Assembly (NCBI GenBank): GCA_017474765.1
Contig: JAFVGW010000034.1
Span: 217,694 to 281,693, forward strand
Reading direction: 5' to 3'
Source: Salinivirgaceae bacterium
GTDB lineage: Bacteria > Bacteroidota > Bacteroidia > Bacteroidales > SZUA-534
Length of the DNA stretch: 64,000 nt
Shown: positions 1 to 64,000 of the stretch, in pieces
Numbering within the stretch: the first letter of the stretch is position 1
How the letters are laid out: each line of letters starts with the position of its first letter
Translations under genes and position numbers: made by a program
Notes under the pieces: model-generated
What the model was told of the DNA's origin: nothing
Databases searched by the model: none
Seen by the model: the letters and a program-made list of their open reading frames with translations, nothing else

Positions 1-1126
1 CTTCCAATTTCGGTTTGTCGACAGCAATGAGCGGGCAGATTTCGAGCATATGGCTCTGCAGGCACGAACTGCGGTCGCCAGCAAAGTTCAGCGTGTAGTC
101 TTCCAAGAACGAGCAGCCCTTCGGCATTCCCTGTTGGATAACCCACAGAGTGCGGCAGAGGCAGGCTGTCTTCCAGTCGCCTTCAGCGCCAAAGCCGATG
201 CCTTCCTGCATCAAGCGCTGCGATGCCAGACCAGGAATTTGGTCGAAGCCGACAAAGTTTGGGTCGTCGATATTGGCGTCGCCAAGATCGTCGAAGTTAG
301 TTGTGAAGGCTGTTGCGCCTTCGTCTTTGAGCACGCGGCGCAGAGCTATTTCGGCTTTAGCGGCGTTCTTAACTTTTTCCCAGTAAACCTTCTCGCCCGA
401 CTCATCTATCTTAATGGTATAGAGTTTCTTATACTCTTCAACAAGTTCGTCGGCTTCTTTGTCGGTTACTTTCTTAAAATATTCCATCAATGACGAAACA
501 GGATAGTAATCAACGTGATAGCCCAGGCGTTGCTCGAACTCGACGCGGTCGCCATCGGTAACGGCAACGTTGTTCATATTCATACCAAACATCAGGCAGC
601 GGACGTTGTGAGCGTCGGCCACGCCAGCGGCAACGCGTGCCCAAACGGCAATCTGCTTCTGAGCCTGCGCGTCTTTCCAATAGCCGCAAACCACCTTACG
701 GGCCACGCGCATACGGGTGCAGATATGTCCGAACTCAATGTCGCCGTGAGCCGATTGGTTCAGGTTCATAAAATCCATATCGATTTTGTCCCAAGGAATT
801 TCGGCGTTGTACTGTGTGTGGAAGTGCAGCAGCGGTTTCTCGAGCGCCTGCAGACCTTTAATCCACATTTTTGCGGGCGAGAAAGTGTGCATCCAAGTGA
901 TAATGCCCGCGCACTTTGCGTCGTTGTTGGCGGCCTTCATCACGTCTTCAACTTCTTTCGAAGAGTTGGCCGTGCCTTTGTAAACAATTTTTACAGGAAT
1001 GTTGCCGCTCTTGTTCAAGCCTTCAACCATTTCCTTTGAGTGGCCGTCGACTGCAACAACAGCGTCGCCACCATACAGTAACTGCGCACCAGTTACCCAC
1101 CAGATTTCTAAATTTTCAAATGCCAT
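1..1126 (-). CDS. araA: L-arabinose isomerase (N-terminal ~375 codons; C-terminus lies left of the window)
   Basis: Absent from the ORF track because there is no stop in the window. My translation of the minus strand from ATG 1126-1124 gives MAFENLEIWWVTGAQLLYGGDAVVAVDGHSKEMV...WMHTFSPAKMW...FMNLNQSAHGDIEFGH..., and the frame stays open to the window edge. The N-terminus and motifs are typical of AraA, and araD is the neighbour. Confidence 0.88.
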   Translation of the reverse strand, partial: MAFENLEIWWVTGAQLLYGGDAVVAVDGHSKEMVEGLNKSGNIPVKIVYKGTANSSKEVEDVMKAANNDAKCAGIITWMHTFSPAKMWIKGLQALEKPLLHFHTQYNAEIPWDKIDMDFMNLNQSAHGDIEFGHICTRMRVARKVVCGYWKDAQAQKQIAVWARVAAGVADAHNVRCLMFGMNMNNVAVTDGDRVEFEQRLGYHVDYYPVSSLMEYFKKVTDKEADELVEEYKKLYTIKIDESGEKVYWEKVKNAAKAEIALRRVLKDEGATAFTTNFDDLGDANIDDPNFVGFDQIPGLASQRLMQEGIGFGAEGDWKTACLCRTLWVIQQGMPKGCSFLEDYTLNFAGDRSSCLQSHMLEICPLIAVDKPKLE

Positions 1127-1215
1127 AACTTTTTGAATTAACAATTAATAATTAACAATTAACAATTGCCTATGCAATCATAAACTATCAAGTATTAATC
1201 GCGGTTAATAATCAA

Positions 1216-1569
1216 TTATTTATTTAATGTATTCACACTTGCAGTTAATAGTTTCATCAATTTCTTGCCATCTACATAAATGCTTTTATATTTATCATTC
1301 AGTCCTCCATATTCATATTGTTGATACTTCATCCAACATACTAATCTATCGAGGTTTTTTATAGCACTTCTCAACCTATGCATTATATCGTCCGTATTAT
1401 CCAATGATTCTATTTCATTTATTGCAGTTTCAAGATTTATTCTGTATTCACTTAACTGAAATGCTATTCCAGCATCCCTAAAGTCGTTACGCACCATTTC
1501 TTCGCATAAGTGTTTAATTCGCATAGAAAGTGAATTGATTTTTTCTTTTATAGCAATATCAATGTCCAT
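1216..1569 (-). CDS. small all-helical hypothetical protein, possibly a divergent four-helix-bundle (23S rRNA-IVS/Avd-like) family member
   Basis: 117-aa ORF filling the araA-araD gap. Hand-counted 60-nt lines are about 30% GC, against more than 50% in flanking genes. The sequence looks helical. It weakly resembles Bacteroidetes four-helix-bundle proteins (RIKHLCEE..., KLMKLLTASV), from memory only. Confidence 0.5.
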   Translation of the reverse strand: MDIDIAIKEKINSLSMRIKHLCEEMVRNDFRDAGIAFQLSEYRINLETAINEIESLDNTDDIMHRLRSAIKNLDRLVCWMKYQQYEYGGLNDKYKSIYVDGKKLMKLLTASVNTLNK

Positions 1570-1588
1570 TGCACAAGTTTTTCAACTT

Positions 1589-2296
1589 TCAATTTTTCTT
1601 CTTTTGACCATAATATGCATTCGGCCCGTGTTTTCTTTGATAGTGTTTCTCTATCAAATAAGGATTCATAGTAAGTGCGGGATTCACCGAGAACGCCACA
1701 AACGCCATTTTAGCGCATTGTTCCATTACTTTGGCATTGTAGACGGCGTTGTCGGGCGACGTGCCCCACGAGAACGGACCGTGGTTCTTGACCAGTACGC
1801 CAGGCGTGTGGTCGGGATTTATCTTTCTGATATTCAAGAACTCGTCAACAATCACATTGCCTGTCTCCAACTCGTACTGACCTTCAACTTCAGCCTTTGT
1901 CATATCGCGGGTGCAGGGAATGTCCTTGTAGAAATAGTCGGCGTGAGTGGTGCCGATATTCGGAATGTCGCGGCCTGCCTGCGCAAACGCTGTAGCATAG
2001 GTTGAGTGTGTGTGCACAACGCCCTTAATATTCGGGAAAGCCTTGTATAGAGCCAGATGCGTTGGGGTGTCGCTCGACGGATTCAAGTCGCCTTCGACAA
2101 CCTTGCCGCTCTGCAAATCGACAACCACCATATCTGAAGCCTTCATTTCGTCGTACGACACGCCCGAAGGCTTGATAACCACAAGACCTTTTTCGCGGTC
2201 TATGCCCGAAACGTTGCCCCAGGTGAAAATCACGAGTCCCTGTTTCACAAGGTCGAGATTGGCCTTGAACACTTTTTCTTTTAATTCTACTAACAT
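1589..2296 (-). CDS. araD: L-ribulose-5-phosphate 4-epimerase
   Basis: 235 aa. [46 protein letters not shown]... and [12 protein letters not shown] match class II aldolase/AraD. ATG at 2296-2294. Confidence 0.9.
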
Positions 2297-2491
2297 ATCG
2301 TCATTTTTTGTTCTGCGAGATTATAAGGTTGAGCGATTCGCGGTTGAAAAGTGTTTAGAGTTAAGAAGTTTAGTCGCTTCGCTGTTTAGTTTTCTAAACA
2401 ACTCAACTTTCTCAACCTTGTCAACTTTCTAAACCTTTAAACTATCCTAATCTTCTCATCCTTAACATCTTGCAAAAAGTATATCTTACTT

Positions 2492-2537
2492 AAAAAAGAC
2501 TGCTGTTCCCGACATTGCGACATCGAAAACAGCAGTC
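2492..2537 (-). terminator. rho-independent terminator after the symporter gene
   Basis: On the minus strand, the 10-bp stem GACTGCTGTT/AACAGCAGTC (2498-2507 / 2528-2537) is followed by TTTTTT (plus-strand A run 2492-2497). Confidence 0.7.
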
Positions 2538-2567
2538 ACTATTATTCAACAATAAGTCGGGCCAATT

Positions 2568-4526
2568 CTACCACAAAGCAATGTAGAGAACAGCCAAAAT
2601 TGCTATAACTGCCAGAGCGCCAATGTTGAACACCTTGTCGGTGTGGAACAGTTCAAGGTCGGTACCAACAGCCTTGTGGTCCTGAACCGAGTCGTTGGCG
2701 TTCGAACGCAGGTAGAAGCCCAGCGTGAGCAGCATTGCGGCAAGGAAGAAGATGGCTTCGAAGCCGTAAATCTGCAGGAATTCAATTTTAGCAATCAACT
2801 GTACAATGCCGAGTATCAGGCAGATAGCGCCAACACCGAGCAGAATGTTCGACCAGGTGCGCTGCATTTCGACAGTCTGACCGTCCATTTCGGCAGCGGC
2901 AACTTCGTTCTTCTTGTTGCAGAAAATCGAAATTCCGATGAACAGAACAACCAGAACCATAAACACGTAGCCCATACGAAGCAGGAACGGCGTTTCAGGC
3001 ATAATGAACTTGAACAGGATGCTGAAGAAGAACGTGCCGATGGCTGCCACAACAGCGGCAGGACCCGACGAACGTTTCCACAGCAGGCCAAGTCCGAAGA
3101 TTACAACCACGCCAGGATAAACGAATCCAGAGTATTCCTGAATGATTTGGAACGCTTGGTCGGCACCGCCCATAATCGGGTAAACAGCCACCAAAGCCAG
3201 CAGCAGAGCCACGATTGAAGTGATACGGCCAACGCTGACAAGTTTGCGTTCCGATGCTTCCTTGTTGATGAACTTCTTGTAAACGTCCATTGTGAAGATG
3301 GTCGAAGTTGAGTTGAACATTGAAGCCAGCGACGAGATGACGGCGGCGGTCAATGCGGCAAACGACAGACCTTTCACAACAACAGGCGTGAAGTTGCGGA
3401 TAAGGAACGGATAAGCGTCGTCAGAGCGCTCGATGGTTCCGTGCAAATCGATTGAGCCGCTCAACAAGTCAGGATGTTGCCAGATAAGGAATGCGCAAAC
3501 ACCAGGAATGCAGACGATGAACGGAATCAAAATCTTCAGGAAAGCGGCGAACAAAAGGCCCTTCTTTGCTTCGTCGAGACTCTTTGCGGCCAGACCTTTC
3601 TGAATGATGTATTGGTTGAAGCCCCAGTAGCCGATGTTAGTCAGCCAGAGCGCGCCGATAATCAGAGCCAGACCAGGCAGTGTGAAGTACGGGTCGTCGG
3701 TGATGTTCGGATAAAGTGCGCTGTTGCGGTCAACCACAAGGTTGAAATGCTTGTCGCCTTCGATGGTTCCAAGTTTGTCCATAACTGCGCCAAGAGCCGA
3801 AACTGCGCCGTCGGCACCCAGAAGCGGTGCAATGAAATCGAGTGTGAAGTAAGCCGTGATAAGGCCGCCACCAACCAGGAAGGTAACCTGCATAACGTCG
3901 GTCCAGGCAACTGACGCCAAACCGCCGTAGATTGAGTAAGCACCTGCTATCAGGTAGAGAATCAAGATGATACCCACCAGCGTCATATCCATTCCGAACA
4001 TACCAACAATTGTCGGCAGACCGAGAATCTGTTTGATAGCCAATGCGCCAAGCCAAGCCACCGATGTCAGGTTGATGAACACATAAAGGAACAGCCAGAA
4101 CGACGAGAACGCCAGACCAACGCCCCAGTTGTAGCGGTCGCTCAAGAACTGCGGGATGGTGAAGATGTTCTTGCGAATCATCACAGGCAGAAGGAATTTA
4201 GCCACAACAAGCAGAGTTGCGGCGGCCATCAGTTCATAAGCCGCAATGGCGATGCCCGATGCGTAAGCCGAGCCCGACATTCCGATGAACTGTTCAGCCG
4301 AGATGTTGGCTGCAATCAGCGAAGCACCTACCGCCCACCAAGTCAATGAGTTACCTGCAAGGAAGTAGTCCTTTGAGTTTTCGGCGCCGTTGGCACCTTT
4401 CTTTTTGGCCATCCATTTCGGGATGAAAACGCCGCAGCCCACAAGAATCAAAATGTAGACGATGAACACAGCGTAGTCGGCAACCGCGAAACCGTTGTTA
4501 GCCAAACTGTCTAAAATTTGTCTCAT
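2568..4526 (-). CDS. sodium:solute symporter family (SGLT-like) transporter, probable arabinose/pentose uptake
   Basis: 652 aa and highly hydrophobic, with many predicted TM helices. The N-terminal region (FLAGNSLTWWAVGASLIAANISAEQFIGMSG) is typical of the SSS family. It lies between the mutarotase and araD. Confidence 0.85.
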   Translation of the reverse strand: MRQILDSLANNGFAVADYAVFIVYILILVGCGVFIPKWMAKKKGANGAENSKDYFLAGNSLTWWAVGASLIAANISAEQFIGMSGSAYASGIAIAAYELMAAATLLVVAKFLLPVMIRKNIFTIPQFLSDRYNWGVGLAFSSFWLFLYVFINLTSVAWLGALAIKQILGLPTIVGMFGMDMTLVGIILILYLIAGAYSIYGGLASVAWTDVMQVTFLVGGGLITAYFTLDFIAPLLGADGAVSALGAVMDKLGTIEGDKHFNLVVDRNSALYPNITDDPYFTLPGLALIIGALWLTNIGYWGFNQYIIQKGLAAKSLDEAKKGLLFAAFLKILIPFIVCIPGVCAFLIWQHPDLLSGSIDLHGTIERSDDAYPFLIRNFTPVVVKGLSFAALTAAVISSLASMFNSTSTIFTMDVYKKFINKEASERKLVSVGRITSIVALLLALVAVYPIMGGADQAFQIIQEYSGFVYPGVVVIFGLGLLWKRSSGPAAVVAAIGTFFFSILFKFIMPETPFLLRMGYVFMVLVVLFIGISIFCNKKNEVAAAEMDGQTVEMQRTWSNILLGVGAICLILGIVQLIAKIEFLQIYGFEAIFFLAAMLLTLGFYLRSNANDSVQDHKAVGTDLELFHTDKVFNIGALAVIAILAVLYIALW

Positions 4527-4566
4527 AAAAAATTGTTTTGATTATTACGTATTGTAAATTGTTGAT

Positions 4567-5748
4567 TTACTTATTCTCGCAATTTTCTTTCTCGCAGCAT
4601 TCTTTGTTGCCGTCTTTCTCGCAGCACTCTTTGTTGCAGAAGGCGTAAACGCAGACGCTGTAGTATTTCTCACCAGGATTCAGCACAACCGACGGGAAGT
4701 TCTCTTTGTTCGGGCTGTCGGGGAAGTGTTGAGTCTCAAGGCAGAGAGCGCCGCGGCGCGGATAGAGTTTGCCGTATTTGCCAGTCTCTTTGCCAGAGAT
4801 GAAGTTGCCTGCATAGAATTGCAGACCAGGCTCGTTGGTGAGCACCTTCATTGTGATACCCGAAACAGGGCTTGTAACTGTAGCGGCAAGTGTCAGGCCG
4901 CTCTTGCAGCATTTAGCTGAGTCGTTCAGAACATAGTTGTGGTCATATCCGCCACGAACGCTGTCGATGCGGGCACCAACGGCAGTCGGTGTGCGGAAGT
5001 CGAGCGGGGTGTTGTCGAGCGAAGCGATTTCGCCAGTCGGAATCAGCGACCAGTCAACAGGGGTGTAACTGTCGGCGTTAATCTGCAAAACGTGGTCGTT
5101 GATGGTTGTCGAAGCGTCGCCCGAAAGGTTGAAGAACGAGTGGTTTGTAAGGTTGCAAACGGTCGGTTTGTCAGTCTCGGCAAAGTACTCAATCTTGATG
5201 GCGTTGCATTTGGTGATGGTGTAAACAACCTTCACGTTCAGATTGCCAGGGAAACCTGCTTCGCCGTCAGCCGACAAGTAAGACAGTTCCAAAGTGCTGT
5301 CGTTGAGTTGTTTGCCGTCCCAAACCACAGCAAAATAACCTTTTTTGCCACCGTGCAGCGAGTTGCGGCGCTCGTTGGCGTCAACATTGAAAGTCTCATC
5401 GCCAATCTTGAACGATGCGCCACCGATGCGGTTGCCGTAGCGGCCGATGAGCGCGCCAAAGTAAAGGCCGTCATTCGATGACTGATATTGGTCAAGGTTG
5501 TCGAAACCCATCACAACATCCTGAAAAGCACCGTTTTTGTCGGGAACGAAAAGATTGACAATACGTCCGCCGTAATTGGTGATTTGTGCTGTCACGCCAG
5601 CATCGTTCTTAATGGTGAACAAACTAACTTGTTTTCCGTCAACTTCTTTCGCAAAATTTGCCTTGTCGGCAAGCGGAAGTTGGCATTGCTGTTTCGAAGT
5701 GCAGGCAACCATAGCCAAGGCACTCAATGCAAATAAAACCTTTTTCAT
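4567..5748 (-). CDS. galM: aldose 1-epimerase (mutarotase), lipoprotein, with Cys-rich C-terminal tail
   Basis: Family motifs are present (GRYGNRIGGA, NSLHGGKKGY, TNHSFFNL, ETQHFPDSPN). I prefer the internal ATG at 5748-5746, which gives MKKVLFALSALAMVAC (signal peptide plus lipobox). The ORF-track start at 5787 would add 13 aa ahead of the signal. Confidence 0.85.
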   Translation of the reverse strand: MKKVLFALSALAMVACTSKQQCQLPLADKANFAKEVDGKQVSLFTIKNDAGVTAQITNYGGRIVNLFVPDKNGAFQDVVMGFDNLDQYQSSNDGLYFGALIGRYGNRIGGASFKIGDETFNVDANERRNSLHGGKKGYFAVVWDGKQLNDSTLELSYLSADGEAGFPGNLNVKVVYTITKCNAIKIEYFAETDKPTVCNLTNHSFFNLSGDASTTINDHVLQINADSYTPVDWSLIPTGEIASLDNTPLDFRTPTAVGARIDSVRGGYDHNYVLNDSAKCCKSGLTLAATVTSPVSGITMKVLTNEPGLQFYAGNFISGKETGKYGKLYPRRGALCLETQHFPDSPNKENFPSVVLNPGEKYYSVCVYAFCNKECCEKDGNKECCEKENCENK

Positions 5749-5840
5749 TTTAAAAGTATTTAGTTTAGTAGTAATTGTGTCTGCCAAAGCAAACGTTTGT
5801 TTTTTTTTAATCCGACTCTCGTAACCGAAAATCAGCCACT

Positions 5841-5848
5841 CAAATATA
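5841..5848 (-). promoter_or_regulatory. candidate -7 promoter element (TATATTTG) for the mutarotase/symporter unit
   Basis: The minus strand reads TATATTTG, matching the Bacteroidetes -7 consensus TAnnTTTG. It lies 92 nt upstream of ATG 5748. Confidence 0.3.
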
Positions 5849-6004
5849 AATTGTATTTTTTACTATTTATCAATAAGCGCTGTTTTTTCGATTAGAAAAT
5901 CGATTGGCGATATTAGTCAAAAAATCAATCGTTTATAGCGTGTAGCGATGATTTTTTTTGATGATTTGGGGCATTGTTCGGCGGCGGCGGGCGCCAAATA
6001 GGGG

Positions 6005-6961
6005 CTAATTCAGTTCAATGTCTTGCGGCAAGACGAACAGCGACGTGTCAGTTTCAACAATCCGATACTTCGGGTCGATGATTTTTATCGAGTACGTTTT
6101 TCGCTTCGGATTGGTGAGTTTCGTGCTGCGAAGCCAGGGGTTCATCAGTTTGAGCATCTTGTAGTTAGTGCCGTGCTCAAAGGCGAAGTCGGCCATATCG
6201 GCAATGGTGCTGTCAACTTCCACAACCGAGTAGGGAATCGGCTGATAGAGTTCGTCTTTGGGCATTGCAAATCCGTATGTTTCAGGATTTTCCATTATCT
6301 GCTTGATGGCGATGGCGCGGAAAACGTAACGCCCCGCTTCTTCGCCGAGCACAAGGTCGTAGTAGTTGTTGCTCTTTTGCTGCCCTGCGAATTTGGCCAG
6401 GCCGTTGCCACCGATGTTGTACGACGCCGCAGCCATTGTCCACGAGCCGAACTTGTCTTTCATTCGCTTGAAGTACGCGATTGCGGCGATGGTCGATTTC
6501 TCAAGATTGTAACGCTCGTCAACTTCATCGTTAACTTCAAGGCCGAAATCTTTTGCCGTGCCGCCCAGAAACTGCCAGAATCCTTTGGCGCCCGACGGCG
6601 ACACCACGTTCATCAGCGAACTCTCAATAACGGCAATATACTTCAGGTCGTCGGGCACATTGTTTTCTTTCAGAATTGGCTCAATGACAGGAAAATAGCG
6701 ATGAGCGCGCTTGAGCATCAGAATGGTTTGCGAGTGCCAAAGGCGGTTCACCTGCAACTCGCGGTCAAGGCTTTCGCGAGTGTCGAAGTTGTGGATTGGC
6801 ACCGTCTCGCCCATAAAAGTCAGATTGTCAGGCATTGGCACCGCATCGGTAACCTGACTGACGGTGAACTCGTTGGGCGTTTGGAAAAACCGCACCACGG
6901 CAAACGCCACGGCGGCCGAAACCAACGCTGAAACTATAATTGTAATTATCTGATTTTTCAT
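6005..6961 (-). CDS. lytic transglycosylase (SLT domain) protein
   Basis: 318 aa with an N-terminal TM anchor and the SLT catalytic region IAVIESSLMNVVSPSGAKGFWQF...AASYNIG. Confidence 0.8.
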   Translation of the reverse strand: MKNQIITIIVSALVSAAVAFAVVRFFQTPNEFTVSQVTDAVPMPDNLTFMGETVPIHNFDTRESLDRELQVNRLWHSQTILMLKRAHRYFPVIEPILKENNVPDDLKYIAVIESSLMNVVSPSGAKGFWQFLGGTAKDFGLEVNDEVDERYNLEKSTIAAIAYFKRMKDKFGSWTMAAASYNIGGNGLAKFAGQQKSNNYYDLVLGEEAGRYVFRAIAIKQIMENPETYGFAMPKDELYQPIPYSVVEVDSTIADMADFAFEHGTNYKMLKLMNPWLRSTKLTNPKRKTYSIKIIDPKYRIVETDTSLFVLPQDIELN

Positions 6962-7006
6962 AATTTGCGAATTGCACGAACGGACGCGATGAATCGCGTC
7001 CCTACA

Positions 7007-8065
7007 TTATTTTTTCTGTTTGGGTTTGGTAACCTTTGTGTTGGCGTAGAGCAACCCCGACACCACAACTGCGGCGCAGCCTGCCACCCACAGCGGCCAC
7101 GCTTGTTTTGGCGGCATCAGCAGGAACCACACTGCCACCGACGCCGAAACAATGTTGATGGCGCCCAGCAAGCAAACCACCTGACGGTCGCTCAAGCCGC
7201 GGTACGACAGGTGATGCGTGGTGTGGTCGGTGCCGCCAACAAACGGCGACTGACCGCGCATCAGGCGGTTGATGGTGACGGTGGCGGTATCGGTAATGGG
7301 CACCAGAAATGCCAGATAGACAATCAGAAACGGATAGACGGGGTTCGACAGTTCGGCCGCCGCAGGATTCCACAGGTAGCGGATGCTCATTATGGCCATA
7401 AACGCGCCCAAAAACTGCGAGCCGTTGTCGCCCATATACATTTTCGATGGATGCCAGTTAAACTTGTAAAAGGCTATCATTGAAGCAAGTGTGGACAAAA
7501 TCAGCAGAACAAAAAACATATCGCGCACAGGCGAAAGAAGCATCACCAGAATGCCCGCAAGCACAATCACGCACATTGTGTTGGTGACGGAATCCATATT
7601 GTCGAGCATATTGAGCGAGTTCATTATGCCGACAACCCAAAACAGCGTCAACGCATAATTAAGCCATTGATTATCAAATATCTGAATATATATTCCGCAT
7701 ACAATCAAAATCGCGCCCACGGCAAACTGCATTGCAAACTTGAACATTGGCGAAGTGTTGAAAACATCGTCAATCAGCCCCATCACAAACGCCAGGCTGA
7801 CAGCCGCCAAAATACCAGCAACCAGTTGCCCGTCAACCGTTTGCGCCGAGCGAGAGCCAAAGATAATCCATCCCAGGACACCTATCGCAAAGCCCGCAAA
7901 AAAACCGACGCCGCCAAGCATCGGTTTGCGCTGCGACGCCCATCGCTCGCCTGTAATGTTGTGTTTCTTAATGTTTTGACGTTGCGAACGCGACAAGAAA
8001 AAAGCGTGCACGCCCATTGTCAAACAAAAAACCGACAGAAAAAATATGATAAAATACAAAGTCAT
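7007..8065 (-). CDS. MraY/WecA-family polyprenyl-phosphate N-acetylhexosamine-1-phosphate transferase (glycosyltransferase family 4)
   Basis: 352 aa polytopic membrane protein with motifs GLIDDV, NSLNMLDNMDS and MGDNGSQFLGAF. Confidence 0.85.
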   Translation of the reverse strand: MTLYFIIFFLSVFCLTMGVHAFFLSRSQRQNIKKHNITGERWASQRKPMLGGVGFFAGFAIGVLGWIIFGSRSAQTVDGQLVAGILAAVSLAFVMGLIDDVFNTSPMFKFAMQFAVGAILIVCGIYIQIFDNQWLNYALTLFWVVGIMNSLNMLDNMDSVTNTMCVIVLAGILVMLLSPVRDMFFVLLILSTLASMIAFYKFNWHPSKMYMGDNGSQFLGAFMAIMSIRYLWNPAAAELSNPVYPFLIVYLAFLVPITDTATVTINRLMRGQSPFVGGTDHTTHHLSYRGLSDRQVVCLLGAINIVSASVAVWFLLMPPKQAWPLWVAGCAAVVVSGLLYANTKVTKPKQKK

Positions 8066-8070
8066 ATCCG

Positions 8071-10455
8071 CTAAACCGATTTTTTTGCACCAAACAAGTG
8101 CCGTGAGTGTTTCTTTTTAATTTCGCCATAGCCGTAGCCGTAACCATATCCGTAGCCGTAACCATATCCGTAGCCGTGCGATTTCATATTAGCTCCGTTC
8201 AGAATTATCGACAAATGCTCCATATTTTTTTCAGTGCGCAGCAGGTTCACGTTCTCAATAAACTGCCGTTTCGACACGCCCACTTTCATCACATAAATCG
8301 GGTAAGTGGCTCTGTGCAAACTAACTACAGCGTCCGACACAATGCCCACAGGCGGTGTGTCGATGATGATGATGTCGTACTTTTTCTGAAGTTCGTCAAC
8401 CAGATTGTCCATCTCTTTGCTACCCGCCAATTCCGACGGATTGGGCGGAATCGGCCCTGCCGTAATGAAATCAAAGTTCTCAATTTCAGTGTGATGGATG
8501 CAATCTTCAATCTTGTTTCGGCCAATCAGAATGGTGCTGATACCGCATTGGTTCTCAACCTTGAATCCTTGATGGATGCGCGGGCGGCGCAGGTCAAGGT
8601 CGAGCAGAACCACCCTTTTGCCCGATGTGGCGATGATGCCCGCAAGGTTGATGGCCACAAACGTCTTGCCTTCGCCCGAGATGGTCGACGACACGGTCAG
8701 AATGTTGGCTTCGGCGCCGTGCGAAATGAATTGCAGGTTTGACCGTATCGACCTAAATGCTTCAGAGAAAGGCGAATGCGGGTCTTTCATCACCAGCAGT
8801 TGCGACACTTCGATGGGGCTTTCATATTGCGGAATCACACCCAGAATCGGTGCCTTGGTGTAGTTTTGCACCATGCTCGCCGATGTAATCTCGTTATATA
8901 CTAAATAACGGATAATCAAATAGATGCAACCAATAATCAACCCAAGCAGAATGAATACGGGATAGATGCTGCCCGCTTTTGGCGATATGGGCTCAACAGG
9001 CATTGTGGCCGACTCAAGAATGGTGTTGCGCGAGATGTAGCCCGCCTGCGAAATCAGATACTCAGCCTTCTTGTCAATCAGTTGGTTGTAGTAGGTCTGA
9101 TTCACATCGTACATCCGTTGCAGACGCGCGTATTCAAGTTCGTCGTAGTTTTTCTCGTTGAACAGCCATTTTTCAAGTTCGCTGATTTGCACTTGATATT
9201 CAGCGCGTTGCTCGCGCATACGTGTGAGAATGGTGCTCACAAAATCGATGGTGAGCGTAATCTGATTGTCGAGTTGCTTCTCAACTTGTTTCACCTTTAT
9301 GTTGTCGATTGTCAGGCTGTTAAGCAGTTGCTGACGTTCGTCGATTATGCGTTGCAGATTGGCCAGGATGTTGCCCATTGTCTGTGCGGCTTTGGTTCCA
9401 GCCAGCGCCGCCTGCATCTCGTAGGTGTTGATGTCGCCGCCCGCTTCAAGTTTTGCCTTAATTTGCTCAATAGCAAGCAGTTCGTAGTCAATCTCACTGA
9501 CTTTTTCTTCAAGGCTCTCAATTTTCTGCGTCGAAGCGCTCACTGCGGGGCCGTTTTGCGACTTAATCTTGTTCTCTTTTTTGAACGACTGAATCTGCTT
9601 TTCGGTCTCGTCAAGGCTGCTGTAAATCGATTTCAGTTGCTCGTCGATGAAAGCCAGAATGTTAGCCGAACTCTCGCGCTTGTTCCGAACATCGTATTTC
9701 AGATACTCTTCAGCAATGGTGTTCACAATGTGCCATGTTTTGTTGGCGTTGTGGCTTGCGTAGGTAATCTTGATGGTCTGCGCGGCCGAGTTGAGCAGCG
9801 TGATATCAAGGTTGCGACTGTGCTCGCTGATGATGTTGTTCGGGTTGTTGATAATCACAAAATAGCGTTCGCCAAGGCGCGATGCGTGCTCGTCGATGGC
9901 CTTTCGGTTGTTCACCGAGCACTTGAGCATGGTGTTGCCCACCTGTTCCCACTCATCGAGTTTAATTGTTTGTGAACCAGCATTTCTTGCGTTCTTAAAA
10001 GTGATTTTTGCTGTCAGCGAGTCGGTGAAATCAACATAAAACGGCTTGTTGTAAAGGTCGCCATTATGTGATGCCAGTTCAATTTTGAAAGGTGTGTCGG
10101 GGTACATCTCGAACGACATGAACGTGCCTTCGTTGAAGTACGAAATCTCAAGCGGCAACTCGCTCAAAGCCTTTTTCAGAAACTCTTTCGAGCGCATCAA
10201 CTCAAGCACTTTCGACAGGTCGGTTTTGTTGTACTGATTCGAGAAGTTGAGCATACTTGCGTTGCGGTCTTCTTCGTTGATTTGAATCACGCACGACGAC
10301 TCGTAGAGCGGCGCAGTGTAACGCATATACAGAAATGCGGCCGTGCCCGACAGCAGAAGCATCGCAGCGCACACCCACCAGCCTTTGCGCAGAATCTGCA
10401 GAAAGATTGACAAGTCGAAATTGTCGTTAATCAGCGGTATGCGTGTTTGTTTCAT
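8071..10455 (-). CDS. wzc: polysaccharide co-polymerase / BY-type tyrosine autokinase (Wzc-like)
   Basis: 794 aa: an N-terminal TM, a long coiled-coil periplasmic region, a second TM, Walker A SGEGKTFVAINLA, DLDLRRPRIH, IIIDTPPV, and a C-terminal (GY)8 tyrosine cluster. Confidence 0.85.
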   Translation of the reverse strand: MKQTRIPLINDNFDLSIFLQILRKGWWVCAAMLLLSGTAAFLYMRYTAPLYESSCVIQINEEDRNASMLNFSNQYNKTDLSKVLELMRSKEFLKKALSELPLEISYFNEGTFMSFEMYPDTPFKIELASHNGDLYNKPFYVDFTDSLTAKITFKNARNAGSQTIKLDEWEQVGNTMLKCSVNNRKAIDEHASRLGERYFVIINNPNNIISEHSRNLDITLLNSAAQTIKITYASHNANKTWHIVNTIAEEYLKYDVRNKRESSANILAFIDEQLKSIYSSLDETEKQIQSFKKENKIKSQNGPAVSASTQKIESLEEKVSEIDYELLAIEQIKAKLEAGGDINTYEMQAALAGTKAAQTMGNILANLQRIIDERQQLLNSLTIDNIKVKQVEKQLDNQITLTIDFVSTILTRMREQRAEYQVQISELEKWLFNEKNYDELEYARLQRMYDVNQTYYNQLIDKKAEYLISQAGYISRNTILESATMPVEPISPKAGSIYPVFILLGLIIGCIYLIIRYLVYNEITSASMVQNYTKAPILGVIPQYESPIEVSQLLVMKDPHSPFSEAFRSIRSNLQFISHGAEANILTVSSTISGEGKTFVAINLAGIIATSGKRVVLLDLDLRRPRIHQGFKVENQCGISTILIGRNKIEDCIHHTEIENFDFITAGPIPPNPSELAGSKEMDNLVDELQKKYDIIIIDTPPVGIVSDAVVSLHRATYPIYVMKVGVSKRQFIENVNLLRTEKNMEHLSIILNGANMKSHGYGYGYGYGYGYGYGYGEIKKKHSRHLFGAKKSV

Positions 10456-10458
10456 TTG

Positions 10459-11223
10459 TTATAAATTCTTTGCTGTCAGATAGATAAGTATCGCGGTGTT
10501 GAATATCGACACGTACGGTATTATTTCGGAAAGGGTGCGGTTGACGTATCGCGGACGCCTTTCAACGTAGATTATGTCGTTCGATTGCAGTACAAGGTTT
10601 GATTTTTTCACGTCTTCGATGCTCGAAATGTCGTAGAGAAAGACTTTCGGATTCTTTAAGTTGCCACGCAAAACCTTGATTCTGTATGCTTTGCCCAAGT
10701 CATCGATGCCGCCAGCCTGTGCCAGCGCTTCAATCAGGGTGAACTTTTCGTTGTTGATGTTGAGCACGCTGCCGCTGCTGCTTCCTGAACGGAAAATTAT
10801 CACACGGCGGTTGGTAACGTTCACTTTTACAAATGGTTCCTGATAATACTGCTTGTACATTCCTTCAAGCAGCGTTTCGGCGGCAGTGACGGTCATTCCC
10901 GCCACTTTCACGCGTCCGATGGTTGGCAGTTTCACGGTGCTGTCGCTGTCGACCAGATAGCCTACAGTGTTTGTATGCTGCTGAACAGCCCCGCCACCTT
11001 GTTCTGTATTAATTAGTTGCACGCCATTGTTAGTGTAGACGCGCACATCGAGTTTGTCGTAAAGATTGATGACGTATTCGGGTTGGTTCTCTTCAACATC
11101 GTCGAAATTGTAGCCCGAATCGGTTTTAAGCATCTGATTGGGATACAATACTTTGCAACTTTGCATCAGGTTCAATCCACAAAGCGCGGCAACAATTAGC
11201 GATATTGATTTTAAACGTTTCAT
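10459..11223 (-). CDS. wza: polysaccharide export outer-membrane lipoprotein (Wza/BexD-like)
   Basis: 254 aa with signal plus lipobox (LMQSC). It has a Poly_export/SLBB-like sequence and a C-terminal hydrophobic helix. It lies 3 nt upstream of wzc. Confidence 0.8.
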   Translation of the reverse strand: MKRLKSISLIVAALCGLNLMQSCKVLYPNQMLKTDSGYNFDDVEENQPEYVINLYDKLDVRVYTNNGVQLINTEQGGGAVQQHTNTVGYLVDSDSTVKLPTIGRVKVAGMTVTAAETLLEGMYKQYYQEPFVKVNVTNRRVIIFRSGSSSGSVLNINNEKFTLIEALAQAGGIDDLGKAYRIKVLRGNLKNPKVFLYDISSIEDVKKSNLVLQSNDIIYVERRPRYVNRTLSEIIPYVSIFNTAILIYLTAKNL

Positions 11224-12467
11224 TCAGGTTGCGAATTTATAAAAAAATGCCTTTGCCGCTTGCTTTGTTTTTCAGCGTCGGCAAGCAGTTCCTGATACAG
11301 CCTGTCCACATCGGCCACAAGCCGCGTGTAGTGGAACTTGTCTTTCACATAAGTCCAGCCGTTGGCCGACATTCGTTGGCGCATTTCGGCGCTTTCGACC
11401 ACAGGCAGCAGTTTTTCGACAAAATCATCGGCATCGCCGTTGGCCGCAAGCACGGCTGTATCGTTCTGTATTACAATATTTTCAATTCCGCCCACGTTGG
11501 TGGTGACAATCGGTACGTTGGCCGCCTGCGCTTCAATCAGGCTCACGGGCGTGCCTTCGTTGAGCGATGTCATTGCCACCACGTCGAGTCCAGGATAGAC
11601 CACTTCAACGTTCCGAATCCACGATGTGAAGGTGACATCGGCCACCGTGGCGGGCTCGTAGCCGTCAGTTGTGGCCGTGCTCAGGCCAAGTTCGGCGCAC
11701 TGCGCCATCAGGTCGGCCTTCAACTCGCCATCGCCAATGATGAATGCCCGTAACTTGCACGTTGTCTGCTGTTTCGCTTTCGCGATAGCGTCAATGAAAA
11801 GTTTGTGGTTTTTGACAGGCGCCAGTCGCCCCACAATGCCGATGGCCACTTCGTTGTCGGCCAGATTGAATGTTGAGCGGAACTTGCGTCGGCGCTGTTC
11901 CTTATCTTCGGTAAACCGCTGTAAATCAAAACCAAGTGGAATAATGCTGAACTTGTCTGACGGTGCTATTTTGAAGGTGTCGCACAACTCATCTTTCTGC
12001 TTTTGACTGATGGCGATGATGCGCGACGTGTGTTCGGCCAGCCCGCGCTCAATGTTCAGGAACATTTTCGTCTGCTTCTTGCCAAAATACGAGTGAAAAA
12101 CGTGTCCGTGGAAGGTGTGGACAATGACAGGCACGTGGCTGCGGATGGCCGCCAGACGCCCGACTGTTCCTGCCTTCGACGCATGTGTGTGCACAATGTC
12201 GGGTTTGAAATCGTGAATCAGTTCGGTTATTTTGCGGTAGGCTGCCAAATCGTTTTGGGCGTTCAGTTGGCGGCGCATTTCGGGAATCACAATCGGCTCA
12301 ATGCCCAGTCCCCGCACAATGTATTCCGAACTTTCTTCGTCGTCTTCTTTGATGCCGCCCACGAGTAGCGTCTCGTAATTGCTTGGCATATAGCGTGATA
12401 GATATGCCGCGTTATATGTCGGTCCACCCAAATTAAACCTGTTTATTATTCTCAAAATACGCGGCAT
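11220..12467 (-). CDS. glycosyltransferase family 4 (GT-B, retaining type)
   Basis: MPRILRIINRFNLGGP..., HTHASKAG, and the EX7E region EGTPVSLIEAQAANVPIV. The ATG at 12467-12465 is preferred over the ORF-track start at 12503. It overlaps the wza start by 4 nt. Confidence 0.8.
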   Translation of the reverse strand: MPRILRIINRFNLGGPTYNAAYLSRYMPSNYETLLVGGIKEDDEESSEYIVRGLGIEPIVIPEMRRQLNAQNDLAAYRKITELIHDFKPDIVHTHASKAGTVGRLAAIRSHVPVIVHTFHGHVFHSYFGKKQTKMFLNIERGLAEHTSRIIAISQKQKDELCDTFKIAPSDKFSIIPLGFDLQRFTEDKEQRRRKFRSTFNLADNEVAIGIVGRLAPVKNHKLFIDAIAKAKQQTTCKLRAFIIGDGELKADLMAQCAELGLSTATTDGYEPATVADVTFTSWIRNVEVVYPGLDVVAMTSLNEGTPVSLIEAQAANVPIVTTNVGGIENIVIQNDTAVLAANGDADDFVEKLLPVVESAEMRQRMSANGWTYVKDKFHYTRLVADVDRLYQELLADAEKQSKRQRHFFINSQPE

Positions 12468-12572
12468 AATCTTCCCCCCGTTTTTCGTGCAAATGCTTCG
12501 CAATTTGCTAAAAAACTGCAGTTTTTACGTCTGCCGCGGACTTTTATTTTATGGCAAACCACCAAAAATGGA

Positions 12573-14459
12573 CTAAAGCATATATTTCTTCCACCAATGC
12601 TGAAAGACAATGAGCGCCCAGATGTGTGCCTGCGAGTCGGCGGGGCTTTTCGAGAGCATCTGTTCTTTGAGTTGCCGCACCATTTCGGGGTTGAAAATAT
12701 TCTGCTCGCGAATGAAGTCATCGTTCAGATAATCAGTCTCGATGGTTGAGCGCAACTCGCCGCGGAACCAGTTGAGCAGCGGCACTTCGAATCCGTGTTT
12801 CGGACGGTTGTAGAGTTCGTATGGCAGTTGCTGACGATATGCGTCCTGCAGAATCATTTTGCGTTTTCGACTGTTTACCAAATAGTTGCATGGCAACGAG
12901 AATGCGAAATTCACCAGTCGGTGGTCAAGGAACGGGCTGCGCACTTCAAGACTTTCGGCCATGCTCATCATGTCCACCTTGAAAAGCATATCGCTAACCA
13001 GCACAAGTTGCATATCGGCGTACAAAATGTCGCCAATCTGTTTGTCATCGCGTATACAACTGATAATGTTGAACTTGCGGCGATTATTGTCCTGAATCAG
13101 CACTTTTCGGTTTAGCATTCGCGATGCGGTGTCTTCGTCCATCAGCGACGCCCACGCCATGTAGCGGTCCTGCTCGTTGAGTTTCAGGCCTTTGGCGAAT
13201 CTGTTTAGTTGGCGTATCTTGTTGCTAAACTTTGTGTTGCGCGATTGCGGCAGCAACTCGTAAAGCGGGCCCGCCATCCTGACAAGAGTGTTTGCAAGAC
13301 CGCCCTTGAGCGCCCTGTAGTGCGCCAGATGCTTGTTGTAGCCGCCAAAAACTTCGTCGGCGCCATCGCCCGAAAGCGCCACCGTTACGTGCTTGCGCGT
13401 CTCGCGGCTCAAAATGTTGACGGCTATGGCCGACGAGTCTGCAAACGGCTCGTCAAGGTAGTCGAGAACATTGTAAAGGCACTCGAAAAGGTCGTTGTTG
13501 GTGAGTTTGAAAACGTGATGGTTGGTGTGGAACTTGTCGGCCACCAGTTGCGCATAGTTGGTCTCGTCGAAGAATGGCTCATCGGCGTAACCAATTGAGA
13601 ATGTGTCGAGTTGGTCAACGTGTTTCGATGCTTCGGCCACAATCACCGACGAATCGATGCCGCCGCTCAAAAACGCGCCCACAGGCACATCAGCCGCCAG
13701 CCGTTCTGCCACCGACTGCTCAATGAGTTCGCGCAACATCCGCTGCGCGTGCTCGTAATCCATCACTTCCAGATTACTGTAATTGTATGGTATTGAGTAA
13801 TATCTGACTTCCTTCGTCTGTCCGTTGCTCACCATCAGGTAATGCCCAGGATTGAGTTTTTTCACGTTCTCAAAAATGGTGTCGGGCGACGGAATATAAT
13901 TGAACTGCAAATAGGCGAAAAGCGATGTCATATCAAGTTTTCGTGGCACGCCGAGCGCCATCATCGCCTTCATTTCCGACGCAAAAACAATGCGGTCGTG
14001 CCCCTGCCAGTAGAGCAGCGGTTTCTGCCCCATGCGGTCGCGGGCAATGAAAAGCACGTCGTCAACCTTGTCGTAGATGGCAAACGCAAAAAAGCCCACA
14101 AACTTGTCAAGGCACTTCGGGCCGTCGTTAATGTATTGGTACAAAACAACTTCAGCGTCACTTTCAGATGCAAACTTGTAGCCTTTGTCGATGAGTTTTT
14201 CGCGCAGACGCCTGTAGTTGAACACTTCGCCATTATATACTATGGTGTAGCGCCCCGTGGAATCGTGCATCGGCTGATTGGCCTTTTCGCTCAAGTCGAT
14301 GACCGACAGGCGCGCGTGTCCCAGACAGATGCGCTTGTCGGTGTAAACCTTTTGGCAGTCGGGGCCGCGCCGCGACAGTAGCCGCACGGCATCGTTCACT
14401 AACGGAAATTTTTCAGCCCCTTCGGGGGTAACCGCATAAATTCCTGCTATTCCGCACAT
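12573..14459 (-). CDS. asnB: asparagine synthase (glutamine-hydrolysing) family amidotransferase, EPS-locus paralogue
   Basis: 628 aa. MCGIAGIY gives the Ntn Cys2, and the SGGIDSS PP-loop is present. It is the first gene of the EPS-type operon. Confidence 0.85.
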   Translation of the reverse strand: MCGIAGIYAVTPEGAEKFPLVNDAVRLLSRRGPDCQKVYTDKRICLGHARLSVIDLSEKANQPMHDSTGRYTIVYNGEVFNYRRLREKLIDKGYKFASESDAEVVLYQYINDGPKCLDKFVGFFAFAIYDKVDDVLFIARDRMGQKPLLYWQGHDRIVFASEMKAMMALGVPRKLDMTSLFAYLQFNYIPSPDTIFENVKKLNPGHYLMVSNGQTKEVRYYSIPYNYSNLEVMDYEHAQRMLRELIEQSVAERLAADVPVGAFLSGGIDSSVIVAEASKHVDQLDTFSIGYADEPFFDETNYAQLVADKFHTNHHVFKLTNNDLFECLYNVLDYLDEPFADSSAIAVNILSRETRKHVTVALSGDGADEVFGGYNKHLAHYRALKGGLANTLVRMAGPLYELLPQSRNTKFSNKIRQLNRFAKGLKLNEQDRYMAWASLMDEDTASRMLNRKVLIQDNNRRKFNIISCIRDDKQIGDILYADMQLVLVSDMLFKVDMMSMAESLEVRSPFLDHRLVNFAFSLPCNYLVNSRKRKMILQDAYRQQLPYELYNRPKHGFEVPLLNWFRGELRSTIETDYLNDDFIREQNIFNPEMVRQLKEQMLSKSPADSQAHIWALIVFQHWWKKYML

Positions 14460-14464
14460 TACAA

Positions 14465-14495
14465 GGATTGATTTACTGATGGATTGATTAACTGA
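14465..14495. repeat. tandem 15-mer GGATTGATT[T/A]ACTGA x2; an inverted 13-nt copy lies at 15372-15384
   Basis: GGATTGATTTACTGA at 14465-14479 and GGATTGATTAACTGA at 14481-14495. ATTGATTAACTGA (14483-14495) is the exact reverse complement of TCAGTTAATCAAT (15372-15384). Confidence 0.8.
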
Positions 14496-14521
14496 ATTTT
14501 TTCAATCTGCCCTACTCTATT

Positions 14522-15229
14522 TTATTTTGACAAGTCTTTTTTGGGCAACTCCTCACGGACAAAACTATTGCCATCATAATTATAGATAGCAACACTTGCC
14601 GTATCAACCTCCAAGCCAACAACTTGAGCCTCGTCCATCTGCTCCAGTTTCATCATTATTGAGCGCAAAGTGTTGGAATGTGACGAGACAAGCACGTTTT
14701 TCCCTTCATCCAACTGTTTCATTATCACCTTATTAAAGAAAGGAATCACACGATTCGACGTATCTTTTAAACTTTCGCCTTTGGGTGGCCGCTCCGTATA
14801 GCCTTTTCGCCAACTCACAACCTCTTCAACACTGAATATATCAGCAATTTTCGCCTTACTAAACCCTTGCAAATCACCATAATATCTCTCATTCAGTTGC
14901 CGACATCTATAAACTGGTATCATATTTTTGTGTTCAGCAGCGCTAAAACGGTTGTACCACTTGCGATGGAATAAATCGGAAGTATGCACCAAATATGGGG
15001 TGCGGTGCTTCGGGTCGCTGAGCAACACAATAAAGGCTGTTTGCAGCGAGCGAATTAGCGCCGATGTATAAACCACATCAAATCCAATGTGGTTCACCTG
15101 ACGACTTGCCCACGAAGCCTCAACAATTCCCGCCTGAGTAAGCGGCACATCAACCCACCCTGTGAACAAATTTCGGCCGTTCCACAATGATTCGCCGTGA
15201 CGTATTAATACCAGTTTTCCCATTTTCAA
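14522..15229 (-). CDS. histidine-phosphatase superfamily protein, divergent dPGM (GpmA)-like
   Basis: 235 aa. LVLIRHGESLWNGRNLFTGWVDVPLT carries the RHG catalytic motif, and the second His lies in SSHSNTLRS. Relative to E. coli GpmA (from memory) there is an extra about 35-aa insertion. Hand-counted lines are about 35-47% GC, lower than the neighbours. Confidence 0.75.
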   Translation of the reverse strand: MKMGKLVLIRHGESLWNGRNLFTGWVDVPLTQAGIVEASWASRQVNHIGFDVVYTSALIRSLQTAFIVLLSDPKHRTPYLVHTSDLFHRKWYNRFSAAEHKNMIPVYRCRQLNERYYGDLQGFSKAKIADIFSVEEVVSWRKGYTERPPKGESLKDTSNRVIPFFNKVIMKQLDEGKNVLVSSHSNTLRSIMMKLEQMDEAQVVGLEVDTASVAIYNYDGNSFVREELPKKDLSK

Positions 15230-15388
15230 TTCGAATTAGAAAGTTTGGAAAAGTACAAAATATAAAGCGACTAAAAAAATAAAAGTATCGAAAACCTTTG
15301 TCAACGATTAAAATTGACGAATCAATAACTGGCATGCATTTGAGTCAATCCAACAACAACCTGTCAGTCAATCAGTTAATCAATAAAC

Positions 15389-15422
15389 AAAAAAAAAGGC
15401 CGAACCCTTTCAGATTCAGCCT
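15389..15422 (-). terminator. terminator after tRNA-Thr
   Basis: The minus strand reads AGGCTGAA-TCTGAAAGGG-TTCGGCCT (7/8 bp stem) followed by a T run (T9). Confidence 0.45.
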
Positions 15423-15429
15423 TTGCCTG

Positions 15430-15502
<73 letters not shown>

Positions 15503-15512
15503 AAACGCGGCG

Positions 15513-15520
15513 CAAAAGTA
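15513..15520 (-). promoter_or_regulatory. candidate -7 element (TACTTTTG) for tRNA-Thr
   Basis: Matches TAnnTTTG. It sits 10 nt upstream of the mature tRNA 5' end. Confidence 0.4.
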
Positions 15521-15588
15521 ATTTTTTGCTTCGAATTACCGCAAGATTATGCCGATTTTATTGAAATTTGCCGCAAAATCTGACATCG

Positions 15589-16059
15589 ATGGGTAAAACG
15601 AAAATTCTTTTTGTCTGCTTGGGCAACATCTGCCGCTCGGCCTGCGCCGAAGCCGTGATGAAACAAGTTGTGGCTCAGCGCGGACTTGTCGCTGACTTTG
15701 AAATTGATTCGGCAGGGCTAATCAGTTATCACTCAGGCGAGAAAGCCGACCCGCGGATGCGCCACCACGCCGCCAAACGCGGAATCGACATCACCAGCAT
15801 CGCGCGGAAGATTACCACCGCCGATTTCAGCCACTTCGATTATATAATAGGTATGGACGACGACAACATTCGCCGCCTGCTCGAAATTGCACCCGACGAA
15901 CAATCGTGCCAGAAAATCAGCAAGATGAGCGATTATTGCCAGACTCACCGCGCCAATTCTGTACCCGACCCGTACTATGGCGGCGACAGCGATTTTGAAC
16001 TTGTACTCGATTTGCTTGATGACGCTTGTAATGGATTTATTGACGCTATACTAAAATAA
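15589..16059 (+). CDS. low-molecular-weight protein-tyrosine phosphatase (Wzb-like)
   Basis: MGKTKILFVCLGNICRSACAEAVM carries the CX5R(S) P-loop, and the DPYYG Asp loop is present. The ORF-track start at 15568 is a TTG; the ATG at 15589 is preferred. Confidence 0.85.
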   Translation: MGKTKILFVCLGNICRSACAEAVMKQVVAQRGLVADFEIDSAGLISYHSGEKADPRMRHHAAKRGIDITSIARKITTADFSHFDYIIGMDDDNIRRLLEIAPDEQSCQKISKMSDYCQTHRANSVPDPYYGGDSDFELVLDLLDDACNGFIDAILK

Positions 16060-16107
16060 CAAATTCAACGGTGCACCCTACGGGCGGAAATGTCAAAAAA
16101 ATTTTAA

Positions 16108-16151
16108 CAAAATTTCTCAAAATCAATAGAATAGGATTTTGTAAAATTTTG
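16108..16151. terminator. AT-rich imperfect palindrome between convergent PTP and ispD genes (possible bidirectional terminator)
   Basis: CAAAATTTCTCAAAATC (16108-16124) pairs with GATTTTGTAAAATTTTG (16135-16151) at 15/17 positions, with a 10-nt loop. Confidence 0.4.
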
Positions 16152-16210
16152 AATTGAATTTTCTAATAATTTCTCGCAAAGCGACATCATAAAATCCATA
16201 TCCTGCGCCT

Positions 16211-16882
16211 CTACCCTTTCATAATCGCCTCAGCCAGAACCAAATCCACAGGCCGTGTGATTTTGATGTTCTCGAAGTTGCCTTCGACAATCGACACTTT
16301 CACGCCCATATGCTCAACCACCGATGCGTCGTCGGTGAAAAGTGGGTCGTAAGGTTGGGCGAAAGCACTATGAAGTGTTTGTGCGTCAAATACTTGCGGA
16401 GTTTGAACGAGCACGTAACTGCTGCGGTCAACGGCGCGGTTGCCGCCATCGGGCTCAATCTGCCGCACCGACTCGTTGACAGGAATGGCGGGAACCACAG
16501 CCCTGCACTGCTCGGCGGCGCTGAAGCAACGTTGCAGCGTCTCTTGCGACACCAACGGCCGCACACCATCGTGAACGGCCACAATGCCGTCGGCAGGAAC
16601 TTTGGCCAACCCGTTCAATGTGGAATGAAAACGAGTCTCGCCGCCATCAACCAACTGATAATCAATCTTATCGAACGAATATTCACTGCAAAGTCTGCGC
16701 CAGTAATCGTGCTGCTTCGATGGCAGAACAAGCACAATATTCATCTGATTATCAAACCGATGAAAAGCATCAATGGTGTGCATCAGAATCGGACGCCCAG
16801 CCAACGGCAGAAACTGCTTTGGCACATCGCCGCCCATTCGGCTGCCAGAGCCACCTGCCACTATGATAACGCTGCGGTTCAT
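16211..16882 (-). CDS. ispD: 2-C-methyl-D-erythritol 4-phosphate cytidylyltransferase
   Basis: VIIVAGGSGSRMGGDVPKQFLPLAGRPIL. The ATG at 16882-16880 overlaps the aroK TGA (ATGA). The ORF-track start at 16891 is a TTG. Confidence 0.9.
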   Translation of the reverse strand: MNRSVIIVAGGSGSRMGGDVPKQFLPLAGRPILMHTIDAFHRFDNQMNIVLVLPSKQHDYWRRLCSEYSFDKIDYQLVDGGETRFHSTLNGLAKVPADGIVAVHDGVRPLVSQETLQRCFSAAEQCRAVVPAIPVNESVRQIEPDGGNRAVDRSSYVLVQTPQVFDAQTLHSAFAQPYDPLFTDDASVVEHMGVKVSIVEGNFENIKITRPVDLVLAEAIMKG

Positions 16883-17388
16883 AACTTGCAATCGTGAAGT
16901 GCCTCAATCATTTTCTGCGATGTGATGCCGATGCCGTCAACCACGTATTTCGCCTGCGAGTAGAACGGCAGCCGCTTCTGCAGCGTCGTCTCAATGTACT
17001 CAACAAGTTCCTCGTAGGTCTTGTCGTGCAGCAGCGGGCGGTCTTTGTGCGAGTTCATCAGGTTCCAGACGAGCGCTTTGGGCGTCATCTCAATGTAGAG
17101 CGTGGCGCCGTGGGCGTTTAGTTGCTGCATATTGTCGAAAAAACAAGGCGTGCCGCCGCCCGTGGCCACAATGGTGTTCTCGAGTCCGAAAGTCTGCATC
17201 ATCGCCTCGCGCTCAATTTGGCGGAAGCCGTCCTCGCCACGTTCGGCAAAGATTTCGGCAATGGTCTTGCCCTGCTCGGCCTCAATTTTTTGGTCAAGGT
17301 CGATGAAGTTGTAGTTGATGTCGCGCGCAAGCCGCTTGCCGTAAGTGGTTTTGCCCGCGCCCATATATCCGATTAGGTAGATTAACAT
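16879..17388 (-). CDS. aroK: shikimate kinase
   Basis: 169 aa. MLIYLIGYMGAGKTTYGKRLA carries Walker A, and the GGG motif lies in VATGGGTP. Confidence 0.9.
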   Translation of the reverse strand: MLIYLIGYMGAGKTTYGKRLARDINYNFIDLDQKIEAEQGKTIAEIFAERGEDGFRQIEREAMMQTFGLENTIVATGGGTPCFFDNMQQLNAHGATLYIEMTPKALVWNLMNSHKDRPLLHDKTYEELVEYIETTLQKRLPFYSQAKYVVDGIGITSQKMIEALHDCKL

Positions 17389-17432
17389 TCTGCTATCGAT
17401 TTTGGCGCAATGTTATTAAAAATGACGCCAAT

Positions 17433-17468
17433 AAAAAAACGGGGTGACCAAAATGTCAGCCAACCCCG
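17433..17468 (-). terminator. rho-independent terminator after the nitroreductase gene
   Basis: The minus strand reads CGGGGT-TGGCTGACATTTTGGTC-ACCCCG followed by TTTTTTT. Confidence 0.65.
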
Positions 17469-17494
17469 ATTTTGCAAAACTGTCGATTGTAGTC

Positions 17495-18457
17495 CTATTC
17501 CACCATCACCTCATCAACACTCTTGCGCGGCGCGTAGAATTTTGGCGCATCGGCATAGCCAAGTCGCAGAGTTATAGCAGGATAACCGCTGATTTTTAAT
17601 TCCGAACGCAGTTTTTCGGTGAGTGCGGAAATCTCACAAGGCTGATTGCAGAAGTTGTACGCAAAACCCGAACTGCACACCGTAAGCAGCAATCGCTCAA
17701 GCGTTTTGCCAAGGGCGATATAATCTTTTGGTGAAGTACCGTTGGTGCTCAATACGCAAAAGTGTGACGCTGAAGCATTTACCTTATCGTCGGTTTTGTT
17801 TTGCGATTTCGGATTCAGAGCCATCTTCACAAACATCCGCCCCATCGGCTTGGGTGTGGAAGGGAAGCCCAAAACATTGTAGCACAAGCCGTTTTGCGTC
17901 TGCACAATATGCTTTTTGTTGAACCGCATCCACGACAGCAGTTCGCGTTTGAAAGCCGTGTCGCTCATCTGAATATCGTTGCCTTCTGCAATTCCGCGAC
18001 AAACGAAATCGGCCTGTGGTGTGCCCGAAGCGAAAATGACAACACTCTTATTATCAATTGATTTTAGTGCATCAATCTGCTCTTGCGGAATCTTTTTGCC
18101 AATGAAACTTCCGCGGTGCGTGTGTCGCGTTTTAATGTGCGCAAAAAGTGCATCAGCCGCGCAACTGTCCGATTTTGTGAAAGTTACCACAATCTTACCA
18201 TCCTTGTAATCGTAGTCAGACGTGTAGCCGTAGTTGGTTGAGGCAATCTGCATATTCTCGAGCGCGCAGCCAAGGCTGATAAACAACTCTTTGTTCGACG
18301 AATCGACGACTGCCAGCCGTTTCGTAAAATCGGGCGCTATAACTATCGTATTTCCAACAACTTGGAATTTCCAAGGTTGTGAATTGTGTCCCGATGGGGC
18401 GCAAACGGCAAACGAAATCAAGATTTTCGCTATTTCAAAAAATGTCAAACTTTCCAT
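17495..18457 (-). CDS. nitroreductase-family FMN oxidoreductase (two-domain, ~320 aa type)
   Basis: CAPSGHNSQPWKF is a nitroreductase N-terminal motif. The gene lies 2 nt downstream of a TetR gene. Confidence 0.7.
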   Translation of the reverse strand: MESLTFFEIAKILISFAVCAPSGHNSQPWKFQVVGNTIVIAPDFTKRLAVVDSSNKELFISLGCALENMQIASTNYGYTSDYDYKDGKIVVTFTKSDSCAADALFAHIKTRHTHRGSFIGKKIPQEQIDALKSIDNKSVVIFASGTPQADFVCRGIAEGNDIQMSDTAFKRELLSWMRFNKKHIVQTQNGLCYNVLGFPSTPKPMGRMFVKMALNPKSQNKTDDKVNASASHFCVLSTNGTSPKDYIALGKTLERLLLTVCSSGFAYNFCNQPCEISALTEKLRSELKISGYPAITLRLGYADAPKFYAPRKSVDEVMVE

Positions 18458-18459
18458 CT

Positions 18460-19047
18460 TTAATCAAATATTTTGTCAAACATAAAATCAATGGTTTTCA
18501 GCAACTTTTCCCAACCCGAATCGCTGTTGATTTCGAGCGAGTTATAGACCGCGCAATTCTCGGCAAGAATGCAAAGATATGATACTGAACCCGTTATAAG
18601 GGTTGAAATGCCAGCCACTTGGTCAATGTCCTGCCCCGACTGCCGACTCACGGCATTGATGATGTCCATTGCCGTCCGTTCGCGGCGCTCGCGCAGGCCT
18701 GCAATGGCGGGGTTGTTGGTTGTGAGTTCCCAACGGTAGAGTTTCCGCAGTGCGGGCGACTTGCGCAGCATATCAATATAGGCGCGGAAAACAGCCTTCG
18801 AAAACTCCTTCACGTTGTCGTGCTGCATCGCAGGAAATTCGGTGTTAAGCCAAAAATCGTTGTCTTCAAGATACTTGGCCAAAAGTTGCTCGATTGAGCC
18901 AAAATATCTGTAAATCAGCACCTTTGAAACGCCCGAAACGCTTGCCACAGCGTTTACACCCGCAGCCTCGAAACCTTCGGCCTCCACAATCTTGCCAACG
19001 GCCTCGAGAATGCGCCGCTCGGTTTGGTTTCTGTCTTTTGTTGTCAT
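18460..19047 (-). CDS. TetR/AcrR family transcriptional regulator
   Basis: 195 aa with an N-terminal HTH (RRILEAVGKIVEAEGFEAAGVNAVASVSGVSKVLIYRYFGS). Confidence 0.85.
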   Translation of the reverse strand: MTTKDRNQTERRILEAVGKIVEAEGFEAAGVNAVASVSGVSKVLIYRYFGSIEQLLAKYLEDNDFWLNTEFPAMQHDNVKEFSKAVFRAYIDMLRKSPALRKLYRWELTTNNPAIAGLRERRERTAMDIINAVSRQSGQDIDQVAGISTLITGSVSYLCILAENCAVYNSLEINSDSGWEKLLKTIDFMFDKIFD

Positions 19048-19058
19048 AATCCATTTGT

Positions 19059-19098
19059 GTTACCAATCGGTTACAAAAGTATGTAACCTGTCGGTAAC
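19059..19098. promoter_or_regulatory. two GT[T/A]ACC-N4-GGT[T/A]AC operators bracketing a -7 box (TACTTTTG), putative TetR autoregulatory promoter
   Basis: GTTACCAATCGGTTAC at 19059-19074 and GTAACCTGTCGGTAAC at 19083-19098. CAAAAGTA at 19074-19081 reads TACTTTTG on the minus strand, 26 nt upstream of the TetR ATG. Confidence 0.45.
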
Positions 19099-19155
19099 AA
19101 GCAAATGTTTTCTTGAAAAAAAATGACAACGGTAAAAAAACGCCTGTGTTTTCGG

Positions 19156-20255
19156 TCACTTTTTTGAAAAGAAGCGCCTTAGCTCCTGCGTTCCATTTCG
19201 CACTTCATCAATGATTTGCTGACAACGCAACCGAGATATGCGAATGTTAATCCCGACAGTTATCATATCCTCATCAGAAGGCAAACCACTATAATTAACG
19301 GTCGAAGCGTGCTCGCCCAACGTAGCATCGTTAGTCAAATCGTAGGCTGGGGCAAGCGTCCAACGCCCCTCGCGACAAATGAAACTGAAATTTCGGGCGT
19401 GATCATCCATATTTTGGGCGCAAATGTTGAATGCCATCCGACGGAACTGCTGTTCCACTGCCTCAGGCGACTGCGTAAGGTAGCCGTGAGTTGCAGCAGG
19501 CTGTGGTAATCCATTTTGGGTGGCGTTATGGGCTCGTTGAGAAGGGCGCTGGCTGTCGCAACGTGCAAACGGACGCCACTTTCAATATCGAACCGCCTTG
19601 TTGCAAAATATTTTCCACCAATCAGTTTAAAATCAGGCACATCGATACCGCACTGGCGGGCCACTTTATTATACTGATACTCGATTTCGCCCATATTTTT
19701 AGGGTCATAGGTGTGGCGAAACTTGACCAACCACTGTCCATCGGCATCAGTAAAAAGGCATTTAGGGCGCACTCCGCCAGAATTGCCGCTTTTGAAATAC
19801 AAGGCCTCGGCGTTATCATCGGTCTTTTCAGATAAAACATCGAGGGCCATCTGCTGAATCTCGTCTAACGACAAAGCATCCGTATTAGCAGGCAACTTGG
19901 TTTCGGGTACGTAGCACAACGCCCCCATACCCGAACTGCCAATAATACTAAGCCATTGAACTGGTGAGAATTGCCGAAAATCAACACCCAACTTTTTTAA
20001 CATTTTTCGCAAAAGATACTCGCCATAGCCACCTGGCAGACTATCCTCAAATACGCCGAAATTACCGTTGAACGGAGAATAATCGGCAGTGAAGAGTCCA
20101 GCCTTCAACGGCAGTTTCAACGGCGATATTGAGAATCCATCGGCAAGCCAGCTCTTGTCATACTCAAACTGGCAATTAGTGCCGCTGCCAACCGACAACG
20201 TTCCGACCTTCCGACCGTGATACATCACGCTTACAGCCTGCACATTTAGCATCAT
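19156..20255 (-). pseudogene. hipA: hipA-family toxin kinase, disrupted by a frameshift
   Basis: ORF 19335-20255 encodes the HipA N-terminal and core parts (GGVRPKCLF...). ORF 19156-19458 is in a different frame (start coordinates differ mod 3) and encodes the C-terminal catalytic part (FRRMAFNICAQNMDDHARNFSF...APAYDL). The second frame is already open and HipA-like upstream (..YLTQSPEAVEQQFRRM), so the shift lies at about 19460-19500. Confidence 0.75.
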
Positions 20256-20566
20256 ACACCTCGCTTTCTTGTACGGTTTTTATTGATTTCCAATAGTTCC
20301 TCCATTGTGTCATATTTCGGTGCCGCAAGTAGTTGCATTATCTCTTCGGAGTAGCCCAAAGCCTTGGCTAACTTGACATAAGATTCAAGCGAAATGGCGT
20401 ATTTCAGTTCGAATCGCTGAATCGAGGAGGCTGGCACGCCGCTCATCGCCGACAGACTCTTTGTCGACAGTTTTTTTTCGAGCCGCCTTGCTTTCAAATT
20501 CTCGGCCAACCTCCGCATTGTTACTTGCAATGGATAAGGGTCGTATTCATATCTGTTCTGCACCAT
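20252..20566 (-). CDS. hipB: XRE-family HTH antitoxin (HipB-like)
   Basis: 104 aa with HTH LSTKSLSAMSGVPASSIQRFE. Its stop overlaps the hipA start by 4 nt. Confidence 0.72.
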   Translation of the reverse strand: MVQNRYEYDPYPLQVTMRRLAENLKARRLEKKLSTKSLSAMSGVPASSIQRFELKYAISLESYVKLAKALGYSEEIMQLLAAPKYDTMEELLEINKNRTRKRGV

Positions 20567-20621
20567 ATATTATGCGTAAATAGCGAATCAACGGTTTTAT
20601 ACACCAAATATTATGCGTAAA
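20567..20621. promoter_or_regulatory. direct repeat ATATTATGCGTAAA x2 upstream of hipB (putative operator pair)
   Basis: Identical 14-mers at 20567-20580 and 20608-20621. The core TTATGCGTAA is a 4/5 imperfect palindrome. Confidence 0.4.
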
Positions 20622-20640
20622 AATATATATAATTATCCGA

Positions 20641-20677
20641 AAAACAAAACGAGCAGTCGGCTATTCCAACTGCTCGT
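20641..20677 (-). terminator. rho-independent terminator after parC
   Basis: The minus strand reads ACGAGCAGT-TGGAATAGCCG-ACTGCTCGT followed by TTTGTTTT. Confidence 0.7.
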
Positions 20678-20702
20678 TTGCTTATTGTTTAAGTTTCTTT
20701 CT

Positions 20703-23474
20703 CTAAAACAGCGACATCTGCTCGCCCGAGCCTGTCGGCGGAACAATGTCGTCGCCCGAGTTGTCGTCAGTGTCGGTTGGCTCAATCTCCTCGGGTTGTT
20801 CATCTTCATCAGGTTCAAGCGGTTCGTCTTCTTTTATCGGCTCAATCTCTTCAATGTGCTTAACCTCGTAGGTGGTCAGGCGCTTGCCTTTGGCCGAGAA
20901 GCCCTTGATGCCGATAAACTCATCGACATTGATATCCTCGGCAGGACGCTCGGCGTTTTTGCCGCCAAAGGTAACGCGGATTTGCGGCCAGCGGTGGCTT
21001 GTGAGAAGCACCAGAAGCGAGCCTTCCTCAGGACTGATAAAGAGTTCTGTCTTTTTCGACTCGGCAATCTCGAAACGCTTGATATAGTAGAAGTTCTGCC
21101 CCGCATCCCAGAAAACGGCGGTGAACACCTTGCCAGGCACGTACTTCTCAATGAGTAGCACATCTTCGGGGTAGTGGTTTGTCAGGTCGAACGATGTGAG
21201 TTGGAAGGTGCCGCTGCGGGTGATGACCAGAATATGGTCGTCGCCACGGAACTCACCAACGTAAATGGCGCGCTCATCGGTGCTCAAACGCATAACCACA
21301 TCGTCGAACCAGATTTTCAGGCCGCCAAGCGTCGATACGCCCGACTCTTTGAGCACAATGCGGTGCACCTGCTGACGCGTTAGAATGTTGCCCTGACTCT
21401 GACGGCCTTTTATCATCAACTTGCTGAAATCCAACTCGAAAATATGCTTTTTCATTCCAGGTTTCGGACGCAGATAAATCTTTACGGTTTCGGCCTCGCC
21501 GTTGGGGTTGGCAGTGAAGTAAAGCACTTTCGAGCCAGGTTTCTCTTGCGTCACATCATATTCGCGGTCGCGTGTAACTCCCTTAACAGCAAAGCGTTTC
21601 ATATAGACAGCGCCTTCTTTTCCGTCGCGGTAGATGGCGTTGTAGATGGTGCGCTCGTCGTTTTTGCGGAACACGGCCACGTGAATAATGTCCTTGCCAA
21701 CAAATTTCTTGTCTTGCACCTTGGTAACCAGATATTTACCATCGGCGCGGAATATAATTATATCGTCGATGTCAGAGCAGTCGCACACATATTCGTCTTT
21801 CTTCAGACTTGTGCCGACAAAGCCTTCCTCGCGGTTGCAGTAGAGTTTTTGGTTCGATTCGGCCACCTTCGCCACCTCAATGTTGTCGAAACTGCGGATT
21901 TCGGTGCGGCGGTCGCGGTCTTTGCCGTATTTCTTTTTAATCTGACGGAAATGATTGATTGCGAAGTCGATAATATGCTCCAGATTGTTCTTCACCTCGG
22001 CAATGTTGGTCTCCAAATCGCGCAAGTGGGCATCGGCTTCGTCGCTTGAGAATTTCAAGATGCGGCGCATCTTTATTTCGAACAACTTACGAATGTCGTC
22101 ATCGGTGACGGGGCGGATGAATTTATCGCTGTAAGGCTCAATGCGCTTGCGTATGTGCTTGATTACCACATCGTAATTCTCACCAGTTTCGTACTCTTTG
22201 TCCTTATAAATCCGCAACTCAATGAACAGTTTTTCGAGCGACGAGAAGTTCCAGTCAGTCTCCAGTTCGTCGAGTTCGACAAGCAGTTCCTGACGCAACA
22301 ACTCGACGGTATGGTCGGCCGAGTGGCGCAGCAGTTCAGACACGCCCAGGAAGCAAGGTTTTTCGTTCTCAATCACGCAGCAGTTGGGCGAAATCGACAT
22401 CTCGCAGTCGGTGAAGGCGTAAAGCGCGTCGATGGTCTTGTCAGGCGAAACGCCAGGCTGCAGATAGACCATAATCTCGACTTCGGCGGTGGTGTTGTCG
22501 TCAACCTTCTTGATTTTTATTTTGCCTTTCTCGTTGGCTTTCAATATGGTATCGATGAGCGACGCCGTGCTTTTGCCGTACGGCACGTCCTTAATCATCA
22601 GCGATTTGTTATCGACTTTCTCGATGCGGGTGCGCACTCGTACCGCGCCGCCGCGCTGACCATCGTTGTATTTTGAGACATCGATGAGTCCGCCTGTCGG
22701 GAAATCGGGATAAATCTCGAACGGCTTGCCCTGCAAGTAAAGAATGCTTGCGTCGATGAGTTCGTTGAAGTTGTGCGGCAGGATTTTCGATGCCAGACCA
22801 ACGGCAATGCCCTCAACGCCTTGCGCCAGCAAAAGCGGGAATTTGACGGGAAGCGCCACAGGCTCGCGGTTGCGGCCGTCGTACGAGAGTTGCCATTCGG
22901 TGATTTTGGGCGAGAAAACAACGTCGAGAGCGAATTTTGAAAGGCGCGCCTCAATGTAACGCGGTGCGGCTGCGCCGTCGCCAGTGAAAATGTTGCCCCA
23001 GTTTCCCTGACAGTCGATGAGCAGGTCTTTCTGCCCAAGCCCGACAAGCGCGGTGTAGATACTCGAGTCGCCGTGCGGGTGGAACTGCATTGTCTGCCCC
23101 ACAATGTTGGCCACCTTGTTGTAACGCCCGTCGTCGATGCGCTTCATAGCGTGCAAAACACGGCGCTGCACAGGTTTCAGGCCATCGTCGATGTGCGGAA
23201 CGGCGCGGTCCAGAATCACGTACGAAGCGTAATCAAGGAACCAGTTTTGATACATTCCCGTAACGCTCGAGATGTCGGTCAGGTCGTTGGCAAGTCCGCT
23301 GAACGGCTTCACGTCCTCAACATCGAATACTTCCTCGCCTTCAACATCCTCGGGCTGATTCTCGTCGCTGTTAAATTCTTCTGCATCAATTTCTTCCGAA
23401 GCCGATTCCTGATTCTCGTTCAGTTCTTCGTTTTCAGAATCCATTGGTGTCTTGTCGTCAAATTCGTCTGACAT
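20703..23474 (-). CDS. parC: DNA topoisomerase IV subunit A (type IIA topoisomerase A subunit) with acidic N- and C-terminal extensions
   Basis: 923 aa. YASYVILDRAVPHIDDGLKPVQRRVLHAM, and the active-site Tyr lies in GAAAPRYIEARLS. It is paired with a B subunit 0.4 kb upstream. Confidence 0.82.
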   Translation of the reverse strand: MSDEFDDKTPMDSENEELNENQESASEEIDAEEFNSDENQPEDVEGEEVFDVEDVKPFSGLANDLTDISSVTGMYQNWFLDYASYVILDRAVPHIDDGLKPVQRRVLHAMKRIDDGRYNKVANIVGQTMQFHPHGDSSIYTALVGLGQKDLLIDCQGNWGNIFTGDGAAAPRYIEARLSKFALDVVFSPKITEWQLSYDGRNREPVALPVKFPLLLAQGVEGIAVGLASKILPHNFNELIDASILYLQGKPFEIYPDFPTGGLIDVSKYNDGQRGGAVRVRTRIEKVDNKSLMIKDVPYGKSTASLIDTILKANEKGKIKIKKVDDNTTAEVEIMVYLQPGVSPDKTIDALYAFTDCEMSISPNCCVIENEKPCFLGVSELLRHSADHTVELLRQELLVELDELETDWNFSSLEKLFIELRIYKDKEYETGENYDVVIKHIRKRIEPYSDKFIRPVTDDDIRKLFEIKMRRILKFSSDEADAHLRDLETNIAEVKNNLEHIIDFAINHFRQIKKKYGKDRDRRTEIRSFDNIEVAKVAESNQKLYCNREEGFVGTSLKKDEYVCDCSDIDDIIIFRADGKYLVTKVQDKKFVGKDIIHVAVFRKNDERTIYNAIYRDGKEGAVYMKRFAVKGVTRDREYDVTQEKPGSKVLYFTANPNGEAETVKIYLRPKPGMKKHIFELDFSKLMIKGRQSQGNILTRQQVHRIVLKESGVSTLGGLKIWFDDVVMRLSTDERAIYVGEFRGDDHILVITRSGTFQLTSFDLTNHYPEDVLLIEKYVPGKVFTAVFWDAGQNFYYIKRFEIAESKKTELFISPEEGSLLVLLTSHRWPQIRVTFGGKNAERPAEDINVDEFIGIKGFSAKGKRLTTYEVKHIEEIEPIKEDEPLEPDEDEQPEEIEPTDTDDNSGDDIVPPTGSGEQMSLF

Positions 23475-23501
23475 ATATCTTTTATTTTTGCGAAATTACG
23501 G

Positions 23502-23861
23502 TTAGTATATTTTCCAATATGTTTCACATACAATAGAATCGACATCACATATATCAATATATTCTGGTATATCTATATGATTTCCGTGTGTTGGGGAATA
23601 TAAACTTATTTCACTAATATCATCTTCCTGACAATAATGCAAATACTCATCCTTATATATTGTAGCCACATTTATGCCATCCCAATTCTTTTGTTCTATA
23701 TCAATAGAATCTCTCCAATGGGGATACATGGGATAAGATATTATACACGTATCACCTATAAAAAACAAATAACGGTCGGCAGCACTCTCGTCTCTACTGT
23801 CACCACAAGAATTTAATATTGCCAGCAATCCTAATAATATAAGAAACCGTGCTTTCCTCAT
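23502..23861 (-). CDS. hypothetical small lipoprotein
   Basis: 119 aa. MRKARFLILLGLLAILNSC gives a signal plus lipobox. Hand-counted lines are about 27-33% GC. I recognise no family. Confidence 0.55.
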   Translation of the reverse strand: MRKARFLILLGLLAILNSCGDSRDESAADRYLFFIGDTCIISYPMYPHWRDSIDIEQKNWDGINVATIYKDEYLHYCQEDDISEISLYSPTHGNHIDIPEYIDICDVDSIVCETYWKIY

Positions 23862-23874
23862 CCCTTAATGCTTA

Positions 23875-25836
23875 TTATTTTTCATCCTCAACCAAATCTT
23901 CCTCAATTCGCAGATTATCAATGATAAACTGCTGACGCCGCGGTGTGTTTTTGCCCATATAGTACGACAGCAAATTGGCAATGCTGTCGCCTTTTTTGAC
24001 GTTCACTGCATCGAGACGTATATCGCTGCCAATGAAGTTTTTAAACTCATCGGCCGAAATCTCGCCCAAACCTTTGAATCGTGTTATCTCTGCCGATGCG
24101 CCAATCTCTTTAATGGCCGCAAGACGCTCTTCGTCGCTGTAGCAATATTTCGTCACTTTCTTATTGCGCACGCGGAAGAGTGGCGTCTGCAAAATATAGA
24201 CGTGGTTCTTGCGAACCAAATCGGGAAAGAATTGCAGAAAGAAAGTAAGGATTAACAATCGGATATGCATTCCGTCGACATCGGCATCAGTAGCGATTAT
24301 CACCTTGTTGTAGCGAAGGTCGTCAAGACTTTCCTCGATGTTGAGCGCTGCTTGCAAATTATTGAACTCATCATGTTCATACACAGCCTTTTTTGTTTCT
24401 CCATAGCAATTAGCAGGCTTACCGCGAAGGCTGAAAACCGCTTGTGTATCAACATTTCGGCTTTTGGTAATGGAACCCGACGCCGAATCACCCTCGGTGA
24501 TGAAAATCGACGACTCATAGCGCAAGTCAATCTTCTCATCCGCATCAGATTTTTCAGTAACGCCTTTGGGATAGACAGCCTTAACGTCGTTCAGGTGAAT
24601 GCGGCAGTCGCGCAACTTGTCGTTGTGAAGATTCACCTTTTTGGCTTTTTCGCGCGCCATCTTTTGAATACCAGCAAGTTGTTTGCGTTTGGTTTCTTCC
24701 TCTTGTATCTTTTTGAGTAGAACGCTGGCTATTTCAGGATTCTTATGCAGGAAATCGTCAACTTCCTTCTTAATGAAATCACCCACGAACTTGTTGACGC
24801 TCACACCGCTCAATTCGTAGGTATTGCCTTTTTTGTCTTTGTCGGGCGCCATATTGGCCGAGCCGAGTTTCACTTTAGTCTGGCTCTCGAATGTGGGGTC
24901 AATGACGTTGATGGCGATGGTTGCCACAATGCCGCCGCGAATGTCAGAAAGTTCGAAATTCTTTTGATAAAAATCTTTTATTGTACGCGAAAGATGCTCA
25001 CGCAGAGCACTTTGGTGCGTTCCACCTTGCGACGTATATTGTCCATTGACAAAAGAATAGTAATCCTCGCCGTATTGGTTGGTATGTGTGAAGGCGATTT
25101 CAATATCTTTGCCTTTAATGTGGACAATCGGATAGAGCGGTTCGGCTGTGTTACGCTCTTGCAGCAAATCGAGCAAACCGTTGCGCGACAGAAACTTCTG
25201 ACCATTGAAAACCAGCGTCAGGCCTGTATTCAGGTAACTGTAGTTGCGCAGCATTGTCTCGATATAGTCCTCTCGGAAATTGTACGGACCGAAGACTGTT
25301 TCGTCAGGCGTGAACTGCACCATTGTGCCTCTGCGTTCTGTTGAAGGCACCAGGTCATAGTCACGGACGAGTTTGCCTGCTGCAAAATCAATTTGCTTCA
25401 TCATTCCGTCGCGGAACGAACGAACTGAAAATTCCGATGACAGTGCATTGACAGCCTTTATACCCACACCATTCAATCCTACCGATTTCTGGTATGAATC
25501 GGTATCAAATTTGCCGCTAGTGTTCATAATAGAGACAGCGTCAAGCATTACACCTTGCGGGATACCACTACCATAGTCGCGAACAGTGAGTGTATGGCCT
25601 TCGAGTCGAATATCAATGGTTGTTCCAATTCCCATTTTGAACTCGTCTATCGAGTTATCAATCACCTCTTTGATTAAAACATAGATGCCATCGTCTTGGC
25701 TGTTGCCATCGCCCAGTTTGCCAATGTACATACCAGGCCGCAACCGCACGTGCTCAAGGCCGTCAATGTGTTTGATGCTGTTATCATCATATACACGACC
25801 TGTATTTTGGACATCGTTATTGCTACTGATTGTCAT
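23875..25836 (-). CDS. parE: DNA topoisomerase IV subunit B (type IIA topoisomerase B subunit)
   Basis: GHKL ATPase N-terminus ([23 protein letters not shown]), [14 protein letters not shown] and [11 protein letters not shown]. The ATG at 25836 is preferred because a -7 box at 25855-25862 lies inside the longer ORF-track extension to 25923. Confidence 0.82.
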
Positions 25837-25854
25837 AGAAAATGAAAATTTCGC

Positions 25855-25862
25855 CAAATATA
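25855..25862 (-). promoter_or_regulatory. candidate -7 element (TATATTTG) for parE
   Basis: Matches TAnnTTTG, 18 nt upstream of ATG 25836. Confidence 0.4.
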
Positions 25863-26093
25863 GAAATTTGAATTTTGGACCGTCAGCCGATTTATCAACA
25901 ACGGGGGGTTGAAATTTCCACACGTATCTCTTGCGCGCTGATTTTTACCGCAGAAATTCATCACACACACCAAAAACTCATCCGATTTTTGGAGCCGTTT
26001 TTCGGTTTTTCTGAGGACTTGGTACGAATTATTCGAAAATAGATTTTTGCCGTGTCGGACGGAACGTTTTTTACACTATTCTTGTGATGAACA

Positions 26094-27584
26094 ATGAGTA
26101 AAGTTATGCTTAAAAAAATTAGAACAACCGTTGCAGTTATCGTGTTTGCACTGATAACGCTTTTGTTCCTCGATTTCACGGGGACAATTCACGCCTATTT
26201 CGGCTGGCTGGCGAAAATCCAGTTTCTGCCCGCATTTCTGGCAATGAATATCGGCATCGTCATCGGGCTGATTCTTCTGACATTCATCTTCGGAAGACTG
26301 TACTGCTCCGTGATTTGCCCATTAGGAATCATGCAGGATATTTTCGGACGATTCGGACGCATCGGTAAAAAGAAAAAATACCGCTACACGTTCTCGAAAA
26401 ACCACGCCATTCTGCGAGTTATTTTACTGATAGTGTTCAGCATAACGCTTGCCATTCCAGGCATAAGCGCCATTGCCCACCTGATTGCCCCGTACAGCGC
26501 TTTCGGGCGGATTGCGGCAAACCTGCTTGCTCCCGTCTATGCGTTGGGCAACAACTGCCTGGCATATTTTGCCGAACGCGCCGACAGTTATATGTTCTAC
26601 CATGTTGACGTCTGGATGAAGAGCGCGTTCTCCTTCATTGTTGCCGCACTAACGCTGATTGTGCTGGCCGTTCTGGCCTGGCGCAACGGCCGCACCTGGT
26701 GCAACAACATCTGCCCCATTGGGACAATTCTGGGCTACATTTCGAAATATTCAATTTTCAAACCGCACATCGATACTGAGAAGTGCAAGAATTGCGGACT
26801 TTGCACACGCAGTTGCAAGGCAGCCTGCATCGATTCTGAAAACCACACTATCGACTACAGCCGCTGCGTTGACTGCTTCAACTGCATCGACACCTGCAAG
26901 CACGGAGCCATCAGTTACTGCCGCCGCACTATCAGCCAGAGTGCCAGCAATGGTGAGCCCGACAAATCGAAACGCGCGTTTCTGACCACATCGGCACTGT
27001 TTCTGGCAGGCGCAACCGTGAAGGCACAAGAGAAGAAGGTTGACGGCGGACTGGCCATGATTCAGGACAAGCAGATTCCGAACCGCCGAATACCGCCCAA
27101 ACCCGCGGGAGCGCAGAGCCTGAAGCACTTCACAAACAGTTGCACGGCCTGCCAACTATGCGTATCGGTTTGCCCGAACAACGTTTTGCGGCCATCGAGC
27201 GACATATCATCGCTGATGCAGCCCGAGATGCAGTTCACCGACGGCTACTGCCGCCCCGAGTGCACACGCTGCTCGGAGGTCTGCCCCACAGGCGCGATTA
27301 TGAAGATTACGCCAGCCGAGAAATCATCAACACAAATCGGCCATGCAGTTTGGATAATGCACAACTGCATTGTGGAGACCGACGGCGTTCAGTGCGGCAA
27401 CTGCGCGCGGCACTGCCCTGTGGGCGCCATCAGCCTGGTAAGCAGCCAATCAAATCCCAACCTCAAAATTCCAGCCGTAAATGCCGAACGCTGCATCGGC
27501 TGCGGCGAGTGTGAGTACATCTGCCCCGCCCGTCCGTTCAGCGCCATCTATGTTGAGGGAAATGAAGTTCAACGCGAAATCTGA
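26094..27584 (+). CDS. membrane polyferredoxin: NapH-like 4-TM module with two CX3CP motifs and two Fe-S motifs, fused through a fifth hydrophobic segment to a NapG-like four-cluster domain
   Basis: 496 aa with hydrophobic helices at about aa 12-28, 45-66, 105-131 and 177-196. It carries CSVICP and CNNICP, then CKNCGLCTRSC and CVDCFNCIDTC. SKRAFLTTSALFLAGATV lies at aa 292-309. Four further motifs follow: CTACQLCVSVCP, CRPECTRCSEVCP, C-x8-CGNCARHCP and CIGCGECEYICP. Confidence 0.8.
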   Translation: MSKVMLKKIRTTVAVIVFALITLLFLDFTGTIHAYFGWLAKIQFLPAFLAMNIGIVIGLILLTFIFGRLYCSVICPLGIMQDIFGRFGRIGKKKKYRYTFSKNHAILRVILLIVFSITLAIPGISAIAHLIAPYSAFGRIAANLLAPVYALGNNCLAYFAERADSYMFYHVDVWMKSAFSFIVAALTLIVLAVLAWRNGRTWCNNICPIGTILGYISKYSIFKPHIDTEKCKNCGLCTRSCKAACIDSENHTIDYSRCVDCFNCIDTCKHGAISYCRRTISQSASNGEPDKSKRAFLTTSALFLAGATVKAQEKKVDGGLAMIQDKQIPNRRIPPKPAGAQSLKHFTNSCTACQLCVSVCPNNVLRPSSDISSLMQPEMQFTDGYCRPECTRCSEVCPTGAIMKITPAEKSSTQIGHAVWIMHNCIVETDGVQCGNCARHCPVGAISLVSSQSNPNLKIPAVNAERCIGCGECEYICPARPFSAIYVEGNEVQREI

Positions 27585-27589
27585 CAACA

Positions 27590-29419
27590 ATGAATACAAA
27601 TAAAGAAATGAACCGCCGTCAGTTCCTTAAGATATTAGGAACTGGAACTGTGGCCTCGGCCGCCATCATGACAGGCTGCTCGAAAGACGGCGGCAAGAAA
27701 TCGGCAAACGCCAGCCATGACGAAATGGCAACTGGCCAGATGACCTACCGCACAGGCAAGCATGGCGAAAAAGTGTCAATTTTGGGCTACGGCTGCATGC
27801 GATTCCCCACAAAAAGCGGCGCGAGCGGCCGCGAAGACCGCAACGGCGAACTCGACCAGGAGCAGATTGACCGCCTGATTGGCTACGCAATCGAGCACGG
27901 CGTCAACCTTTTCGACACATCGCCAGCCTACTGCCGTGGACAGTCGGAAGGCGCTCTGGGCAAGGCTTTGAGCCGATTCCCGCGCGATAAGTTCATGGTT
28001 TCCACCAAGATGTCGAACTTCGGCAACTGGTCGCGCGAGGCTTCTATCGAGATGTATCACAACTCGATGCGTGAGTTGCAGGTCGATTATATTGATTTCT
28101 ACCTTCTGCACGCCATTGGCGGCGATTGGAAAGGTTTCGAAGACCGCTTCATCAGCAACGGAATACTCGATTTTCTGCTCGAGGAGCGGGCCGCTGGCCG
28201 AATCAAGAATCTCGGATTCTCGTTCCACGGCGACGTGAAGGTGTTCGACCGTGTTTTGGCAATGGACGACACCTGCCATTGGGATTTTGCTCTTATTCAG
28301 CATAGTTACGTCGATTGGCACCACGCCCAACTAATGAATCCGCGCAACGTCAATTCGGAATATCTCTACGGCGAACTTGCCAAACGCGACATTCAGGCGT
28401 TTGTGATGGAGCCGCTGCTCGGCGGCCGTCTGGCCAAACTCAGCACCCACGCCGAGGAGTTGCTCAAAGCCCGCGACCCCGAGTCCAGCATTGCTTCGTG
28501 GGCGTTCCGTTTCTCGGGGTCGCAGCCAAAAATCCTGACGGTTCTGAGCGGAATGACATATATGGAGCACTTGCAAGACAACGTGAAGACATACTCGCCG
28601 CTTAAACCGCTCAACGACAGCGAGTTTGAACTTTTGGAGCAGATTGCCGACATAATCGCAAACTTCCCCGCCGTGCCTTGCAACACCTGCCAGTACTGCA
28701 TGCCGTGCCCCTACGGACTCGACATTCCTGGCATCTTCTCGCACTACAACAAGTGCCTGAACGAGGGTAATGTGGTTGAGGATTTGAAGAATCCCGAATA
28801 CAAGAAAGCCCGCAAGGCGTTCCTCGTGGGCTACGACCGCAGCGTGCCGCGCCTGCGACAGGCCAGCCACTGCATAGAGTGTCGCCACTGCATACCCGAG
28901 TGTCCGCAGCGCATCAACATTCCGCGCGAAATGCGCCGAATCGACAATTTTGTTGAATCGCTCAAGCGCAACGGTGCCGATTTGGGCCGCGCTGTGACGA
29001 TGGCCGCGCTCATCAAGCAACTCGACAGCGGCCGCTACTCGTGCGTCATCAGCAATGGCGGCGAGACTCGCACCTATAATCAAAAGGGCGTTCAGGATTT
29101 GCACGACATTGTGCGCGACGCCGACCCGTTTGCCAAAGGCGCACAAATTGCCGACAAGGTGATAGGCAAAGGCGCGGCATCGCTCATTGTGCTGGCTGGA
29201 TTCACCGATGTGTTCGCCCACACCATCTGCACCACTGGCAAAGAAATGCTGCTGGCCAACGGTATTCACGTGTCGTTCGACGAAGAGGTTGACTACATCA
29301 TCAATAATGCGGGAACCGACTGGTGCCCTGTGGAAAAACTAGTGAAAGACTGCAAAACAGCCGATGAATGCTGGCCGAAGATTGTCCAGTTTGTGAAGGA
29401 AATGCGCCACGAAATTTGA
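27590..29419 (+). CDS. Tat-signal lipoprotein aldo-keto reductase with C-terminal Fe-S motifs (COG1453-type) and a DUF1893-like domain
   Basis: 609 aa. MNRRQFLKILGTGTVASAAIMTGC gives a twin-arginine motif plus lipobox. AKR catalytic positions are LFDTSPAY, VSTK and LLHAI. Cluster motifs are CNTCQYCMPCP and CIECRHCIPECP. The aa 471-609 tail (RYSCVISNGGE...ADKVIGKGAASLIVLAG...GTDWCPVEK) resembles DUF1893/TM1506, from memory. Confidence 0.8.
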   Translation: MNTNKEMNRRQFLKILGTGTVASAAIMTGCSKDGGKKSANASHDEMATGQMTYRTGKHGEKVSILGYGCMRFPTKSGASGREDRNGELDQEQIDRLIGYAIEHGVNLFDTSPAYCRGQSEGALGKALSRFPRDKFMVSTKMSNFGNWSREASIEMYHNSMRELQVDYIDFYLLHAIGGDWKGFEDRFISNGILDFLLEERAAGRIKNLGFSFHGDVKVFDRVLAMDDTCHWDFALIQHSYVDWHHAQLMNPRNVNSEYLYGELAKRDIQAFVMEPLLGGRLAKLSTHAEELLKARDPESSIASWAFRFSGSQPKILTVLSGMTYMEHLQDNVKTYSPLKPLNDSEFELLEQIADIIANFPAVPCNTCQYCMPCPYGLDIPGIFSHYNKCLNEGNVVEDLKNPEYKKARKAFLVGYDRSVPRLRQASHCIECRHCIPECPQRINIPREMRRIDNFVESLKRNGADLGRAVTMAALIKQLDSGRYSCVISNGGETRTYNQKGVQDLHDIVRDADPFAKGAQIADKVIGKGAASLIVLAGFTDVFAHTICTTGKEMLLANGIHVSFDEEVDYIINNAGTDWCPVEKLVKDCKTADECWPKIVQFVKEMRHEI

Positions 29420-29532
29420 CGCAGCAGCATCAATAATGGCAGATTTTTTCCGATTATTGCAAAACAAAATGACGGGAAAATCTGCCGCCAAGATGCGCAA
29501 ACTGATGTGAAACAAAAGATAAATAACTGGTT

Positions 29533-29730
29533 ATGACTCGATTACTTTTTTTAGGCTCAATCGGATTACAGGAGATTCTGATTATCGCCCTCATTGTGCT
29601 GCTGCTGTTTGGCGGCAAAAAAATTCCCGAACTGATGAAGGGTTTGGGCAAGGGCGTGAAAAGTTTCAAAGACGGCATGAACAGCACCGACGCGCCATCC
29701 GATAAAGCCGAAAAGGATGACACAAAATAA
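29533..29730 (+). CDS. tatA: twin-arginine translocase subunit TatA/E
   Basis: 65 aa with LQEILIIALIVLLLFGGKKIPELMKGLGKGVKSFK. Confidence 0.85.
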   Translation: MTRLLFLGSIGLQEILIIALIVLLLFGGKKIPELMKGLGKGVKSFKDGMNSTDAPSDKAEKDDTK

Positions 29731-30490
29731 GGAACTGACATTCTGGGAGCACCTCGACGAACTTCGCGGCAGCATTGTCCGCATTCTGGCCGCCGTGCTG
29801 GTGTTCGCCATTGCGGCGTTCTGCTTCAAAGAGCAGGTTTTTGCCGCGGTGCTGGCTCCCAAAAGTGATGGTTTCGCCACCTACCGCTTGTTCGAATCGC
29901 TCGGCGCCACGGTTGGCCCGTTCAAAGTGAGCCTCATCAACACCGAGTTGGCGCAACAGTTCCTCGTTCACATCAAAATATCGTTTTTCGTGGGCCTGCT
30001 TGCAGTGTCGCCTTACATTCTCTACGCCCTGTTCCGCTTTGTGTCGCCCGCGCTCTACACCAGCGAGCGGCGGATTGCCGTGAAAGCCGTTGGCAGCGGC
30101 TACCTAATGTTCATTATTGGCACGCTGCTGGCCTATTTCCTGATTTTTCCGCTCACCTTCCGCTTTTTAGGCACCTATCAGGTGAGTGCCGACGTGGCGA
30201 ACTACATCTCGCTCACTTCTTATATCGATACCCTTCTGACGCTCTGCCTTCTGATGGGGCTGATGTTTGAACTGCCCGTTCTCTGCTGGGTTCTGGCCCG
30301 TATGGGGATTTTGAGTCATAAGTTTCTGACTACCTACCGCCGCCACGCCGTTGTAGCCATCTGCATTGCATCGGCCATCATCACACCCACCGCCGACGCC
30401 TTCACGCTGTTTGTGGTGGTCGTGCCCATCTATCTGCTCTACGAGTTGAGCATCGGCATTGTGAAGATGACGGAAAACAAGCATCTATAA
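29717..30490 (+). CDS. tatC: twin-arginine translocase subunit TatC
   Basis: 257 aa. LTFWEHLDELRGSIVRIL is followed by six hydrophobic helices. It overlaps tatA by 14 nt. Confidence 0.9.
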   Translation: MTQNKELTFWEHLDELRGSIVRILAAVLVFAIAAFCFKEQVFAAVLAPKSDGFATYRLFESLGATVGPFKVSLINTELAQQFLVHIKISFFVGLLAVSPYILYALFRFVSPALYTSERRIAVKAVGSGYLMFIIGTLLAYFLIFPLTFRFLGTYQVSADVANYISLTSYIDTLLTLCLLMGLMFELPVLCWVLARMGILSHKFLTTYRRHAVVAICIASAIITPTADAFTLFVVVVPIYLLYELSIGIVKMTENKHL

Positions 30491-30893
30491 TCAGGGAAAA
30501 ACACTCTCCGTTTTGTGGAGGCTGCAAGGAAAAGATTTTGATGAGGAATCTTTTCAAATCGGCGCCTAACCTTAGCCATTTCTTGCAATTTCAAGCATCC
30601 TAAAGCGCATAGCCGTGGGAATAGCCATATTTGATGAATTTAGCCTACATATTTATGCATCAACCGATTGCATAAAGGTGAAAATCACATTTAATTGATT
30701 AATAGTACTTTATACATTTATCGCAACCGATTGCAAAACAAATTGCTACGAGCCCGTCTCGGGCAAATATCTGAAATTAGAAGTGAATTACCCAAAAATG
30801 AAAGCCCGAGTCAACACTCACCGGTAATTTTACCAGAAGCGATAAAGCATCAATTCTTACTAAACACACACATAATAATTTAAAAATTAAACA

Positions 30894-33452
30894 ATGAACA
30901 CTAAACTAACGATTGCAACATTGTTTTTGTGCGGCTCGGCAATGGTGTCGAACGCGCAACTGGAACAAGTGTCACCAACAACGATTCCGCTTGTCTATCC
31001 TACGGAGAACACTGGAATCCTATTTGGGAAACCCGCATTTCTTACAGCCGACCAGATGGAAAGCTGTGCAACACTACCCGACCCCTTTGCCTGGTCTGAT
31101 GGTTCCGGCCGCTCAGAAGAGTTTGCCGATTGGGCAAAACGCCGCAGTGAAATCAAGAGCGAGGTTGAATATTATGAAATAGGTGTCAAGCCTGATGTGG
31201 ACCGCGACCAAGTCGACGCCTACTATGTTGATACCTCAGTGGTTGAACGTACAGCTCACTATGATTGGTCCTCAGTTACCGATTGGAATAACATTGATTG
31301 GAGTAAAGTAAAGGTTACTTATACAATGGACACTGTAAAAAGGAAATTGTTGATTGTAAAAGTTACAGTTGAAGACTCAACGGCGACATTAACATCTGAA
31401 TTGACAATTCCTGAAGGCGATGGTCCATTCCCCGTATTTATCAGCCTGGGCGGCTCGGGTTTTGCCAGCGATTTCCCAGGTTGCATCCAATTGAGTTTCA
31501 ATACTAACCAAGTGGCCACATACGGAAGCACAAGCGCCCGATACGACGGCGACATTTCCAAACAGAAAGATCAATTTAACTCACTTTATCCAGAGTTGTA
31601 TGACAACGGCAACTACAGCAAATGGGCTTGGGGTGTGAGCCGTTTGATTGATGGTCTGGAAATTGCCAAAGAGAAAGGACAGCTTAACGTCGATATTGCG
31701 CACATAGCACTAAGCGGATGCTCGTATGCCGGCAAAATGGCCATGTTCTGCGGCGCATTCGACGAGCGCGTTGCCCTCACCATAGCCCAAGAACCTGGTG
31801 GCGGTGGTGCCAGCGCATGGCGTACAATAGATTATGTGAATAAGAATAAAATAATGAAAAAATACAAAGATGGTGTTGAAGGCCTCGGCAATACCAACTA
31901 CTCTTGGTTTATGGCCAGCCTTCAAAAATTCAACGGTAAGGCCGACCTTCTTCCACACGACCATCACGAGATTCTGGCAATGTGTGCCCCACGTGCACTG
32001 TTAGTGCTTGGCAACACTGATATGGAGTGGCTCTGCGACTACTCAACTTACATCACTTGCCGCGCCGCCGAAAAAGTGTACGAGACATTCGGCATTGAGG
32101 ACCGCTTTGGATTTGTTATTGACGGCGGACACGACCACTGCTCGGCAACAACTGCTGAAAGAAACGCCGTTAAAGCTTTTGCCGCCAAATTCATCTTTGG
32201 CGATACCACAGCAAACACTCTCATCCGCACTGCCATCAACGGCAGCCAATACGACATTGATGACGTCGACTACGAAAGTTGGTATGAAGAATGGAAGCCA
32301 GCCGACCCGAACCGTCCGAATATCAGCATTGTAGAACCAGCTTCCAGCACAACCTACAGAGCTGAAGATGCTCCTGAATCTGTCAAATTTAAAGCGCAGG
32401 TTGAAGACAAAAACAATGATGTTGCCAAAGTTGAATTCTTTGTTAACGGCACAGTGGCAAAAACAGTGACCGCGGCTCCGTATGAATTTGAACTGAAACT
32501 TACCGAACCTGGAGACTACAACGTTTACGCTATTGCAACCGATGCCACGAATTTATACAAGAGGTCTGGGACAATTTCAATTGTTGTAAAAACACCAGAA
32601 GTAGGCGTTAAACGCACTGCTACCGCACCAAAAATCGACGGCATACTCGACGATGTTTGGGCAAAATCTGACAAATTCCATGCTAAAAACGTGGTTCAAG
32701 GCTCAATCGACAATGAGGAAGATTTAAGCGGCCACGTCCAACTGCTGTGGGATGATACTTACGTATACGCATTCGCAACCGTTTTCGACAATGAGCTAAA
32801 AAACGACAGTGGCTCCGATGTTTACAAAGATGACAACATTGAACTGTATTTCGACTGCAATAACTCAAAGGGCGGCTCTTACGACTCCGACGATGTTCAA
32901 TTCTCGTTCAACTATGGCAGCACAAGCATATATACCAAATCAGGTTCGGGCGACAACCAATATTCCACTGAAGGAATCGAATTTGTGATAGACGAAAACC
33001 GTGACGGTTACAATGTTGAAGTTGCAATTCCGTGGGCAACAATCAAGTGCAAGCAACCTAAAGAAGGATTGAAGATTGGTTTCGAATTCATGATTGATGA
33101 CGACGATGATGGCGGCGACCGTGATGGTAAACTTGCCTGGAACTCAACCGAAGACAACGCTTGGCAAAGTGCGTTCTATTTCGGCACAGTCACACTGCTT
33201 GGTGAAGGCACGGCCATTAATGAAATTGAAGAGTTGGAATTATCGTTCTACCCGAATCCGGCCAGCGATTTCTTATATGTAAACGGTATCGATGGGGAAT
33301 TCGATTATGAGATTTTCGACATTGCAGGAATGATTCAAACCGCAGGAACAGCCAGCAAGCGCATCAGCGTGGCCATTCTGCCCAAAGGCATTTACCTTGT
33401 TCGAATCAAAGACGGCATTTTGACTCGGAACTTGAGGTTCGTCAAGAAATAA
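30894..33452 (+). CDS. secreted CE15 glucuronoyl esterase - Ig-like - CBM9-like - T9SS type A C-terminal sorting domain protein
   Basis: 852 aa with a signal peptide. CE15 blocks recalled from Cip2 are present: YSKWAWGVSRLIDGLE, SGCSYAGKMAMFCGAFDERVALTIAQEPGGGGASAWR, LPHDHHEILAMCAPRAL and GGHDHCS. The CBM9-like part is APKIDGILDDVWAK...LYFD. The CTD is LSFYPNPASDFLYV...LPKGIYLVRI. Confidence 0.75.
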   Translation: MNTKLTIATLFLCGSAMVSNAQLEQVSPTTIPLVYPTENTGILFGKPAFLTADQMESCATLPDPFAWSDGSGRSEEFADWAKRRSEIKSEVEYYEIGVKPDVDRDQVDAYYVDTSVVERTAHYDWSSVTDWNNIDWSKVKVTYTMDTVKRKLLIVKVTVEDSTATLTSELTIPEGDGPFPVFISLGGSGFASDFPGCIQLSFNTNQVATYGSTSARYDGDISKQKDQFNSLYPELYDNGNYSKWAWGVSRLIDGLEIAKEKGQLNVDIAHIALSGCSYAGKMAMFCGAFDERVALTIAQEPGGGGASAWRTIDYVNKNKIMKKYKDGVEGLGNTNYSWFMASLQKFNGKADLLPHDHHEILAMCAPRALLVLGNTDMEWLCDYSTYITCRAAEKVYETFGIEDRFGFVIDGGHDHCSATTAERNAVKAFAAKFIFGDTTANTLIRTAINGSQYDIDDVDYESWYEEWKPADPNRPNISIVEPASSTTYRAEDAPESVKFKAQVEDKNNDVAKVEFFVNGTVAKTVTAAPYEFELKLTEPGDYNVYAIATDATNLYKRSGTISIVVKTPEVGVKRTATAPKIDGILDDVWAKSDKFHAKNVVQGSIDNEEDLSGHVQLLWDDTYVYAFATVFDNELKNDSGSDVYKDDNIELYFDCNNSKGGSYDSDDVQFSFNYGSTSIYTKSGSGDNQYSTEGIEFVIDENRDGYNVEVAIPWATIKCKQPKEGLKIGFEFMIDDDDDGGDRDGKLAWNSTEDNAWQSAFYFGTVTLLGEGTAINEIEELELSFYPNPASDFLYVNGIDGEFDYEIFDIAGMIQTAGTASKRISVAILPKGIYLVRIKDGILTRNLRFVKK

Positions 33453-33472
33453 CGTCATAAAAGTTAATTGTG

Positions 33473-33509
33473 AGAAAGCCGCTCCGACAACGGAAGCGGC
33501 TTTCTTTTT
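33473..33509 (+). terminator. rho-independent terminator after the CE15 gene
   Basis: AGAAAGCCGCT-CCGACAACGGA-AGCGGCTTTCT followed by TTTT. Confidence 0.75.
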
Positions 33510-33522
33510 GCACACAACACAC

Positions 33523-33553
33523 AAAAAAAAACGGAACCTCGCGGCTCCGTTTC
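33523..33553 (-). terminator. terminator after trpB2
   Basis: The minus strand reads AACGGA-GCCGCGAGGT-TCCGTT followed by a T run (T9). Confidence 0.55.
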
Positions 33554-33579
33554 TTTGACAATCAACGTTTTATAATCGA

Positions 33580-34944
33580 TTAAATAATCTTCTCAAGTTT
33601 CGATACGTTGCGGTCAATATCCTCTTGCGGCAACTCGAAGTTGGTCAGGTCGCCGGCCAGATACTGGTCGTAAGCGGTCATATCGATGAGTCCGTGTCCC
33701 GAAAGGTTGAACAGAATGGTCTTCTGCTTGCCTTCCTCCTTGCACTTGTTGGCCTCGCGGATGGTTGCTGCGATTGCGTGCGCCGACTCAGGTGCAGGAA
33801 TGATGCCCTCAACCTGTGCAAACAACGTTGCAGCCTGGAATGACTCAAGTTGCGGAATATCAACACCTTTCATCATACCGTCTTTAAGCAGCTGGCTGAC
33901 AATGGTTCCGGCGCCGTGGTAGCGCAAACCGCCTGCGTGAATGTGAGCCGGTGCAAAATCGTGACCCAGAGTGAACATCGGCAGCAGCGGTGTATAGCCG
34001 GCTTCGTCGCCGAAATCGTACTGGAACACGCCGCGCGTCAGTTTCGGGCACGATGAAGGTTCGGCGGCAATAAACTCTGTATTCTTGCCATCGACAAGGT
34101 TGTGGCGCATAAATGGGAACGAAATTCCACTGAAGTTCGAGCCACCACCGAAGCAGCCAATCACCATATCGGGATACTCGCCTGCCATAGCCATCTGTTT
34201 TTCGGCCTCAAGACCGATAACTGTCTGATGCAGAGAAACGTGGTTCAGAACGCTGCCGAGCACATATTTGCAGTTCGGGGTTTGCATTGCAAGTTCAACA
34301 GCCTCCGAGATGGCCGTTCCAAGGCTTCCTTGATAAGTCGGGTTGGCGGTCAGAATGTTCTTGCCTGCGCGTGTGCCCATCGAAGGAGATGCAATTACCT
34401 GTGCACCATAGGTTTGCATAATCAGTCGGCGGTATGGTTTCTGGTTGTAGCTCACCTTCACCATAAACACTGCCAAATCGAGTCCGAAGACTTTGGCGGC
34501 GTACGACAGAGCTGCTCCCCACTGACCTGCGCCAGTCTCGGTGGTGATGTTGGTCACGCCTTCCTTTTTGCAGTAGTAAGCCTGCGCCAGAGCCGAATTC
34601 AGCTTGTGCGAACCCACAGGGCTGACACTCTCGTTCTTGAAGTAGATGTGCGCAGGTGTGTCGAGTGCTTTCTCAAGGCCGTAAGCGCGCACCAGCGGTG
34701 TCGAACGGTAGTTTTTGTACTGATTGCGGACCTCTTCCGGAATGTCAATCCAGCGGTCGGTGGTGTTCAGTTCCTGCTCCGAGCAGGCGCGGTTGAACAG
34801 TCCCGACATCTCGTCAACCGTGAGCGGCTTGTGAGTCTGCGGGTTGAGCATCGGCAGCGGCTTGTTTTTCATATCGGCCACAATGTTGTACCATTGAGTT
34901 GGTATCTCGTTCTCCGTCAGGAAGAACCTCTTTTGTTTTTCCAT
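33580..34944 (-). CDS. trpB2: TrpB2-type tryptophan synthase beta subunit (stand-alone)
   Basis: 454 aa. The N-terminus IPTQWYNIVADMKNKPLPMLNPQT is characteristic of TrpB2. The PLP Lys lies in SPVGSHKLNSA, and ETGAGQWGAALSYA is present. Confidence 0.9.
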   Translation of the reverse strand: MEKQKRFFLTENEIPTQWYNIVADMKNKPLPMLNPQTHKPLTVDEMSGLFNRACSEQELNTTDRWIDIPEEVRNQYKNYRSTPLVRAYGLEKALDTPAHIYFKNESVSPVGSHKLNSALAQAYYCKKEGVTNITTETGAGQWGAALSYAAKVFGLDLAVFMVKVSYNQKPYRRLIMQTYGAQVIASPSMGTRAGKNILTANPTYQGSLGTAISEAVELAMQTPNCKYVLGSVLNHVSLHQTVIGLEAEKQMAMAGEYPDMVIGCFGGGSNFSGISFPFMRHNLVDGKNTEFIAAEPSSCPKLTRGVFQYDFGDEAGYTPLLPMFTLGHDFAPAHIHAGGLRYHGAGTIVSQLLKDGMMKGVDIPQLESFQAATLFAQVEGIIPAPESAHAIAATIREANKCKEEGKQKTILFNLSGHGLIDMTAYDQYLAGDLTNFELPQEDIDRNVSKLEKII

Positions 34945-34990
34945 TTTTTGATAGTTTTTAATTGATGTTTAAATGTTCATTCAGAATATT

Positions 34991-35021
34991 AAAAAAGCCC
35001 GCAAGTGGAGTGCTTACGGGC
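34991..35021 (-). terminator. attenuator terminator in the trpB2 leader
   Basis: The minus strand reads GCCCGUAAG-CACUCCA-CUUGCGGGC (9-bp stem including one G-U) followed by UUUUUU. It lies 46 nt upstream of the trpB2 ATG. Confidence 0.75.
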
Positions 35022-35046
35022 TTAAATCTTACAACAAACCGACGGG

Positions 35047-35112
35047 CTAATCCTCCACTTTAATTTCGGACTGGCGCCACCACCACTGTTTGCTGTTCAA
35101 ATTGTTTACCAT
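35047..35112 (-). CDS. Trp leader peptide MVNNLNSKQWWWRQSEIKVED (21 aa, three tandem Trp codons)
   Basis: My own reading gives ATG at 35112-35110, TGG TGG TGG at 35085-35077 and TAG at 35049-47. The last codons AAGUGGAG (35060-35053) are perfectly complementary to CUCCACUU (35010-35003) inside the terminator. Confidence 0.7.
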   Translation of the reverse strand: MVNNLNSKQWWWRQSEIKVED

Positions 35113-35251
35113 TTTGTTTTTATTAACGCAACGAAATAAATGTTTTTTAGCGAAAGTGCAAAACGTTTTTTCAGCGGATACGAGATTTGCGCACATTAGG
35201 TGTCGTAGGACTGTGAATACAGCGCTTGCTTGAAAACAATTATCGCAATAA

Positions 35252-35587
35252 CTATCTGGAATTCATACCTTCATCGTTAACATATACTGCGCTATCGGCA
35301 AACGATGGAGCCTCGAGCATGCCAGCCGCCTCAACAGCCGGAGCCGAATTGTCAGAGTCGCTACCAGCCACCTGCTGCTGAATGTCGCCACTTGTACTAA
35401 GCAAAAACACACTAAATCCAACCAGCAGAGCCACCGAAGCAGCCACTAACCAAAATCGACGATTATTGTGGCGACGCGTTGCCAAACTGTCGCTAATCTG
35501 TTGCCACACAAATTCAGGAGCAGCTACCTCGCTATCCTGCACCCCTTTGCGGAAAATCTTGTCAATGTTTTTTATACTCATAACCAT
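35252..35587 (-). CDS. putative anti-sigma factor (single-pass membrane protein)
   Basis: 111 aa with one central TM (FWLVAASVALLVGFSVFLL). It lies 13 nt downstream of the ECF sigma gene. Confidence 0.5.
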   Translation of the reverse strand: MVMSIKNIDKIFRKGVQDSEVAAPEFVWQQISDSLATRRHNNRRFWLVAASVALLVGFSVFLLSTSGDIQQQVAGSDSDNSAPAVEAAGMLEAPSFADSAVYVNDEGMNSR

Positions 35588-35600
35588 CTAACTTAATCAT

Positions 35601-36173
35601 CTACTTACTCAATAATCTTACATCTTGCCGGCGCTGTCCATAAAGAGCCTCAACCTTCTCCTGCAAAATGCACCTTGCCCGCGACAAGTTCGATTTCGAC
35701 GTACTCTCCGTGATTCCAAGCATCTGACCTATCTCCTGATGTGAGTAACCTTCAATAGCATAAAGGTTGAACACCATCCGATATTGAGGAGTCAACGCCT
35801 GCACCATCTGCATCAGTTCGCTGGCCGAAATCTCACTCAGCACATCATCGACCACCAAATGGGTGTCGTAGTCGGCAATCTCGCTCACACTATAGAGCAA
35901 GTTCTGCTTACGGTAACGCTCGAGCGCGCAATTCACAACCACGCGGCGAACCCAGCCTTCGAAAGAGCCTTTAAAATCGAAAAGGCCGATTTTTGTAAAA
36001 ACCCTCAGGAACCCGTCTTGAAGGATATCCTCGGCTTCGGTGCGGTCTTTGGCGTATCGCAGACACACTGCGAACATCTTCGACGACAGCAAATTATAGA
36101 CTTTCTGCTGCGCATCGGGCCGATTTTTTTTACATAATCTGACCAGCTCGTCCCAATCAATAGTACCAGTCAT
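35601..36173 (-). CDS. RNA polymerase ECF-type sigma-70 factor
   Basis: 190 aa with region 2 (AEDILQDGFLRVF..., VVNCALERYRK) and the region 4 HTH (GYSHQEIGQMLGITESTSKSNLSRAR). Confidence 0.85.
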   Translation of the reverse strand: MTGTIDWDELVRLCKKNRPDAQQKVYNLLSSKMFAVCLRYAKDRTEAEDILQDGFLRVFTKIGLFDFKGSFEGWVRRVVVNCALERYRKQNLLYSVSEIADYDTHLVVDDVLSEISASELMQMVQALTPQYRMVFNLYAIEGYSHQEIGQMLGITESTSKSNLSRARCILQEKVEALYGQRRQDVRLLSK

Positions 36174-37684
36174 TTCAAAATTCCATTAGTTGCACAAGAT
36201 AGACGTGTAGACTCCTCTTTTGGTTGCGTGCCTTGCTCTTTTTTTTGCAGAATCCACAAGCCGCTGAAAGTCAATGCTCCGTTTATTATCAATAGTTCGT
36301 AACCCATTTTGTAACCGTTCAGCAATATTGGTGCCAAATAGTTGAGCACAATGCAGATGCACGGCGACACCACCGCAACAATCCACACCCAGCGGTCGCG
36401 GACACTCTTTTTGGTGAACAGCCCGAAGGCGTAGAGCCCCAGCAGCGGGCCGTAGGTGTAGCCTGCAATGGTGTAGATGGCACTGATGACACTGCGGTCG
36501 TTCAGGCGGTTGAAAATGATGATGACCACCGCGACCACCGCCGCAATGGCAATGTGGACGCGCTTGCGGAGCCGTGTCTGCCCATCGGGTGAAAGGTTGC
36601 GCTTTTCAATTTCAAGAATATCGATTGAGAAGGCCGTGGTGAGTGCTGTGAGCGCCGAATCGGCCGACGAATAGGCCGCCGCCACAAGCCCCACGACAAA
36701 GAAAAGCGCCACCACCTGCGGCAGATAGCCCTGCGTGGCGAGCATCGGATAAAGGTTGTCGGTCTGCTCGGGTATGGCTATTCCGTTGCGGCCGGCAAAG
36801 ATATAAAGCATCGCGCCAAGCGCCATAAACAGCAGATTGACAGGTATAAACGAAAATCCGTACCAGTACATATTCTTTTGTGCGTCCTTCAAGTTGCGGC
36901 AGCTCAGGTTTTTCTGCATCATATCCTGGTCGAGCCCGGTCATCACAATCACAATGAAAATTCCGCTCAAGAACTGCTTCCAGAAGAAGGTTTTCTCTTT
37001 CGGATTATCGAAGAACCAAAGGCGCGAATAGTCGGAATGGTAAATCTCGCTGACAACACCGCCAAAGCTCAGCCCGAGCGAGTTTTTGACAGCTATAATA
37101 GTGATTACCAGTGCCGAAAGCATAAACAGGGTTTGCAATGTGTCGGTAAAGACGATGGTGCGGATGCCGCCTTTGAAAGTGTAGAGCAGAATGAGCACCA
37201 TTATGGCCACAACAGTGAGTTCGAACGGAATGCCCCACGCATCAAAAACCGCCAATTGTAAAACGCTCACCATCAAGAACAAACGGAATGAGCAACCGAT
37301 GACGCGGCTCAACAGAAAAAAAGCCGAGCCCGTTTTGTACGACGTTCGCCCGAAACGATTTTCGAGATAGGTGTAGATGCTAGTCAGATTATATTTGTAA
37401 TAGATTGGCAACAAGACTTTTGCAACAATCCAATAACCAAAGAAGAAGCCTATGACCATCTGCATATAGGCAAACTGGTTGAACCCCACTTCGCCTGGCA
37501 CCGAGATAAACGTGACACCCGAAATGCTTGTGCCAATCATCCCGAAAGCCACCAAATACCACGGCGACTTGTGATTGCCGATGAAGAACGACTCATTATC
37601 GGCCTTATTCCCAGTAAAATAAGATATGGTGAATAGTGCGCCGAAATAGACGAGCAAAACTATAACTATGAGCGTTGGTGACAT
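36170..37684 (-). CDS. sodium:solute symporter family transporter (unknown substrate)
   Basis: 504 aa polytopic protein with an SSS-type N-terminus (FFIGNHKSPWYLVAFGMIGTSISGVTFISVPGE). Its TGA overlaps the sigma-factor ATG (ATGA at 36170-36173). Confidence 0.85.
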   Translation of the reverse strand: MSPTLIVIVLLVYFGALFTISYFTGNKADNESFFIGNHKSPWYLVAFGMIGTSISGVTFISVPGEVGFNQFAYMQMVIGFFFGYWIVAKVLLPIYYKYNLTSIYTYLENRFGRTSYKTGSAFFLLSRVIGCSFRLFLMVSVLQLAVFDAWGIPFELTVVAIMVLILLYTFKGGIRTIVFTDTLQTLFMLSALVITIIAVKNSLGLSFGGVVSEIYHSDYSRLWFFDNPKEKTFFWKQFLSGIFIVIVMTGLDQDMMQKNLSCRNLKDAQKNMYWYGFSFIPVNLLFMALGAMLYIFAGRNGIAIPEQTDNLYPMLATQGYLPQVVALFFVVGLVAAAYSSADSALTALTTAFSIDILEIEKRNLSPDGQTRLRKRVHIAIAAVVAVVIIIFNRLNDRSVISAIYTIAGYTYGPLLGLYAFGLFTKKSVRDRWVWIVAVVSPCICIVLNYLAPILLNGYKMGYELLIINGALTFSGLWILQKKEQGTQPKEESTRLSCATNGILK

Positions 37685-37702
37685 TGTCAGCTATGTTTTC
37701 GG

Positions 37703-37710
37703 CAAATCTA
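37703..37710 (-). promoter_or_regulatory. candidate -7 element (TAGATTTG) for the symporter-sigma operon
   Basis: Matches TAnnTTTG, 18 nt upstream of ATG 37684. Confidence 0.4.
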
Positions 37711-37859
37711 CTCAATTTATTTAGGATTTAGAAGTTATGATTTTGCTTTTTAGACAAAACTAAAAAGCGTGGGAATCTGTATCAGAACACAAATTTAGCT
37801 ATACCAAATAACCATCAGTATATCAATCAAATATAACGAATTCACCAATTTCTGGCAGG

Positions 37860-39236
37860 CTATTTCAGCTTGTACTCGTAATTAATGAAAATCTTCTTCA
37901 CCTTCACAAAATAGATTAGCACACAAATGGTTGCGATGGCGGCAAGAGCATCGGAAACGGGCATGCTAAGCCATACGCCGGTAAGCCCCAAACCGCCTAT
38001 GCGTGGCAGTAAGAACATCGATGGAATCAAGAACAAGAGTTGGCGCGTCATGGTCAGAACAATGGCGATTTTCGGACGGCCAACAGATTGGAAGAAGTTG
38101 CTCGTAACCATTTGAATACCAACAATAGCGAAGGATGCCAGTGCTATACGCATTCCTTGTGCCGACAGTTCGATAAGCTCTGTGTCGGTGGTGAACAATG
38201 ACGAGATGAACCTTGGGAAAAGCTCGCCCGACAAAAATCCGAGAATGGTAACTGTTGAGCCGCAGACCAATGTCAATTTGAATACTTGTTTCACGCGGTC
38301 GAGTTGGCGTGCGCCGAAATTGAAACCCGCAATTGGCTGCATTCCTTGGTTGAAGCCAGCCACAATCATTGCAATCAGGTTCAGCAAGCTGTTGATGATA
38401 CCGAATGCCCCAATGGCGAAATCGCCGCCATAATTGTGCAGACTGCGGTTCATTAACGCGGCTATCAAGCTGGCGCATAGCAGCATAATAAAGTTCGGCA
38501 GACCAATCAAGAAGATGTTCGTTACGATTTTGCCTTTCAGACGGAAACAGCCTGGAGCAAAGTGCAGAGGCTTGTCATGGTGCAAAAAGTGATGCATGAC
38601 AATAATCGTTCCCACAATCTGCCCGCACAAGGTGGCCAAGGCCGCACCGCGTATGCCCCAATGAAACACAAAGATGTAAATTGGTGCAAGTGTAATATTT
38701 ATGGCTATGGTAGTCAACGTTACGTACATTGATTTTTGCGGAAATCCCGATGCACGCATAATATGATTTAGTCCTAAATAGACATGAATCAACAAGTTGC
38801 CAATGAGCGCTATTTCCATAAACTCACGGGCATATGGCAGTGTCATCTCACTTGCGCCAAACAGCATCAGAATGTCATCAAGAAACATGTATCCAAAAAA
38901 GGAAGTGACGATGCTCAATATAATATTGAGTATGAAAGCGTTGCCAAGTGTGCGTACAGCATCTTCCTCGTTTTTCTGTCCCATATAGATTGACACCATT
39001 GTGGATGCGCCAACGCCGATCATTGCGCCAAAAGCGGCAAAAATGTTCATCAGCGGCAGCGTAAGTGCCAACCCCGAAATGGCGTACGGTCCTACGCCCT
39101 GACCAATGAAAATTCGGTCTACAATGTTGTATATTGCCGATGCCGCCGTGGCAATGATGGCTGGCAGCGAGTATTGAAAGAGCAGCCGCCCGATGTTGGC
39201 TGTTCCGAGTTCTTTTGCAGCGTTTTCCTTCGTCAT
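37860..39236 (-). CDS. MATE family efflux transporter
   Basis: 458 aa with 12 hydrophobic helices and a MATE-type N-terminus (LLFQYSLPAIIATAASAIYNIVDRIFIGQGVG). Confidence 0.85.
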   Translation of the reverse strand: MTKENAAKELGTANIGRLLFQYSLPAIIATAASAIYNIVDRIFIGQGVGPYAISGLALTLPLMNIFAAFGAMIGVGASTMVSIYMGQKNEEDAVRTLGNAFILNIILSIVTSFFGYMFLDDILMLFGASEMTLPYAREFMEIALIGNLLIHVYLGLNHIMRASGFPQKSMYVTLTTIAINITLAPIYIFVFHWGIRGAALATLCGQIVGTIIVMHHFLHHDKPLHFAPGCFRLKGKIVTNIFLIGLPNFIMLLCASLIAALMNRSLHNYGGDFAIGAFGIINSLLNLIAMIVAGFNQGMQPIAGFNFGARQLDRVKQVFKLTLVCGSTVTILGFLSGELFPRFISSLFTTDTELIELSAQGMRIALASFAIVGIQMVTSNFFQSVGRPKIAIVLTMTRQLLFLIPSMFLLPRIGGLGLTGVWLSMPVSDALAAIATICVLIYFVKVKKIFINYEYKLK

Positions 39237-39470
39237 AGTGCTTCTAAAAAATCGCGCAAAATTCCGAAAAAAACTTGAAATGGCGAATGTTTTTAGTCAC
39301 AAGTTGTTAGGTATGGCTTATAAGTGCTGAAGATTGATTATATATCAGATTTTCAGACTGTTCCATATAATTGTTTTGCGCTGACGGATGTAGATGTTCC
39401 GATGTCTAAAAAAGTATATCTTTATTTTTTCGAAAAACGAAGTTGATATTTTATTTAAAAAGTTGATATT

Positions 39471-40625
39471 ATGAAAATTAGAGAAAATTCTGCGATTCAC
39501 TATATCGGTTGCGACGACACCGATTTGGATTTGTTTGAGAATCAGTACATTGTGCCAGAAGGGATGGCCTATAACTCATATCTGATTGAAGATGAAAAGA
39601 TTGCCATTACCGACACCGTCGACGTCCGCAAGAGCGATGAGTGGCGGAAGAATTTGCAAGCCGCGCTCAACGGCCGCCAGCCCGATTTCCTTGTGGTTCA
39701 CCATCTTGAGCCCGACCATTCGGCAAACATCAGCTGGGTGATGGACACTTTTGCTGGCTGTCGGATTGTCTGCTCAGCCAAGGCCGCTGCCTTCCTGCCG
39801 CAGTTCTTCGGGACTGATTTCGCAGGCCGCGTCGACATTGTGAAAGAAGGCGATACTCTGTCGCTTGGCGCTCATACTCTGCAATTTATAATGGCGCCGA
39901 TGATTCACTGGCCCGAAGTGATGGTTTCGTACGAGCAGACCGAAAAAGTGCTTTTCGCCGCCGACGCTTTCGGCAAGTTTGGCGCTCTCTGCAACGAGAC
40001 CGACCACTGGGCTTGCGAGGCTCGCCGCTACTATTTCAACATTGTCGGCAAGTACGGCAATCCTGTTCAGACTTTGCTGAAGAAAGCCGCCGCGCTCGAC
40101 ATTCAGACCATCTGCCCGCTGCACGGCCCAATCTTGAAAGAAAATCTCGGTTATTACATCGGTTTATATCAGACTTGGAGCGCCTATCAGCCTGAAACAA
40201 AGGGCGTTTTCATTGCTTACGCGTCGCTGCACGGCAACACTGCCAAAGCCGCCGAGGAACTTGCCGCAATGCTTGAGGCCAAGGGTGAGAAGGTTGCTAT
40301 TTCCGACCTTTCGCGCGCAGATATTGCCGAGTGCGTTGAGGATGCCTTCCGCTACGACCGCATGGTGCTTTGCGCCTCGTCGTACGATGGCGGCGTGATG
40401 CCTCTGATGCGCGAATTTCTGTGTCACCTGTCCGACAAAACCTACCAAAAACGCACCGTGGCGCTGGTTGAGAACGGCACGTGGGCTCCGTCGGCGGCAC
40501 GCACAATGCGCGCTCTGCTTGAGCCGCTGAAAGAGGTAACCATTCTTGAGCAGACCGTCACCATCAAAACAACATTGAATGACGACAGCCGCGCGGCGCT
40601 GAAGCAGCTTGCCGCAGCGTTGTAA
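39471..40625 (+). CDS. FprA-type flavodiiron protein (metallo-beta-lactamase-like + flavodoxin-like domains)
   Basis: 384 aa with the di-iron ligand motif HHLEPDHSAN and a C-terminal flavodoxin-like domain (FIAYASLHGNTAKAAEEL). Confidence 0.85.
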   Translation: MKIRENSAIHYIGCDDTDLDLFENQYIVPEGMAYNSYLIEDEKIAITDTVDVRKSDEWRKNLQAALNGRQPDFLVVHHLEPDHSANISWVMDTFAGCRIVCSAKAAAFLPQFFGTDFAGRVDIVKEGDTLSLGAHTLQFIMAPMIHWPEVMVSYEQTEKVLFAADAFGKFGALCNETDHWACEARRYYFNIVGKYGNPVQTLLKKAAALDIQTICPLHGPILKENLGYYIGLYQTWSAYQPETKGVFIAYASLHGNTAKAAEELAAMLEAKGEKVAISDLSRADIAECVEDAFRYDRMVLCASSYDGGVMPLMREFLCHLSDKTYQKRTVALVENGTWAPSAARTMRALLEPLKEVTILEQTVTIKTTLNDDSRAALKQLAAAL

Positions 40626-40643
40626 GACATATAGTTAATTGTA

Positions 40644-40675
40644 ATCCCTCGTAAAAATGTTTTACGAGGGATTTT
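40644..40675 (+). terminator. rho-independent terminator after the flavodiiron gene
   Basis: ATCCCTCGTAAAA-ATG-TTTTACGAGGGAT (13-bp stem) followed by TTT. Confidence 0.8.
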
Positions 40676-40860
40676 CATTTACAAGCCTACGCTTAATTCT
40701 CTCCCACTTCAATCTGAGTCATCAGCATCCCCCCAACAAAAACAATCTTCCAAAAATTCAATCTTTTCGTGTAGCACGCATTTTGCAGAAAAACGAAAAA
40801 AACTAATATTGCAAAGTGTTGCATTTTGTAACACAAATGGAAACTTAAAACCGCAGATTT

Positions 40861-41511
40861 ATGATTTTTGTCGGATTCTTCAGTCAGCACAAACTAATAC
40901 TTGACAGTGTAACTGCTTATTTGTCAAACTATTCTGACATCAAGACTGTCATCGCGACATCGGACAAAACCACGTTGTTCGAGAAGATGAAGCAGCACGT
41001 TGTTCACGTATTGATTGTGAATATGTTCGACCTTTCGACAGCCGAGCAGAACTTCATCATCGATTTAATGCTGAAATATCCGAAGTTGAAAATTCTGCTG
41101 CTCTCGAACGCCAACCGCGACGAGGTAATTCTGCGCTCAATCAAGGCTGGCGCCAAAGGCTACATCACTATCGATGCCAGCGGAAGCGAACTTGCACAAG
41201 CAATCTACACTCTGCGTATGGGCCACGACTACTACAGCGACAGCATTACGCAGCTGCTGCTTAACCGCTACATTTCTAGCAATTTAACCGATTCGCAAGC
41301 CGATGATGATGACGACCCGCTGAGCGCCCGTCAGATTGAGATTCTGAAACTTTGGGGCGACGGCTTCAGCAATCAGGAAATTGCCGACAAACTGTTTATC
41401 AGTGTCCGCACCGTCGAGACGCACAAAAACCATATAATGCAGAAACTCAACCTGAAAAGCACCGTCGATTTGGTGAAATATGCCATTAAGAGCAATATTA
41501 TCAAGTTGTAA
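40861..41511 (+). CDS. LuxR/NarL-family regulator with a degenerate (pseudo-)receiver domain
   Basis: 216 aa with the C-terminal HTH_LuxR region (LSARQIEILKLWGDGFSNQEIADKLFISVRTVETHKNHIMQKL). The N-terminal receiver-like fold lacks the acidic pair (FVGFFSQH instead of xxxDDH) and has N in the phospho-acceptor position (VLIVNMFD). Confidence 0.75.
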   Translation: MIFVGFFSQHKLILDSVTAYLSNYSDIKTVIATSDKTTLFEKMKQHVVHVLIVNMFDLSTAEQNFIIDLMLKYPKLKILLLSNANRDEVILRSIKAGAKGYITIDASGSELAQAIYTLRMGHDYYSDSITQLLLNRYISSNLTDSQADDDDDPLSARQIEILKLWGDGFSNQEIADKLFISVRTVETHKNHIMQKLNLKSTVDLVKYAIKSNIIKL

Positions 41512-41538
41512 ATCTGGGTGTAATTTGTTGTGCGATTT

Positions 41539-41566
41539 GTAGAGACGTGGCGCGCCGCGTCTCTAC
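41539..41566. terminator. GC-rich hairpin between convergent LuxR-like and dus genes (bidirectional terminator candidate)
   Basis: GTAGAGACG-TGGCGCGCCG-CGTCTCTAC, a 9-bp stem. Confidence 0.55.
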
Positions 41567-41579
41567 TGAATTAAACCAT

Positions 41580-42479
41580 TCAAAATAGGCTTTCAACGGT
41601 TTCGCAAAACTTTTCTGAATCATTGATTTTCTGAAGTTTGGCAAAAATCTCGTCGGGCTTGTCAAGCGCTTTCGCGAAATATTTCCAAAGTTCCTTCAAG
41701 CGGTTTAGGCTGTTGCGAGCGCAATACCAATGCGTGATTTCTGTTGCAAATTGCTTGAATGTTGGTACGTTGTCGGCTGGCAAACCTTTGATTTGCAACC
41801 CGATGTATGGATTCGCTATTGCACCGCGGCCAATCATATATCCTTTCAGGTTTGGCAAACTGATGTCGGCTTCGTCTGCGCGGGTGATGTCGCCGTTATA
41901 GACGATGGGATTGAGCGAGTTGCCTGCAGACTCGATGAACGCCTGGCGATAGGGCTCGCCGCCGTATTGTTGCTCAGCTGTCCGCGCGTGGATAATCAAC
42001 TCATTGATTTTAAATTTGTTAAAGATTTCAATAATCGCAGGAAACTCATCGGGCGAACTGAAACCGATGCGAATCTTCACCGATAGCTCTGGTTTTAAAC
42101 GGCCGATGGCGCTATCGAGCAGACGCTCAAGGTTTTCCAAATCACGAAGCAATGCGGCGCCGCGGTTTTTGCTCACCACAAACTTTATTGGGCAACCCAT
42201 ATTCCAATTCACTTTCGGGTAACCTAAATCGTTGAGAATGTTGGCCATTGCCACAAAAGCATCGGCATTGTTGCTCAAAAGTTGTGGCACCAAATTCACA
42301 CTTTTGCTGATGCCCGAAAATCGGCGCGCAAGCACTTGCGGTTTGGGGATAGAACGCTCATCAGCAAGCATATACGGTGCAAAAATCTCGTCGAAACCGC
42401 CAACTTCGGCAATGGCGTTCATAAACGGCGCATCAATCAAGCCCAACATTGGCGCAAGTTGTATAACTTTTTCTGCCAT
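41580..42479 (-). CDS. tRNA-dihydrouridine synthase family protein
   Basis: 299 aa with LAPMLGLIDAPF, NWNMGCP, HARTAEQQYGG, YNGDI and MIGRGAIANP, which are Dus-family blocks. Confidence 0.75.
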   Translation of the reverse strand: MAEKVIQLAPMLGLIDAPFMNAIAEVGGFDEIFAPYMLADERSIPKPQVLARRFSGISKSVNLVPQLLSNNADAFVAMANILNDLGYPKVNWNMGCPIKFVVSKNRGAALLRDLENLERLLDSAIGRLKPELSVKIRIGFSSPDEFPAIIEIFNKFKINELIIHARTAEQQYGGEPYRQAFIESAGNSLNPIVYNGDITRADEADISLPNLKGYMIGRGAIANPYIGLQIKGLPADNVPTFKQFATEITHWYCARNSLNRLKELWKYFAKALDKPDEIFAKLQKINDSEKFCETVESLF

Positions 42480-42485
42480 AGTATT

Positions 42486-43901
42486 TTATGGATATACAAC
42501 ATTCACAGAGCCTTTGCGCTCAATGGTCTGGCCGTTTTGCAGTTTGGCCTTCAGATAGTAGAGATAGCCGTCTTCGGCCACCTGCTTGCCGTTGTGGGTG
42601 CCGTCCCAACGGTTGTCGGGACTTTTTGAAACAAAGACGCGGCCGCCGTAACGGTCGTAAACGATGAATTCAAAATCAGTTATTTGCGCCGACTTCACAA
42701 CAGGCCCGAAAGTGTCGTTCAGACCGTCGCCATTGGGTGTAAAGGCAGTTGGCAGCCACATATCAGCCTGACGCTCAACGCAAACGGTGTTCGATTGGCT
42801 CAATCGGGGTCCATCAGCCGCTTCAACACGTATGCAGAAATTCTGTGCGCGGTCATCGGCTATCTCGTTGAAGTTCAGTTCAATTGAAGTGTCAGTCAAA
42901 TCGGTTGCGACGGGTGTTTCCGAGTCACCGTCAACACTGCAAAAAACGGTGTACTGCTCACTGTTTGAGAGTGAGCGGTTCCACTTCACTCGCATAGATT
43001 CCGCATCCGCATCGGCTTCAATCACAATCGGATAGACATCGCTGGTTGTAAAAATCGGCTCGCCGCAATAATTTAATGCACTCAAGGTGTAGGCGGCTTT
43101 GGCGTTATCGACATTGAAGATGAATGTCGGCTGTGAAAAGTCAGTTATCTGGCTGTCGCTCAGTTTCTGACCATCAGAAACTTGCTGAATGGAATAGCCT
43201 TGCAAATCAGCGTCAATGTTGATTCTGCAATGAAGTTCCACCGCCCCCTGACGGTTCACAATCGTGTCGATGCCAATAAGCGATTGGTCGGGCAATTTTG
43301 GTTTGAAAGTTGTGTAACTAATTATGTTTGAAAGCGATTCGAGCCCATTTTGCAGTGTGGCTACAATCATAAAATTGTAGTCGGTGCCTTCTTCTAGTTC
43401 GGTCGTAGTTAAGGATGTATCGGCAGTTGAACCAAAATAGCTGTAAGGCTGTCCGATTTTGCGGCCAAAAACAGTGTAACTGGCAACATCGGCGCCAACG
43501 TATGCCGACCAGTTGAGAGTTAACGAGTTGTGGCATTTGTCGTAATCGCCGCTGCGCAAAAAAACCGTCTGATGCGCATCGCTCAACGGGGCATTATGGT
43601 CGCCTGCAATCGATGTTGAGACTGCGTATCGCTCGGCGTGCACAAATGGATGTGCTTTAACATCTTGATATTCACGCATATTGGCTGGCAGCGAATCGAC
43701 AACCAGCACCCATTTGTTGTTATCCCAATGGTAAACGGCAAACGACTGTCCATTAACCACTTCGGCAACATCCCACTTGATGGTAACACGCCGTTCGCTA
43801 ACCGTGTCAACGCTCACACTGCTGATTTCGGCATAGCGTCCGCTTTGTGCAAACGCCTGATTTGCAGCCAATAATAGCAATATGGCGAGCAGACGTCGCA
43901 T
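42486..43901 (-). CDS. secreted repeat protein with T9SS type B (gliding-motility-associated) C-terminal sorting domain
   Basis: 471 aa with signal MRRLLAILLLLAANQAFAQ, Ig/FN3-like middle repeats, and the C-terminus LPTAFTPNGDGLNDTFGPV...YDRYGGRVF...WDGTHNGK...GYLYY. Confidence 0.75.
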   Translation of the reverse strand: MRRLLAILLLLAANQAFAQSGRYAEISSVSVDTVSERRVTIKWDVAEVVNGQSFAVYHWDNNKWVLVVDSLPANMREYQDVKAHPFVHAERYAVSTSIAGDHNAPLSDAHQTVFLRSGDYDKCHNSLTLNWSAYVGADVASYTVFGRKIGQPYSYFGSTADTSLTTTELEEGTDYNFMIVATLQNGLESLSNIISYTTFKPKLPDQSLIGIDTIVNRQGAVELHCRINIDADLQGYSIQQVSDGQKLSDSQITDFSQPTFIFNVDNAKAAYTLSALNYCGEPIFTTSDVYPIVIEADADAESMRVKWNRSLSNSEQYTVFCSVDGDSETPVATDLTDTSIELNFNEIADDRAQNFCIRVEAADGPRLSQSNTVCVERQADMWLPTAFTPNGDGLNDTFGPVVKSAQITDFEFIVYDRYGGRVFVSKSPDNRWDGTHNGKQVAEDGYLYYLKAKLQNGQTIERKGSVNVVYP

Positions 43902-43906
43902 CAGCG

Positions 43907-45238
43907 TTATTTCACAAGCGAATTGACAGCCGCTTCAACCGACGCAAAGTCGAACGATGCGCTCACTTCGGCGAACTTGCGGTCAATCTGGTCGTTACAC
44001 AGGTTGCCAATGCTGCCTTCGTGGGTGTGGTTAATGTGCGTTTCGGGCACAAAACGGCCGTCTTTAATGTCGAAAGCCACCTGCTTGTAGGCATCGCGGA
44101 AAGGCACGCCCGACAGCACCAGTTTGTTCACCACTTCAACGCTGAAAGCCAGCTGATATTTAGGCTCTTTCATAATGTCCTTGCGCACTTCGGTGTTCTT
44201 CAGCATCAGTTCGGCCAGGCGCAGGCAGTCCTTCAAATCGTTGATCGCGGGAATTATCTGTTCCTTAAGCAGTTGCAAGTCGCGGTGGTAGCCCGATGGC
44301 AGGTTCGAGATGGTGAGTGTGATGTCGGTTGGCAGTGCCTTGATGCGGTTGCATTTTCCGCGCACAAGTTCCCAAACGTCGGGGTTTTTCTTGTGCGGCA
44401 TAATCGACGAGCCAGTCGTAAATTCGTCGGGAAGATGCACAAAACCAAGGTCTTGCGAATTGTACATACACATATCCATCGCCATTCGGCTCAGCGTTTG
44501 CGCCATTGCGGCCATTGCAAAACTCAAATCCTGTTCAGTTTTGCCGCGGCCCATCTGAGCGCACACAACATTGTAGTTCAAATCGCTGAAACCCAGCAGT
44601 TTGGTTGTGAGTGTACGGTTGAGCGGGAACGATGAGCCGTATCCAGCCGCCGAGCCCAGCGGGTTCTGATTGATAACCTTGTAGGCCGCGCTCAGCATCC
44701 GAAGGTCGTCAGTCAGGCATTCGGCGTAAGCCCCAAACCACAATCCGAACGACGACGGCATAGCCACCTGCAGGTGGGTGTAGCCAGGCATCAGGTCGTC
44801 TTTGTGTTTGTCGCTCAAGGCGATAAGCGTCTTGAAGAGCGATGCCGCAAGGTCGAAAATCTGACGGACTTCGTGGCGCAGATAGAGTTTCATATCCACA
44901 AGCACCTGGTCGTTGCGCGAGCGGCCGCTGTGCACTTTTTTGCCCATATCGCCCAGCGAGCGCGTGAGCATCAGTTCAACCTGCGAGTGGATGTCTTCAA
45001 CATCGTCTTCAATCTTGAGTTTTCCAGCGGCAGCCGTGGCGTAAATCTTTTTGAGTTCGGCCAGCAGCGTGTCCAGTTCGTTTTTCTCAAGCAGGCCGAT
45101 AGTCTGCAGCATTGTGATGTGCGCCATTGTGCCCATCACGTCGAACGGCGCCAAGTACAGGTCCATTTCGCGGTCGAGCCCGACGGTGAACTGCTCGACA
45201 AGTTCGTTTGTGGCAATGCCCTTATCCCAAAGTTTCAT
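43907..45238 (-). CDS. argH: argininosuccinate lyase
   Basis: MKLWDKG... and the fumarate-lyase signature GSSIMPHKKNPD. The ATG at 45238 is preferred over the ORF-track start at 45280. Confidence 0.9.
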   Translation of the reverse strand: MKLWDKGIATNELVEQFTVGLDREMDLYLAPFDVMGTMAHITMLQTIGLLEKNELDTLLAELKKIYATAAAGKLKIEDDVEDIHSQVELMLTRSLGDMGKKVHSGRSRNDQVLVDMKLYLRHEVRQIFDLAASLFKTLIALSDKHKDDLMPGYTHLQVAMPSSFGLWFGAYAECLTDDLRMLSAAYKVINQNPLGSAAGYGSSFPLNRTLTTKLLGFSDLNYNVVCAQMGRGKTEQDLSFAMAAMAQTLSRMAMDMCMYNSQDLGFVHLPDEFTTGSSIMPHKKNPDVWELVRGKCNRIKALPTDITLTISNLPSGYHRDLQLLKEQIIPAINDLKDCLRLAELMLKNTEVRKDIMKEPKYQLAFSVEVVNKLVLSGVPFRDAYKQVAFDIKDGRFVPETHINHTHEGSIGNLCNDQIDRKFAEVSASFDFASVEAAVNSLVK

Positions 45239-45306
45239 TTGTATCTGTTTTATTGTCTGACAAATAGATAGACGCAACACTTCGCGTCACCGAATTGTAC
45301 GGCTGA

Positions 45307-45314
45307 CAAATGTA
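45307..45314 (-). promoter_or_regulatory. candidate -7 element (TACATTTG) for argH
   Basis: Matches TAnnTTTG, 68 nt upstream of ATG 45238. A second identical box lies at 45539-45546. Confidence 0.35.
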
Positions 45315-45681
45315 GCAATTTAGTGCGGATTGAACGCACCAATAAATAATGGATTGTGATGATGCCGAATCAGGCGGTGGTGGTTGAAGCCGATTTTTCG
45401 GCCAGCAGATGAACAAGTCCGCGGTGGAATCTTCGAATTAAAAATCTGGATTTGCTGTAAACTGCGCAAGAAAAATCAAAAATCGCCAGGAAAATCAATG
45501 CCAATCGAACTATCATCTCTTTCAAATTTTATACACCGCAAATGTACGCAAGCATGGGCGATTGGTTTGTTTTATTTGACAAACCGCCCAATTTGATACA
45601 TAAGAGAACTGTGAAGAAAAGAGCCCCAAACGCCATGATTTGAATAATCAAAAGAAATATAGACAATTAGCGAAAGAACAC

Positions 45682-45701
45682 AAAAAGAGCGGACTTGCTC
45701 T
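45682..45701 (-). terminator. terminator after the sensor phosphatase gene
   Basis: The minus strand reads AGAGC-AAGTCC-GCTCT followed by TTTTT. A longer alternative stem is AGAGCGGA/TCCGCTCT. Confidence 0.5.
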
Positions 45702-45745
45702 TTGAAGAACTGCATCCGCTCTGTTATTTAAATATCGCCTAAGAC

Positions 45746-48700
45746 TTATATTCTCACGCCCATCAGCACCACATCATCGGTCTGGTGGTCGGCGGGTCCT
45801 CGCCAGTCTTCATAAATCTTATTCAGAATCTCTTTCTGCTCGGCCATTGGCTTTTGGTGGATTTCGAGCAGAACTTCACGCAAGTGCTTGCTCATGAACT
45901 TCTTGCCCGATTCGTAGCCAAACTGGTCTTGGAAACCATCGGAGAATGTGTAGAGGCAGTCGCCCTTCTTTATCTCCATGTCAACACGCTCAAACGGATC
46001 AAGTTTAGCGTAGATACCGACCGGCATCTTGCTGGCCTTAATCACCTGAACCTCGCCGTCGCGGATGAGGACAAGCGGGTTGTTGGCGCCCGCAAACGAC
46101 AGCGTCATCTCTTTTTCGTTCAACACATACATGGCCACATCCATACCATCCTGGCTGCGGTCCTTCTTCTCGACTGAAGCAGCAAAGGCAGCCCGGCGGT
46201 CTGCTTTCTCGTCGCCAGTCGGTGCCGGAGTGTCATCTTTCTGGCGCAAGCTGGTAATAATGGCGTTACGCAGTTTGTTCAGAATCTCGTCGGGGTGAAG
46301 TTCCTGACCGACAATGTAGTTAAGGTTGGTCATACCCAACATACTCATAAAACCGCCAGGTACGCCGTGGCCTGTGCAGTCGGCCACAATACTCACCTTG
46401 TAGTCTCCAAACTGACCGAACCAGTAGTAGTCACCACTCACCACATTGCGCGGCTTGTAGAGCAGGAAGTGGTCGGGGAAAATTTTATCGATTATCTCAT
46501 CAGGTGTCAACAGAGCGCGCTGGATTCGGCGTGCGTAGTTGATACTCGACTGTATCTCATCTTTCTGTTTCTCAATCTCGTCTTTCTGCTGCCCGAGTTG
46601 GACGTTCTGTCCGCGAATCTCTTCTGTGGCTTCAGCTATCTTCTGCTCCAGCCTTTTCTTCTCCTCAATGAGTCGGCGTGTGTTCCATTTCACAATTCCG
46701 TAAACCAGAACCACAAGTAAAACCATATAGATGATATAAGCCACAATCGAACGATAGAAAGGCGGCCTAATGGTGAATGCATATTCAGCAACCGAACTCT
46801 CAACTCCATATATATTACGTGCCTTCACTTTGAAAACATATCTACCCTCGCTCAAGCCTCGACGTGAATACTCGGTGCTTGTCTTCCATTTCGACCAAGT
46901 TTTGTCGTCACCCTCGAGCATAGTCGAGTATTCGGTTTTGTTTTCTTCATCATAGAAAGTTGCGCTATAGGCAAATGTCAGCGAGTTATTTTTGTATGGA
47001 ATAACCACTTTATGCTCGCTGTCGCGGATTTGCTTTTTGATTATCGACTTGCCATCGGGCGATGTGAAGGCACCGCCAAAAATCGTAATTGAATCGTTGG
47101 CCACCACTTTGCGAATGTGGCTGTCGAACGATTTACGATAATAAGGTTCGTCGGTTCCGATAAAATTCGGGTTATAACAATAGAGCGCACCATTCGTACT
47201 AAACCACAGATTGGTGTCGCTGTCGACATACATCGTATAAAACGGTTCATTAGGAATTTTTCTAAGAACCCGAGCTGCATCGTCCGACTCGTCATAACCT
47301 CCATTTGCATTTTTGCAAACAACCGACACCCAGTTTTCGCCTTTCGCATCGTTAAGATTGGTTATGGCAAAACCTCCATTGTAAGGGACTATCCTGCTGA
47401 TGGCATGAGTTGTGTCACTGGTGAATGAGCCTAATTCTTTGCTCAGTTCAAATCTTGCTGTGTTCTTGTTAAACTCGTAAACGCCACATTCCGTGAAGAA
47501 CAAGGCTTTTCCGTTGACAATTCCTACTGTAATCATACCTGCAGATGGCAGACCGTTGCTATCATCGTATTGTGTGAAATGCTGCGTATCACCGTCAGTC
47601 AAGCGGTAAACCACCCCCCCCCACGTTCCAATCCAAATATTGTTATTGTCATCCTCACAAATTGATGTACCTTGCATTTCTTCAAATCTTGCTATTTCCT
47701 CCCAATCACCATGGTCTCTGTACTTTAATATTTGTACACCTTTTCCACCACCCAAGCAAGCCATCAACTGCTCAGGATGCTTATTGAGCTGCAGAATTCT
47801 CACATACTCCAAATCCTGACTGCCACTGATTTTCTCTTCTTTCGCGACATCTCCAACAGCCACAATTCTAAGGTCGTAGGCTGTACCAGCAAGCAACAGC
47901 TTACGATTGCTTTTGGGCACCTTATATTCTATTGTAGTGTTGACAGACAAAGGTATCTTCTTCTCAAAACTTGCAAAATCATCCTCATCATCATAATACT
48001 TGCGAAACATTCCTTCCGACGTGGCAATATAGAGTTGTCCTTGATACTCAATCATATCTTGTACTGTACCCAAGCCCATGTATTCACACTGGAATATTCG
48101 AATTGCGCTCGCCCACTCTGTTTTTGCAATTCCATCAGTGGTTGCTGTCCAAAGCACATCACCAGCATTAAGACTGGCAACAGCATTGAATGACGGGAAG
48201 CCCTTCGATTTGTTGAGAACAAACAGTGGCATGAAATTCTTATCAAACAATGTCAAAGCATAGGATTCAGCCTGCACTGCCGACAATACAAAATAATCGC
48301 CAGCTCGTGTCAAGTTGTATGGCGTAGTATAATCATCAATTGTTATTAATCTTTTATAGAACGGATGCACAGGCCTACTCACATAGGAAGTATCAGTTCC
48401 AAACACAATCAGACCATCATCCTTATATGTTACCGCCAAATATTTGTCCCCATCATACTCCGTCACACCATAAATTCCTCCAGCAACTTCTGATACCATA
48501 TCGGTAAACTCATGATTATAATAGACTTGGATCTTTAACTCTTTGTTTTCCCGCCCAATCAGAATTGAATCACCTTTTCCATAAGAGAGGAAACATCCTT
48601 CTGGCATTTTTGCCACGTATGTTACGCTGTCGCCAACCGCTTCAAAAATATAACTCGTTGAGCAGTAGTATGTTTTGTCATTATAACTATGGGTATTGTA

Positions 48701-49102
48701 AATGGGGGAGTCAAATGTAATCGAATCGAGTTTGTCAGAAAGCGACACATACTCCAATTCGCCAACTTCATTTGGTTTAAGATAACCGAATGTTCCGTCG
48801 TAAATGCCGACATGCACAATATTATTTGTATCGACTGATAATGATTGGATATATGTTTTGCGTATCAAGTTCCAGCGTGCTCCATCAAACTCAAGTACGC
48901 CCTCCTGATTGGCAAAATAGAGGAAACCGCGATTATCCTGCACAATGCCATTGTTTTGTGCATGCCCACCATACACGTTTCTTGGATAACTGGTTATAAG
49001 CGGTAAACCGAATTGGTTTATATGTGTTTTCTTTTTTGTCTGCGCATTGACGGCAAACCCGAGCAAAAACGCAAACGTCAGTAATAGTGAAAATTTCCTC
49101 AT
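45746..49102 (-). CDS. periplasmic beta-propeller (Reg_prop-type) + Y_Y_Y sensor, single TM, coiled coil, cytoplasmic SpoIIE/PP2C phosphatase
   Basis: 1118 aa with a signal peptide and about 700 aa of propeller-like repeats. The Y_Y_Y-like block is YSTMLEGDDKTWSKW...GRYVFKVKARN. The TM is IVAYIIYMVLLVVLVYGIV, followed by a coiled coil. The PP2C/SpoIIE part is VSGDYYWF...ADCTGHGVPGGFMS...DGFQDQ...DDVVLMGVRI. Confidence 0.8.
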   Translation of the reverse strand: MRKFSLLLTFAFLLGFAVNAQTKKKTHINQFGLPLITSYPRNVYGGHAQNNGIVQDNRGFLYFANQEGVLEFDGARWNLIRKTYIQSLSVDTNNIVHVGIYDGTFGYLKPNEVGELEYVSLSDKLDSITFDSPIYNTHSYNDKTYYCSTSYIFEAVGDSVTYVAKMPEGCFLSYGKGDSILIGRENKELKIQVYYNHEFTDMVSEVAGGIYGVTEYDGDKYLAVTYKDDGLIVFGTDTSYVSRPVHPFYKRLITIDDYTTPYNLTRAGDYFVLSAVQAESYALTLFDKNFMPLFVLNKSKGFPSFNAVASLNAGDVLWTATTDGIAKTEWASAIRIFQCEYMGLGTVQDMIEYQGQLYIATSEGMFRKYYDDEDDFASFEKKIPLSVNTTIEYKVPKSNRKLLLAGTAYDLRIVAVGDVAKEEKISGSQDLEYVRILQLNKHPEQLMACLGGGKGVQILKYRDHGDWEEIARFEEMQGTSICEDDNNNIWIGTWGGVVYRLTDGDTQHFTQYDDSNGLPSAGMITVGIVNGKALFFTECGVYEFNKNTARFELSKELGSFTSDTTHAISRIVPYNGGFAITNLNDAKGENWVSVVCKNANGGYDESDDAARVLRKIPNEPFYTMYVDSDTNLWFSTNGALYCYNPNFIGTDEPYYRKSFDSHIRKVVANDSITIFGGAFTSPDGKSIIKKQIRDSEHKVVIPYKNNSLTFAYSATFYDEENKTEYSTMLEGDDKTWSKWKTSTEYSRRGLSEGRYVFKVKARNIYGVESSVAEYAFTIRPPFYRSIVAYIIYMVLLVVLVYGIVKWNTRRLIEEKKRLEQKIAEATEEIRGQNVQLGQQKDEIEKQKDEIQSSINYARRIQRALLTPDEIIDKIFPDHFLLYKPRNVVSGDYYWFGQFGDYKVSIVADCTGHGVPGGFMSMLGMTNLNYIVGQELHPDEILNKLRNAIITSLRQKDDTPAPTGDEKADRRAAFAASVEKKDRSQDGMDVAMYVLNEKEMTLSFAGANNPLVLIRDGEVQVIKASKMPVGIYAKLDPFERVDMEIKKGDCLYTFSDGFQDQFGYESGKKFMSKHLREVLLEIHQKPMAEQKEILNKIYEDWRGPADHQTDDVVLMGVRI

Positions 49103-49127
49103 AAAACTCCCTTTTTCTCTTAATTTG

Positions 49128-49135
49128 CAAAAGTA
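49128..49135 (-). promoter_or_regulatory. candidate -7 element (TACTTTTG) for the sensor phosphatase
   Basis: Matches TAnnTTTG, 25 nt upstream of ATG 49102. Confidence 0.4.
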
Positions 49136-49261
49136 GTCCTATATTTCAAAAAATCACACTTTTTTTGCACGTTTTTTCACTTTTTTCTCCGACAAAACAT
49201 TAAGTTTTCTAGACATCTGACGAAATTCTTTGCATAATCACAAAACAATTCATCAAACATC

Positions 49262-49269
49262 TATATTTG
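49262..49269 (+). promoter_or_regulatory. candidate -7 element (TATATTTG) for the Nudix regulator gene
   Basis: Matches TAnnTTTG, 20 nt upstream of ATG 49290. Confidence 0.4.
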
Positions 49270-49289
49270 CAAGGTAAGATTTATCATCG

Positions 49290-49958
49290 ATGACTATATA
49301 CAACAACTATCCGAAATTCCACATTGCAGTGGACTGCGTGATATTCACCTACGACGAAGACCAACTGAAAGTGCTGCTCTACCCACGCAACATTGAGCCG
49401 CACAAGGGCGACTGGTCGCTGATGGGAGGCTTTGTTGACGAGGCGGAATCTTTTGAAGATGCCGCACGCCGCGTATTGATGCAAACTGTTGGGCTGAGCG
49501 ACATTTTTCTGGAGCAGGTTCAGGGATTCTCAAAACCCGACCGCGAACCCGACGACCGCGTCATAAGCATGGCCTTCTACGCCCTGATTCCAAGCGACCG
49601 CCACAACAGTCAACTGATTGAAAATCACCATGGCAGATGGTGGCCGCTCAACAATCTGCCCACTGTGGTTTTCGACCACAACGACATGATAACGTGCGCG
49701 CTCAGCCGCCTGCAGCACAAGGCAAGTTGCGAACTAATCGGCCAAGACCTTCTGCCCAAACGATTCACTTTCACGCAATTGAACAATCTGTACAATGCCA
49801 TTTTCCAACGGAACTTCGACCAAAGCAACTTCCGCAAGAAGGTGTCGGGGCTAAAAACCCTTATCCAGACAGCCGACAAGGACAATTCGAACTCAAAACG
49901 GGGTGCCTATCTGTATATGTTCCCCAAAAAACAAATTCCATGGACGTTTCACGGCTGA
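49290..49958 (+). CDS. NrtR/AraR-family regulator (degenerate Nudix domain + C-terminal winged helix)
   Basis: 222 aa. The Nudix fold has a degenerate box GFVDEAESFEDAARRVLMQTVGL, in which REUxEE is replaced by RRVLMQT. The C-terminal part (FTFTQLNNLYNAIFQRNFDQSNFRKKV) resembles the NrtR wHTH. Confidence 0.72.
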   Translation: MTIYNNYPKFHIAVDCVIFTYDEDQLKVLLYPRNIEPHKGDWSLMGGFVDEAESFEDAARRVLMQTVGLSDIFLEQVQGFSKPDREPDDRVISMAFYALIPSDRHNSQLIENHHGRWWPLNNLPTVVFDHNDMITCALSRLQHKASCELIGQDLLPKRFTFTQLNNLYNAIFQRNFDQSNFRKKVSGLKTLIQTADKDNSNSKRGAYLYMFPKKQIPWTFHG

Positions 49959-50043
49959 CAAAGGGCATGGTCATAAAGTCAAATCATATTGCTTGCCATT
50001 TTTGACAAAATGAATATATTTAAATTCAAGAAATTGAATTGAG

Positions 50044-52275
50044 ATGAATACAAATTCAGAATTTACTGACGAGGAAAAACAACTTATACAAGACCATTTC
50101 CAAGACTTGCTTCAGTCGGCGCGGATGTCGCAGAGTGAAGAGGACAAGGCTTTGATAACCAAGGCGTTCAATCTGGCCAACGGTGCTCACGCCAATATGC
50201 GCCGCAAGTCGGGCGAGCCCTACATCCTGCATCCGATTGCTGTGGCAAAAATTGCCACAACCGAGATAGGATTGGGCACTAAATCAATTGTTTCGGCGCT
50301 GCTGCACGATGTGGTCGAAGACACCGATTTCACTGTTGAGGACATCCGTTTGCAGTTTGGCGACAAGATTGCCAACATTGTTGACGGCCTGACGAAAATT
50401 GCGGGCGTTTTCGACGGACAGACCGACCTTCAGGCTGAAAATTTCAAGAAGATAATTATGACGATGGCCGACGACCTGCGGGTGATTTTCATCAAGTTGG
50501 CCGACCGTCTGCACAATATGCGCACGCTCGACAGTATGCCGCCCAACAAGCAGCTCAAAATCGCGAGCGAGACGCTGTTCATCTATGCGCCGCTGGCTCA
50601 CCGCCTGGGTTTGTACTCAATCAAAACCGAACTCGAAGATTTGTGTCTGAAATACCATCATCCGTTTGAATATCAGCGTATCGCAAGTTTTATTAAGGCT
50701 AGCGAGCAGAAACGGTTCACCTACATCAATCGGTTTTCGCTGCCCATCACCGCAAGGTTGAACGCCGAAAAATACACCTACGAGATTACTGGTCGGCCGA
50801 AGTCGATTTACTCAATCTGGCACAAGATGGAAACGAAAAAAGTGCCGCTCGAGGAAATCTACGACCTGTTTGCCATCCGCATCATCTTCGATCCCGATCC
50901 TAACATCCCTGAAAAAACGCAGTGCTGGGCCATCTACTCAATTATCACCGACCTTTACACGCCGCGTCCAGACCGCATCCGCGACTGGATAAGCCAGCCG
51001 AAATCGAACGGCTACGAGGCGCTGCACACCACGGTGATGGGCCCTGGCGGACAATGGGTTGAAGTGCAGATTCGCTCACGCCGTATGAACGATATTGCCG
51101 AACACGGATATGCCGCTCACTGGAAGTACAAAGAGAATACAACCACTGAAAATGAACTGGATAAGTGGATTTTTGAGATTCGCAAGATGCTTGAGGACCC
51201 CAAAAACGACGCTTTCGATTTTCTAGATGAGTTCAAACTGAACCTTTTCGCATCGGAAATCACAGTGTTCACGCCTAAAGGTGAGTCAGTTACGCTGCCT
51301 GCAAAATCAACGGTGCTCGACTTCGCATTCGAAATCCACTCGCAGGTGGGCTATCACGCTTACGGTGCCAAGGTGAACCACAAACTGGTGTCGCTGAATC
51401 AGGAACTGAATGCTGGCGACCAAATCGAAATTCTGACATCGGAAAAGCAACAGCCTGAACCTGAATGGATTGACTATGTGACAACGGCAAAGGCACGCAA
51501 CACCATCAAGAGTTTCTTCAAGGACCAGCGCCGCAACGTGTCGACCGAAGGCAAACTGCACCTTGAGTGGCTGCTCGAGCAGACTAAGATGCAAATTAAC
51601 TCGAACATTTTCAGGAAATTATACAACCACTTCCAGACGCGCAACAAAGACGAACTTTACTTCAAACTCGGCACAAAGAAAATCACCGTTGACGAGTTCA
51701 AGAACATTATGGAAAAGCGCTCGCTCAGCAAGTGGATGAAATTCTGGGGAATATCGCGGTCGAGTTCGAAGATTGACGCCACGAAGAAGTTCGACAAGTC
51801 GAAACCGCTGGTGGTTGACGACAACACGCAGGGCTATCAGATTGCATCGTGCTGCAACCCGATTCCTGGCGACGACGTGATTGGCTACCGCATTGCCGAC
51901 GACGAGCTGATAATCCACAGCACATCGTGTCCATACGCCATAAAACTCAGTTCGAGCGACAGTTCGAACGTGGTGAAGGTTGAGTGGACATCGCACAAGA
52001 TGATGGCCTACCTGGGCCGCATCAAAATCAAGGGCGTTTACAATTCCGACGCCATCAACAAGGTGACGAAAACCATCACCAATCAGTTGGACGTGAACTT
52101 GAGGGCGATAAACATCGACTGCCACGACGGTATTTTTGAGGGCACCATAGATGTGTATGTGCATAATAATGAATTTCTTACGCAGATAATCAAGGATTTG
52201 TCGAAGATTAAGGGAATGTCGCACGTGACGCGCGATATGCTCGATGACAAGGCTGAAACGAAAATCGAAATGTAA
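50044..52275 (+). CDS. relA: bifunctional (p)ppGpp synthetase/hydrolase (RelA/SpoT homologue)
   Basis: 743 aa with the HD domain (HPIAVA...LLHDVVEDT), the synthetase region (RPKSIYSIWHKM...DLFAIRII) and TGS and ACT-like C-terminal domains. Confidence 0.9.
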   Translation: MNTNSEFTDEEKQLIQDHFQDLLQSARMSQSEEDKALITKAFNLANGAHANMRRKSGEPYILHPIAVAKIATTEIGLGTKSIVSALLHDVVEDTDFTVEDIRLQFGDKIANIVDGLTKIAGVFDGQTDLQAENFKKIIMTMADDLRVIFIKLADRLHNMRTLDSMPPNKQLKIASETLFIYAPLAHRLGLYSIKTELEDLCLKYHHPFEYQRIASFIKASEQKRFTYINRFSLPITARLNAEKYTYEITGRPKSIYSIWHKMETKKVPLEEIYDLFAIRIIFDPDPNIPEKTQCWAIYSIITDLYTPRPDRIRDWISQPKSNGYEALHTTVMGPGGQWVEVQIRSRRMNDIAEHGYAAHWKYKENTTTENELDKWIFEIRKMLEDPKNDAFDFLDEFKLNLFASEITVFTPKGESVTLPAKSTVLDFAFEIHSQVGYHAYGAKVNHKLVSLNQELNAGDQIEILTSEKQQPEPEWIDYVTTAKARNTIKSFFKDQRRNVSTEGKLHLEWLLEQTKMQINSNIFRKLYNHFQTRNKDELYFKLGTKKITVDEFKNIMEKRSLSKWMKFWGISRSSSKIDATKKFDKSKPLVVDDNTQGYQIASCCNPIPGDDVIGYRIADDELIIHSTSCPYAIKLSSSDSSNVVKVEWTSHKMMAYLGRIKIKGVYNSDAINKVTKTITNQLDVNLRAINIDCHDGIFEGTIDVYVHNNEFLTQIIKDLSKIKGMSHVTRDMLDDKAETKIEM

Positions 52276-52278
52276 ACG

Positions 52279-53601
52279 ATGGGAAAGAAATTATACATCG
52301 AAACCTACGGGTGTCAGATGAATGTGGCTGACAGTGAGGTGGTTGCGGCTATTATGCAGGCCGAAGGCTACGACTATACGCGTGAGCGTGACGAGGCCGA
52401 CATCATTCTGCTCAACACCTGTTCAATCCGCGACAACGCCGAGCAGCGCATCTGGGCAAAACTCGATGGGCTTCAGCAACTTAAACGTCAAAAGTCAGGC
52501 CTGCTGGTTGGTGTTATCGGCTGTATGGCTGAGCGGCTCGGCAAAGAACTGATTGAGAAAAAATCGGTTGACATTGTGGCGGGCCCCGACTCGTACATAC
52601 ATCTGCCAATACTTGTGTCAAAGGCGCTTGGCGGTCATCCTGCCATCGACACCGAACTATCGGTAACCGAAACCTATGCGGGCATCTGTCCCACACGCAT
52701 CGAGACCAATGGCGTGTCGGCGTTTGTGAGCATTATGCGGGGCTGCAACAATTTCTGCTCATACTGCATTGTGCCCTACACCCGCGGACGCGAGCGCAGC
52801 CGCGACATTGCCGACATTCTGACCGAGGTGGCCGACCTTGACAGCAAGGGCTACAAAGAGGTCACACTGCTGGGGCAGAACGTGAACTCATACAATTTCA
52901 AAGGTGCCGATGGTGAGATAAAATTCCCGCAACTGCTTGAAACTGTTGCAGAAAAGTTCCCTACAATGCGCATCCGCTTCTCGACAAGCCACCCCAAGGA
53001 TATGGCCGATGAAACACTGCAAGTGATTGCTAATCACCCGAATATCTGCCGACATATTCATCTGCCTGTGCAGAGCGGCAGCAACAAGATTCTTGAGGCG
53101 ATGAACCGCAAATACACCCGCGAATGGTATATGGGCCGCATTGAGGCCATCCGCAAGTATATTCCCGAATGCGCCATCAGCACCGATGTTTTCTGCGGCT
53201 TCCATTCCGAAACCGATGAAGACCAACAACTTACACTCGACTTGATGCGGTGGGCAAAGTTCGATTCGGCGTTTATGTTCAAATACTCTGAACGGCCTGG
53301 AACTAAAGCCGCCCGCACAATGCCCGACAATGTGCCCGAAGATGTGAAAGTGGCTCGTTTTCAGCAGATTATCGATTTGCAGAACACGCTTTCAGCCGAG
53401 TCGAACCAACGTGACATTGGCAAGACATTTGAAGTACTTGTCGAAGGGCCTAGCAAGCGTTCGGACGCCGAATGGTGCGGCCGCAGTTCGCAGAACAAGA
53501 TGATTGTTTTCCCGCATCAGGGACAGAAACCTGGCGACTATGTGAAAGTGAAGGTGGAAAGCAGCACGTCGGCGACGCTGATTGGAAAGATTGTGGATTA
53601 G
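52279..53601 (+). CDS. miaB: tRNA (N6-isopentenyladenosine-37-C2)-methylthiotransferase
   Basis: 440 aa. KLYIETYGCQMN is the UPF0004 domain, the radical-SAM motif is CNNFCSYCIVP, and a C-terminal TRAM domain is present. Confidence 0.9.
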   Translation: MGKKLYIETYGCQMNVADSEVVAAIMQAEGYDYTRERDEADIILLNTCSIRDNAEQRIWAKLDGLQQLKRQKSGLLVGVIGCMAERLGKELIEKKSVDIVAGPDSYIHLPILVSKALGGHPAIDTELSVTETYAGICPTRIETNGVSAFVSIMRGCNNFCSYCIVPYTRGRERSRDIADILTEVADLDSKGYKEVTLLGQNVNSYNFKGADGEIKFPQLLETVAEKFPTMRIRFSTSHPKDMADETLQVIANHPNICRHIHLPVQSGSNKILEAMNRKYTREWYMGRIEAIRKYIPECAISTDVFCGFHSETDEDQQLTLDLMRWAKFDSAFMFKYSERPGTKAARTMPDNVPEDVKVARFQQIIDLQNTLSAESNQRDIGKTFEVLVEGPSKRSDAEWCGRSSQNKMIVFPHQGQKPGDYVKVKVESSTSATLIGKIVD

Positions 53602-54149
53602 TCTTGCATCAACTTTTTGCACGCCTCAACACACCGCGTTATGGCAAGATTCAAGTATCCGTCGGTTTTGTAAACGGCTGATTCCGAATCGTTTCGCACA
53701 TAAGTCCACAATTGGCGCGTTGAAGCGTCGAAATCGACATTGCCGCAATAGAAATCGGCAAGCACACGGCCGTTGCCTCTGACAAAAACGCGCGAACCGC
53801 CAGCCGTTCCAACGTCATACTGGCTCCATTGGCTCTCGCTGTTGGTCATCAGCCGCTCAGCCTCAACAACAGTAATTGCGGCAAGCAACTCGCCGACAAC
53901 AGCATCAGCCACCGCTACGCTATCGCTCGATGTGATTGCAAGCCAATGATTTGATGGTTTGCAAAGTTTGATGGTTGCACCACCATCAGCAACCCCGATG
54001 CACAAATAGTCGACCTGCGCTGTATCAACAGCCAACGCCACACGGCGAGTTGTGTCGTATGAGCCGCGATCGCGCAGGACAACCGCCACGCAGGCTGTCG
54101 ATAGCAAGGCCAGCACTGGAACAAAAAGCCATCCGCGCTTACTCAACAT
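53598..54149 (-). CDS. DUF4340-like protein associated with the GldG-like gene
   Basis: 183 aa with an N-terminal TM/signal. It overlaps the end of the gldG-like gene by 11 nt. The family assignment rests on context and memory only. Confidence 0.5.
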   Translation of the reverse strand: MLSKRGWLFVPVLALLSTACVAVVLRDRGSYDTTRRVALAVDTAQVDYLCIGVADGGATIKLCKPSNHWLAITSSDSVAVADAVVGELLAAITVVEAERLMTNSESQWSQYDVGTAGGSRVFVRGNGRVLADFYCGNVDFDASTRQLWTYVRNDSESAVYKTDGYLNLAITRCVEACKKLMQD

Positions 54150-55665
54150 ACCCCTCCTCCATTCGTTTTATGCGACGGTTGCGCTGCTGCTGGGTTCTGA
54201 TTATGCCAATTAGGACGACTAACACAATGGGCAACAGCACATTGAGCCATTTAATAAAGGCTCGCGTACCATCGTCGAGTTGGGCAATCGGACGGGCTGT
54301 TACACCTTTCGTCCGCAAATCCACCAAACCCGTGTCATCCGACAGATAATCAATTGAATTGACCATCAGGCTGATATTGTCGGGCGACTGCTGGCGGGGC
54401 TGCCGCGGACTGCCGTTGATGGCAAAACCGCCGTTGCCGATTACAATCATCTTCGAGTCGGGCACACCGCCGATTGTGCCTTCGAGCAGGCCGCCAAGCG
54501 GAATCTCGGCCAGCGGAAAGTCACGCGTAGTCCATTGCCGCTGAACATCAATCACCGTTGGCGCGTTCAACGTTGCCGAATGATCAGAAGTGTAAAGCAG
54601 AGGCGTGAAAGTTGCCAGCGAATCGCCCGTGTAAACCACTGGGCTGACAAACTGCAACTGCACCTGCTCCAGACCGTTGGTGATTGGATGCTGGCCAAAA
54701 TTGCCGATGAACGGAATGTAAGGAAACTGCTGCTGGACATTCACTCGATAGGCGCCCTGCTGTTGCTGTACGCTGACATTGGCGCAAAAATTGTCGATAG
54801 CAAGTTTGCTTTCAACGCTCACATCCTTGCCAATGAGCCATTGCTCCAACCCCGTATTTCGCACATTTACAAACAGATTGTCCAAATCGGCATCAACGCG
54901 GTCGATGGCGATGAAAAGCCTTCCTCCCCGCGCCATGAAACGGTCGATGGCTGCAAATTCAGCAGCGTCGATAGTATCAATTGGCGCAATAATGGCCAGA
55001 ACCGATACGCTGTCAAGTGCGGCACCATTCTGCTGTAAATCAATAGGTTGCACATCGCAAATCACCTCCATTTCGGCCAAAGCCTGCTGCATTGCCATCA
55101 GTGGCGGCTCGCCGTGTCCCTGCAAAACCCCGACTAACGGCCGATGCACGGATGACATTTTTCTGATGGCCGACGAGAGTGCATACTCAACTGGCATTTC
55201 GGGCTGGATAATTGGCAGAATCTCCTTTTTCCGCCCCTGCTCAACAACCGCCCCCATAAAAACACGCTGTTGCCTCACTTGGTCTTTCTCTCTGACATTC
55301 AACATAATCGGATAGACACCCGCGTTGAGTGCCTCCTGCTCGGCCTCCTCTGAAGAGGAAGCGTTGACAAATCTGAAATCGAACTGGCCACGCGAAACGT
55401 TATGATATTCAGTCAGCAAATCTTTGAAATCGCGTTTTGTGCGCAGAATTTCGGCTGGCAAATCATTTGAATAATAAGCCGTTAGCGTGACTGGCTCGTC
55501 CAAATTGGCAAGTATCGACTTTGTGGCGCTGCTCAAAGTATACCTGCTGTCGGCCGTGAAATCGACACGAAAAAACAATTTGTCAGATATAATATTGATT
55601 ACAAGCAATATAACCAACGCCGACACTGGATATAACCAAGATTGTTTTGCCTTCTTCATAATCAT
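54139..55665 (-). CDS. gldG: GldG-like ABC-transporter accessory protein
   Basis: 508 aa with N- and C-terminal TM helices flanking a large extracytoplasmic domain. It is co-linear with ABC-2 permease and ATPase genes. Confidence 0.7.
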   Translation of the reverse strand: MIMKKAKQSWLYPVSALVILLVINIISDKLFFRVDFTADSRYTLSSATKSILANLDEPVTLTAYYSNDLPAEILRTKRDFKDLLTEYHNVSRGQFDFRFVNASSSEEAEQEALNAGVYPIMLNVREKDQVRQQRVFMGAVVEQGRKKEILPIIQPEMPVEYALSSAIRKMSSVHRPLVGVLQGHGEPPLMAMQQALAEMEVICDVQPIDLQQNGAALDSVSVLAIIAPIDTIDAAEFAAIDRFMARGGRLFIAIDRVDADLDNLFVNVRNTGLEQWLIGKDVSVESKLAIDNFCANVSVQQQQGAYRVNVQQQFPYIPFIGNFGQHPITNGLEQVQLQFVSPVVYTGDSLATFTPLLYTSDHSATLNAPTVIDVQRQWTTRDFPLAEIPLGGLLEGTIGGVPDSKMIVIGNGGFAINGSPRQPRQQSPDNISLMVNSIDYLSDDTGLVDLRTKGVTARPIAQLDDGTRAFIKWLNVLLPIVLVVLIGIIRTQQQRNRRIKRMEEGYVE

Positions 55666-56381
55666 AAAATTTTTGATTTGAGCGACTGCTCGGCAAGGAA
55701 AATACCCGCAAACGTGAGCGATGCGAAATAGACAATGTCCTTTGAATCAATCACTCCGCGCGCAATGCTGTCGAAATGAGAGTTCATGTCGAGGCCGACC
55801 GCAATCAAGCCGAGCCCCCCTCCTATCTGCCGCCCGATGATTCCAAATATCAGATGGAAAAAGATGCCGATAATCAAAGCCAGCATAAAACTGATAATCT
55901 GATTGTTAGTTATCGAACTTGCAAACAATCCGATGCCCGCATAGGCACTGCTCATCAGCAGCAAACCAAAATAACCGCAAATCACGGCCCCGTGGTCAAC
56001 ATTGCCAAGGAACGACACCGATATGTAATACGGCAGAGTCAGAGCCAACACAATGGCTATCAGCATGATAATGGCAAGATATTTGCCCAGCACAATCTGG
56101 CGGCAGGTTATTGGCTTTGTGAGCAGCATCTCAATTGTGCCAGTTTTCATCTCTTCGGCTATCGACCTCATTGTCAGCGCGGGAATCAGCAGAAACAGTG
56201 TTATGTATGCCACCGAGAAAAACATCTGCAACGAAGCCTGACCATACATGAAAATGTCGCTGCCGTAAACCCAGGTGAAAATGCCGCTGAACCCCAGAAA
56301 AAGCACCAGCAGCACGTACGCCGTCAGCGAATCGAAATACGACCTTAACTCCTGACACGCCATTGTCCAAACAAGTTTCAT
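55662..56381 (-). CDS. gldF: ABC-2 type permease (GldF-like)
   Basis: 239 aa with six hydrophobic helices. It overlaps the downstream gene by 4 nt. Confidence 0.75.
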   Translation of the reverse strand: MKLVWTMACQELRSYFDSLTAYVLLVLFLGFSGIFTWVYGSDIFMYGQASLQMFFSVAYITLFLLIPALTMRSIAEEMKTGTIEMLLTKPITCRQIVLGKYLAIIMLIAIVLALTLPYYISVSFLGNVDHGAVICGYFGLLLMSSAYAGIGLFASSITNNQIISFMLALIIGIFFHLIFGIIGRQIGGGLGLIAVGLDMNSHFDSIARGVIDSKDIVYFASLTFAGIFLAEQSLKSKIL

Positions 56382-56441
56382 TTCAACAATTATTGATAAA
56401 AGATTAAATATTAATAGTTTAGACCGATTTGTTCATTCCCA

Positions 56442-57368
56442 TTATTTAGTCAGTTCACGGAACACATCTTCGAGTTTTGTCTCCACAGGAGTCAACTCGG
56501 TCAGCAGCCATCCATTCTCGACGCAAGTGGTGTAAATATCACGCCTACAGGATGTTCCTGGCATTCCGTGCACCTCAAACGAATCGTCTTTTCCTTTGAC
56601 TGTATCAACAAAATCGATGGTCTCAACCTGACGTAAGGTATTGATAACCAAGTCGCGGTCGGCATCCTCAATGGTTATTTTCACCAACTCGGCACCTTGC
56701 TCGGCACGGCGGAGTTGCTCGGCAGTTCCATCGGCCACAATGTGCCCCTTATTAATAATAAGTATGCGGTTGCAGGTGGCCTCAACCTCGGCCAGGATGT
56801 GCGAACTCAAGATAATGGTCTTTTCACGGCCAATGCGGCGAATCAGTTCGCGGATTTCGACAATCTGATTCGGGTCGAGGCCAGTTGTCGGCTCGTCTAG
56901 GATGAGCACCTGAGGGTCGTGAATCAAGGCTTGAGCCAGGCCCACACGCTGGCGGTAACCTTTCGACAACTCACCGATGCGCTTGTGCTTTTCGCCCTCA
57001 AGGCCACACACGTTCACCATTTCAAGAATACGGTCGTTGATTTTGTTGGCACGAATCAGTTGCAACTGTGCCATGTAACGCAGATAGTCGATGACCGTCA
57101 TATCGGTGTAAAGCGGGTTATGTTCAGGCAGATAGCCGATAAGTTGCTTCACTTTCGACGGATTGTCGGCAACCGAATATTTTCCAACGGTTATCGTGCC
57201 ACTGGTGGGCGTGATATATCCCGCGATGGCTTTCATGGTTGTGGTTTTGCCCGCGCCGTTTGGCCCCAGAAAACCGAGGATCTCACCCGTCTTAACCTCA
57301 AAAGTCAGATTATCGACAGCCCGCTGCTGCCCATAATATTTTGTCAGATTTTTAACAATTACATTCAC
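56442..57368 (-). CDS. gldA: ABC transporter ATP-binding protein (GldA-like)
   Basis: 308 aa with Walker A GPNGAGKTT, signature LSKGYRQR and Walker B LILDEPT. It has an apparent GTG start. Confidence 0.85.
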   Translation of the reverse strand: MNVIVKNLTKYYGQQRAVDNLTFEVKTGEILGFLGPNGAGKTTTMKAIAGYITPTSGTITVGKYSVADNPSKVKQLIGYLPEHNPLYTDMTVIDYLRYMAQLQLIRANKINDRILEMVNVCGLEGEKHKRIGELSKGYRQRVGLAQALIHDPQVLILDEPTTGLDPNQIVEIRELIRRIGREKTIILSSHILAEVEATCNRILIINKGHIVADGTAEQLRRAEQGAELVKITIEDADRDLVINTLRQVETIDFVDTVKGKDDSFEVHGMPGTSCRRDIYTTCVENGWLLTELTPVETKLEDVFRELTK

Positions 57369-57391
57369 GCGTGTGAAGGTTTAAAACGCGC

Positions 57392-57399
57392 CAAATGTA
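57392..57399 (-). promoter_or_regulatory. candidate -7 element (TACATTTG) for the gldA-like operon
   Basis: Matches TAnnTTTG, 23 nt upstream of the start at 57368. Confidence 0.4.
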
Positions 57400-57453
57400 G
57401 GCAATGAGCCAATCGGTTTGTGTTAACGTTGTGTTAAACCAATGATTAAGGGC

Positions 57454-57490
57454 AAAAAAAAAGACCGTCCAGTTTTGGACGGTCTTTTTT
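57454..57490. terminator. bidirectional rho-independent terminator (after rpmE2)
   Basis: A run of 9 A, then AAGACCGTCC-AGTTTT-GGACGGTCTT, then TTTT. Confidence 0.8.
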
Positions 57491-57505
57491 CTATGCTGAA
57501 TTCTG

Positions 57506-57766
57506 TTATTTCTTGTTCTTCTCAAATTTAGCATAACGGCTGCGGAATTTATCAACGCGGCCTGCGGTGTCAACCAATTTCATCTTACCTGTATAGAACG
57601 GGTGTGATGCACTTGAGATTTCGAGTTTCACCAATGGATACTCAACCCCGTCTACCTCTATCGTATCTTTAGTGTTGACTGTCGATTTGTTGATGAAAAT
57701 CTGTCCGTTCGACATGTCTTTGAACACTACAAGGCGATAATCACTGGGATGTATGTCCTTTTTCAT
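57506..57766 (-). CDS. rpmE2: 50S ribosomal protein L31 type B (no CxxC zinc motif)
   Basis: 86 aa with [17 protein letters not shown]...[11 protein letters not shown]. Confidence 0.9.
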
Positions 57767-57806
57767 TGTAGTATGTTTTTATTTAAAAAATTAAATTTTC
57801 GAGGTG

Positions 57807-57814
57807 CAAAAGTA
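57807..57814 (-). promoter_or_regulatory. candidate -7 element (TACTTTTG) for rpmE2
   Basis: Matches TAnnTTTG, 40 nt upstream of ATG 57766. Confidence 0.4.
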
Positions 57815-57997
57815 GAACATTGTATCGTAATAGCAAATGTTTTTGGTGAGATTTTTCATCGGCATAATTCATTTCCCGTCCTCTCCTAAATCATATAAAA
57901 TAGGTATTATATTCGATTATCAGATTTTCCTGCACGACAGTCAAAAAAACGTAAAACTTTTTTAGCCCGCCAATCCAATTTGACAACCGTTTTTTGT

Positions 57998-58005
57998 TAG
58001 CTTTG
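57998..58005 (+). promoter_or_regulatory. candidate -7 element (TAGCTTTG) for sdhCAB
   Basis: Matches TAnnTTTG, 39 nt upstream of ATG 58045. A TTTG lies at 57979-57982 as a possible -33. Confidence 0.4.
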
Positions 58006-58044
58006 CCCAAATTTTAACTGACATTTAATTAAAAAATTCAGACT

Positions 58045-58716
58045 ATGAGTAATTCTTGTTTGTCATCAATCGGAAAGAAACTGATAATGAGTATATCAGG
58101 TCTTTTCCTGGTTTTGTTTTTGCTGTTCCACATGTCGATGAACCTTGTGGCAGTATTTAGTGGCGAGGCTTACAATGCCGTGTGCGAATTCCTTGGCGCC
58201 AACTGGTATGCCTTGGTTGGAACAATGGTTCTGGCTCTCGGATTTATTGTTCACATTGTGTTCGCCTTCATTCTGAGCCTTCAGAACCGCAAGGCGCGCG
58301 GCACTGAGCGTTACGCTTATCAGGAGAAACCCGCCGCAGTTGAGTGGGCATCGCAGAATATGCTGGTGCTCGGCTGCATTGTGTTTGTGGGCCTGATTCT
58401 TCACTTGAGCCAATTCTGGTACAAGATGCAGTTTGCCGAGATTGCGGGCATCACCAATCAGTATGGTGTGGCCGACGGTGCCGCTTGGATGCAGTACTAC
58501 TTCAGCCAACTGCCTGTAGTCATCTGCTATCTGGTTTGGTTCGTGGCCATCTGGTTCCACCTGAGCCACGGCTTCTGGAGCGCTCTGCAGACCATTGGCT
58601 GGAACAACAAGGTTTGGATGGACCGCTGGAAATGCATCTCGAACATTTTTGCGACAGTCGTTATGCTCGGTTTCGCAGCAGTGGTTATCGCCGCTTACAT
58701 TAAATCGCTTTGCTAA
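58045..58716 (+). CDS. sdhC: succinate dehydrogenase/fumarate reductase cytochrome b subunit (Bacteroides type)
   Basis: 223 aa with five hydrophobic helices carrying conserved His residues. It is the first gene of the sdhCAB-type cluster. Confidence 0.85.
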   Translation: MSNSCLSSIGKKLIMSISGLFLVLFLLFHMSMNLVAVFSGEAYNAVCEFLGANWYALVGTMVLALGFIVHIVFAFILSLQNRKARGTERYAYQEKPAAVEWASQNMLVLGCIVFVGLILHLSQFWYKMQFAEIAGITNQYGVADGAAWMQYYFSQLPVVICYLVWFVAIWFHLSHGFWSALQTIGWNNKVWMDRWKCISNIFATVVMLGFAAVVIAAYIKSLC

Positions 58717-58735
58717 CTATCTAATTTGAAATAAA

Positions 58736-60715
58736 ATGGCTACAATAGATTCTAAAATACCTGAAGGTCCGATAGCCGAAAAATGGACCAACTATAAGGC
58801 ACATCAAAAACTTGTGAACCCTGCCAACAAGCGTAAATTGGACATCATTGTCGTTGGAACAGGTTTGGCTGGCGCATCGGCAGCATCAACTTTGGCCGAG
58901 ATGGGTTTCAACATCCTGAACTTCTGCATTCAGGACTCACCGCGCCGCGCTCACTCAATTGCGGCTCAGGGCGGTATCAACGCAGCAAAGAACTATCAGA
59001 ACGACGGCGACTCGGTTTACCGCCTGTTCTACGATACTGTTAAAGGTGGCGACTATCGCGCACGCGAAGCCAACGTTTACCGTCTGGCCGAAGTGTCGAA
59101 CAACATCATCGACCAATGCGTGGCTCAGGGCGTTCCTTTCGCCCGCGAATATGGTGGCCTGCTTGCCAACCGTTCGTTCGGTGGCGCTCAGGTTAGCCGC
59201 ACATTCTACGCCAAAGGTCAGACTGGTCAGCAACTTCTGCTTGGCGCCTACTCATCGCTCAACCGCCAAATCAAGGCTGGCAAGGTGAAGAGTTACAACC
59301 GCTACGAGTTGCACGACATTGTTATGGTTGATGGCCGCGCCCGCGGTATCATCGCCAAAAACCTGGTGACTGGCGAGTTCGAGCGTTTTGCCGCTCACGC
59401 TGTTGTTCTGGCAACTGGCGGCTACGGCAACACCTACTTCCTTTCGACCAACGCTATGGGCTGCAACTGCTCGGCTGCCATCGCGGCTTACCGCAAGGGC
59501 GCTTACTTTGCAAACCCTTCATACGTACAGATTCACCCGACTTGTATTCCTGTTCACGGCGACAAACAATCGAAACTGACACTTATGTCGGAGTCGCTGC
59601 GTAACGACGGCCGCATCTGGGTTCCGAAGAAGATTGAAGACGCCAAGAAACTTCAGAAGGGCGAAATCAAAGGCTCTGACATTCCTGAAGAAGACCGCGA
59701 CTACTACTTGGAGCGCCGCTATCCCGCATTCGGCAACCTGGTTCCGCGCGACGTTGCAAGCCGCGCTGCCAAAGAGCGCTGCGACAAGGGCTTCGGCGTG
59801 AACAACACTGGCCTGGCCGTGTTCCTTGACTTCTCTGAAGCCATCAACCGTCTTGGCATCGACGTTGTCCGTCAGCGCTACGGCAACCTGTTCGATATGT
59901 ACGAAGAGATTTCGGACGTTAATCCTGGCGAGTTCGCACGCGAGATTAACGGTGTGAAATACTACAACCCGATGATGATTTTCCCCGCCATCCACTACAC
60001 AATGGGTGGTCTGTGGGTTGACTACGAACTTCAGACTTCAGTGAAGGGCCTGTTCGCCATTGGCGAGTGCAACTTCTCTGACCACGGCGCCAACCGTCTG
60101 GGTGCTTCGGCTCTGATGCAGGGTCTGGCCGACGGCTATTTCGTTCTGCCTTACACCATTCAGAACTACCTGAGCGACCAAATCACCGTTCCGCGCTTCG
60201 ACCCGAACAGCAAGGAGTTCATCGATGCTCAGAAGAAATGCGAAGCCGAACAGGACGCTCTGATGAAAATCAAGGGCAAACGCTCGGTTGACTCTATCCA
60301 CAAGGATTTGGGCCACATTATGTGGGAATACGTTGGTATGGGCCGCACCAAAGAGAGCCTTGAGACAGCGCTCACCAAACTGAAAGAGTTGCGCAAGGAG
60401 TTCGAAACCAACCTGTTCATCCCTGGAAAGGAAGAAGGTATGAATGTCGAACTCGACAAGGCCTTCCGTTTGAAAGACTTTATTATGATGGGCGAACTGA
60501 TTGCCCGCGACGCACTGAGCCGTAACGAGAGCTGCGGCGGCCACTTCCGTGAGGAGTACCAAACTGAAGAGGGCGAGGCAAAACGCGACGACGAGAACTA
60601 CTTCTACGTTGGCTGCTGGAACTATCAGGGCGACGACAACAAAGAGCCTGAACTGCTGAAAGAACCGCTTAAATATGAGGCTATCAAGGTTCAAACTCGT
60701 AACTATAAATCATAA
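58736..60715 (+). CDS. sdhA: succinate dehydrogenase/fumarate reductase flavoprotein subunit
   Basis: 659 aa with the FAD-binding motif [26 protein letters not shown] (covalent FAD His) and HPTCIP...HYTMGG. Confidence 0.92.
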
Positions 60716-60736
60716 TCATCTTAAAAAGTAAATCAA

Positions 60737-61498
60737 ATGGCTACAGATAATATAATGAAAGTAAACTTGAAGGTTTGGCGTCAGGCTGGCCCGAAAGAAA
60801 AAGGCGGGTTTGTGACTTACGAGAATGTTGAGACAACCCCCGACACTTCGTTCTTGGAAACTTTGGATATTTTGAACGAGTCGCTCATTGAGAAGGGCGA
60901 GGAGCCAATTGTGTTCGACCACGACTGCCGCGATGGTATCTGCGGAATGTGCTCGCTCTACATCAACGGCCACCCGCACGGTCCTGCAACTGGCGCAACA
61001 ACCTGCCAATTGTATATGCGCCGCTTCAAAAACGGCGAGACCATCACCGTTGAGCCGTGGCGCTCGGCTGCGTTCCCTGTTCTTAAAGACCTGATGGTGA
61101 ACCGCAACGCCTTCGACCAAATCCAACAGGCTGGTGGCTACGTATCGTTCAACTGTGGCGGCGCTCAAGACGCCAACGCTATTCCAATCTCGAAGGTTGA
61201 CGCCGACGAGGCTATGGACTCGGCCACCTGCATCGGCTGCGGCGCTTGCGTTGCTGCCTGCAAGAACGGCTCGGCAATGTTGTTCGTATCGGCCAAGGTT
61301 TCGCAGTTCGCACTGCTGCCGCAAGGCCGCGTTGAGGCTGCCAAACGTGTTAAGGCAATGGTTGCCAAGATGGACGAACTGGGATTCGGCAACTGCACCA
61401 ACACCCGCGCCTGCGAGGCTGAGTGCCCGAAACGCATCTCAATCAGCAACATCGCCCGTATGAACCGCGAGTTCCTTTGCGCAAAACTGAAAGACTAA
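60737..61498 (+). CDS. sdhB: succinate dehydrogenase/fumarate reductase iron-sulfur subunit
   Basis: 253 aa with CRDGICGMC (2Fe-2S), [11 protein letters not shown] (4Fe-4S) and [12 protein letters not shown] (3Fe-4S). Confidence 0.92.
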
Positions 61499-61521
61499 TA
61501 ATCTTTACATAGTTGTAGTGG

Positions 61522-61555
61522 TCCCCGCTGCCGAAACAGGTGGCGGGGATTTTTG
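61522..61555 (+). terminator. rho-independent terminator after sdhB
   Basis: TCCCCGC-TGCCGAAACAGGTG-GCGGGGA followed by TTTTT. Confidence 0.75.
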
Positions 61556-61670
61556 TGTTTGGGCGTAGATTTTTTTGAGCAGACAACACAGATATTGAGC
61601 GGTACCCATTTGGTATCGCCTCTATTATATCTGTGATAATCAGTGTTGTCAGTGTAATCTGTGCGAAACC

Positions 61671-64000
61671 TCACACATTCAACAACTTCTTCACTTCCTC
61701 AACCGAAAGTCCGCGGCGTTTCGCATAGTCGGCAATTTGGTCATTATCAGTCTGGCCGACAGAGAAATAGCAAGCCTGTTCGTGCGCTATCAGCATTCCG
61801 CAGATGCTGGTTGTGGGCTGGATGGCGTACGACTCGGTGAGTGAGACGCCCAACTTCTCGCGGGCGCCAATAGCATTGAAAACCAATTCTTTGATTGAAT
61901 GGTCGGGACAAGTGGGGTAGCCAAAGGCAGGGCGGATTATCGGCACTTGACCGACAATCTGCTTTTGCATCAGTTCGGCGGCGGCTTCGGCCAGACGGGC
62001 GCAGAGCGACTGCCGCAGCAAGCACTCAAACGACTTGCAATCGGTGCACAACTGCTTGTCGCTCACCTTGATGCAGAATAAGCCAATTGGCGTTTGACGG
62101 TCGGCAGTTGAGAAGTAGTCGGCAAGCGACAGGAAGTTGCTGCCAAAATTCTGACTGCGAAGCATCGGCAACCGCGTGCCGTTGTCGAGAACAATGTCGT
62201 TGCCGTCTTTGTGAGCGTTGAAAAAGTTCAGAACCATCGACACCTCGATGCTGTGGTCGATGCCGACCGATTTCAGCAGATTCTGAGCCGATTCGAGTGT
62301 GCGGCGGGCCTCGTCGTTTTCGAGCAACTTTTCGAGCGTCGCGCCCTTAAATCCCCAAAAATAGAGCAGGTGCGGCCAATCGATAAACTCACGCAACTCG
62401 CTCACAGGTATGTTGTTACGTTCAATATTTTCGGTGCTGCCAAAACCGTTGACAAACGTCGAGAGCGCAAACTGCGGCGCCTTTTCGTTGGCGGTGGCGT
62501 ATGGTTCAATGTCATCTTTTCGCTTGTTGTAATGGTCGCGGACGTCCTGCTGGGCGCGTTTGATTTCGGCAATGGTGGCCTCGCGGTCGCTCAAAAGGCG
62601 TTTCGCAAGCACAGCCGAAGCCGACGCGTCGTTGCCGTGAGCCACAAAATAACTGTAGCGTGTGGCCAGTTTCACCGCCGTATGGACAACCGAAGTGGTA
62701 GCGCCGCCCACCAAAACGGGTATCTGAAGATGCTCTTTTTCAAGCATTTCGCACAATTGTTCCATCTCTTTCAGCGATGGTGTGATGAGTCCGCTCACGG
62801 CGATGATGTCGGCCTTCTCGCGCACAGCGGTGTCGATGATTGTGCGGTTGTCAACCATCACACCTAAATCGATGACATCGAGATTGTTACAAGCGAAAAC
62901 GATGCCTACAATATTCTTGCCGATGTCGTGCACATCGCCCTTGACGGTTGCCAGAACCACCTTTGCTCGACGGCCAGTATCGCCCGAAGCGCTGTTGTGC
63001 CGCTCGATTTCGGGCTGAAGAATTGTAACGGCCTGCTTCATCACCTTTGCCGACTTAACCACCTGTGGCAGAAACATTTTGCCTTCGCCAAACAGTTTGC
63101 CCACGCGGTCCATTCCGTTCATCAGCGGGCCCTCAATAATATCGACGGGGCTGCCGTATTGCTGCATCGCCTCGGCCAAATCGGGCTCAAGAAAATCGGC
63201 ATTGCCTTTCACGAGCGCATACGCAAGTCGCTCATCGACAGACTGTTCGCGCCACGCTTCCTGCTTTGTGGCGGTGTGGCTGCCCGCATCGGCCGACTCT
63301 TTCATCCGCGATGCAAGGTCGATAAGCGCTTCGGTGGCCTCGGCAGAGCGGTTTAGAATCACATCCTCGCAGAGTTTCAGTAAGTTAGGTTCAATCTCAT
63401 CGTAAACCTGCAGCATTGCGGGGTTCACAATTCCCATATCGAGCCCGACAGCCGTGCCGTGGTAAAGAAACACCGAATGCATCGCCTCGCGCACGGGATT
63501 ATTGCCGCGGAAAGCAAACGAAAGGTTTGATATTCCGCCACTTGTGCGTGCGCCAGGCAGGTTCTTCTTAATCCATTCAACGGCGCGGATGAAGTCGATG
63601 CCGTAGTTGGCGTGCTCCTCGATTCCCGTTCCGACCGACAGCACATTCACGTCGAAAATTATCTCGTAAGGCTTGTATCCAGCCTTATCAATCAGTAAGT
63701 TATAAGCACGTTCGCAGATTTCAATCTTACGCTCGTAAGTTGTGGCCTGACCAACCTCGTCGAAAGCCATCACAATCACAGCAGCCCCTAACTTTCTGAT
63801 TTCGCGGGCTTTCTGCAAAAATTTTTCTTCGCCTTCCTTCAGGCTTATCGAGTTGACAATGCATCGCCCCTGAGCGTTTTTTAGACCAGAAAGTATTGAA
63901 TTCCAATCAGATGAATCGACCATAATTGCAGCCTTCACAATTTCGGGGTCGTTGCTGATGTAGCGGATGAAATTCTGCATTTCGGCGGCGCTGTCGAGCA
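61671..64000 (-). CDS. metH: cobalamin-dependent methionine synthase (C-terminal ~775 codons; N-terminus lies right of the window)
   Basis: The pterin-binding part ([11 protein letters not shown]...), B12 cap and binding domain ([11 protein letters not shown], DxHxxG) and the AdoMet activation domain are present. The ORF-track Met at 63980 is internal, and the frame is open to the window edge. Confidence 0.9.

What the first reader, a model, noticed from the sequence alone, without database searches (positions are those of the whole stretch)
26094..30490. Candidate periplasmic, quinol-driven reductase module: NapH/NapG-like fused polyferredoxin + Tat-lipoprotein aldo-keto reductase + tatAC
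Seen: four co-directional genes. Gene 1 (26094-27584) has four N-terminal TM helices with two CX3CP motifs and two ferredoxin motifs, which is the NapH/NosH/RdhC-type layout. A fifth hydrophobic segment and four more cluster motifs follow, which is the NapG-type layout. Gene 2 starts 5 nt later. It begins with a textbook Tat signal (NRRQFLK) ending in a lipobox (MTGC), followed by an AKR domain that keeps the D/Y/K/H catalytic positions. After the AKR domain come two Cys cluster motifs and a DUF1893-like tail. tatA and tatC follow 113 nt downstream. Established: AKRs normally use cytoplasmic NAD(P)H. NapGH passes menaquinol electrons to periplasmic reductases. Tat exports folded cofactor proteins. 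Inference: an AKR placed outside the cytoplasm, carrying its own Fe-S centres and encoded behind a membrane polyferredoxin, would be reduced through a quinol/Fe-S wire rather than by NAD(P)H. That would make it a respiratory-style terminal reductase (or oxidase) for an unknown carbonyl, sugar or quinone substrate. I know of no characterised system of this kind.
Basis: partly seen in the sequence, partly recalled or inferred. Interest (0 to 1): 0.72.

Follow-up and report, generated by a model that had tools for sequence, protein, structure and literature searches.

The report
Iron-sulfur-wired periplasmic aldo-keto reductase module
A gut or rumen Bacteroidales genome encodes a conserved two-gene unit next to its folded-protein export genes: an aldo-keto reductase that is normally cytoplasmic has been moved outside the cytoplasm and paired with a membrane iron-sulfur "wire", which suggests an uncharacterised way of driving this enzyme class without free NAD(P)H.

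Summary
Gene 1 (26094-27584, likely true start 26106) is a NapH-NapG fusion polyferredoxin. It has four strong TM helices, two CX3CP motifs, two cytoplasmic and four periplasmic [4Fe-4S] motifs, and an internal Tat motif before a weakly hydrophobic fifth helix. That architecture was shown in 2017 to be inserted jointly by Sec and Tat. Gene 2 (27590-29419) is a Tat-signal lipoprotein with an AKR barrel (tetrad D109/Y114/K140/H174 invariant), nine invariant cluster cysteines and a DUF1893 domain. tatA and tatC follow.

New evidence:
- In 80 related genomic loci, mostly Bacteroidales, gene 1 lies directly upstream of gene 2 in 71.
- tatC lies within 8 kb in 20-25 loci (chance p<1e-27).
- The wider AKR-FeS family is mostly about 375 aa and has no signal peptide. 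Four such cytoplasmic relatives have no NapH-like neighbour.

The polyferredoxin pairing therefore goes with export, which supports an electron-wire role. The donor (quinol or cytoplasmic), the direction, the substrate and independence from NAD(P)H remain untested. About a third of loci add an ECF-S-like transporter, and some add a TonB-dependent receptor, which hints at micronutrient processing rather than respiration. Parts of this were noted before (Tooke 2017, Iyer 2011). I found no description of the pairing itself. Verdict: a new variant of a known kind, of fairly high interest.

The parts
26094..27584 (+). Gene 1: NapH-NapG fusion polyferredoxin (496 aa from 26094; probable true start 26106, 492 aa)
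   Evidence: ORF. Pfam Fer4_5 x2 plus several Fer4 diclusters, and NCBIfam NapH and NapG hits below cut-off. TM and Cys motifs. All 32 motif cysteines are conserved in at least 69 of 71 homologues. Start codon comparison with L001.
26094..26966 (+). NapH-like part: four TM helices (residues 14-32, 48-66, 109-127, 177-195), CX3CP motifs at 71 and 203, and two [4Fe-4S] motifs at 231-241 and 258-268 predicted on the cytoplasmic side
   Evidence: Hydropathy and positive-inside charge distribution: the N-terminus has 4 K/R and loop 67-108 has 10 K/R. NCBIfam NapH/MauN alignment to residues 182-275.
26967..27032 (+). Internal Tat-type motif S-K-R-A-F-L (residues 292-297) and the weakly hydrophobic TM5 (about 298-313), ending in V-K-A|Q-E-K-K
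   Evidence: 68 of 71 homologues have [ST]RRxF[LM] here; the window, L001 and L068 have K-R. TM5 mean KD is 1.24 across the family, against 2.0-2.8 for TM1-4. A small-x-small motif follows in 66 of 71. This matches the Sec-to-Tat hand-over features described in PMC5449189.
27033..27584 (+). NapG-like domain with four [4Fe-4S] motifs (Cys 350-360, 386-397, 425-441, 467-477), predicted periplasmic
   Evidence: NCBIfam MauM/NapG alignment to residues 336-477 and NapG to 291-479. Cys conservation. Nearest solved relatives are generic polyferredoxins such as MvhB and FwdF.
27590..29419 (+). Gene 2: Tat-signal lipoprotein with AKR barrel, 2x[4Fe-4S]-type Cys module and DUF1893 domain (609 aa)
27590..27679 (+). 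Twin-arginine signal (N-R-R-Q-F-L-K) with lipobox M-T-G-C30
   Evidence: R9, R10, F12 and C30 are invariant in 58 homologues. Pfam TAT_signal scores 16.6 bits, below the 22.7 cut-off. NCBIfam formate_TAT hit is weak. AF2 pLDDT is below 50 for residues 1-47.
27737..28663 (+). Aldo-keto reductase (alpha/beta)8 barrel with catalytic tetrad D109, Y114, K140, H174
   Evidence: Pfam Aldo_ket_red scores 115 bits against a cut-off of 24. The tetrad is invariant and aligns to the AKR1B1 tetrad. AF2 pLDDT is about 85-97. Foldseek top hits are all AKRs, with TM-score normalised to the target of 0.7-0.8.
28667..28924 (+). Cys-rich Fe-S module: C364/367/370/373, C389 and C428/431/434/438-P
   Evidence: Fer4_9 E 7e-6 (26.4 bits, cut-off 27), Fer4_17 and Fer4_8. 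Nine cysteines are invariant. The model is only moderately confident here, pLDDT about 60-79.
29009..29395 (+). DUF1893 / TM1506 (deaminase-like fold) domain with the invariant D522-K523 'ADKVIGKGAA' motif and C579-P580
   Evidence: Pfam TM1506 scores 135.9 bits against a cut-off of 27. Alignment to PDB 1vk9. D522 aligns with the Asp reported as ADP-ribosylated in TM1506, allowing for the 12-residue tag. pLDDT is about 87-95.
29437..29487 (+). Conserved RNA hairpin in the g2-tatA spacer (function unknown; no U-tract follows)
   Evidence: MFE -32.4 kcal/mol and z = -3.9 for 29415-29540. The spacer is 93% identical to L001.
29533..29730 (+). tatA
   Evidence: TIGR01411 tatAE scores 64.8 bits against a cut-off of 53.9; Pfam TatA_B_E.
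29717..30490 (+). tatC (overlaps tatA by 14 nt)
   Evidence: TIGR00945 scores 170 bits against a cut-off of 132.7; Pfam TatC 213 bits.

Best explanation
Genes 1 and 2 encode a dedicated two-component oxidoreductase that works on the periplasmic side of the inner membrane and is assembled by the adjacent TatAC translocase.

Gene 1. Its first four helices are inserted by Sec, leaving two [4Fe-4S] clusters and the CX3CP cysteines on the cytoplasmic side. The fifth, weakly hydrophobic helix carries an internal twin-arginine-type motif. It hands the pre-folded four-cluster NapG-like domain to Tat, which places it in the periplasm.

Gene 2. It folds and receives its Fe-S clusters, and any bound organic cofactor, in the cytoplasm. 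Tat then exports it and it is lipid-anchored at Cys30. Where DUF1893 is encoded as a separate ORF without a signal peptide, it would be carried along with gene 2 by Tat hitch-hiking.

Electron path. Electrons pass between the membrane and the AKR active site along the chain of Fe-S clusters: NapH part, then NapG part, then the two clusters of gene 2. The source is menaquinol or a cytoplasmic low-potential donor feeding the NapH-side clusters. At the active site the Asp/Tyr/Lys/His tetrad protonates a carbonyl- or quinone-type substrate. I consider reduction of a periplasmic small molecule the more likely direction.

Shown here: the domain content, the conservation of signals, ligands and tetrad, the operon-level linkage of g1, g2 and tat, and the restriction of the polyferredoxin partner to the exported clade.

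Inferred: actual cluster binding, the physical g1-g2 contact, the electron donor, the direction, the substrate, and whether a nicotinamide cofactor is still used.
For: Domain and motif anatomy.

Gene 1 matches the NapH-NapG fusion class that has been shown experimentally to need Sec plus Tat (PMC5449189):
- Internal RR motif in 68 of 71 homologues, K-R in the window.
- TM5 is much less hydrophobic than TM1-4.
- Lys residues follow TM5.

Gene 2 is exported: RR, F12 and the lipobox Cys are invariant.

Synteny: g1 lies directly upstream of the AKR gene in 71 of 80 loci, spanning Bacteroidales, one Opitutales MAG and one Kapaibacterium MAG.

tatC lies within 8 kb in 20-25 of 80 loci, binomial p<1e-27.

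The wider AKR-FeS family (29,232 hits) is dominated by proteins of about 375 aa that have no signal peptide. Four cytoplasmic members in unrelated genomes have no Fer4_5/NapH neighbour. The polyferredoxin is therefore recruited only where the enzyme has lost access to cytoplasmic reductants.

NapH-like proteins are documented modular conduits to periplasmic reductases and from periplasmic oxidases (PMC8238504).

A fumarate reductase operon in the same window shows that the organism runs a quinone-based anaerobic chain.

DUF1893 is fused in 7 loci, and in 29 loci it is a separate abutting ORF without a signal peptide. That pattern is what a tight complex exported together would produce.
Against: - No experiment or structure shows Fe-S clusters in any AKR-FeS protein. 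Fer4_9 sits just under the Pfam cut-off (26.4 against 27 bits), and Iyer et al. read the same cysteines as a zinc ribbon.
- AKR chemistry is hydride transfer from NAD(P)H, and one-electron Fe-S centres cannot normally reduce NAD(P)+. Most AKR cofactor-pocket motifs are retained in both the exported and the cytoplasmic clades, so a bound nicotinamide cofactor is not excluded.
- Menaquinol is too weak a reductant for ordinary aldehydes and ketones (own knowledge of midpoint potentials).
- g1 scores well below the NapH and NapG equivalog cut-offs, so quinol oxidation cannot be carried over by homology.
- Four of 80 loci have the AKR without g1 in the fetched locus.
- If the lipoprotein is sorted to the outer membrane, direct contact with an inner-membrane partner would be difficult, unless the NapG-like domain is cleaved off at the conserved KA|QE site.
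- No multimer model could be made.
Confidence: 0.6

Rival explanations
1. Micronutrient or cofactor processing rather than respiration. The exported AKR-FeS(-DUF1893) enzyme reduces, or otherwise converts, a scarce small molecule in the periplasm. That molecule has entered through a TonB-dependent receptor and is then taken up by a solitary ECF-S-type membrane protein. The polyferredoxin only supplies the electrons. This keeps the same wiring but gives it a different physiological role.
For: A 5-TM protein of about 170 aa sits next to the AKR/DUF1893 genes in 25-26 of 80 loci, and a TonB-dependent receptor of about 640 aa in 7-8. NCBI names the 5-TM protein 'ECF transporter S component', and it gives a weak Pfam ECF_trnsprt hit. 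In B. cellulosilyticus the order is receptor, S-component, g1, AKR. The receptor's best NCBIfam hit is the B12 receptor family, below cut-off. Iyer et al. 2011 independently noted the link between TM1506, the AKR, a 5-TM protein and TonB receptors.
Against: The window has no homologue of the 5-TM protein or the receptor within 64 kb. Two thirds of loci lack them. No riboswitch of any Rfam family was found in the window or in five such loci. Receptor specificity is undefined. Domains fused to cytoplasmic relatives are heterogeneous and point to no single pathway.
Confidence: 0.3
2. Reverse direction. Gene 2 is a periplasmic dehydrogenase that oxidises an alcohol, aldose or similar compound. It feeds the electrons through the NapG/NapH-like clusters into the menaquinone pool, where fumarate reductase consumes them.
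For: Many AKRs act physiologically as dehydrogenases; the best PDB sequence matches are L-galactose dehydrogenases. NapH-like conduits are proposed to serve oxidases as well as reductases (PMC8238504). Electron flow from sugar or alcohol couples to menaquinone is downhill (own knowledge). Fumarate reductase is encoded in the window. The organism also secretes glycan-degrading enzymes, for example the CE15 esterase next door, so periplasmic sugars are available.
Against: Characterised NapGH and NosGH systems run from quinol to the periplasmic enzyme (own knowledge). The oxidative direction faces the same mismatch between hydride chemistry and one-electron carriers. There is no sugar-utilisation (PUL) gene linkage in the 80 loci.
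Confidence: 0.2
3. Self-contained exported nicotinamide enzyme. Gene 2 is exported by Tat with a tightly bound NAD(P)(H), as in Zymomonas glucose-fructose oxidoreductase, possibly held with help from the nucleotide-binding DUF1893 domain. It catalyses a redox-neutral or ping-pong reaction. Its cysteine module is structural or regulatory, and gene 1 has a separate or only auxiliary role.
For: The catalytic tetrad and most pocket motifs are kept: S211, Q237, E-P-L 274-276, S-G 320-321 and N331. All structural neighbours are NAD(P)H enzymes. Tat export is the known route for proteins that bind nucleotide cofactors in the cytoplasm (own knowledge). [quoted passage not shown]
Against: This does not explain the near-obligatory g1-g2 linkage (71 of 80 loci) or its absence from the cytoplasmic clade. 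It does not explain nine invariant cysteines in ferredoxin-type spacing. DUF1893 is absent from half the loci. The canonical Asn that holds the nicotinamide carboxamide is replaced by Phe or Tyr.
Confidence: 0.1
4. Redox sensor or regulator. The AKR-FeS-DUF1893 protein senses periplasmic or membrane redox state, or ADP-ribosylates a target, in order to gate a transporter, as Iyer et al. proposed for TM1506 systems. On this view it is not a catalytic oxidoreductase.
For: Contextual prediction in PMC3239186. Association with a channel- or transporter-like 5-TM protein in a third of loci. An exported paralogue with a degenerate tetrad exists (P0144).
Against: The catalytic tetrad is invariant in the clade that contains the window protein. 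A six-cluster polyferredoxin is an expensive partner for a sensor. No regulator gene is consistently linked; AraC-type genes occur in only 9 loci.
Confidence: 0.05

Closest known systems
NapGH quinol dehydrogenase of periplasmic nitrate reductase (E. coli, Wolinella succinogenes); also NosGH and MauMN
   Same: A membrane NapH-type protein with four TM helices, two CX3CP motifs and two cytoplasmic [4Fe-4S] motifs works with a Tat-exported periplasmic four-cluster NapG-type ferredoxin. Together they carry electrons between the membrane and a Tat-exported periplasmic enzyme.
   Different: Here NapH and NapG are one polypeptide. HMM scores are far below the NapH and NapG equivalog cut-offs (83 against 213 bits; 68 against 179 bits). 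There is no molybdo-, copper- or haem enzyme nearby; the partner is an AKR-fold Fe-S lipoprotein. Quinol oxidation has not been shown.
Dual Sec/Tat-inserted five-TM polyferredoxin (delta-proteobacterium MLMS-1 PFD, Q1NSB0; Tooke et al. 2017, PMC5449189)
   Same: The same NapH-NapG fusion architecture: a twin-arginine motif directly before a low-hydrophobicity TMD5, positive charges after it, and a C-terminal multi-cluster domain.
   Different: That work addressed biogenesis only, and no catalytic partner or function was assigned. The passages I read named Chloroflexi, Nitrospirae and Euryarchaeota as hosts, not Bacteroidales. The window protein has K-R instead of R-R. I did not align it directly with Q1NSB0.
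NapH-like extracytosolic electron-transfer systems (PceC, Nos, and NirS- or ExaA-linked; Meheust et al. 2021, PMC8238504)
   Same: A modular pairing of a NapH-type membrane Fe-S protein with diverse periplasmic reductases or oxidases.
   Different: Those systems were defined by an ApbE-flavinylated FMN-binding domain. Gene 1 has no FMN-binding domain hit and uses a NapG-type polyferredoxin instead. An AKR partner is not mentioned there: a search of the main text for 'aldo' found nothing.
Cytoplasmic AKR-FeS proteins ('aldo/keto reductase', about 375 aa; the COG1453-type group by my recollection)
   Same: The same AKR barrel with the intact tetrad and the same two-motif cysteine module. They are clear homologues, scoring 280-370 bits against the family profile.
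   Different: They have no signal peptide, no lipobox and no NapH-like neighbour. They occur in Firmicutes, Spirochaetes and Acholeplasmataceae. None is characterised in the literature I could search.
TM1506 / DUF1893 operons (Xu et al. 2008; Iyer et al. 2011, PMC3239186)
   Same: A deaminase-fold domain with a conserved Asp-Lys pocket, genomically linked or fused to an AKR with a Cys-rich module, a 5-TM protein and TonB receptors.
   Different: The 2011 analysis did not mention the polyferredoxin, Tat export or the lipoprotein signal, and it read the Cys module as a zinc ribbon. It proposed a regulatory NAD/ADP-ribose role, not an electron-wired enzyme.
Zymomonas mobilis glucose-fructose oxidoreductase (Tat-exported periplasmic enzyme with non-dissociable NADP); own knowledge, not tested here
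   Same: Precedent for a nicotinamide-dependent oxidoreductase that works in the periplasm because Tat exports it with its cofactor bound.
   Different: It has a Rossmann (Gfo/Idh/MocA) fold, not an AKR fold. It has no Fe-S clusters and no membrane electron-transfer partner, and it is a ping-pong enzyme that needs no external electrons.

Membership tests
NapH (quinol dehydrogenase ferredoxin subunit NapH/MauN) | Four TM helices, two CX3CP motifs and two C-terminal [4Fe-4S] motifs | tested here: met
   TM helices at 14-32, 48-66, 109-127 and 177-195. CX3CP at 71 and 203. CX2CX2CX3C at 231 and 258. Two Pfam Fer4_5 stretches.
NapH (quinol dehydrogenase ferredoxin subunit NapH/MauN) | Score at or above the curated family cut-off | tested here: not met
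   TIGR02163 scores 83.1 bits against a cut-off of 213; NF007013 scores 77.2 against 234.
NapH (quinol dehydrogenase ferredoxin subunit NapH/MauN) | Encoded with a periplasmic nitrate reductase (napA) or an equivalent known partner | tested here: not met
   No molybdopterin enzyme was seen next to g1 in the window, and none forms a recurrent neighbour cluster in the 80 loci.
NapH (quinol dehydrogenase ferredoxin subunit NapH/MauN) | Quinol oxidation | not testable with these tools
   No sequence signature for the quinol site is established.
NapG (MauM/NapG ferredoxin-type protein) | Twin-arginine signal followed by four [4Fe-4S] motifs | tested here: met
   The motif is internal: S-K-R-A-F-L at 292-297, and R-R in 68 of 71 homologues. 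Four cluster motifs lie at 350-477.
NapG (MauM/NapG ferredoxin-type protein) | Score at or above the curated family cut-off | tested here: not met
   TIGR00397 scores 67.9 bits against 178.85; NF007012 scores 67.2 against 269.
Dual Sec/Tat polytopic polyferredoxin (Tooke et al. 2017) | Five TMDs, a twin-arginine motif directly before TMD5, a TMD5 of low hydrophobicity with positive charges after it, and an Fe-S domain after TMD5 | tested here: met
   TM5 mean KD is 1.04 in the window and 1.24 across the family, against 2.0-2.8 for TM1-4. 'KAQEKK' follows TM5. The window has the K-R variant.
Dual Sec/Tat polytopic polyferredoxin (Tooke et al. 2017) | Tat-dependent translocation of the C-terminal domain | not testable with these tools
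   Needs reporter fusions in tat+ and tat- hosts.
Aldo-keto reductase superfamily | (alpha/beta)8 barrel and Pfam Aldo_ket_red above the gathering score | tested here: met
   115.4 bits against 24. AF2 barrel pLDDT is about 85-97. The top 50 Foldseek hits are all AKRs.
Aldo-keto reductase superfamily | Catalytic tetrad Asp-Tyr-Lys-His | tested here: met
Aldo-keto reductase superfamily | NAD(P)(H) binding | tested here: inconclusive
   Motif-level equivalents of the Ser, Gln, E-P-L, S-G and Asn pocket positions are conserved, but the canonical Asn after S211 is Phe or Tyr. No coordinates were available to inspect the pocket.
Tat-exported lipoprotein | S/T-R-R-x-F-L-K motif, an h-region and a lipobox Cys | tested here: met
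   N-R-R-Q-F-L-K, then ILGTGTVASAAIM, then T-G-C30. R9, R10, F12 and C30 are invariant. 74 of 78 AKR ORFs in the loci carry RRxF[LI].
Tat-exported lipoprotein | Pfam TAT_signal at or above the gathering score | tested here: not met
   16.6 bits against 22.7. Short-motif HMMs are weak evidence here, and conservation is the stronger test.
[4Fe-4S] dicluster domain in gene 2 | Two Cys motifs with ferredoxin spacing, and a Pfam Fer4 family above cut-off | tested here: inconclusive
   The motifs are present and invariant. Fer4_9 scores 26.4 bits against 27 and Fer4_17 scores 20.3 against 22.2. Precomputed Pfam hits PF13187 are listed for most homologues. Metal content is unknown.
DUF1893 / TM1506 | Pfam PF08973 above the gathering score, and the conserved Asp-Lys pocket motif | tested here: met
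   135.9 bits against 27. D522 is invariant and K523 nearly invariant. Alignment to 1vk9.
TatA / TatC translocase | Curated HMM cut-offs | tested here: met
   tatAE scores 64.8 against 53.9; tatC scores 170.3 against 132.7.

The most novel reading that the evidence does not exclude
An aldo-keto-reductase-fold enzyme that has given up diffusible NAD(P)H altogether. On this reading, single electrons reach the AKR active site along an eight-cluster Fe-S chain: six clusters in the NapH-NapG fusion and two in the enzyme. The electrons come from the quinone pool or from cytoplasmic ferredoxin. This would make it a previously unrecognised class of periplasmic reductase, respiratory or nutrient-processing, present in at least several hundred of the 185,579 species-representative genomes scanned, mostly gut and rumen Bacteroidales. 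The deaminase-fold DUF1893 domain would serve as a co-exported cofactor- or substrate-handling subunit.
Probability: 0.3. Interest if true: 0.85.

Novelty: new variant of a known kind. Interest (0 to 1): 0.62.

Why it matters
AKRs are textbook NAD(P)H-dependent cytoplasmic enzymes. An AKR that works outside the cytoplasm and is fed by an iron-sulfur wire would extend the known chemistry of the superfamily. It would also give a first functional handle on the large uncharacterised AKR-FeS family, which has more than 29,000 cluster representatives, and on DUF1893.

The module is conserved in hundreds of Bacteroidales genomes, including cultured human-gut genera: Bacteroides cellulosilyticus, Phocaeicola, Parabacteroides and Dysgonomonas as isolates, and Alistipes mostly as MAGs. 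It could therefore represent an unrecognised electron sink, detoxification step or micronutrient-salvage step in a dominant gut lineage.

It also offers a natural test case for three aspects of Tat biology at a single locus: a Tat lipoprotein, a dual Sec/Tat polytopic protein, and probable hitch-hiker export. Its frequent adjacency to tatAC suggests it is a principal Tat client in these organisms.

Tried and rejected
1. Riboswitch search. An Rfam gathering-threshold scan of the window and five loci that carry the transporter and receptor genes found only one tRNA, at 15430-15502. There is no riboswitch clue to the substrate.
2. Gene-1 structure. I drew no topology or docking conclusions from it.
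3. Gene-1/gene-2 complex model.
4. Cofactor-pocket geometry. Model coordinates are not exposed, so only motif-level comparison was possible. The family HMM aligned my remembered AKR1B1 sequence only over the N-terminal half.
5. Fusion hints ('Rosetta stone'). Domains fused to cytoplasmic AKR-FeS relatives are heterogeneous: a TPP enzyme, histidine phosphatase, GCS2 plus peptidase C26, FkbM, and GNAT plus DUF1893. I rejected them as a pointer to a pathway. My first impression that P0184 carries MenD was confirmed only as a generic TPP enzyme.
6. TonB-dependent receptor specificity. The best NCBIfam hit is the B12 receptor family, far below cut-off (151 against 600 bits), so no assignment is possible.
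7. Sigma-70 promoter and intrinsic terminator scan. Matches were no more frequent than in shuffled sequence, and Bacteroidetes promoters are not covered by the tool.
8. Literature searches. Searches for an AKR / Tat / Bacteroides / 4Fe-4S system, for NapH or NapG with Bacteroides, and for Tat substrates in Bacteroidetes found no description of this module.
9. Classing gene 1 as a true NapH or NapG orthologue. Rejected, because the curated cut-offs are missed by a wide margin and no nap genes are present.

Full report
OBSERVATION

They are g1 at 26094-27584 (496 aa), g2 at 27590-29419 (609 aa, 5 nt after g1), tatA at 29533-29730 (113 nt after g2), and tatC at 29717-30490 (overlapping tatA by 14 nt). 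The divergent upstream genes are topoisomerase IV/gyrase-type subunits and are unrelated.

Gene 1. Pfam finds two Fer4_5 stretches, the NapH-type membrane-proximal motif, and several 4Fe-4S dicluster domains. NCBIfam's best hits are NapH/MauN (E 2e-23), NapH (1e-21), MauM/NapG (8.5e-19) and NapG (1e-18), all far below the curated cut-offs. My hydropathy and motif scan gives:
- Four strong helices, at residues 14-32, 48-66, 109-127 and 177-195.
- A lysine/arginine-rich N-terminus and 67-108 loop, which places them on the cytoplasmic side.
- CX3CP motifs at 71 and 203.
- Two CX2CX2CX3C motifs, at 231 and 258.
- Four more cluster motifs, at 350, 386, 425/434 and 467.

Gene 2. It has Aldo_ket_red (E 3e-33), a Cys module matched by Fer4_9/17/8 that sits just under the cut-offs, and DUF1893/TM1506 (E 8e-40). 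Its N-terminus reads MNTNKEMNRRQFLKILGTGTVASAAIMTGC. tatA and tatC pass the curated cut-offs.

GENE 1 BELONGS TO A KNOWN BIOGENESIS CLASS

Tooke et al. 2017 (PMC5449189) described polytopic polyferredoxins that are fusions of NapH and NapG. In these, four Sec-inserted helices are followed by a twin-arginine motif, a fifth helix of low hydrophobicity with positive charges after it, and a Tat-translocated multi-cluster domain. They showed Tat-dependent export for the MLMS-1 protein.

Gene 1 fits this description. In an alignment of 71 homologues taken from related loci, 68 have [S/T]-R-R-x-F-[L/M] directly before the fifth segment. The window protein, its closest relative L001, and L068 have S-K-R-A-F-L instead. 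Mean Kyte-Doolittle hydropathy of TM5 is 1.24 across the family (1.04 in the window), against 2.0-2.8 for TM1-4. TM5 is followed by '(V/L)-K-A-Q-E-K-K', and a small-x-small motif is present in 66 of 71. That could also be a signal-peptidase site that releases the NapG-like domain, which remains an open point. All cluster and CX3CP cysteines are conserved in at least 69 of 71 sequences. No solved structure covers the NapH-type membrane part; only generic polyferredoxin domains match.

GENE 2 IS AN EXPORTED MEMBER OF A MOSTLY CYTOPLASMIC FAMILY

A search of 5.8 billion proteins returned a saturated list of homologues. The closest ones are Bacteroidales proteins of 600-615 aa, named only 'DUF1893 domain-containing protein' or 'aldo/keto reductase'.

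In a 58-sequence alignment the following are invariant: the twin arginines, F12, the lipobox Cys30, the AKR tetrad D109/Y114/K140/H174, nine cluster cysteines (364, 367, 370, 373, 389, 428, 431, 434, 438), and D522 and C579-P580 of DUF1893.

The AF2 model is confident for the barrel and for DUF1893, and only moderate for the Cys module. Foldseek finds only ordinary NAD(P)H-dependent AKRs, and no solved protein has this architecture.

A profile search of 1.84 billion cluster representatives found 29,232 relatives. Below about 350 bits these are 370-380 aa proteins that align from their own first residue to query position about 51, so they have no signal peptide. Their sequences confirm this. 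They come from Firmicutes, Spirochaetes and Acholeplasmataceae and are named only 'aldo/keto reductase'. The window protein therefore belongs to a clade in which a cytoplasmic AKR-FeS enzyme has acquired a Tat-lipoprotein signal.

LINKAGE

The best 80 loci are almost all Bacteroidales: Muribaculaceae, Alistipes, Bacteroides including B. cellulosilyticus DSM 14838, Phocaeicola, Parabacteroides, Prevotella and Dysgonomonas. There is also one Opitutales MAG and one Kapaibacterium MAG. The closest match is a Salinivirgaceae MAG from yak reticulum, with 80% identity for g2 and about 90% for g1.

A fused NapH-NapG homologue is placed as follows in the 80 loci:
- Directly upstream of the AKR gene in 71 loci.
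- 0.5-2.2 kb upstream in 2 loci.
- Downstream in 1 locus.
- Absent from the fetched locus in 4 loci.
- The upstream region is cut off by a contig end in 2 loci.

tatA and tatC lie within 8 kb in 20-25 loci. For a 3 Mb genome the binomial chance of that is below 1e-27.

As a control, I examined four cytoplasmic AKR-FeS genes in unrelated genomes: Sphaerochaeta pleomorpha, Epulonipiscium viviparus, Sedimentibacter hydroxybenzoicus and an unnamed metagenomic contig. None has a Fer4_5/NapH neighbour. The polyferredoxin partner therefore goes with export. That is what one expects if it replaces cytoplasmic reductants. Four is a small sample.

DUF1893 AND OTHER NEIGHBOURS

DUF1893 is fused to the AKR in 7 of the 80 loci, as in the window. 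It is a separate abutting ORF without any signal peptide in 29, lies 1.3 kb away in 1, and was not found in the locus in 40. Fused forms are common in the protein database. A split, signal-less partner of a Tat substrate is the classic situation for hitch-hiker co-export; that is my inference.

The Asp reported as ADP-ribosylated in Thermotoga TM1506 aligns with the invariant D522, allowing for the 12-residue tag of PDB 1vk9.

Two further genes recur. The first is a 5-TM protein of about 170 aa, found in 25-26 loci. NCBI names it 'ECF transporter S component', and its Pfam ECF_trnsprt hit is below cut-off. The second is a TonB-dependent receptor of about 640 aa, found in 7-8 loci. In B. cellulosilyticus the gene order is receptor, S-component, g1, AKR. 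The window has neither gene within 64 kb. Iyer et al. 2011 (PMC3239186) had already recorded the TM1506 / AKR / 5-TM / TonB association, but not the polyferredoxin or the Tat export. No riboswitch was detected.

MECHANISM

The best-supported reading is a two-component periplasm-facing oxidoreductase assembled by TatAC. Its electron path runs through the NapH-side clusters, the four NapG-type clusters and the two clusters of gene 2 to the AKR active site.

- Shown: anatomy, conservation and linkage.
- Inferred: cluster occupancy, the g1-g2 contact, the donor, the direction and the substrate.

Three difficulties stand out.

1. AKRs use hydride transfer, and Fe-S centres deliver single electrons. 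Substrates that tolerate stepwise reduction, such as quinones, alpha-dicarbonyls and metal-containing or heterocyclic cofactors, would suit such a site. This is inference only.
2. Most AKR cofactor-pocket motifs are kept in both the exported and the cytoplasmic clades. Only the canonical Asn after S211 is replaced, by Phe or Tyr. A tightly bound nicotinamide cofactor exported with the protein therefore cannot be excluded. Zymomonas glucose-fructose oxidoreductase is the precedent (own knowledge).
3. Menaquinol is a weak reductant (own knowledge). The donor could instead be cytoplasmic ferredoxin acting through the NapH-side clusters, or the module could run in reverse as a dehydrogenase feeding the quinone pool. 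The window encodes fumarate reductase.

The transporter and receptor neighbours in a third of loci favour a role in processing an imported small molecule over bulk respiration. The window's own locus lacks them.

COMPARISON AND NOVELTY

Gene 1 works like NapGH, NosGH and the 'NapH-like' conduits surveyed by Meheust et al. 2021 (PMC8238504). It fails the NapH and NapG equivalog tests and has no nap genes nearby, so it should be called NapH-NapG-like. It does meet every sequence criterion of the Tooke dual Sec/Tat polyferredoxin class.

Gene 2 is a bona fide member of the AKR superfamily by fold and tetrad. NAD(P)H use is undetermined.

I found no paper describing the AKR-polyferredoxin pairing, any characterised AKR-FeS enzyme, or this module in Bacteroidales. 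Subscription journals are not covered by the library. I classify it as a new variant of a known kind: a NapGH-type conduit with a Tat-exported catalytic partner, where the partner is unprecedented.

VERDICT

Interest is 0.62. The finding is surprising for AKR enzymology, widespread in a dominant gut lineage, and directly testable in cultured carriers. It is tempered by partial prior art and by the unknown substrate.

Noticed in passing
window 29437-29487 (spacer 29420-29532): A stable hairpin (GGCAGAUUUUUUCCG...CGGGAAAAUCUGCC) lies between gene 2 and tatA. The fold z-score is -3.9 and no U-tract follows. The spacer is 93% identical to the Salinivirgaceae relative L001, against 80% for the region upstream of gene 1. 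It may be an mRNA processing, stability or translational-coupling element for tatAC.
   Followed up: partly
window 26094-26110: The first ATG of gene 1 (26094) is ATT in L001, while the second ATG (26106, MLKKIR...) is conserved, so the true start is probably 26106. A conserved 'CACTATyCTTGTGA' about 20 nt upstream resembles the Bacteroidetes -7 promoter box TAnnTTTG, with one mismatch.
   Followed up: partly
window 27020-27040 (gene 1 residues about 309-316): After TM5, 66 of 71 homologues have a small-x-small motif (mostly K-A|Q-E). This could be a signal peptidase I site, which would release the NapG-like four-cluster domain as a soluble periplasmic protein instead of leaving it tethered.
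   Followed up: partly
window 30894-33452 (+): An 852 aa secreted protein: a CE15 glucuronoyl esterase domain, an Ig-like domain (Big_7), CBM9 and a type IX secretion C-terminal sorting domain. It lies 400 nt downstream of tatC and is probably a separate transcription unit.
   Followed up: partly
window 58045-61498 (+): A three-gene fumarate reductase / succinate dehydrogenase-type operon: a membrane subunit without a Pfam hit, a flavoprotein and an Fe-S subunit. It indicates a quinone-based anaerobic respiratory chain in this organism.
   Followed up: partly
window 39471-40625 (+): A flavodiiron-type protein (ODP metallo-beta-lactamase domain plus flavodoxin domain). This architecture is usually associated with oxygen or nitric oxide detoxification in anaerobes (own knowledge).
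   Followed up: no
L084 6314-7255 (Sphaerochaeta pleomorpha CP003155.1): An ADP-ribosylglycohydrolase gene lies directly after a cytoplasmic AKR-FeS gene. This is curious given the reported ADP-ribosylation of the DUF1893 prototype TM1506, but it is a single case.
   Followed up: no
protein P0144: An exported (twin-arginine) AKR-FeS paralogue has a degenerate catalytic tetrad ('FATSPSH' in place of 'FDTSPAY') while keeping the cluster cysteines. It may be a non-catalytic or differently catalytic offshoot.
   Followed up: no
window 19335-20566 (-): Two small adjacent ORFs (306 aa and 104 aa) whose N-termini look to me like a HipA/HipB-type toxin-antitoxin pair. This is judged by eye only and was not scanned.
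   Followed up: no
loci L075 (1947-3856) and others: In B. cellulosilyticus a LytTR-type two-component system (His_kinase plus Response_reg/LytTR) lies immediately upstream of the receptor, S-component, g1, AKR cluster. AraC-type regulators occur near the module in 9 other loci. Regulation therefore appears to be lineage-specific.
   Followed up: no

Follow-up and report, generated by a model that had tools for sequence, protein, structure and literature searches.

The mechanism considered here is not new: attenuation by a leader peptide is found in textbooks, and predictions of Trp leaders in Bacteroidota go back to 2004-2010. The nearest catalogued family is the Bacteroid-trp leader (Rfam RF01692), a predicted cis-regulatory element of the same phylum in which an ORF containing Trp codons precedes genes of tryptophan biosynthesis (Weinberg et al. 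2010, PMC2864571), and which has been invoked for Flavobacterium psychrophilum (PMC6414381). In Actinobacteria, Trp attenuators with two or three UGG codons in the leader are also found on secondary units, including trpB2A in Corynebacterium diphtheriae and trpS2 in Streptomyces avermitilis (Seliverstov et al. 2005, PMC1262725). The ‘trpB2’ of that study is a further copy of trpB that shares an operon with trpA, and not a stand-alone gene of the TrpB2 family. The trpB motif (RF04312) consists of a hairpin and a terminator and is sometimes located upstream of trpB; a classical attenuator was not ruled out by its authors (PMC11109978). No description of a Trp leader on a Bacteroidales trpB2 was found in the literature searched, and mention in older analyses is possible; the stand-alone trpB2 is a target not previously catalogued for classical Trp attenuation.

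The locus studied here lies within a 64,000-nucleotide stretch of DNA from a Salinivirgaceae bacterium, referred to below as the window, on contig C26 of a 3.63-Mb, 98%-complete assembly. Directly observed sequence elements, alternative folds, conservation and comparative regularities indicate that the leader preceding trpB2 is very probably a functional ribosome-mediated attenuator, which senses charged tRNA-Trp and controls a monocistronic trpB2. The features of the locus are collected in Table 1.

Table 1. Features of the trpB2 locus, with positions counted from the first nucleotide of the window.
Feature	Position	Strand	Description and basis
Putative Bacteroidetes-type promoter of the leader transcript	35162-35132	minus	Block conserved with L014, L004, L005 and L006
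Leader ORF MVNNLNSKQWWWRQSEIKVED with TAG stop	35112-35047	minus	ATG at 35112, TAG at 35049-35047, 21 codons
1:2 hairpin	35096-35031	minus	About -22 kcal/mol; minimum-energy and centroid folds
Trp-sensing site, consecutive UGG-UGG-UGG	35085-35077	minus	Direct reading of the sequence
Antiterminator, about 19 bp, four stacked helices	35060-35003	minus	Transcription-order masked folds
Intrinsic terminator (attenuator)	35023-34991	minus	11-bp stem, 7-nt loop, U6 tract; terminator scan and folds
trpB2, stand-alone TrpB-like PLP enzyme, 454 aa	34944-33580	minus	NF009057, TIGR01415, Pfam PALP
Terminator ending the trpB2 transcript	33556-33525	minus	Terminator scan, 14-bp stem and T-run

The arrangement has the parts expected of an attenuator. 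A short ORF with tandem Trp codons lies near the presumed 5′ end of the transcript, a terminator is placed between this ORF and trpB2, and the gene product is an enzyme of the tryptophan pathway (NF009057). The terminator stem-loop, AAGCCCGUAAG / CACUCCA / CUUGCGGGCUU (35023-34995), runs into a T6 tract (34996-34991) and has a predicted energy of -16.5 kcal/mol; it is present in both the minimum-energy and centroid folds and was also called by the terminator scan. The end of the U-tract is separated from the trpB2 ATG at 34944 by 46 nt. The octamers AAGUGGAG (35060-35053) and CUCCACUU (35010-35003) are perfectly complementary, although the resulting 8-bp helix, taken for the window alone, is not significant (p = 0.08, dinucleotide shuffles). 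The original prediction had pointed to the 21-codon ORF with its three TGG codons, to the stem-loop with U6 located 46 nt ahead of the trpB2 ATG, and to a perfect complementarity between the last leader codons and the loop and 3′ arm of the terminator, and all three hold, with correct coordinates, when the minus strand is read. A 49-codon leader beginning at the in-frame ATG at 35196 was considered and rejected; the extension is not shared by the more distantly related locus L014, and since its start codon lies upstream of a promoter-like block conserved with L014, the 21-codon reading is preferred.

The downstream gene encodes a full-length TrpB2, matching NCBIfam NF009057 with 695 bits (cut-off 366) and TIGR01415 with 600 bits (cut-off 519), whereas the canonical TrpB model TIGR00263 gives 149.5 bits only (cut-off 392). 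As the gene has its own terminator and its downstream neighbour is convergent, trpB2 is considered monocistronic, in keeping with the earlier description of a solitary TrpB2 separate from the trp operon.

The promoter-like block is found 20-50 nt upstream of the leader ATG. A candidate -33 element, TTTG (35162-35159), is followed by a degenerate -7-like box, AACATTTA (35144-35137), placed in the conserved block ATTTATTTCG (35141-35132). In most of the related leaders a canonical TAnnTTTG, the Bacteroidetes -7 box, begins 21-32 nt before the leader ATG, and this proximity fits dedicated short-leader transcripts. Given the two mismatches in the -7 box of the window, the transcription start can only be inferred, and would lie at about 35125-35130.

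Folding of the leader, which the original prediction had proposed as a check for alternative structures, revealed an antiterminator of about 19 bp in place of the 8 bp first noted. In the 1:2 hairpin, the Trp-codon region (35096-35068) pairs with the stop-codon and post-stop region (35053-35031). The antiterminator is instead built from four helices, in which AAGUGGAG (35060-35053) pairs with CUCCACUU (35010-35003), UUA (35050-35048) with UAA (35016-35014), CG (35044-35043) with CG (35018-35017), and GGUUUG (35040-35035) with UAAGCC (35024-35019). It takes up the entire 5′ arm of the terminator together with the loop and the first bases of its 3′ arm, and because the 3′ strand of the antiterminator lies at most 1 nt from the terminator 3′ arm the two structures are judged to be sterically incompatible.

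The competition between these structures was followed in stepwise folds, where the RNA was masked to ~13 nt past the Trp codon in the ribosomal A site and the transcript ends were varied in the order of transcription. With the ribosome at W10 or W12 and the transcript ending at 35003-35000, the antiterminator was the lowest-energy fold (-14.8 to -15.6 kcal/mol), while addition of GCGGGC to the transcript made the terminator fold the more stable. When the stop-codon region was masked, corresponding to a ribosome at UAG, the antiterminator was absent and the terminator alone was obtained (-16.7 to -17.0 kcal/mol). The antiterminator segment is thus computationally free during a stall at the Trp codons and masked at the stop codon, as judged from these folds and from the geometry of 17 leaders described below. 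Equilibrium folding with ribosome masks was rejected as a test; the 1:2 hairpin and the terminator were returned under every mask, and the antiterminator appeared exclusively in the truncated, transcription-order folds. Since the terminator is more stable than the antiterminator at equilibrium, the switch must be kinetic, and in these models the antiterminator is a kinetic trap, as in E. coli. The masked folds agree with the original proposal that a stalled ribosome frees the antiterminator strand, and that a ribosome reaching the stop codon allows the terminator to form.

We infer ribosome stalling and Trp-dependent read-through from these structures, and the switch would operate as follows. 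Transcription would begin some 15-20 nt before the leader ATG, and the 21-codon leader would be translated by a ribosome. With plentiful Trp-tRNA the ribosome would reach UAG (35049-35047) and its footprint would extend over AAGUGGAG, UUA and CG/GGUUUG; with these antiterminator strands covered the terminator (35023-34991) would have no competitor, and RNA polymerase would stop before trpB2. If Trp-tRNA is scarce, the ribosome would stall on UGG-UGG-UGG (35085-35077) with its 3′ edge ~13 nt downstream, leaving the segment from 35060 onwards unmasked. As CUCCACUU leaves the polymerase, the ~19-bp antiterminator would hold the 5′ arm, the loop and the start of the 3′ arm of the terminator, and transcription would read through into trpB2. 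If the leader is not translated, the 1:2 hairpin (35096-35031) would form, with termination by default. In this untranslated state most of AAGUGGAG is located in the apical loop of the 1:2 hairpin and not in its stem, so exclusion of the antiterminator would be only partial.

The same genome holds a second leader of this design. The canonical trpBEGDCFA operon is located on contig C55 and is directly preceded by another WWW leader, MNTFFGNGNWWWRLQIQICE, with the same layout as that of trpB2, which answers the question raised in the original prediction of where the trp operon lies and whether it carries a similar leader. Its terminator is AGCCCGUCGU-ACUC-ACGACGGGCU followed by U7, and the apex of this terminator contains UACUCACGA, the complement of the last leader codons, UUGUGAGUA (GUGAGUA/UACUCAC). 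This complementary pair differs in sequence from that of the trpB2 leader, yet the design is alike. A scan of the genome for short ATG-initiated ORFs with WW and a strong terminator within 130 nt gave four matches, and the two located outside larger genes were the trpB2 and trpBEGDCFA leaders only; those on contigs C39 and C51 were rejected, as they lie inside the 3′ ends of larger genes. Neither TRAP (PF02081) nor TrpR (PF01371) was found in the 98%-complete genome, nor was tryptophanase, and all three were detected in control genomes. No T-box or any other Rfam family reached threshold in the region. With trpBEGDCFA under a paralogous leader that would respond to the same signal, we propose that TrpB2 belongs to the Trp-starvation regulon.

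The distribution of the leader was investigated in a TrpB2 search with one genome per species, which gave 80 loci of 75-99% protein identity, all Bacteroidales-like (81 with the window). Among public genomes, the nearest are MAGs of Bacteroidales from the rumen, which carry the label Salinivirgaceae. A Trp-rich short ORF followed by a terminator-like hairpin was present upstream of trpB2 in 27 of the 81 loci (26 and the window), with WW, WWW, WWWW or WRW at the equivalent place and a leader-to-trpB2 distance that is typically 95-190 nt (about 310 nt in one locus). The carriers include the cultured Alistipes hominis, Prevotellaceae, Bacteroidaceae, Paludibacter and a Tannerella-like MAG. No Trp-rich ORF was found within 600 nt upstream of trpB2 in the other 54 loci, including those of Parabacteroides and Tannerella forsythia, and the control is therefore not universal. 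On the TrpB2 tree the leader trait requires 8-14 changes, and 15 of the 20 members of the well-supported clade containing the window carry it.

Although the leader sequences are very divergent, they share a constant geometry. For 17 non-redundant leaders, the best contiguous helix formed with the terminator starts 8-22 nt past the last Trp codon (15-22 nt in 15 of the 17), and it usually targets the terminator loop and the adjoining arm. When the helix was tested in the segment bounded by the edge of a stalled ribosome and the edge of a terminating one, against dinucleotide shuffles, the combined result for the 17 leaders was highly unlikely to be due to chance (Fisher p = 2.4e-6). This test replaced a comparison of whole-region duplex energies (RNAduplex) with mononucleotide shuffles, which failed to discriminate, since a GC-rich terminator will pair with nearly any sequence.

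Among close relatives the leader itself is strongly conserved. The 122-nt stretch that begins at the leader ATG and ends with U6 is 100% identical in the window and in L004, L005 and L006, and so is the leader peptide. The trpB2 coding sequences of these three relatives have nucleotide identities to the window of 94, 95 and 90%, respectively, and third-codon-position identities of 84, 88 and 74%; at the coding-sequence rate, the probability of finding no difference in the leader is 2.5e-6 for L006. The comparison indicates that purifying selection is stronger on the leader than on the coding sequence. Variation between the same genomes is seen in the promoter region and in the 46 nt that separate the terminator from trpB2. 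The leader of L014 encodes MNNMNNRQWWWRQSDIQVED and retains both octamers. One pair of the L014 terminator stem has changed from G-C to A-U (compensatory) and another from U.G to C-G; of the five substitutions in the 1:2 stem, four are compatible with continued pairing. The leader ORF, whose loss in relatives would have spoken against the original prediction, is thus identical in three relatives and has an orthologue in a fourth, and compensatory and half-compensatory changes are seen in the terminator and 1:2 stems of L014. Taken with the folds, the second leader and the recurrence at 27 of 81 loci, this agrees with the trp-attenuation logic first proposed.

When indole is supplied by cross-feeding, an E. 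coli trpA mutant is rescued by the TrpB2 homologue of Bacteroides thetaiotaomicron, and a Thermotoga TrpB2 has a sub-micromolar Km for indole (PMC11535334). These B. thetaiotaomicron data, the lack of tryptophanase and the co-regulation with the trp operon are most economically read as pointing to indole capture, and the role of TrpB2 is most plausibly the conversion of indole to tryptophan under Trp limitation. In an alternative view the attenuator is real, but the enzyme captures indole leaking from TrpA/TrpB1 when the pathway is derepressed, or uses O-phosphoserine when serine is low. Co-regulation with trpBEGDCFA fits both roles equally, capture of pathway-leaked indole fits the data equally well, and TrpB2 enzymes were reported by Busch et al. 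(2014) to prefer O-phospho-L-serine. As the genome lacks tryptophanase, indole other than that leaking from the pathway must be supplied by neighbouring organisms. We regard this alternative as possible, if somewhat unlikely. Whether the promoter, leader, trpB2 and terminator form a cassette that has been kept or re-invented many times across Bacteroidales in varying genomic surroundings, with TrpB2 dedicated to Trp-starvation-induced capture of the indole of gut or rumen microbes nearby, is a broader reading for which we see about an even chance.

A reading without any attenuator would make the hairpin the terminator of the upstream operon, consisting of an ECF sigma factor and a 111-aa ORF, or an insulator, with a chance WWW ORF and a trpB2 promoter downstream of the hairpin. 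The stretch between the upstream ORF stop (35252) and the leader contains no other terminator, and a weak -7-like sequence, TAATATTC, overlaps the U-tract. Yet the leader and terminator stay with trpB2 when the upstream genes are different (L004, L005, L014 and metatranscriptome contig X2). The ECF sigma factor and 111-aa ORF are common to the window and L006 only. Homology to L004 and L005 begins at ~35195, X2 likewise diverges at 35195, and homology to L004 ends at 33518; with such limits in differing neighbourhoods, promoter, leader, trpB2 and terminator behave as one unit. The perfect conservation of the 122-nt leader in four genomes, and the recurrence of WW/WWW leaders at 27 of 81 trpB2 loci and at the trp operon, likewise argue against a chance ORF.

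Rumen metatranscriptome assemblies, which contain trpB2 of 95-97% identical strains, bear on this same reading. Four contigs (X2, X4, X9 and X11) are continuous from the leader across the terminator, and X2, X9 and X11 extend into the trpB2 coding sequence; the contigs show that the locus is transcribed and that leader and trpB2 are co-transcribed. The ends of four further contigs lie at 34972-34981, a short distance past the U-tract, where a second transcription start might be placed on this reading. Assembled contigs do not show 3′ ends and were rejected as a read-out of termination. The ends fall in a strain-polymorphic stretch, where X11 has five substitutions and one deletion (34971-34987), and are likeliest to be assembly breaks, a second start site being the less probable cause. 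Two RNA contigs reach upstream to 35182-35195, and may derive from read-through from the ECF-sigma operon or from DNA carry-over. On balance, we consider it very unlikely that the hairpin serves the upstream operon in place of trpB2.

It is highly improbable that Trp controls trpB2 through a trans-acting, TRAP-like factor or a riboswitch with the ORF left untranslated: leader translation is a prediction and RF04312, a riboswitch candidate, gives a sub-threshold match of 25 bits, but this match is far below the gathering score of 59 and comprises essentially the terminator, the family belongs to Firmicutes and Fusobacteria, the genome has no TRAP or TrpR, the conserved property is an in-frame Trp run at a fixed distance from the antiterminator and not a common fold or sequence, and the leader start codons lie at a fixed short distance from the -7 boxes.

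Attenuation by the translated leader, the preferred reading, has several consequences. In about one-third of the sampled Bacteroidales, the stand-alone trpB2 is predicted to share the tRNA-Trp signal with the biosynthetic operon, which would be regulatory evidence for a role of TrpB2 in tryptophan supply, probably via indole, a compound that is abundant in gut and rumen communities. Should the cassette reading hold true, it would provide the regulatory evidence to settle the long-debated physiological role of stand-alone TrpB2, and define a class of Trp leaders missed by current RNA-family models. As the trpB2 leaders are invisible to the curated Rfam model, attenuation in Bacteroidales is under-reported by genome annotation. 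Bacteroidota are a phylum without Shine-Dalgarno-driven initiation, and the divergent leader set offers natural covariation data with at least one cultured host, Alistipes hominis.

Compared with the known systems, the window leader resembles several and belongs to none of the catalogued families. The trpB motif is found in Firmicutes and Fusobacteria, unlike the window, and mostly upstream of ABC transporters; assignment of the leader to RF04312 was rejected, as the terminator alone aligns. The secondary attenuators of Actinobacteria likewise act beyond the main trp operon, but differ in phylum. The Bacteroid-trp family RF01692 gave no match to the trpB2 leader at E<=10, and its gathering score was reached by none of 20 trpB2 leaders. 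It is the best Rfam match of the trpBEGDCFA leader of the same genome, at 31.1 bits (gathering score 49). All 21 true matches of RF01692 in 301 Bacteroidota genomes precede trpE or trpB1, and none precedes trpB2; the family occupies a position upstream of the canonical trp operon, whereas the window element precedes a solitary trpB2.

The closest mechanistic parallel is E. coli trpL (RF00513). Both systems have a short ORF in which tandem UGG codons are followed by Arg (...GWWRTS in E. coli and ...QWWWRQS here), a 1:2 hairpin, an antiterminator, and a terminator with a U-tract, and in both the antiterminator is weaker than the terminator and control would be kinetic. The RF00513 model aligns to the window leader over UGGUGGCGC...UCC and the terminator with 22.9 bits (E = 0.019 in a 361-nt search), below the gathering score of 41. 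The two leaders differ in phylum, and the locus described here has neither a Shine-Dalgarno sequence nor a TrpR layer. In E. coli, the 3′ strand of the antiterminator is the terminator 5′ arm alone. Here that strand spans the loop of the terminator and the beginning of its 3′ arm, and the 5′ arm is paired in a second helix. Finally, E. coli trpL controls an operon, while the leader of the window is placed in front of a lone trpB2.

The window leader is accompanied in its genome by a paralogous WWW leader, which stands ahead of the trp operon trpBEGDCFA and also combines an antiterminator with a terminator. Its -7 box, CACATTTG, begins 27 nt 5' of the leader ATG, and its top match in Rfam is Bacteroid-trp (RF01692), at 31.1 bits against a gathering score of 49. 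A third leader of the same genome, rich in valine, probably belongs to a branched-chain amino-acid attenuator, with the -7 box TACATTTG upstream and the terminator GAGCCCTTCC...GGACGGGCTTTTTT downstream. The 601-aa ORF found ~100 nt further on, past the terminator, looks like ilvD (dihydroxy-acid dehydratase). These leaders and the genes upstream of the window leader are collected in the table.

Leader peptides of the genome and genes upstream of the window leader
Feature	Location	Strand	Context
WWW leader MNTFFGNGNWWWRLQIQICE	contig C55:37253-37380 = trp locus L003:9254-9380	+	upstream of trpBEGDCFA
Val-rich leader MKNLVNIVISLVVVVVVCG	contig C3:14901-14960	-	canonical -7 box 5', terminator 3'
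ECF-type sigma factor, 190 aa	window 35601-36173	-	5' of 111-aa ORF
111-aa ORF	window 35252-35587	-	directly after ECF-type sigma factor

The unit of promoter, leader, trpB2 and terminator (~1.68 kb) is 93% conserved between the window and L004, a trpB2 locus of another genome where the flanks on both sides are unrelated to those of the window. Homology with L004, and with L005, a locus sharing only the downstream side, has its upstream edge at about 35195, and the downstream edge of homology with L004 is at 33518. Both sides are common to the window and a further locus, L006, and these two alone have the pair of ECF sigma factor and 111-aa ORF. The latter had no match in Pfam or NCBIfam, and could be an anti-sigma factor because of its position after the sigma factor gene. 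The neighbourhoods of the unit differ among closely related species, perhaps because it has been moved or transferred as a self-contained cassette. Two close relatives (L008 and L013) lack the leader at trpB2, and carry in its stead tandem hairpin copies of AAAATCTGCGGTTTGCATTCCGCA(A/G)TTTTTT, 100-170 nt 5' of the gene, together with repeated TTTGTCGGAAATCGCAAAATGTTT units in the same upstream region.

Differences between strains cluster in the spacer directly 3' of the attenuator U-tract (34971-34987), where one rumen metatranscriptome contig (X11) has five substitutions and one deletion, and where L005 and L006 likewise differ from the window. Four metatranscriptome contigs end at 34972-34981, and a weak -7-like TAATATTC at 34991-34984 would place a start near 34977, so that there is a slight possibility of a minor internal promoter here. 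An in-frame ATG at 35196, 5' of the conserved promoter-like block, would give a leader ORF of 49 codons (extension 35196-35113). Transcripts containing this ATG may exist, since two RNA contigs extend to 35182-35195.

The peptide motif WWR(x)S recurs 3' of the Trp codons, in the window (35077-35068) and at three further trpB2 loci (L037, L056 and L076). This recurrence may be convergence imposed by RNA pairing, or it may stem from deep common ancestry. The leader of L037 ends in ...NWWRTSGI, almost identical to ...GWWRTS of E. coli TrpL, and the proteobacterial Trp_leader model of Rfam aligned over UGGUGGCGC..UCC in both Trp leaders of the genome (22.9 and 24.1 bits).
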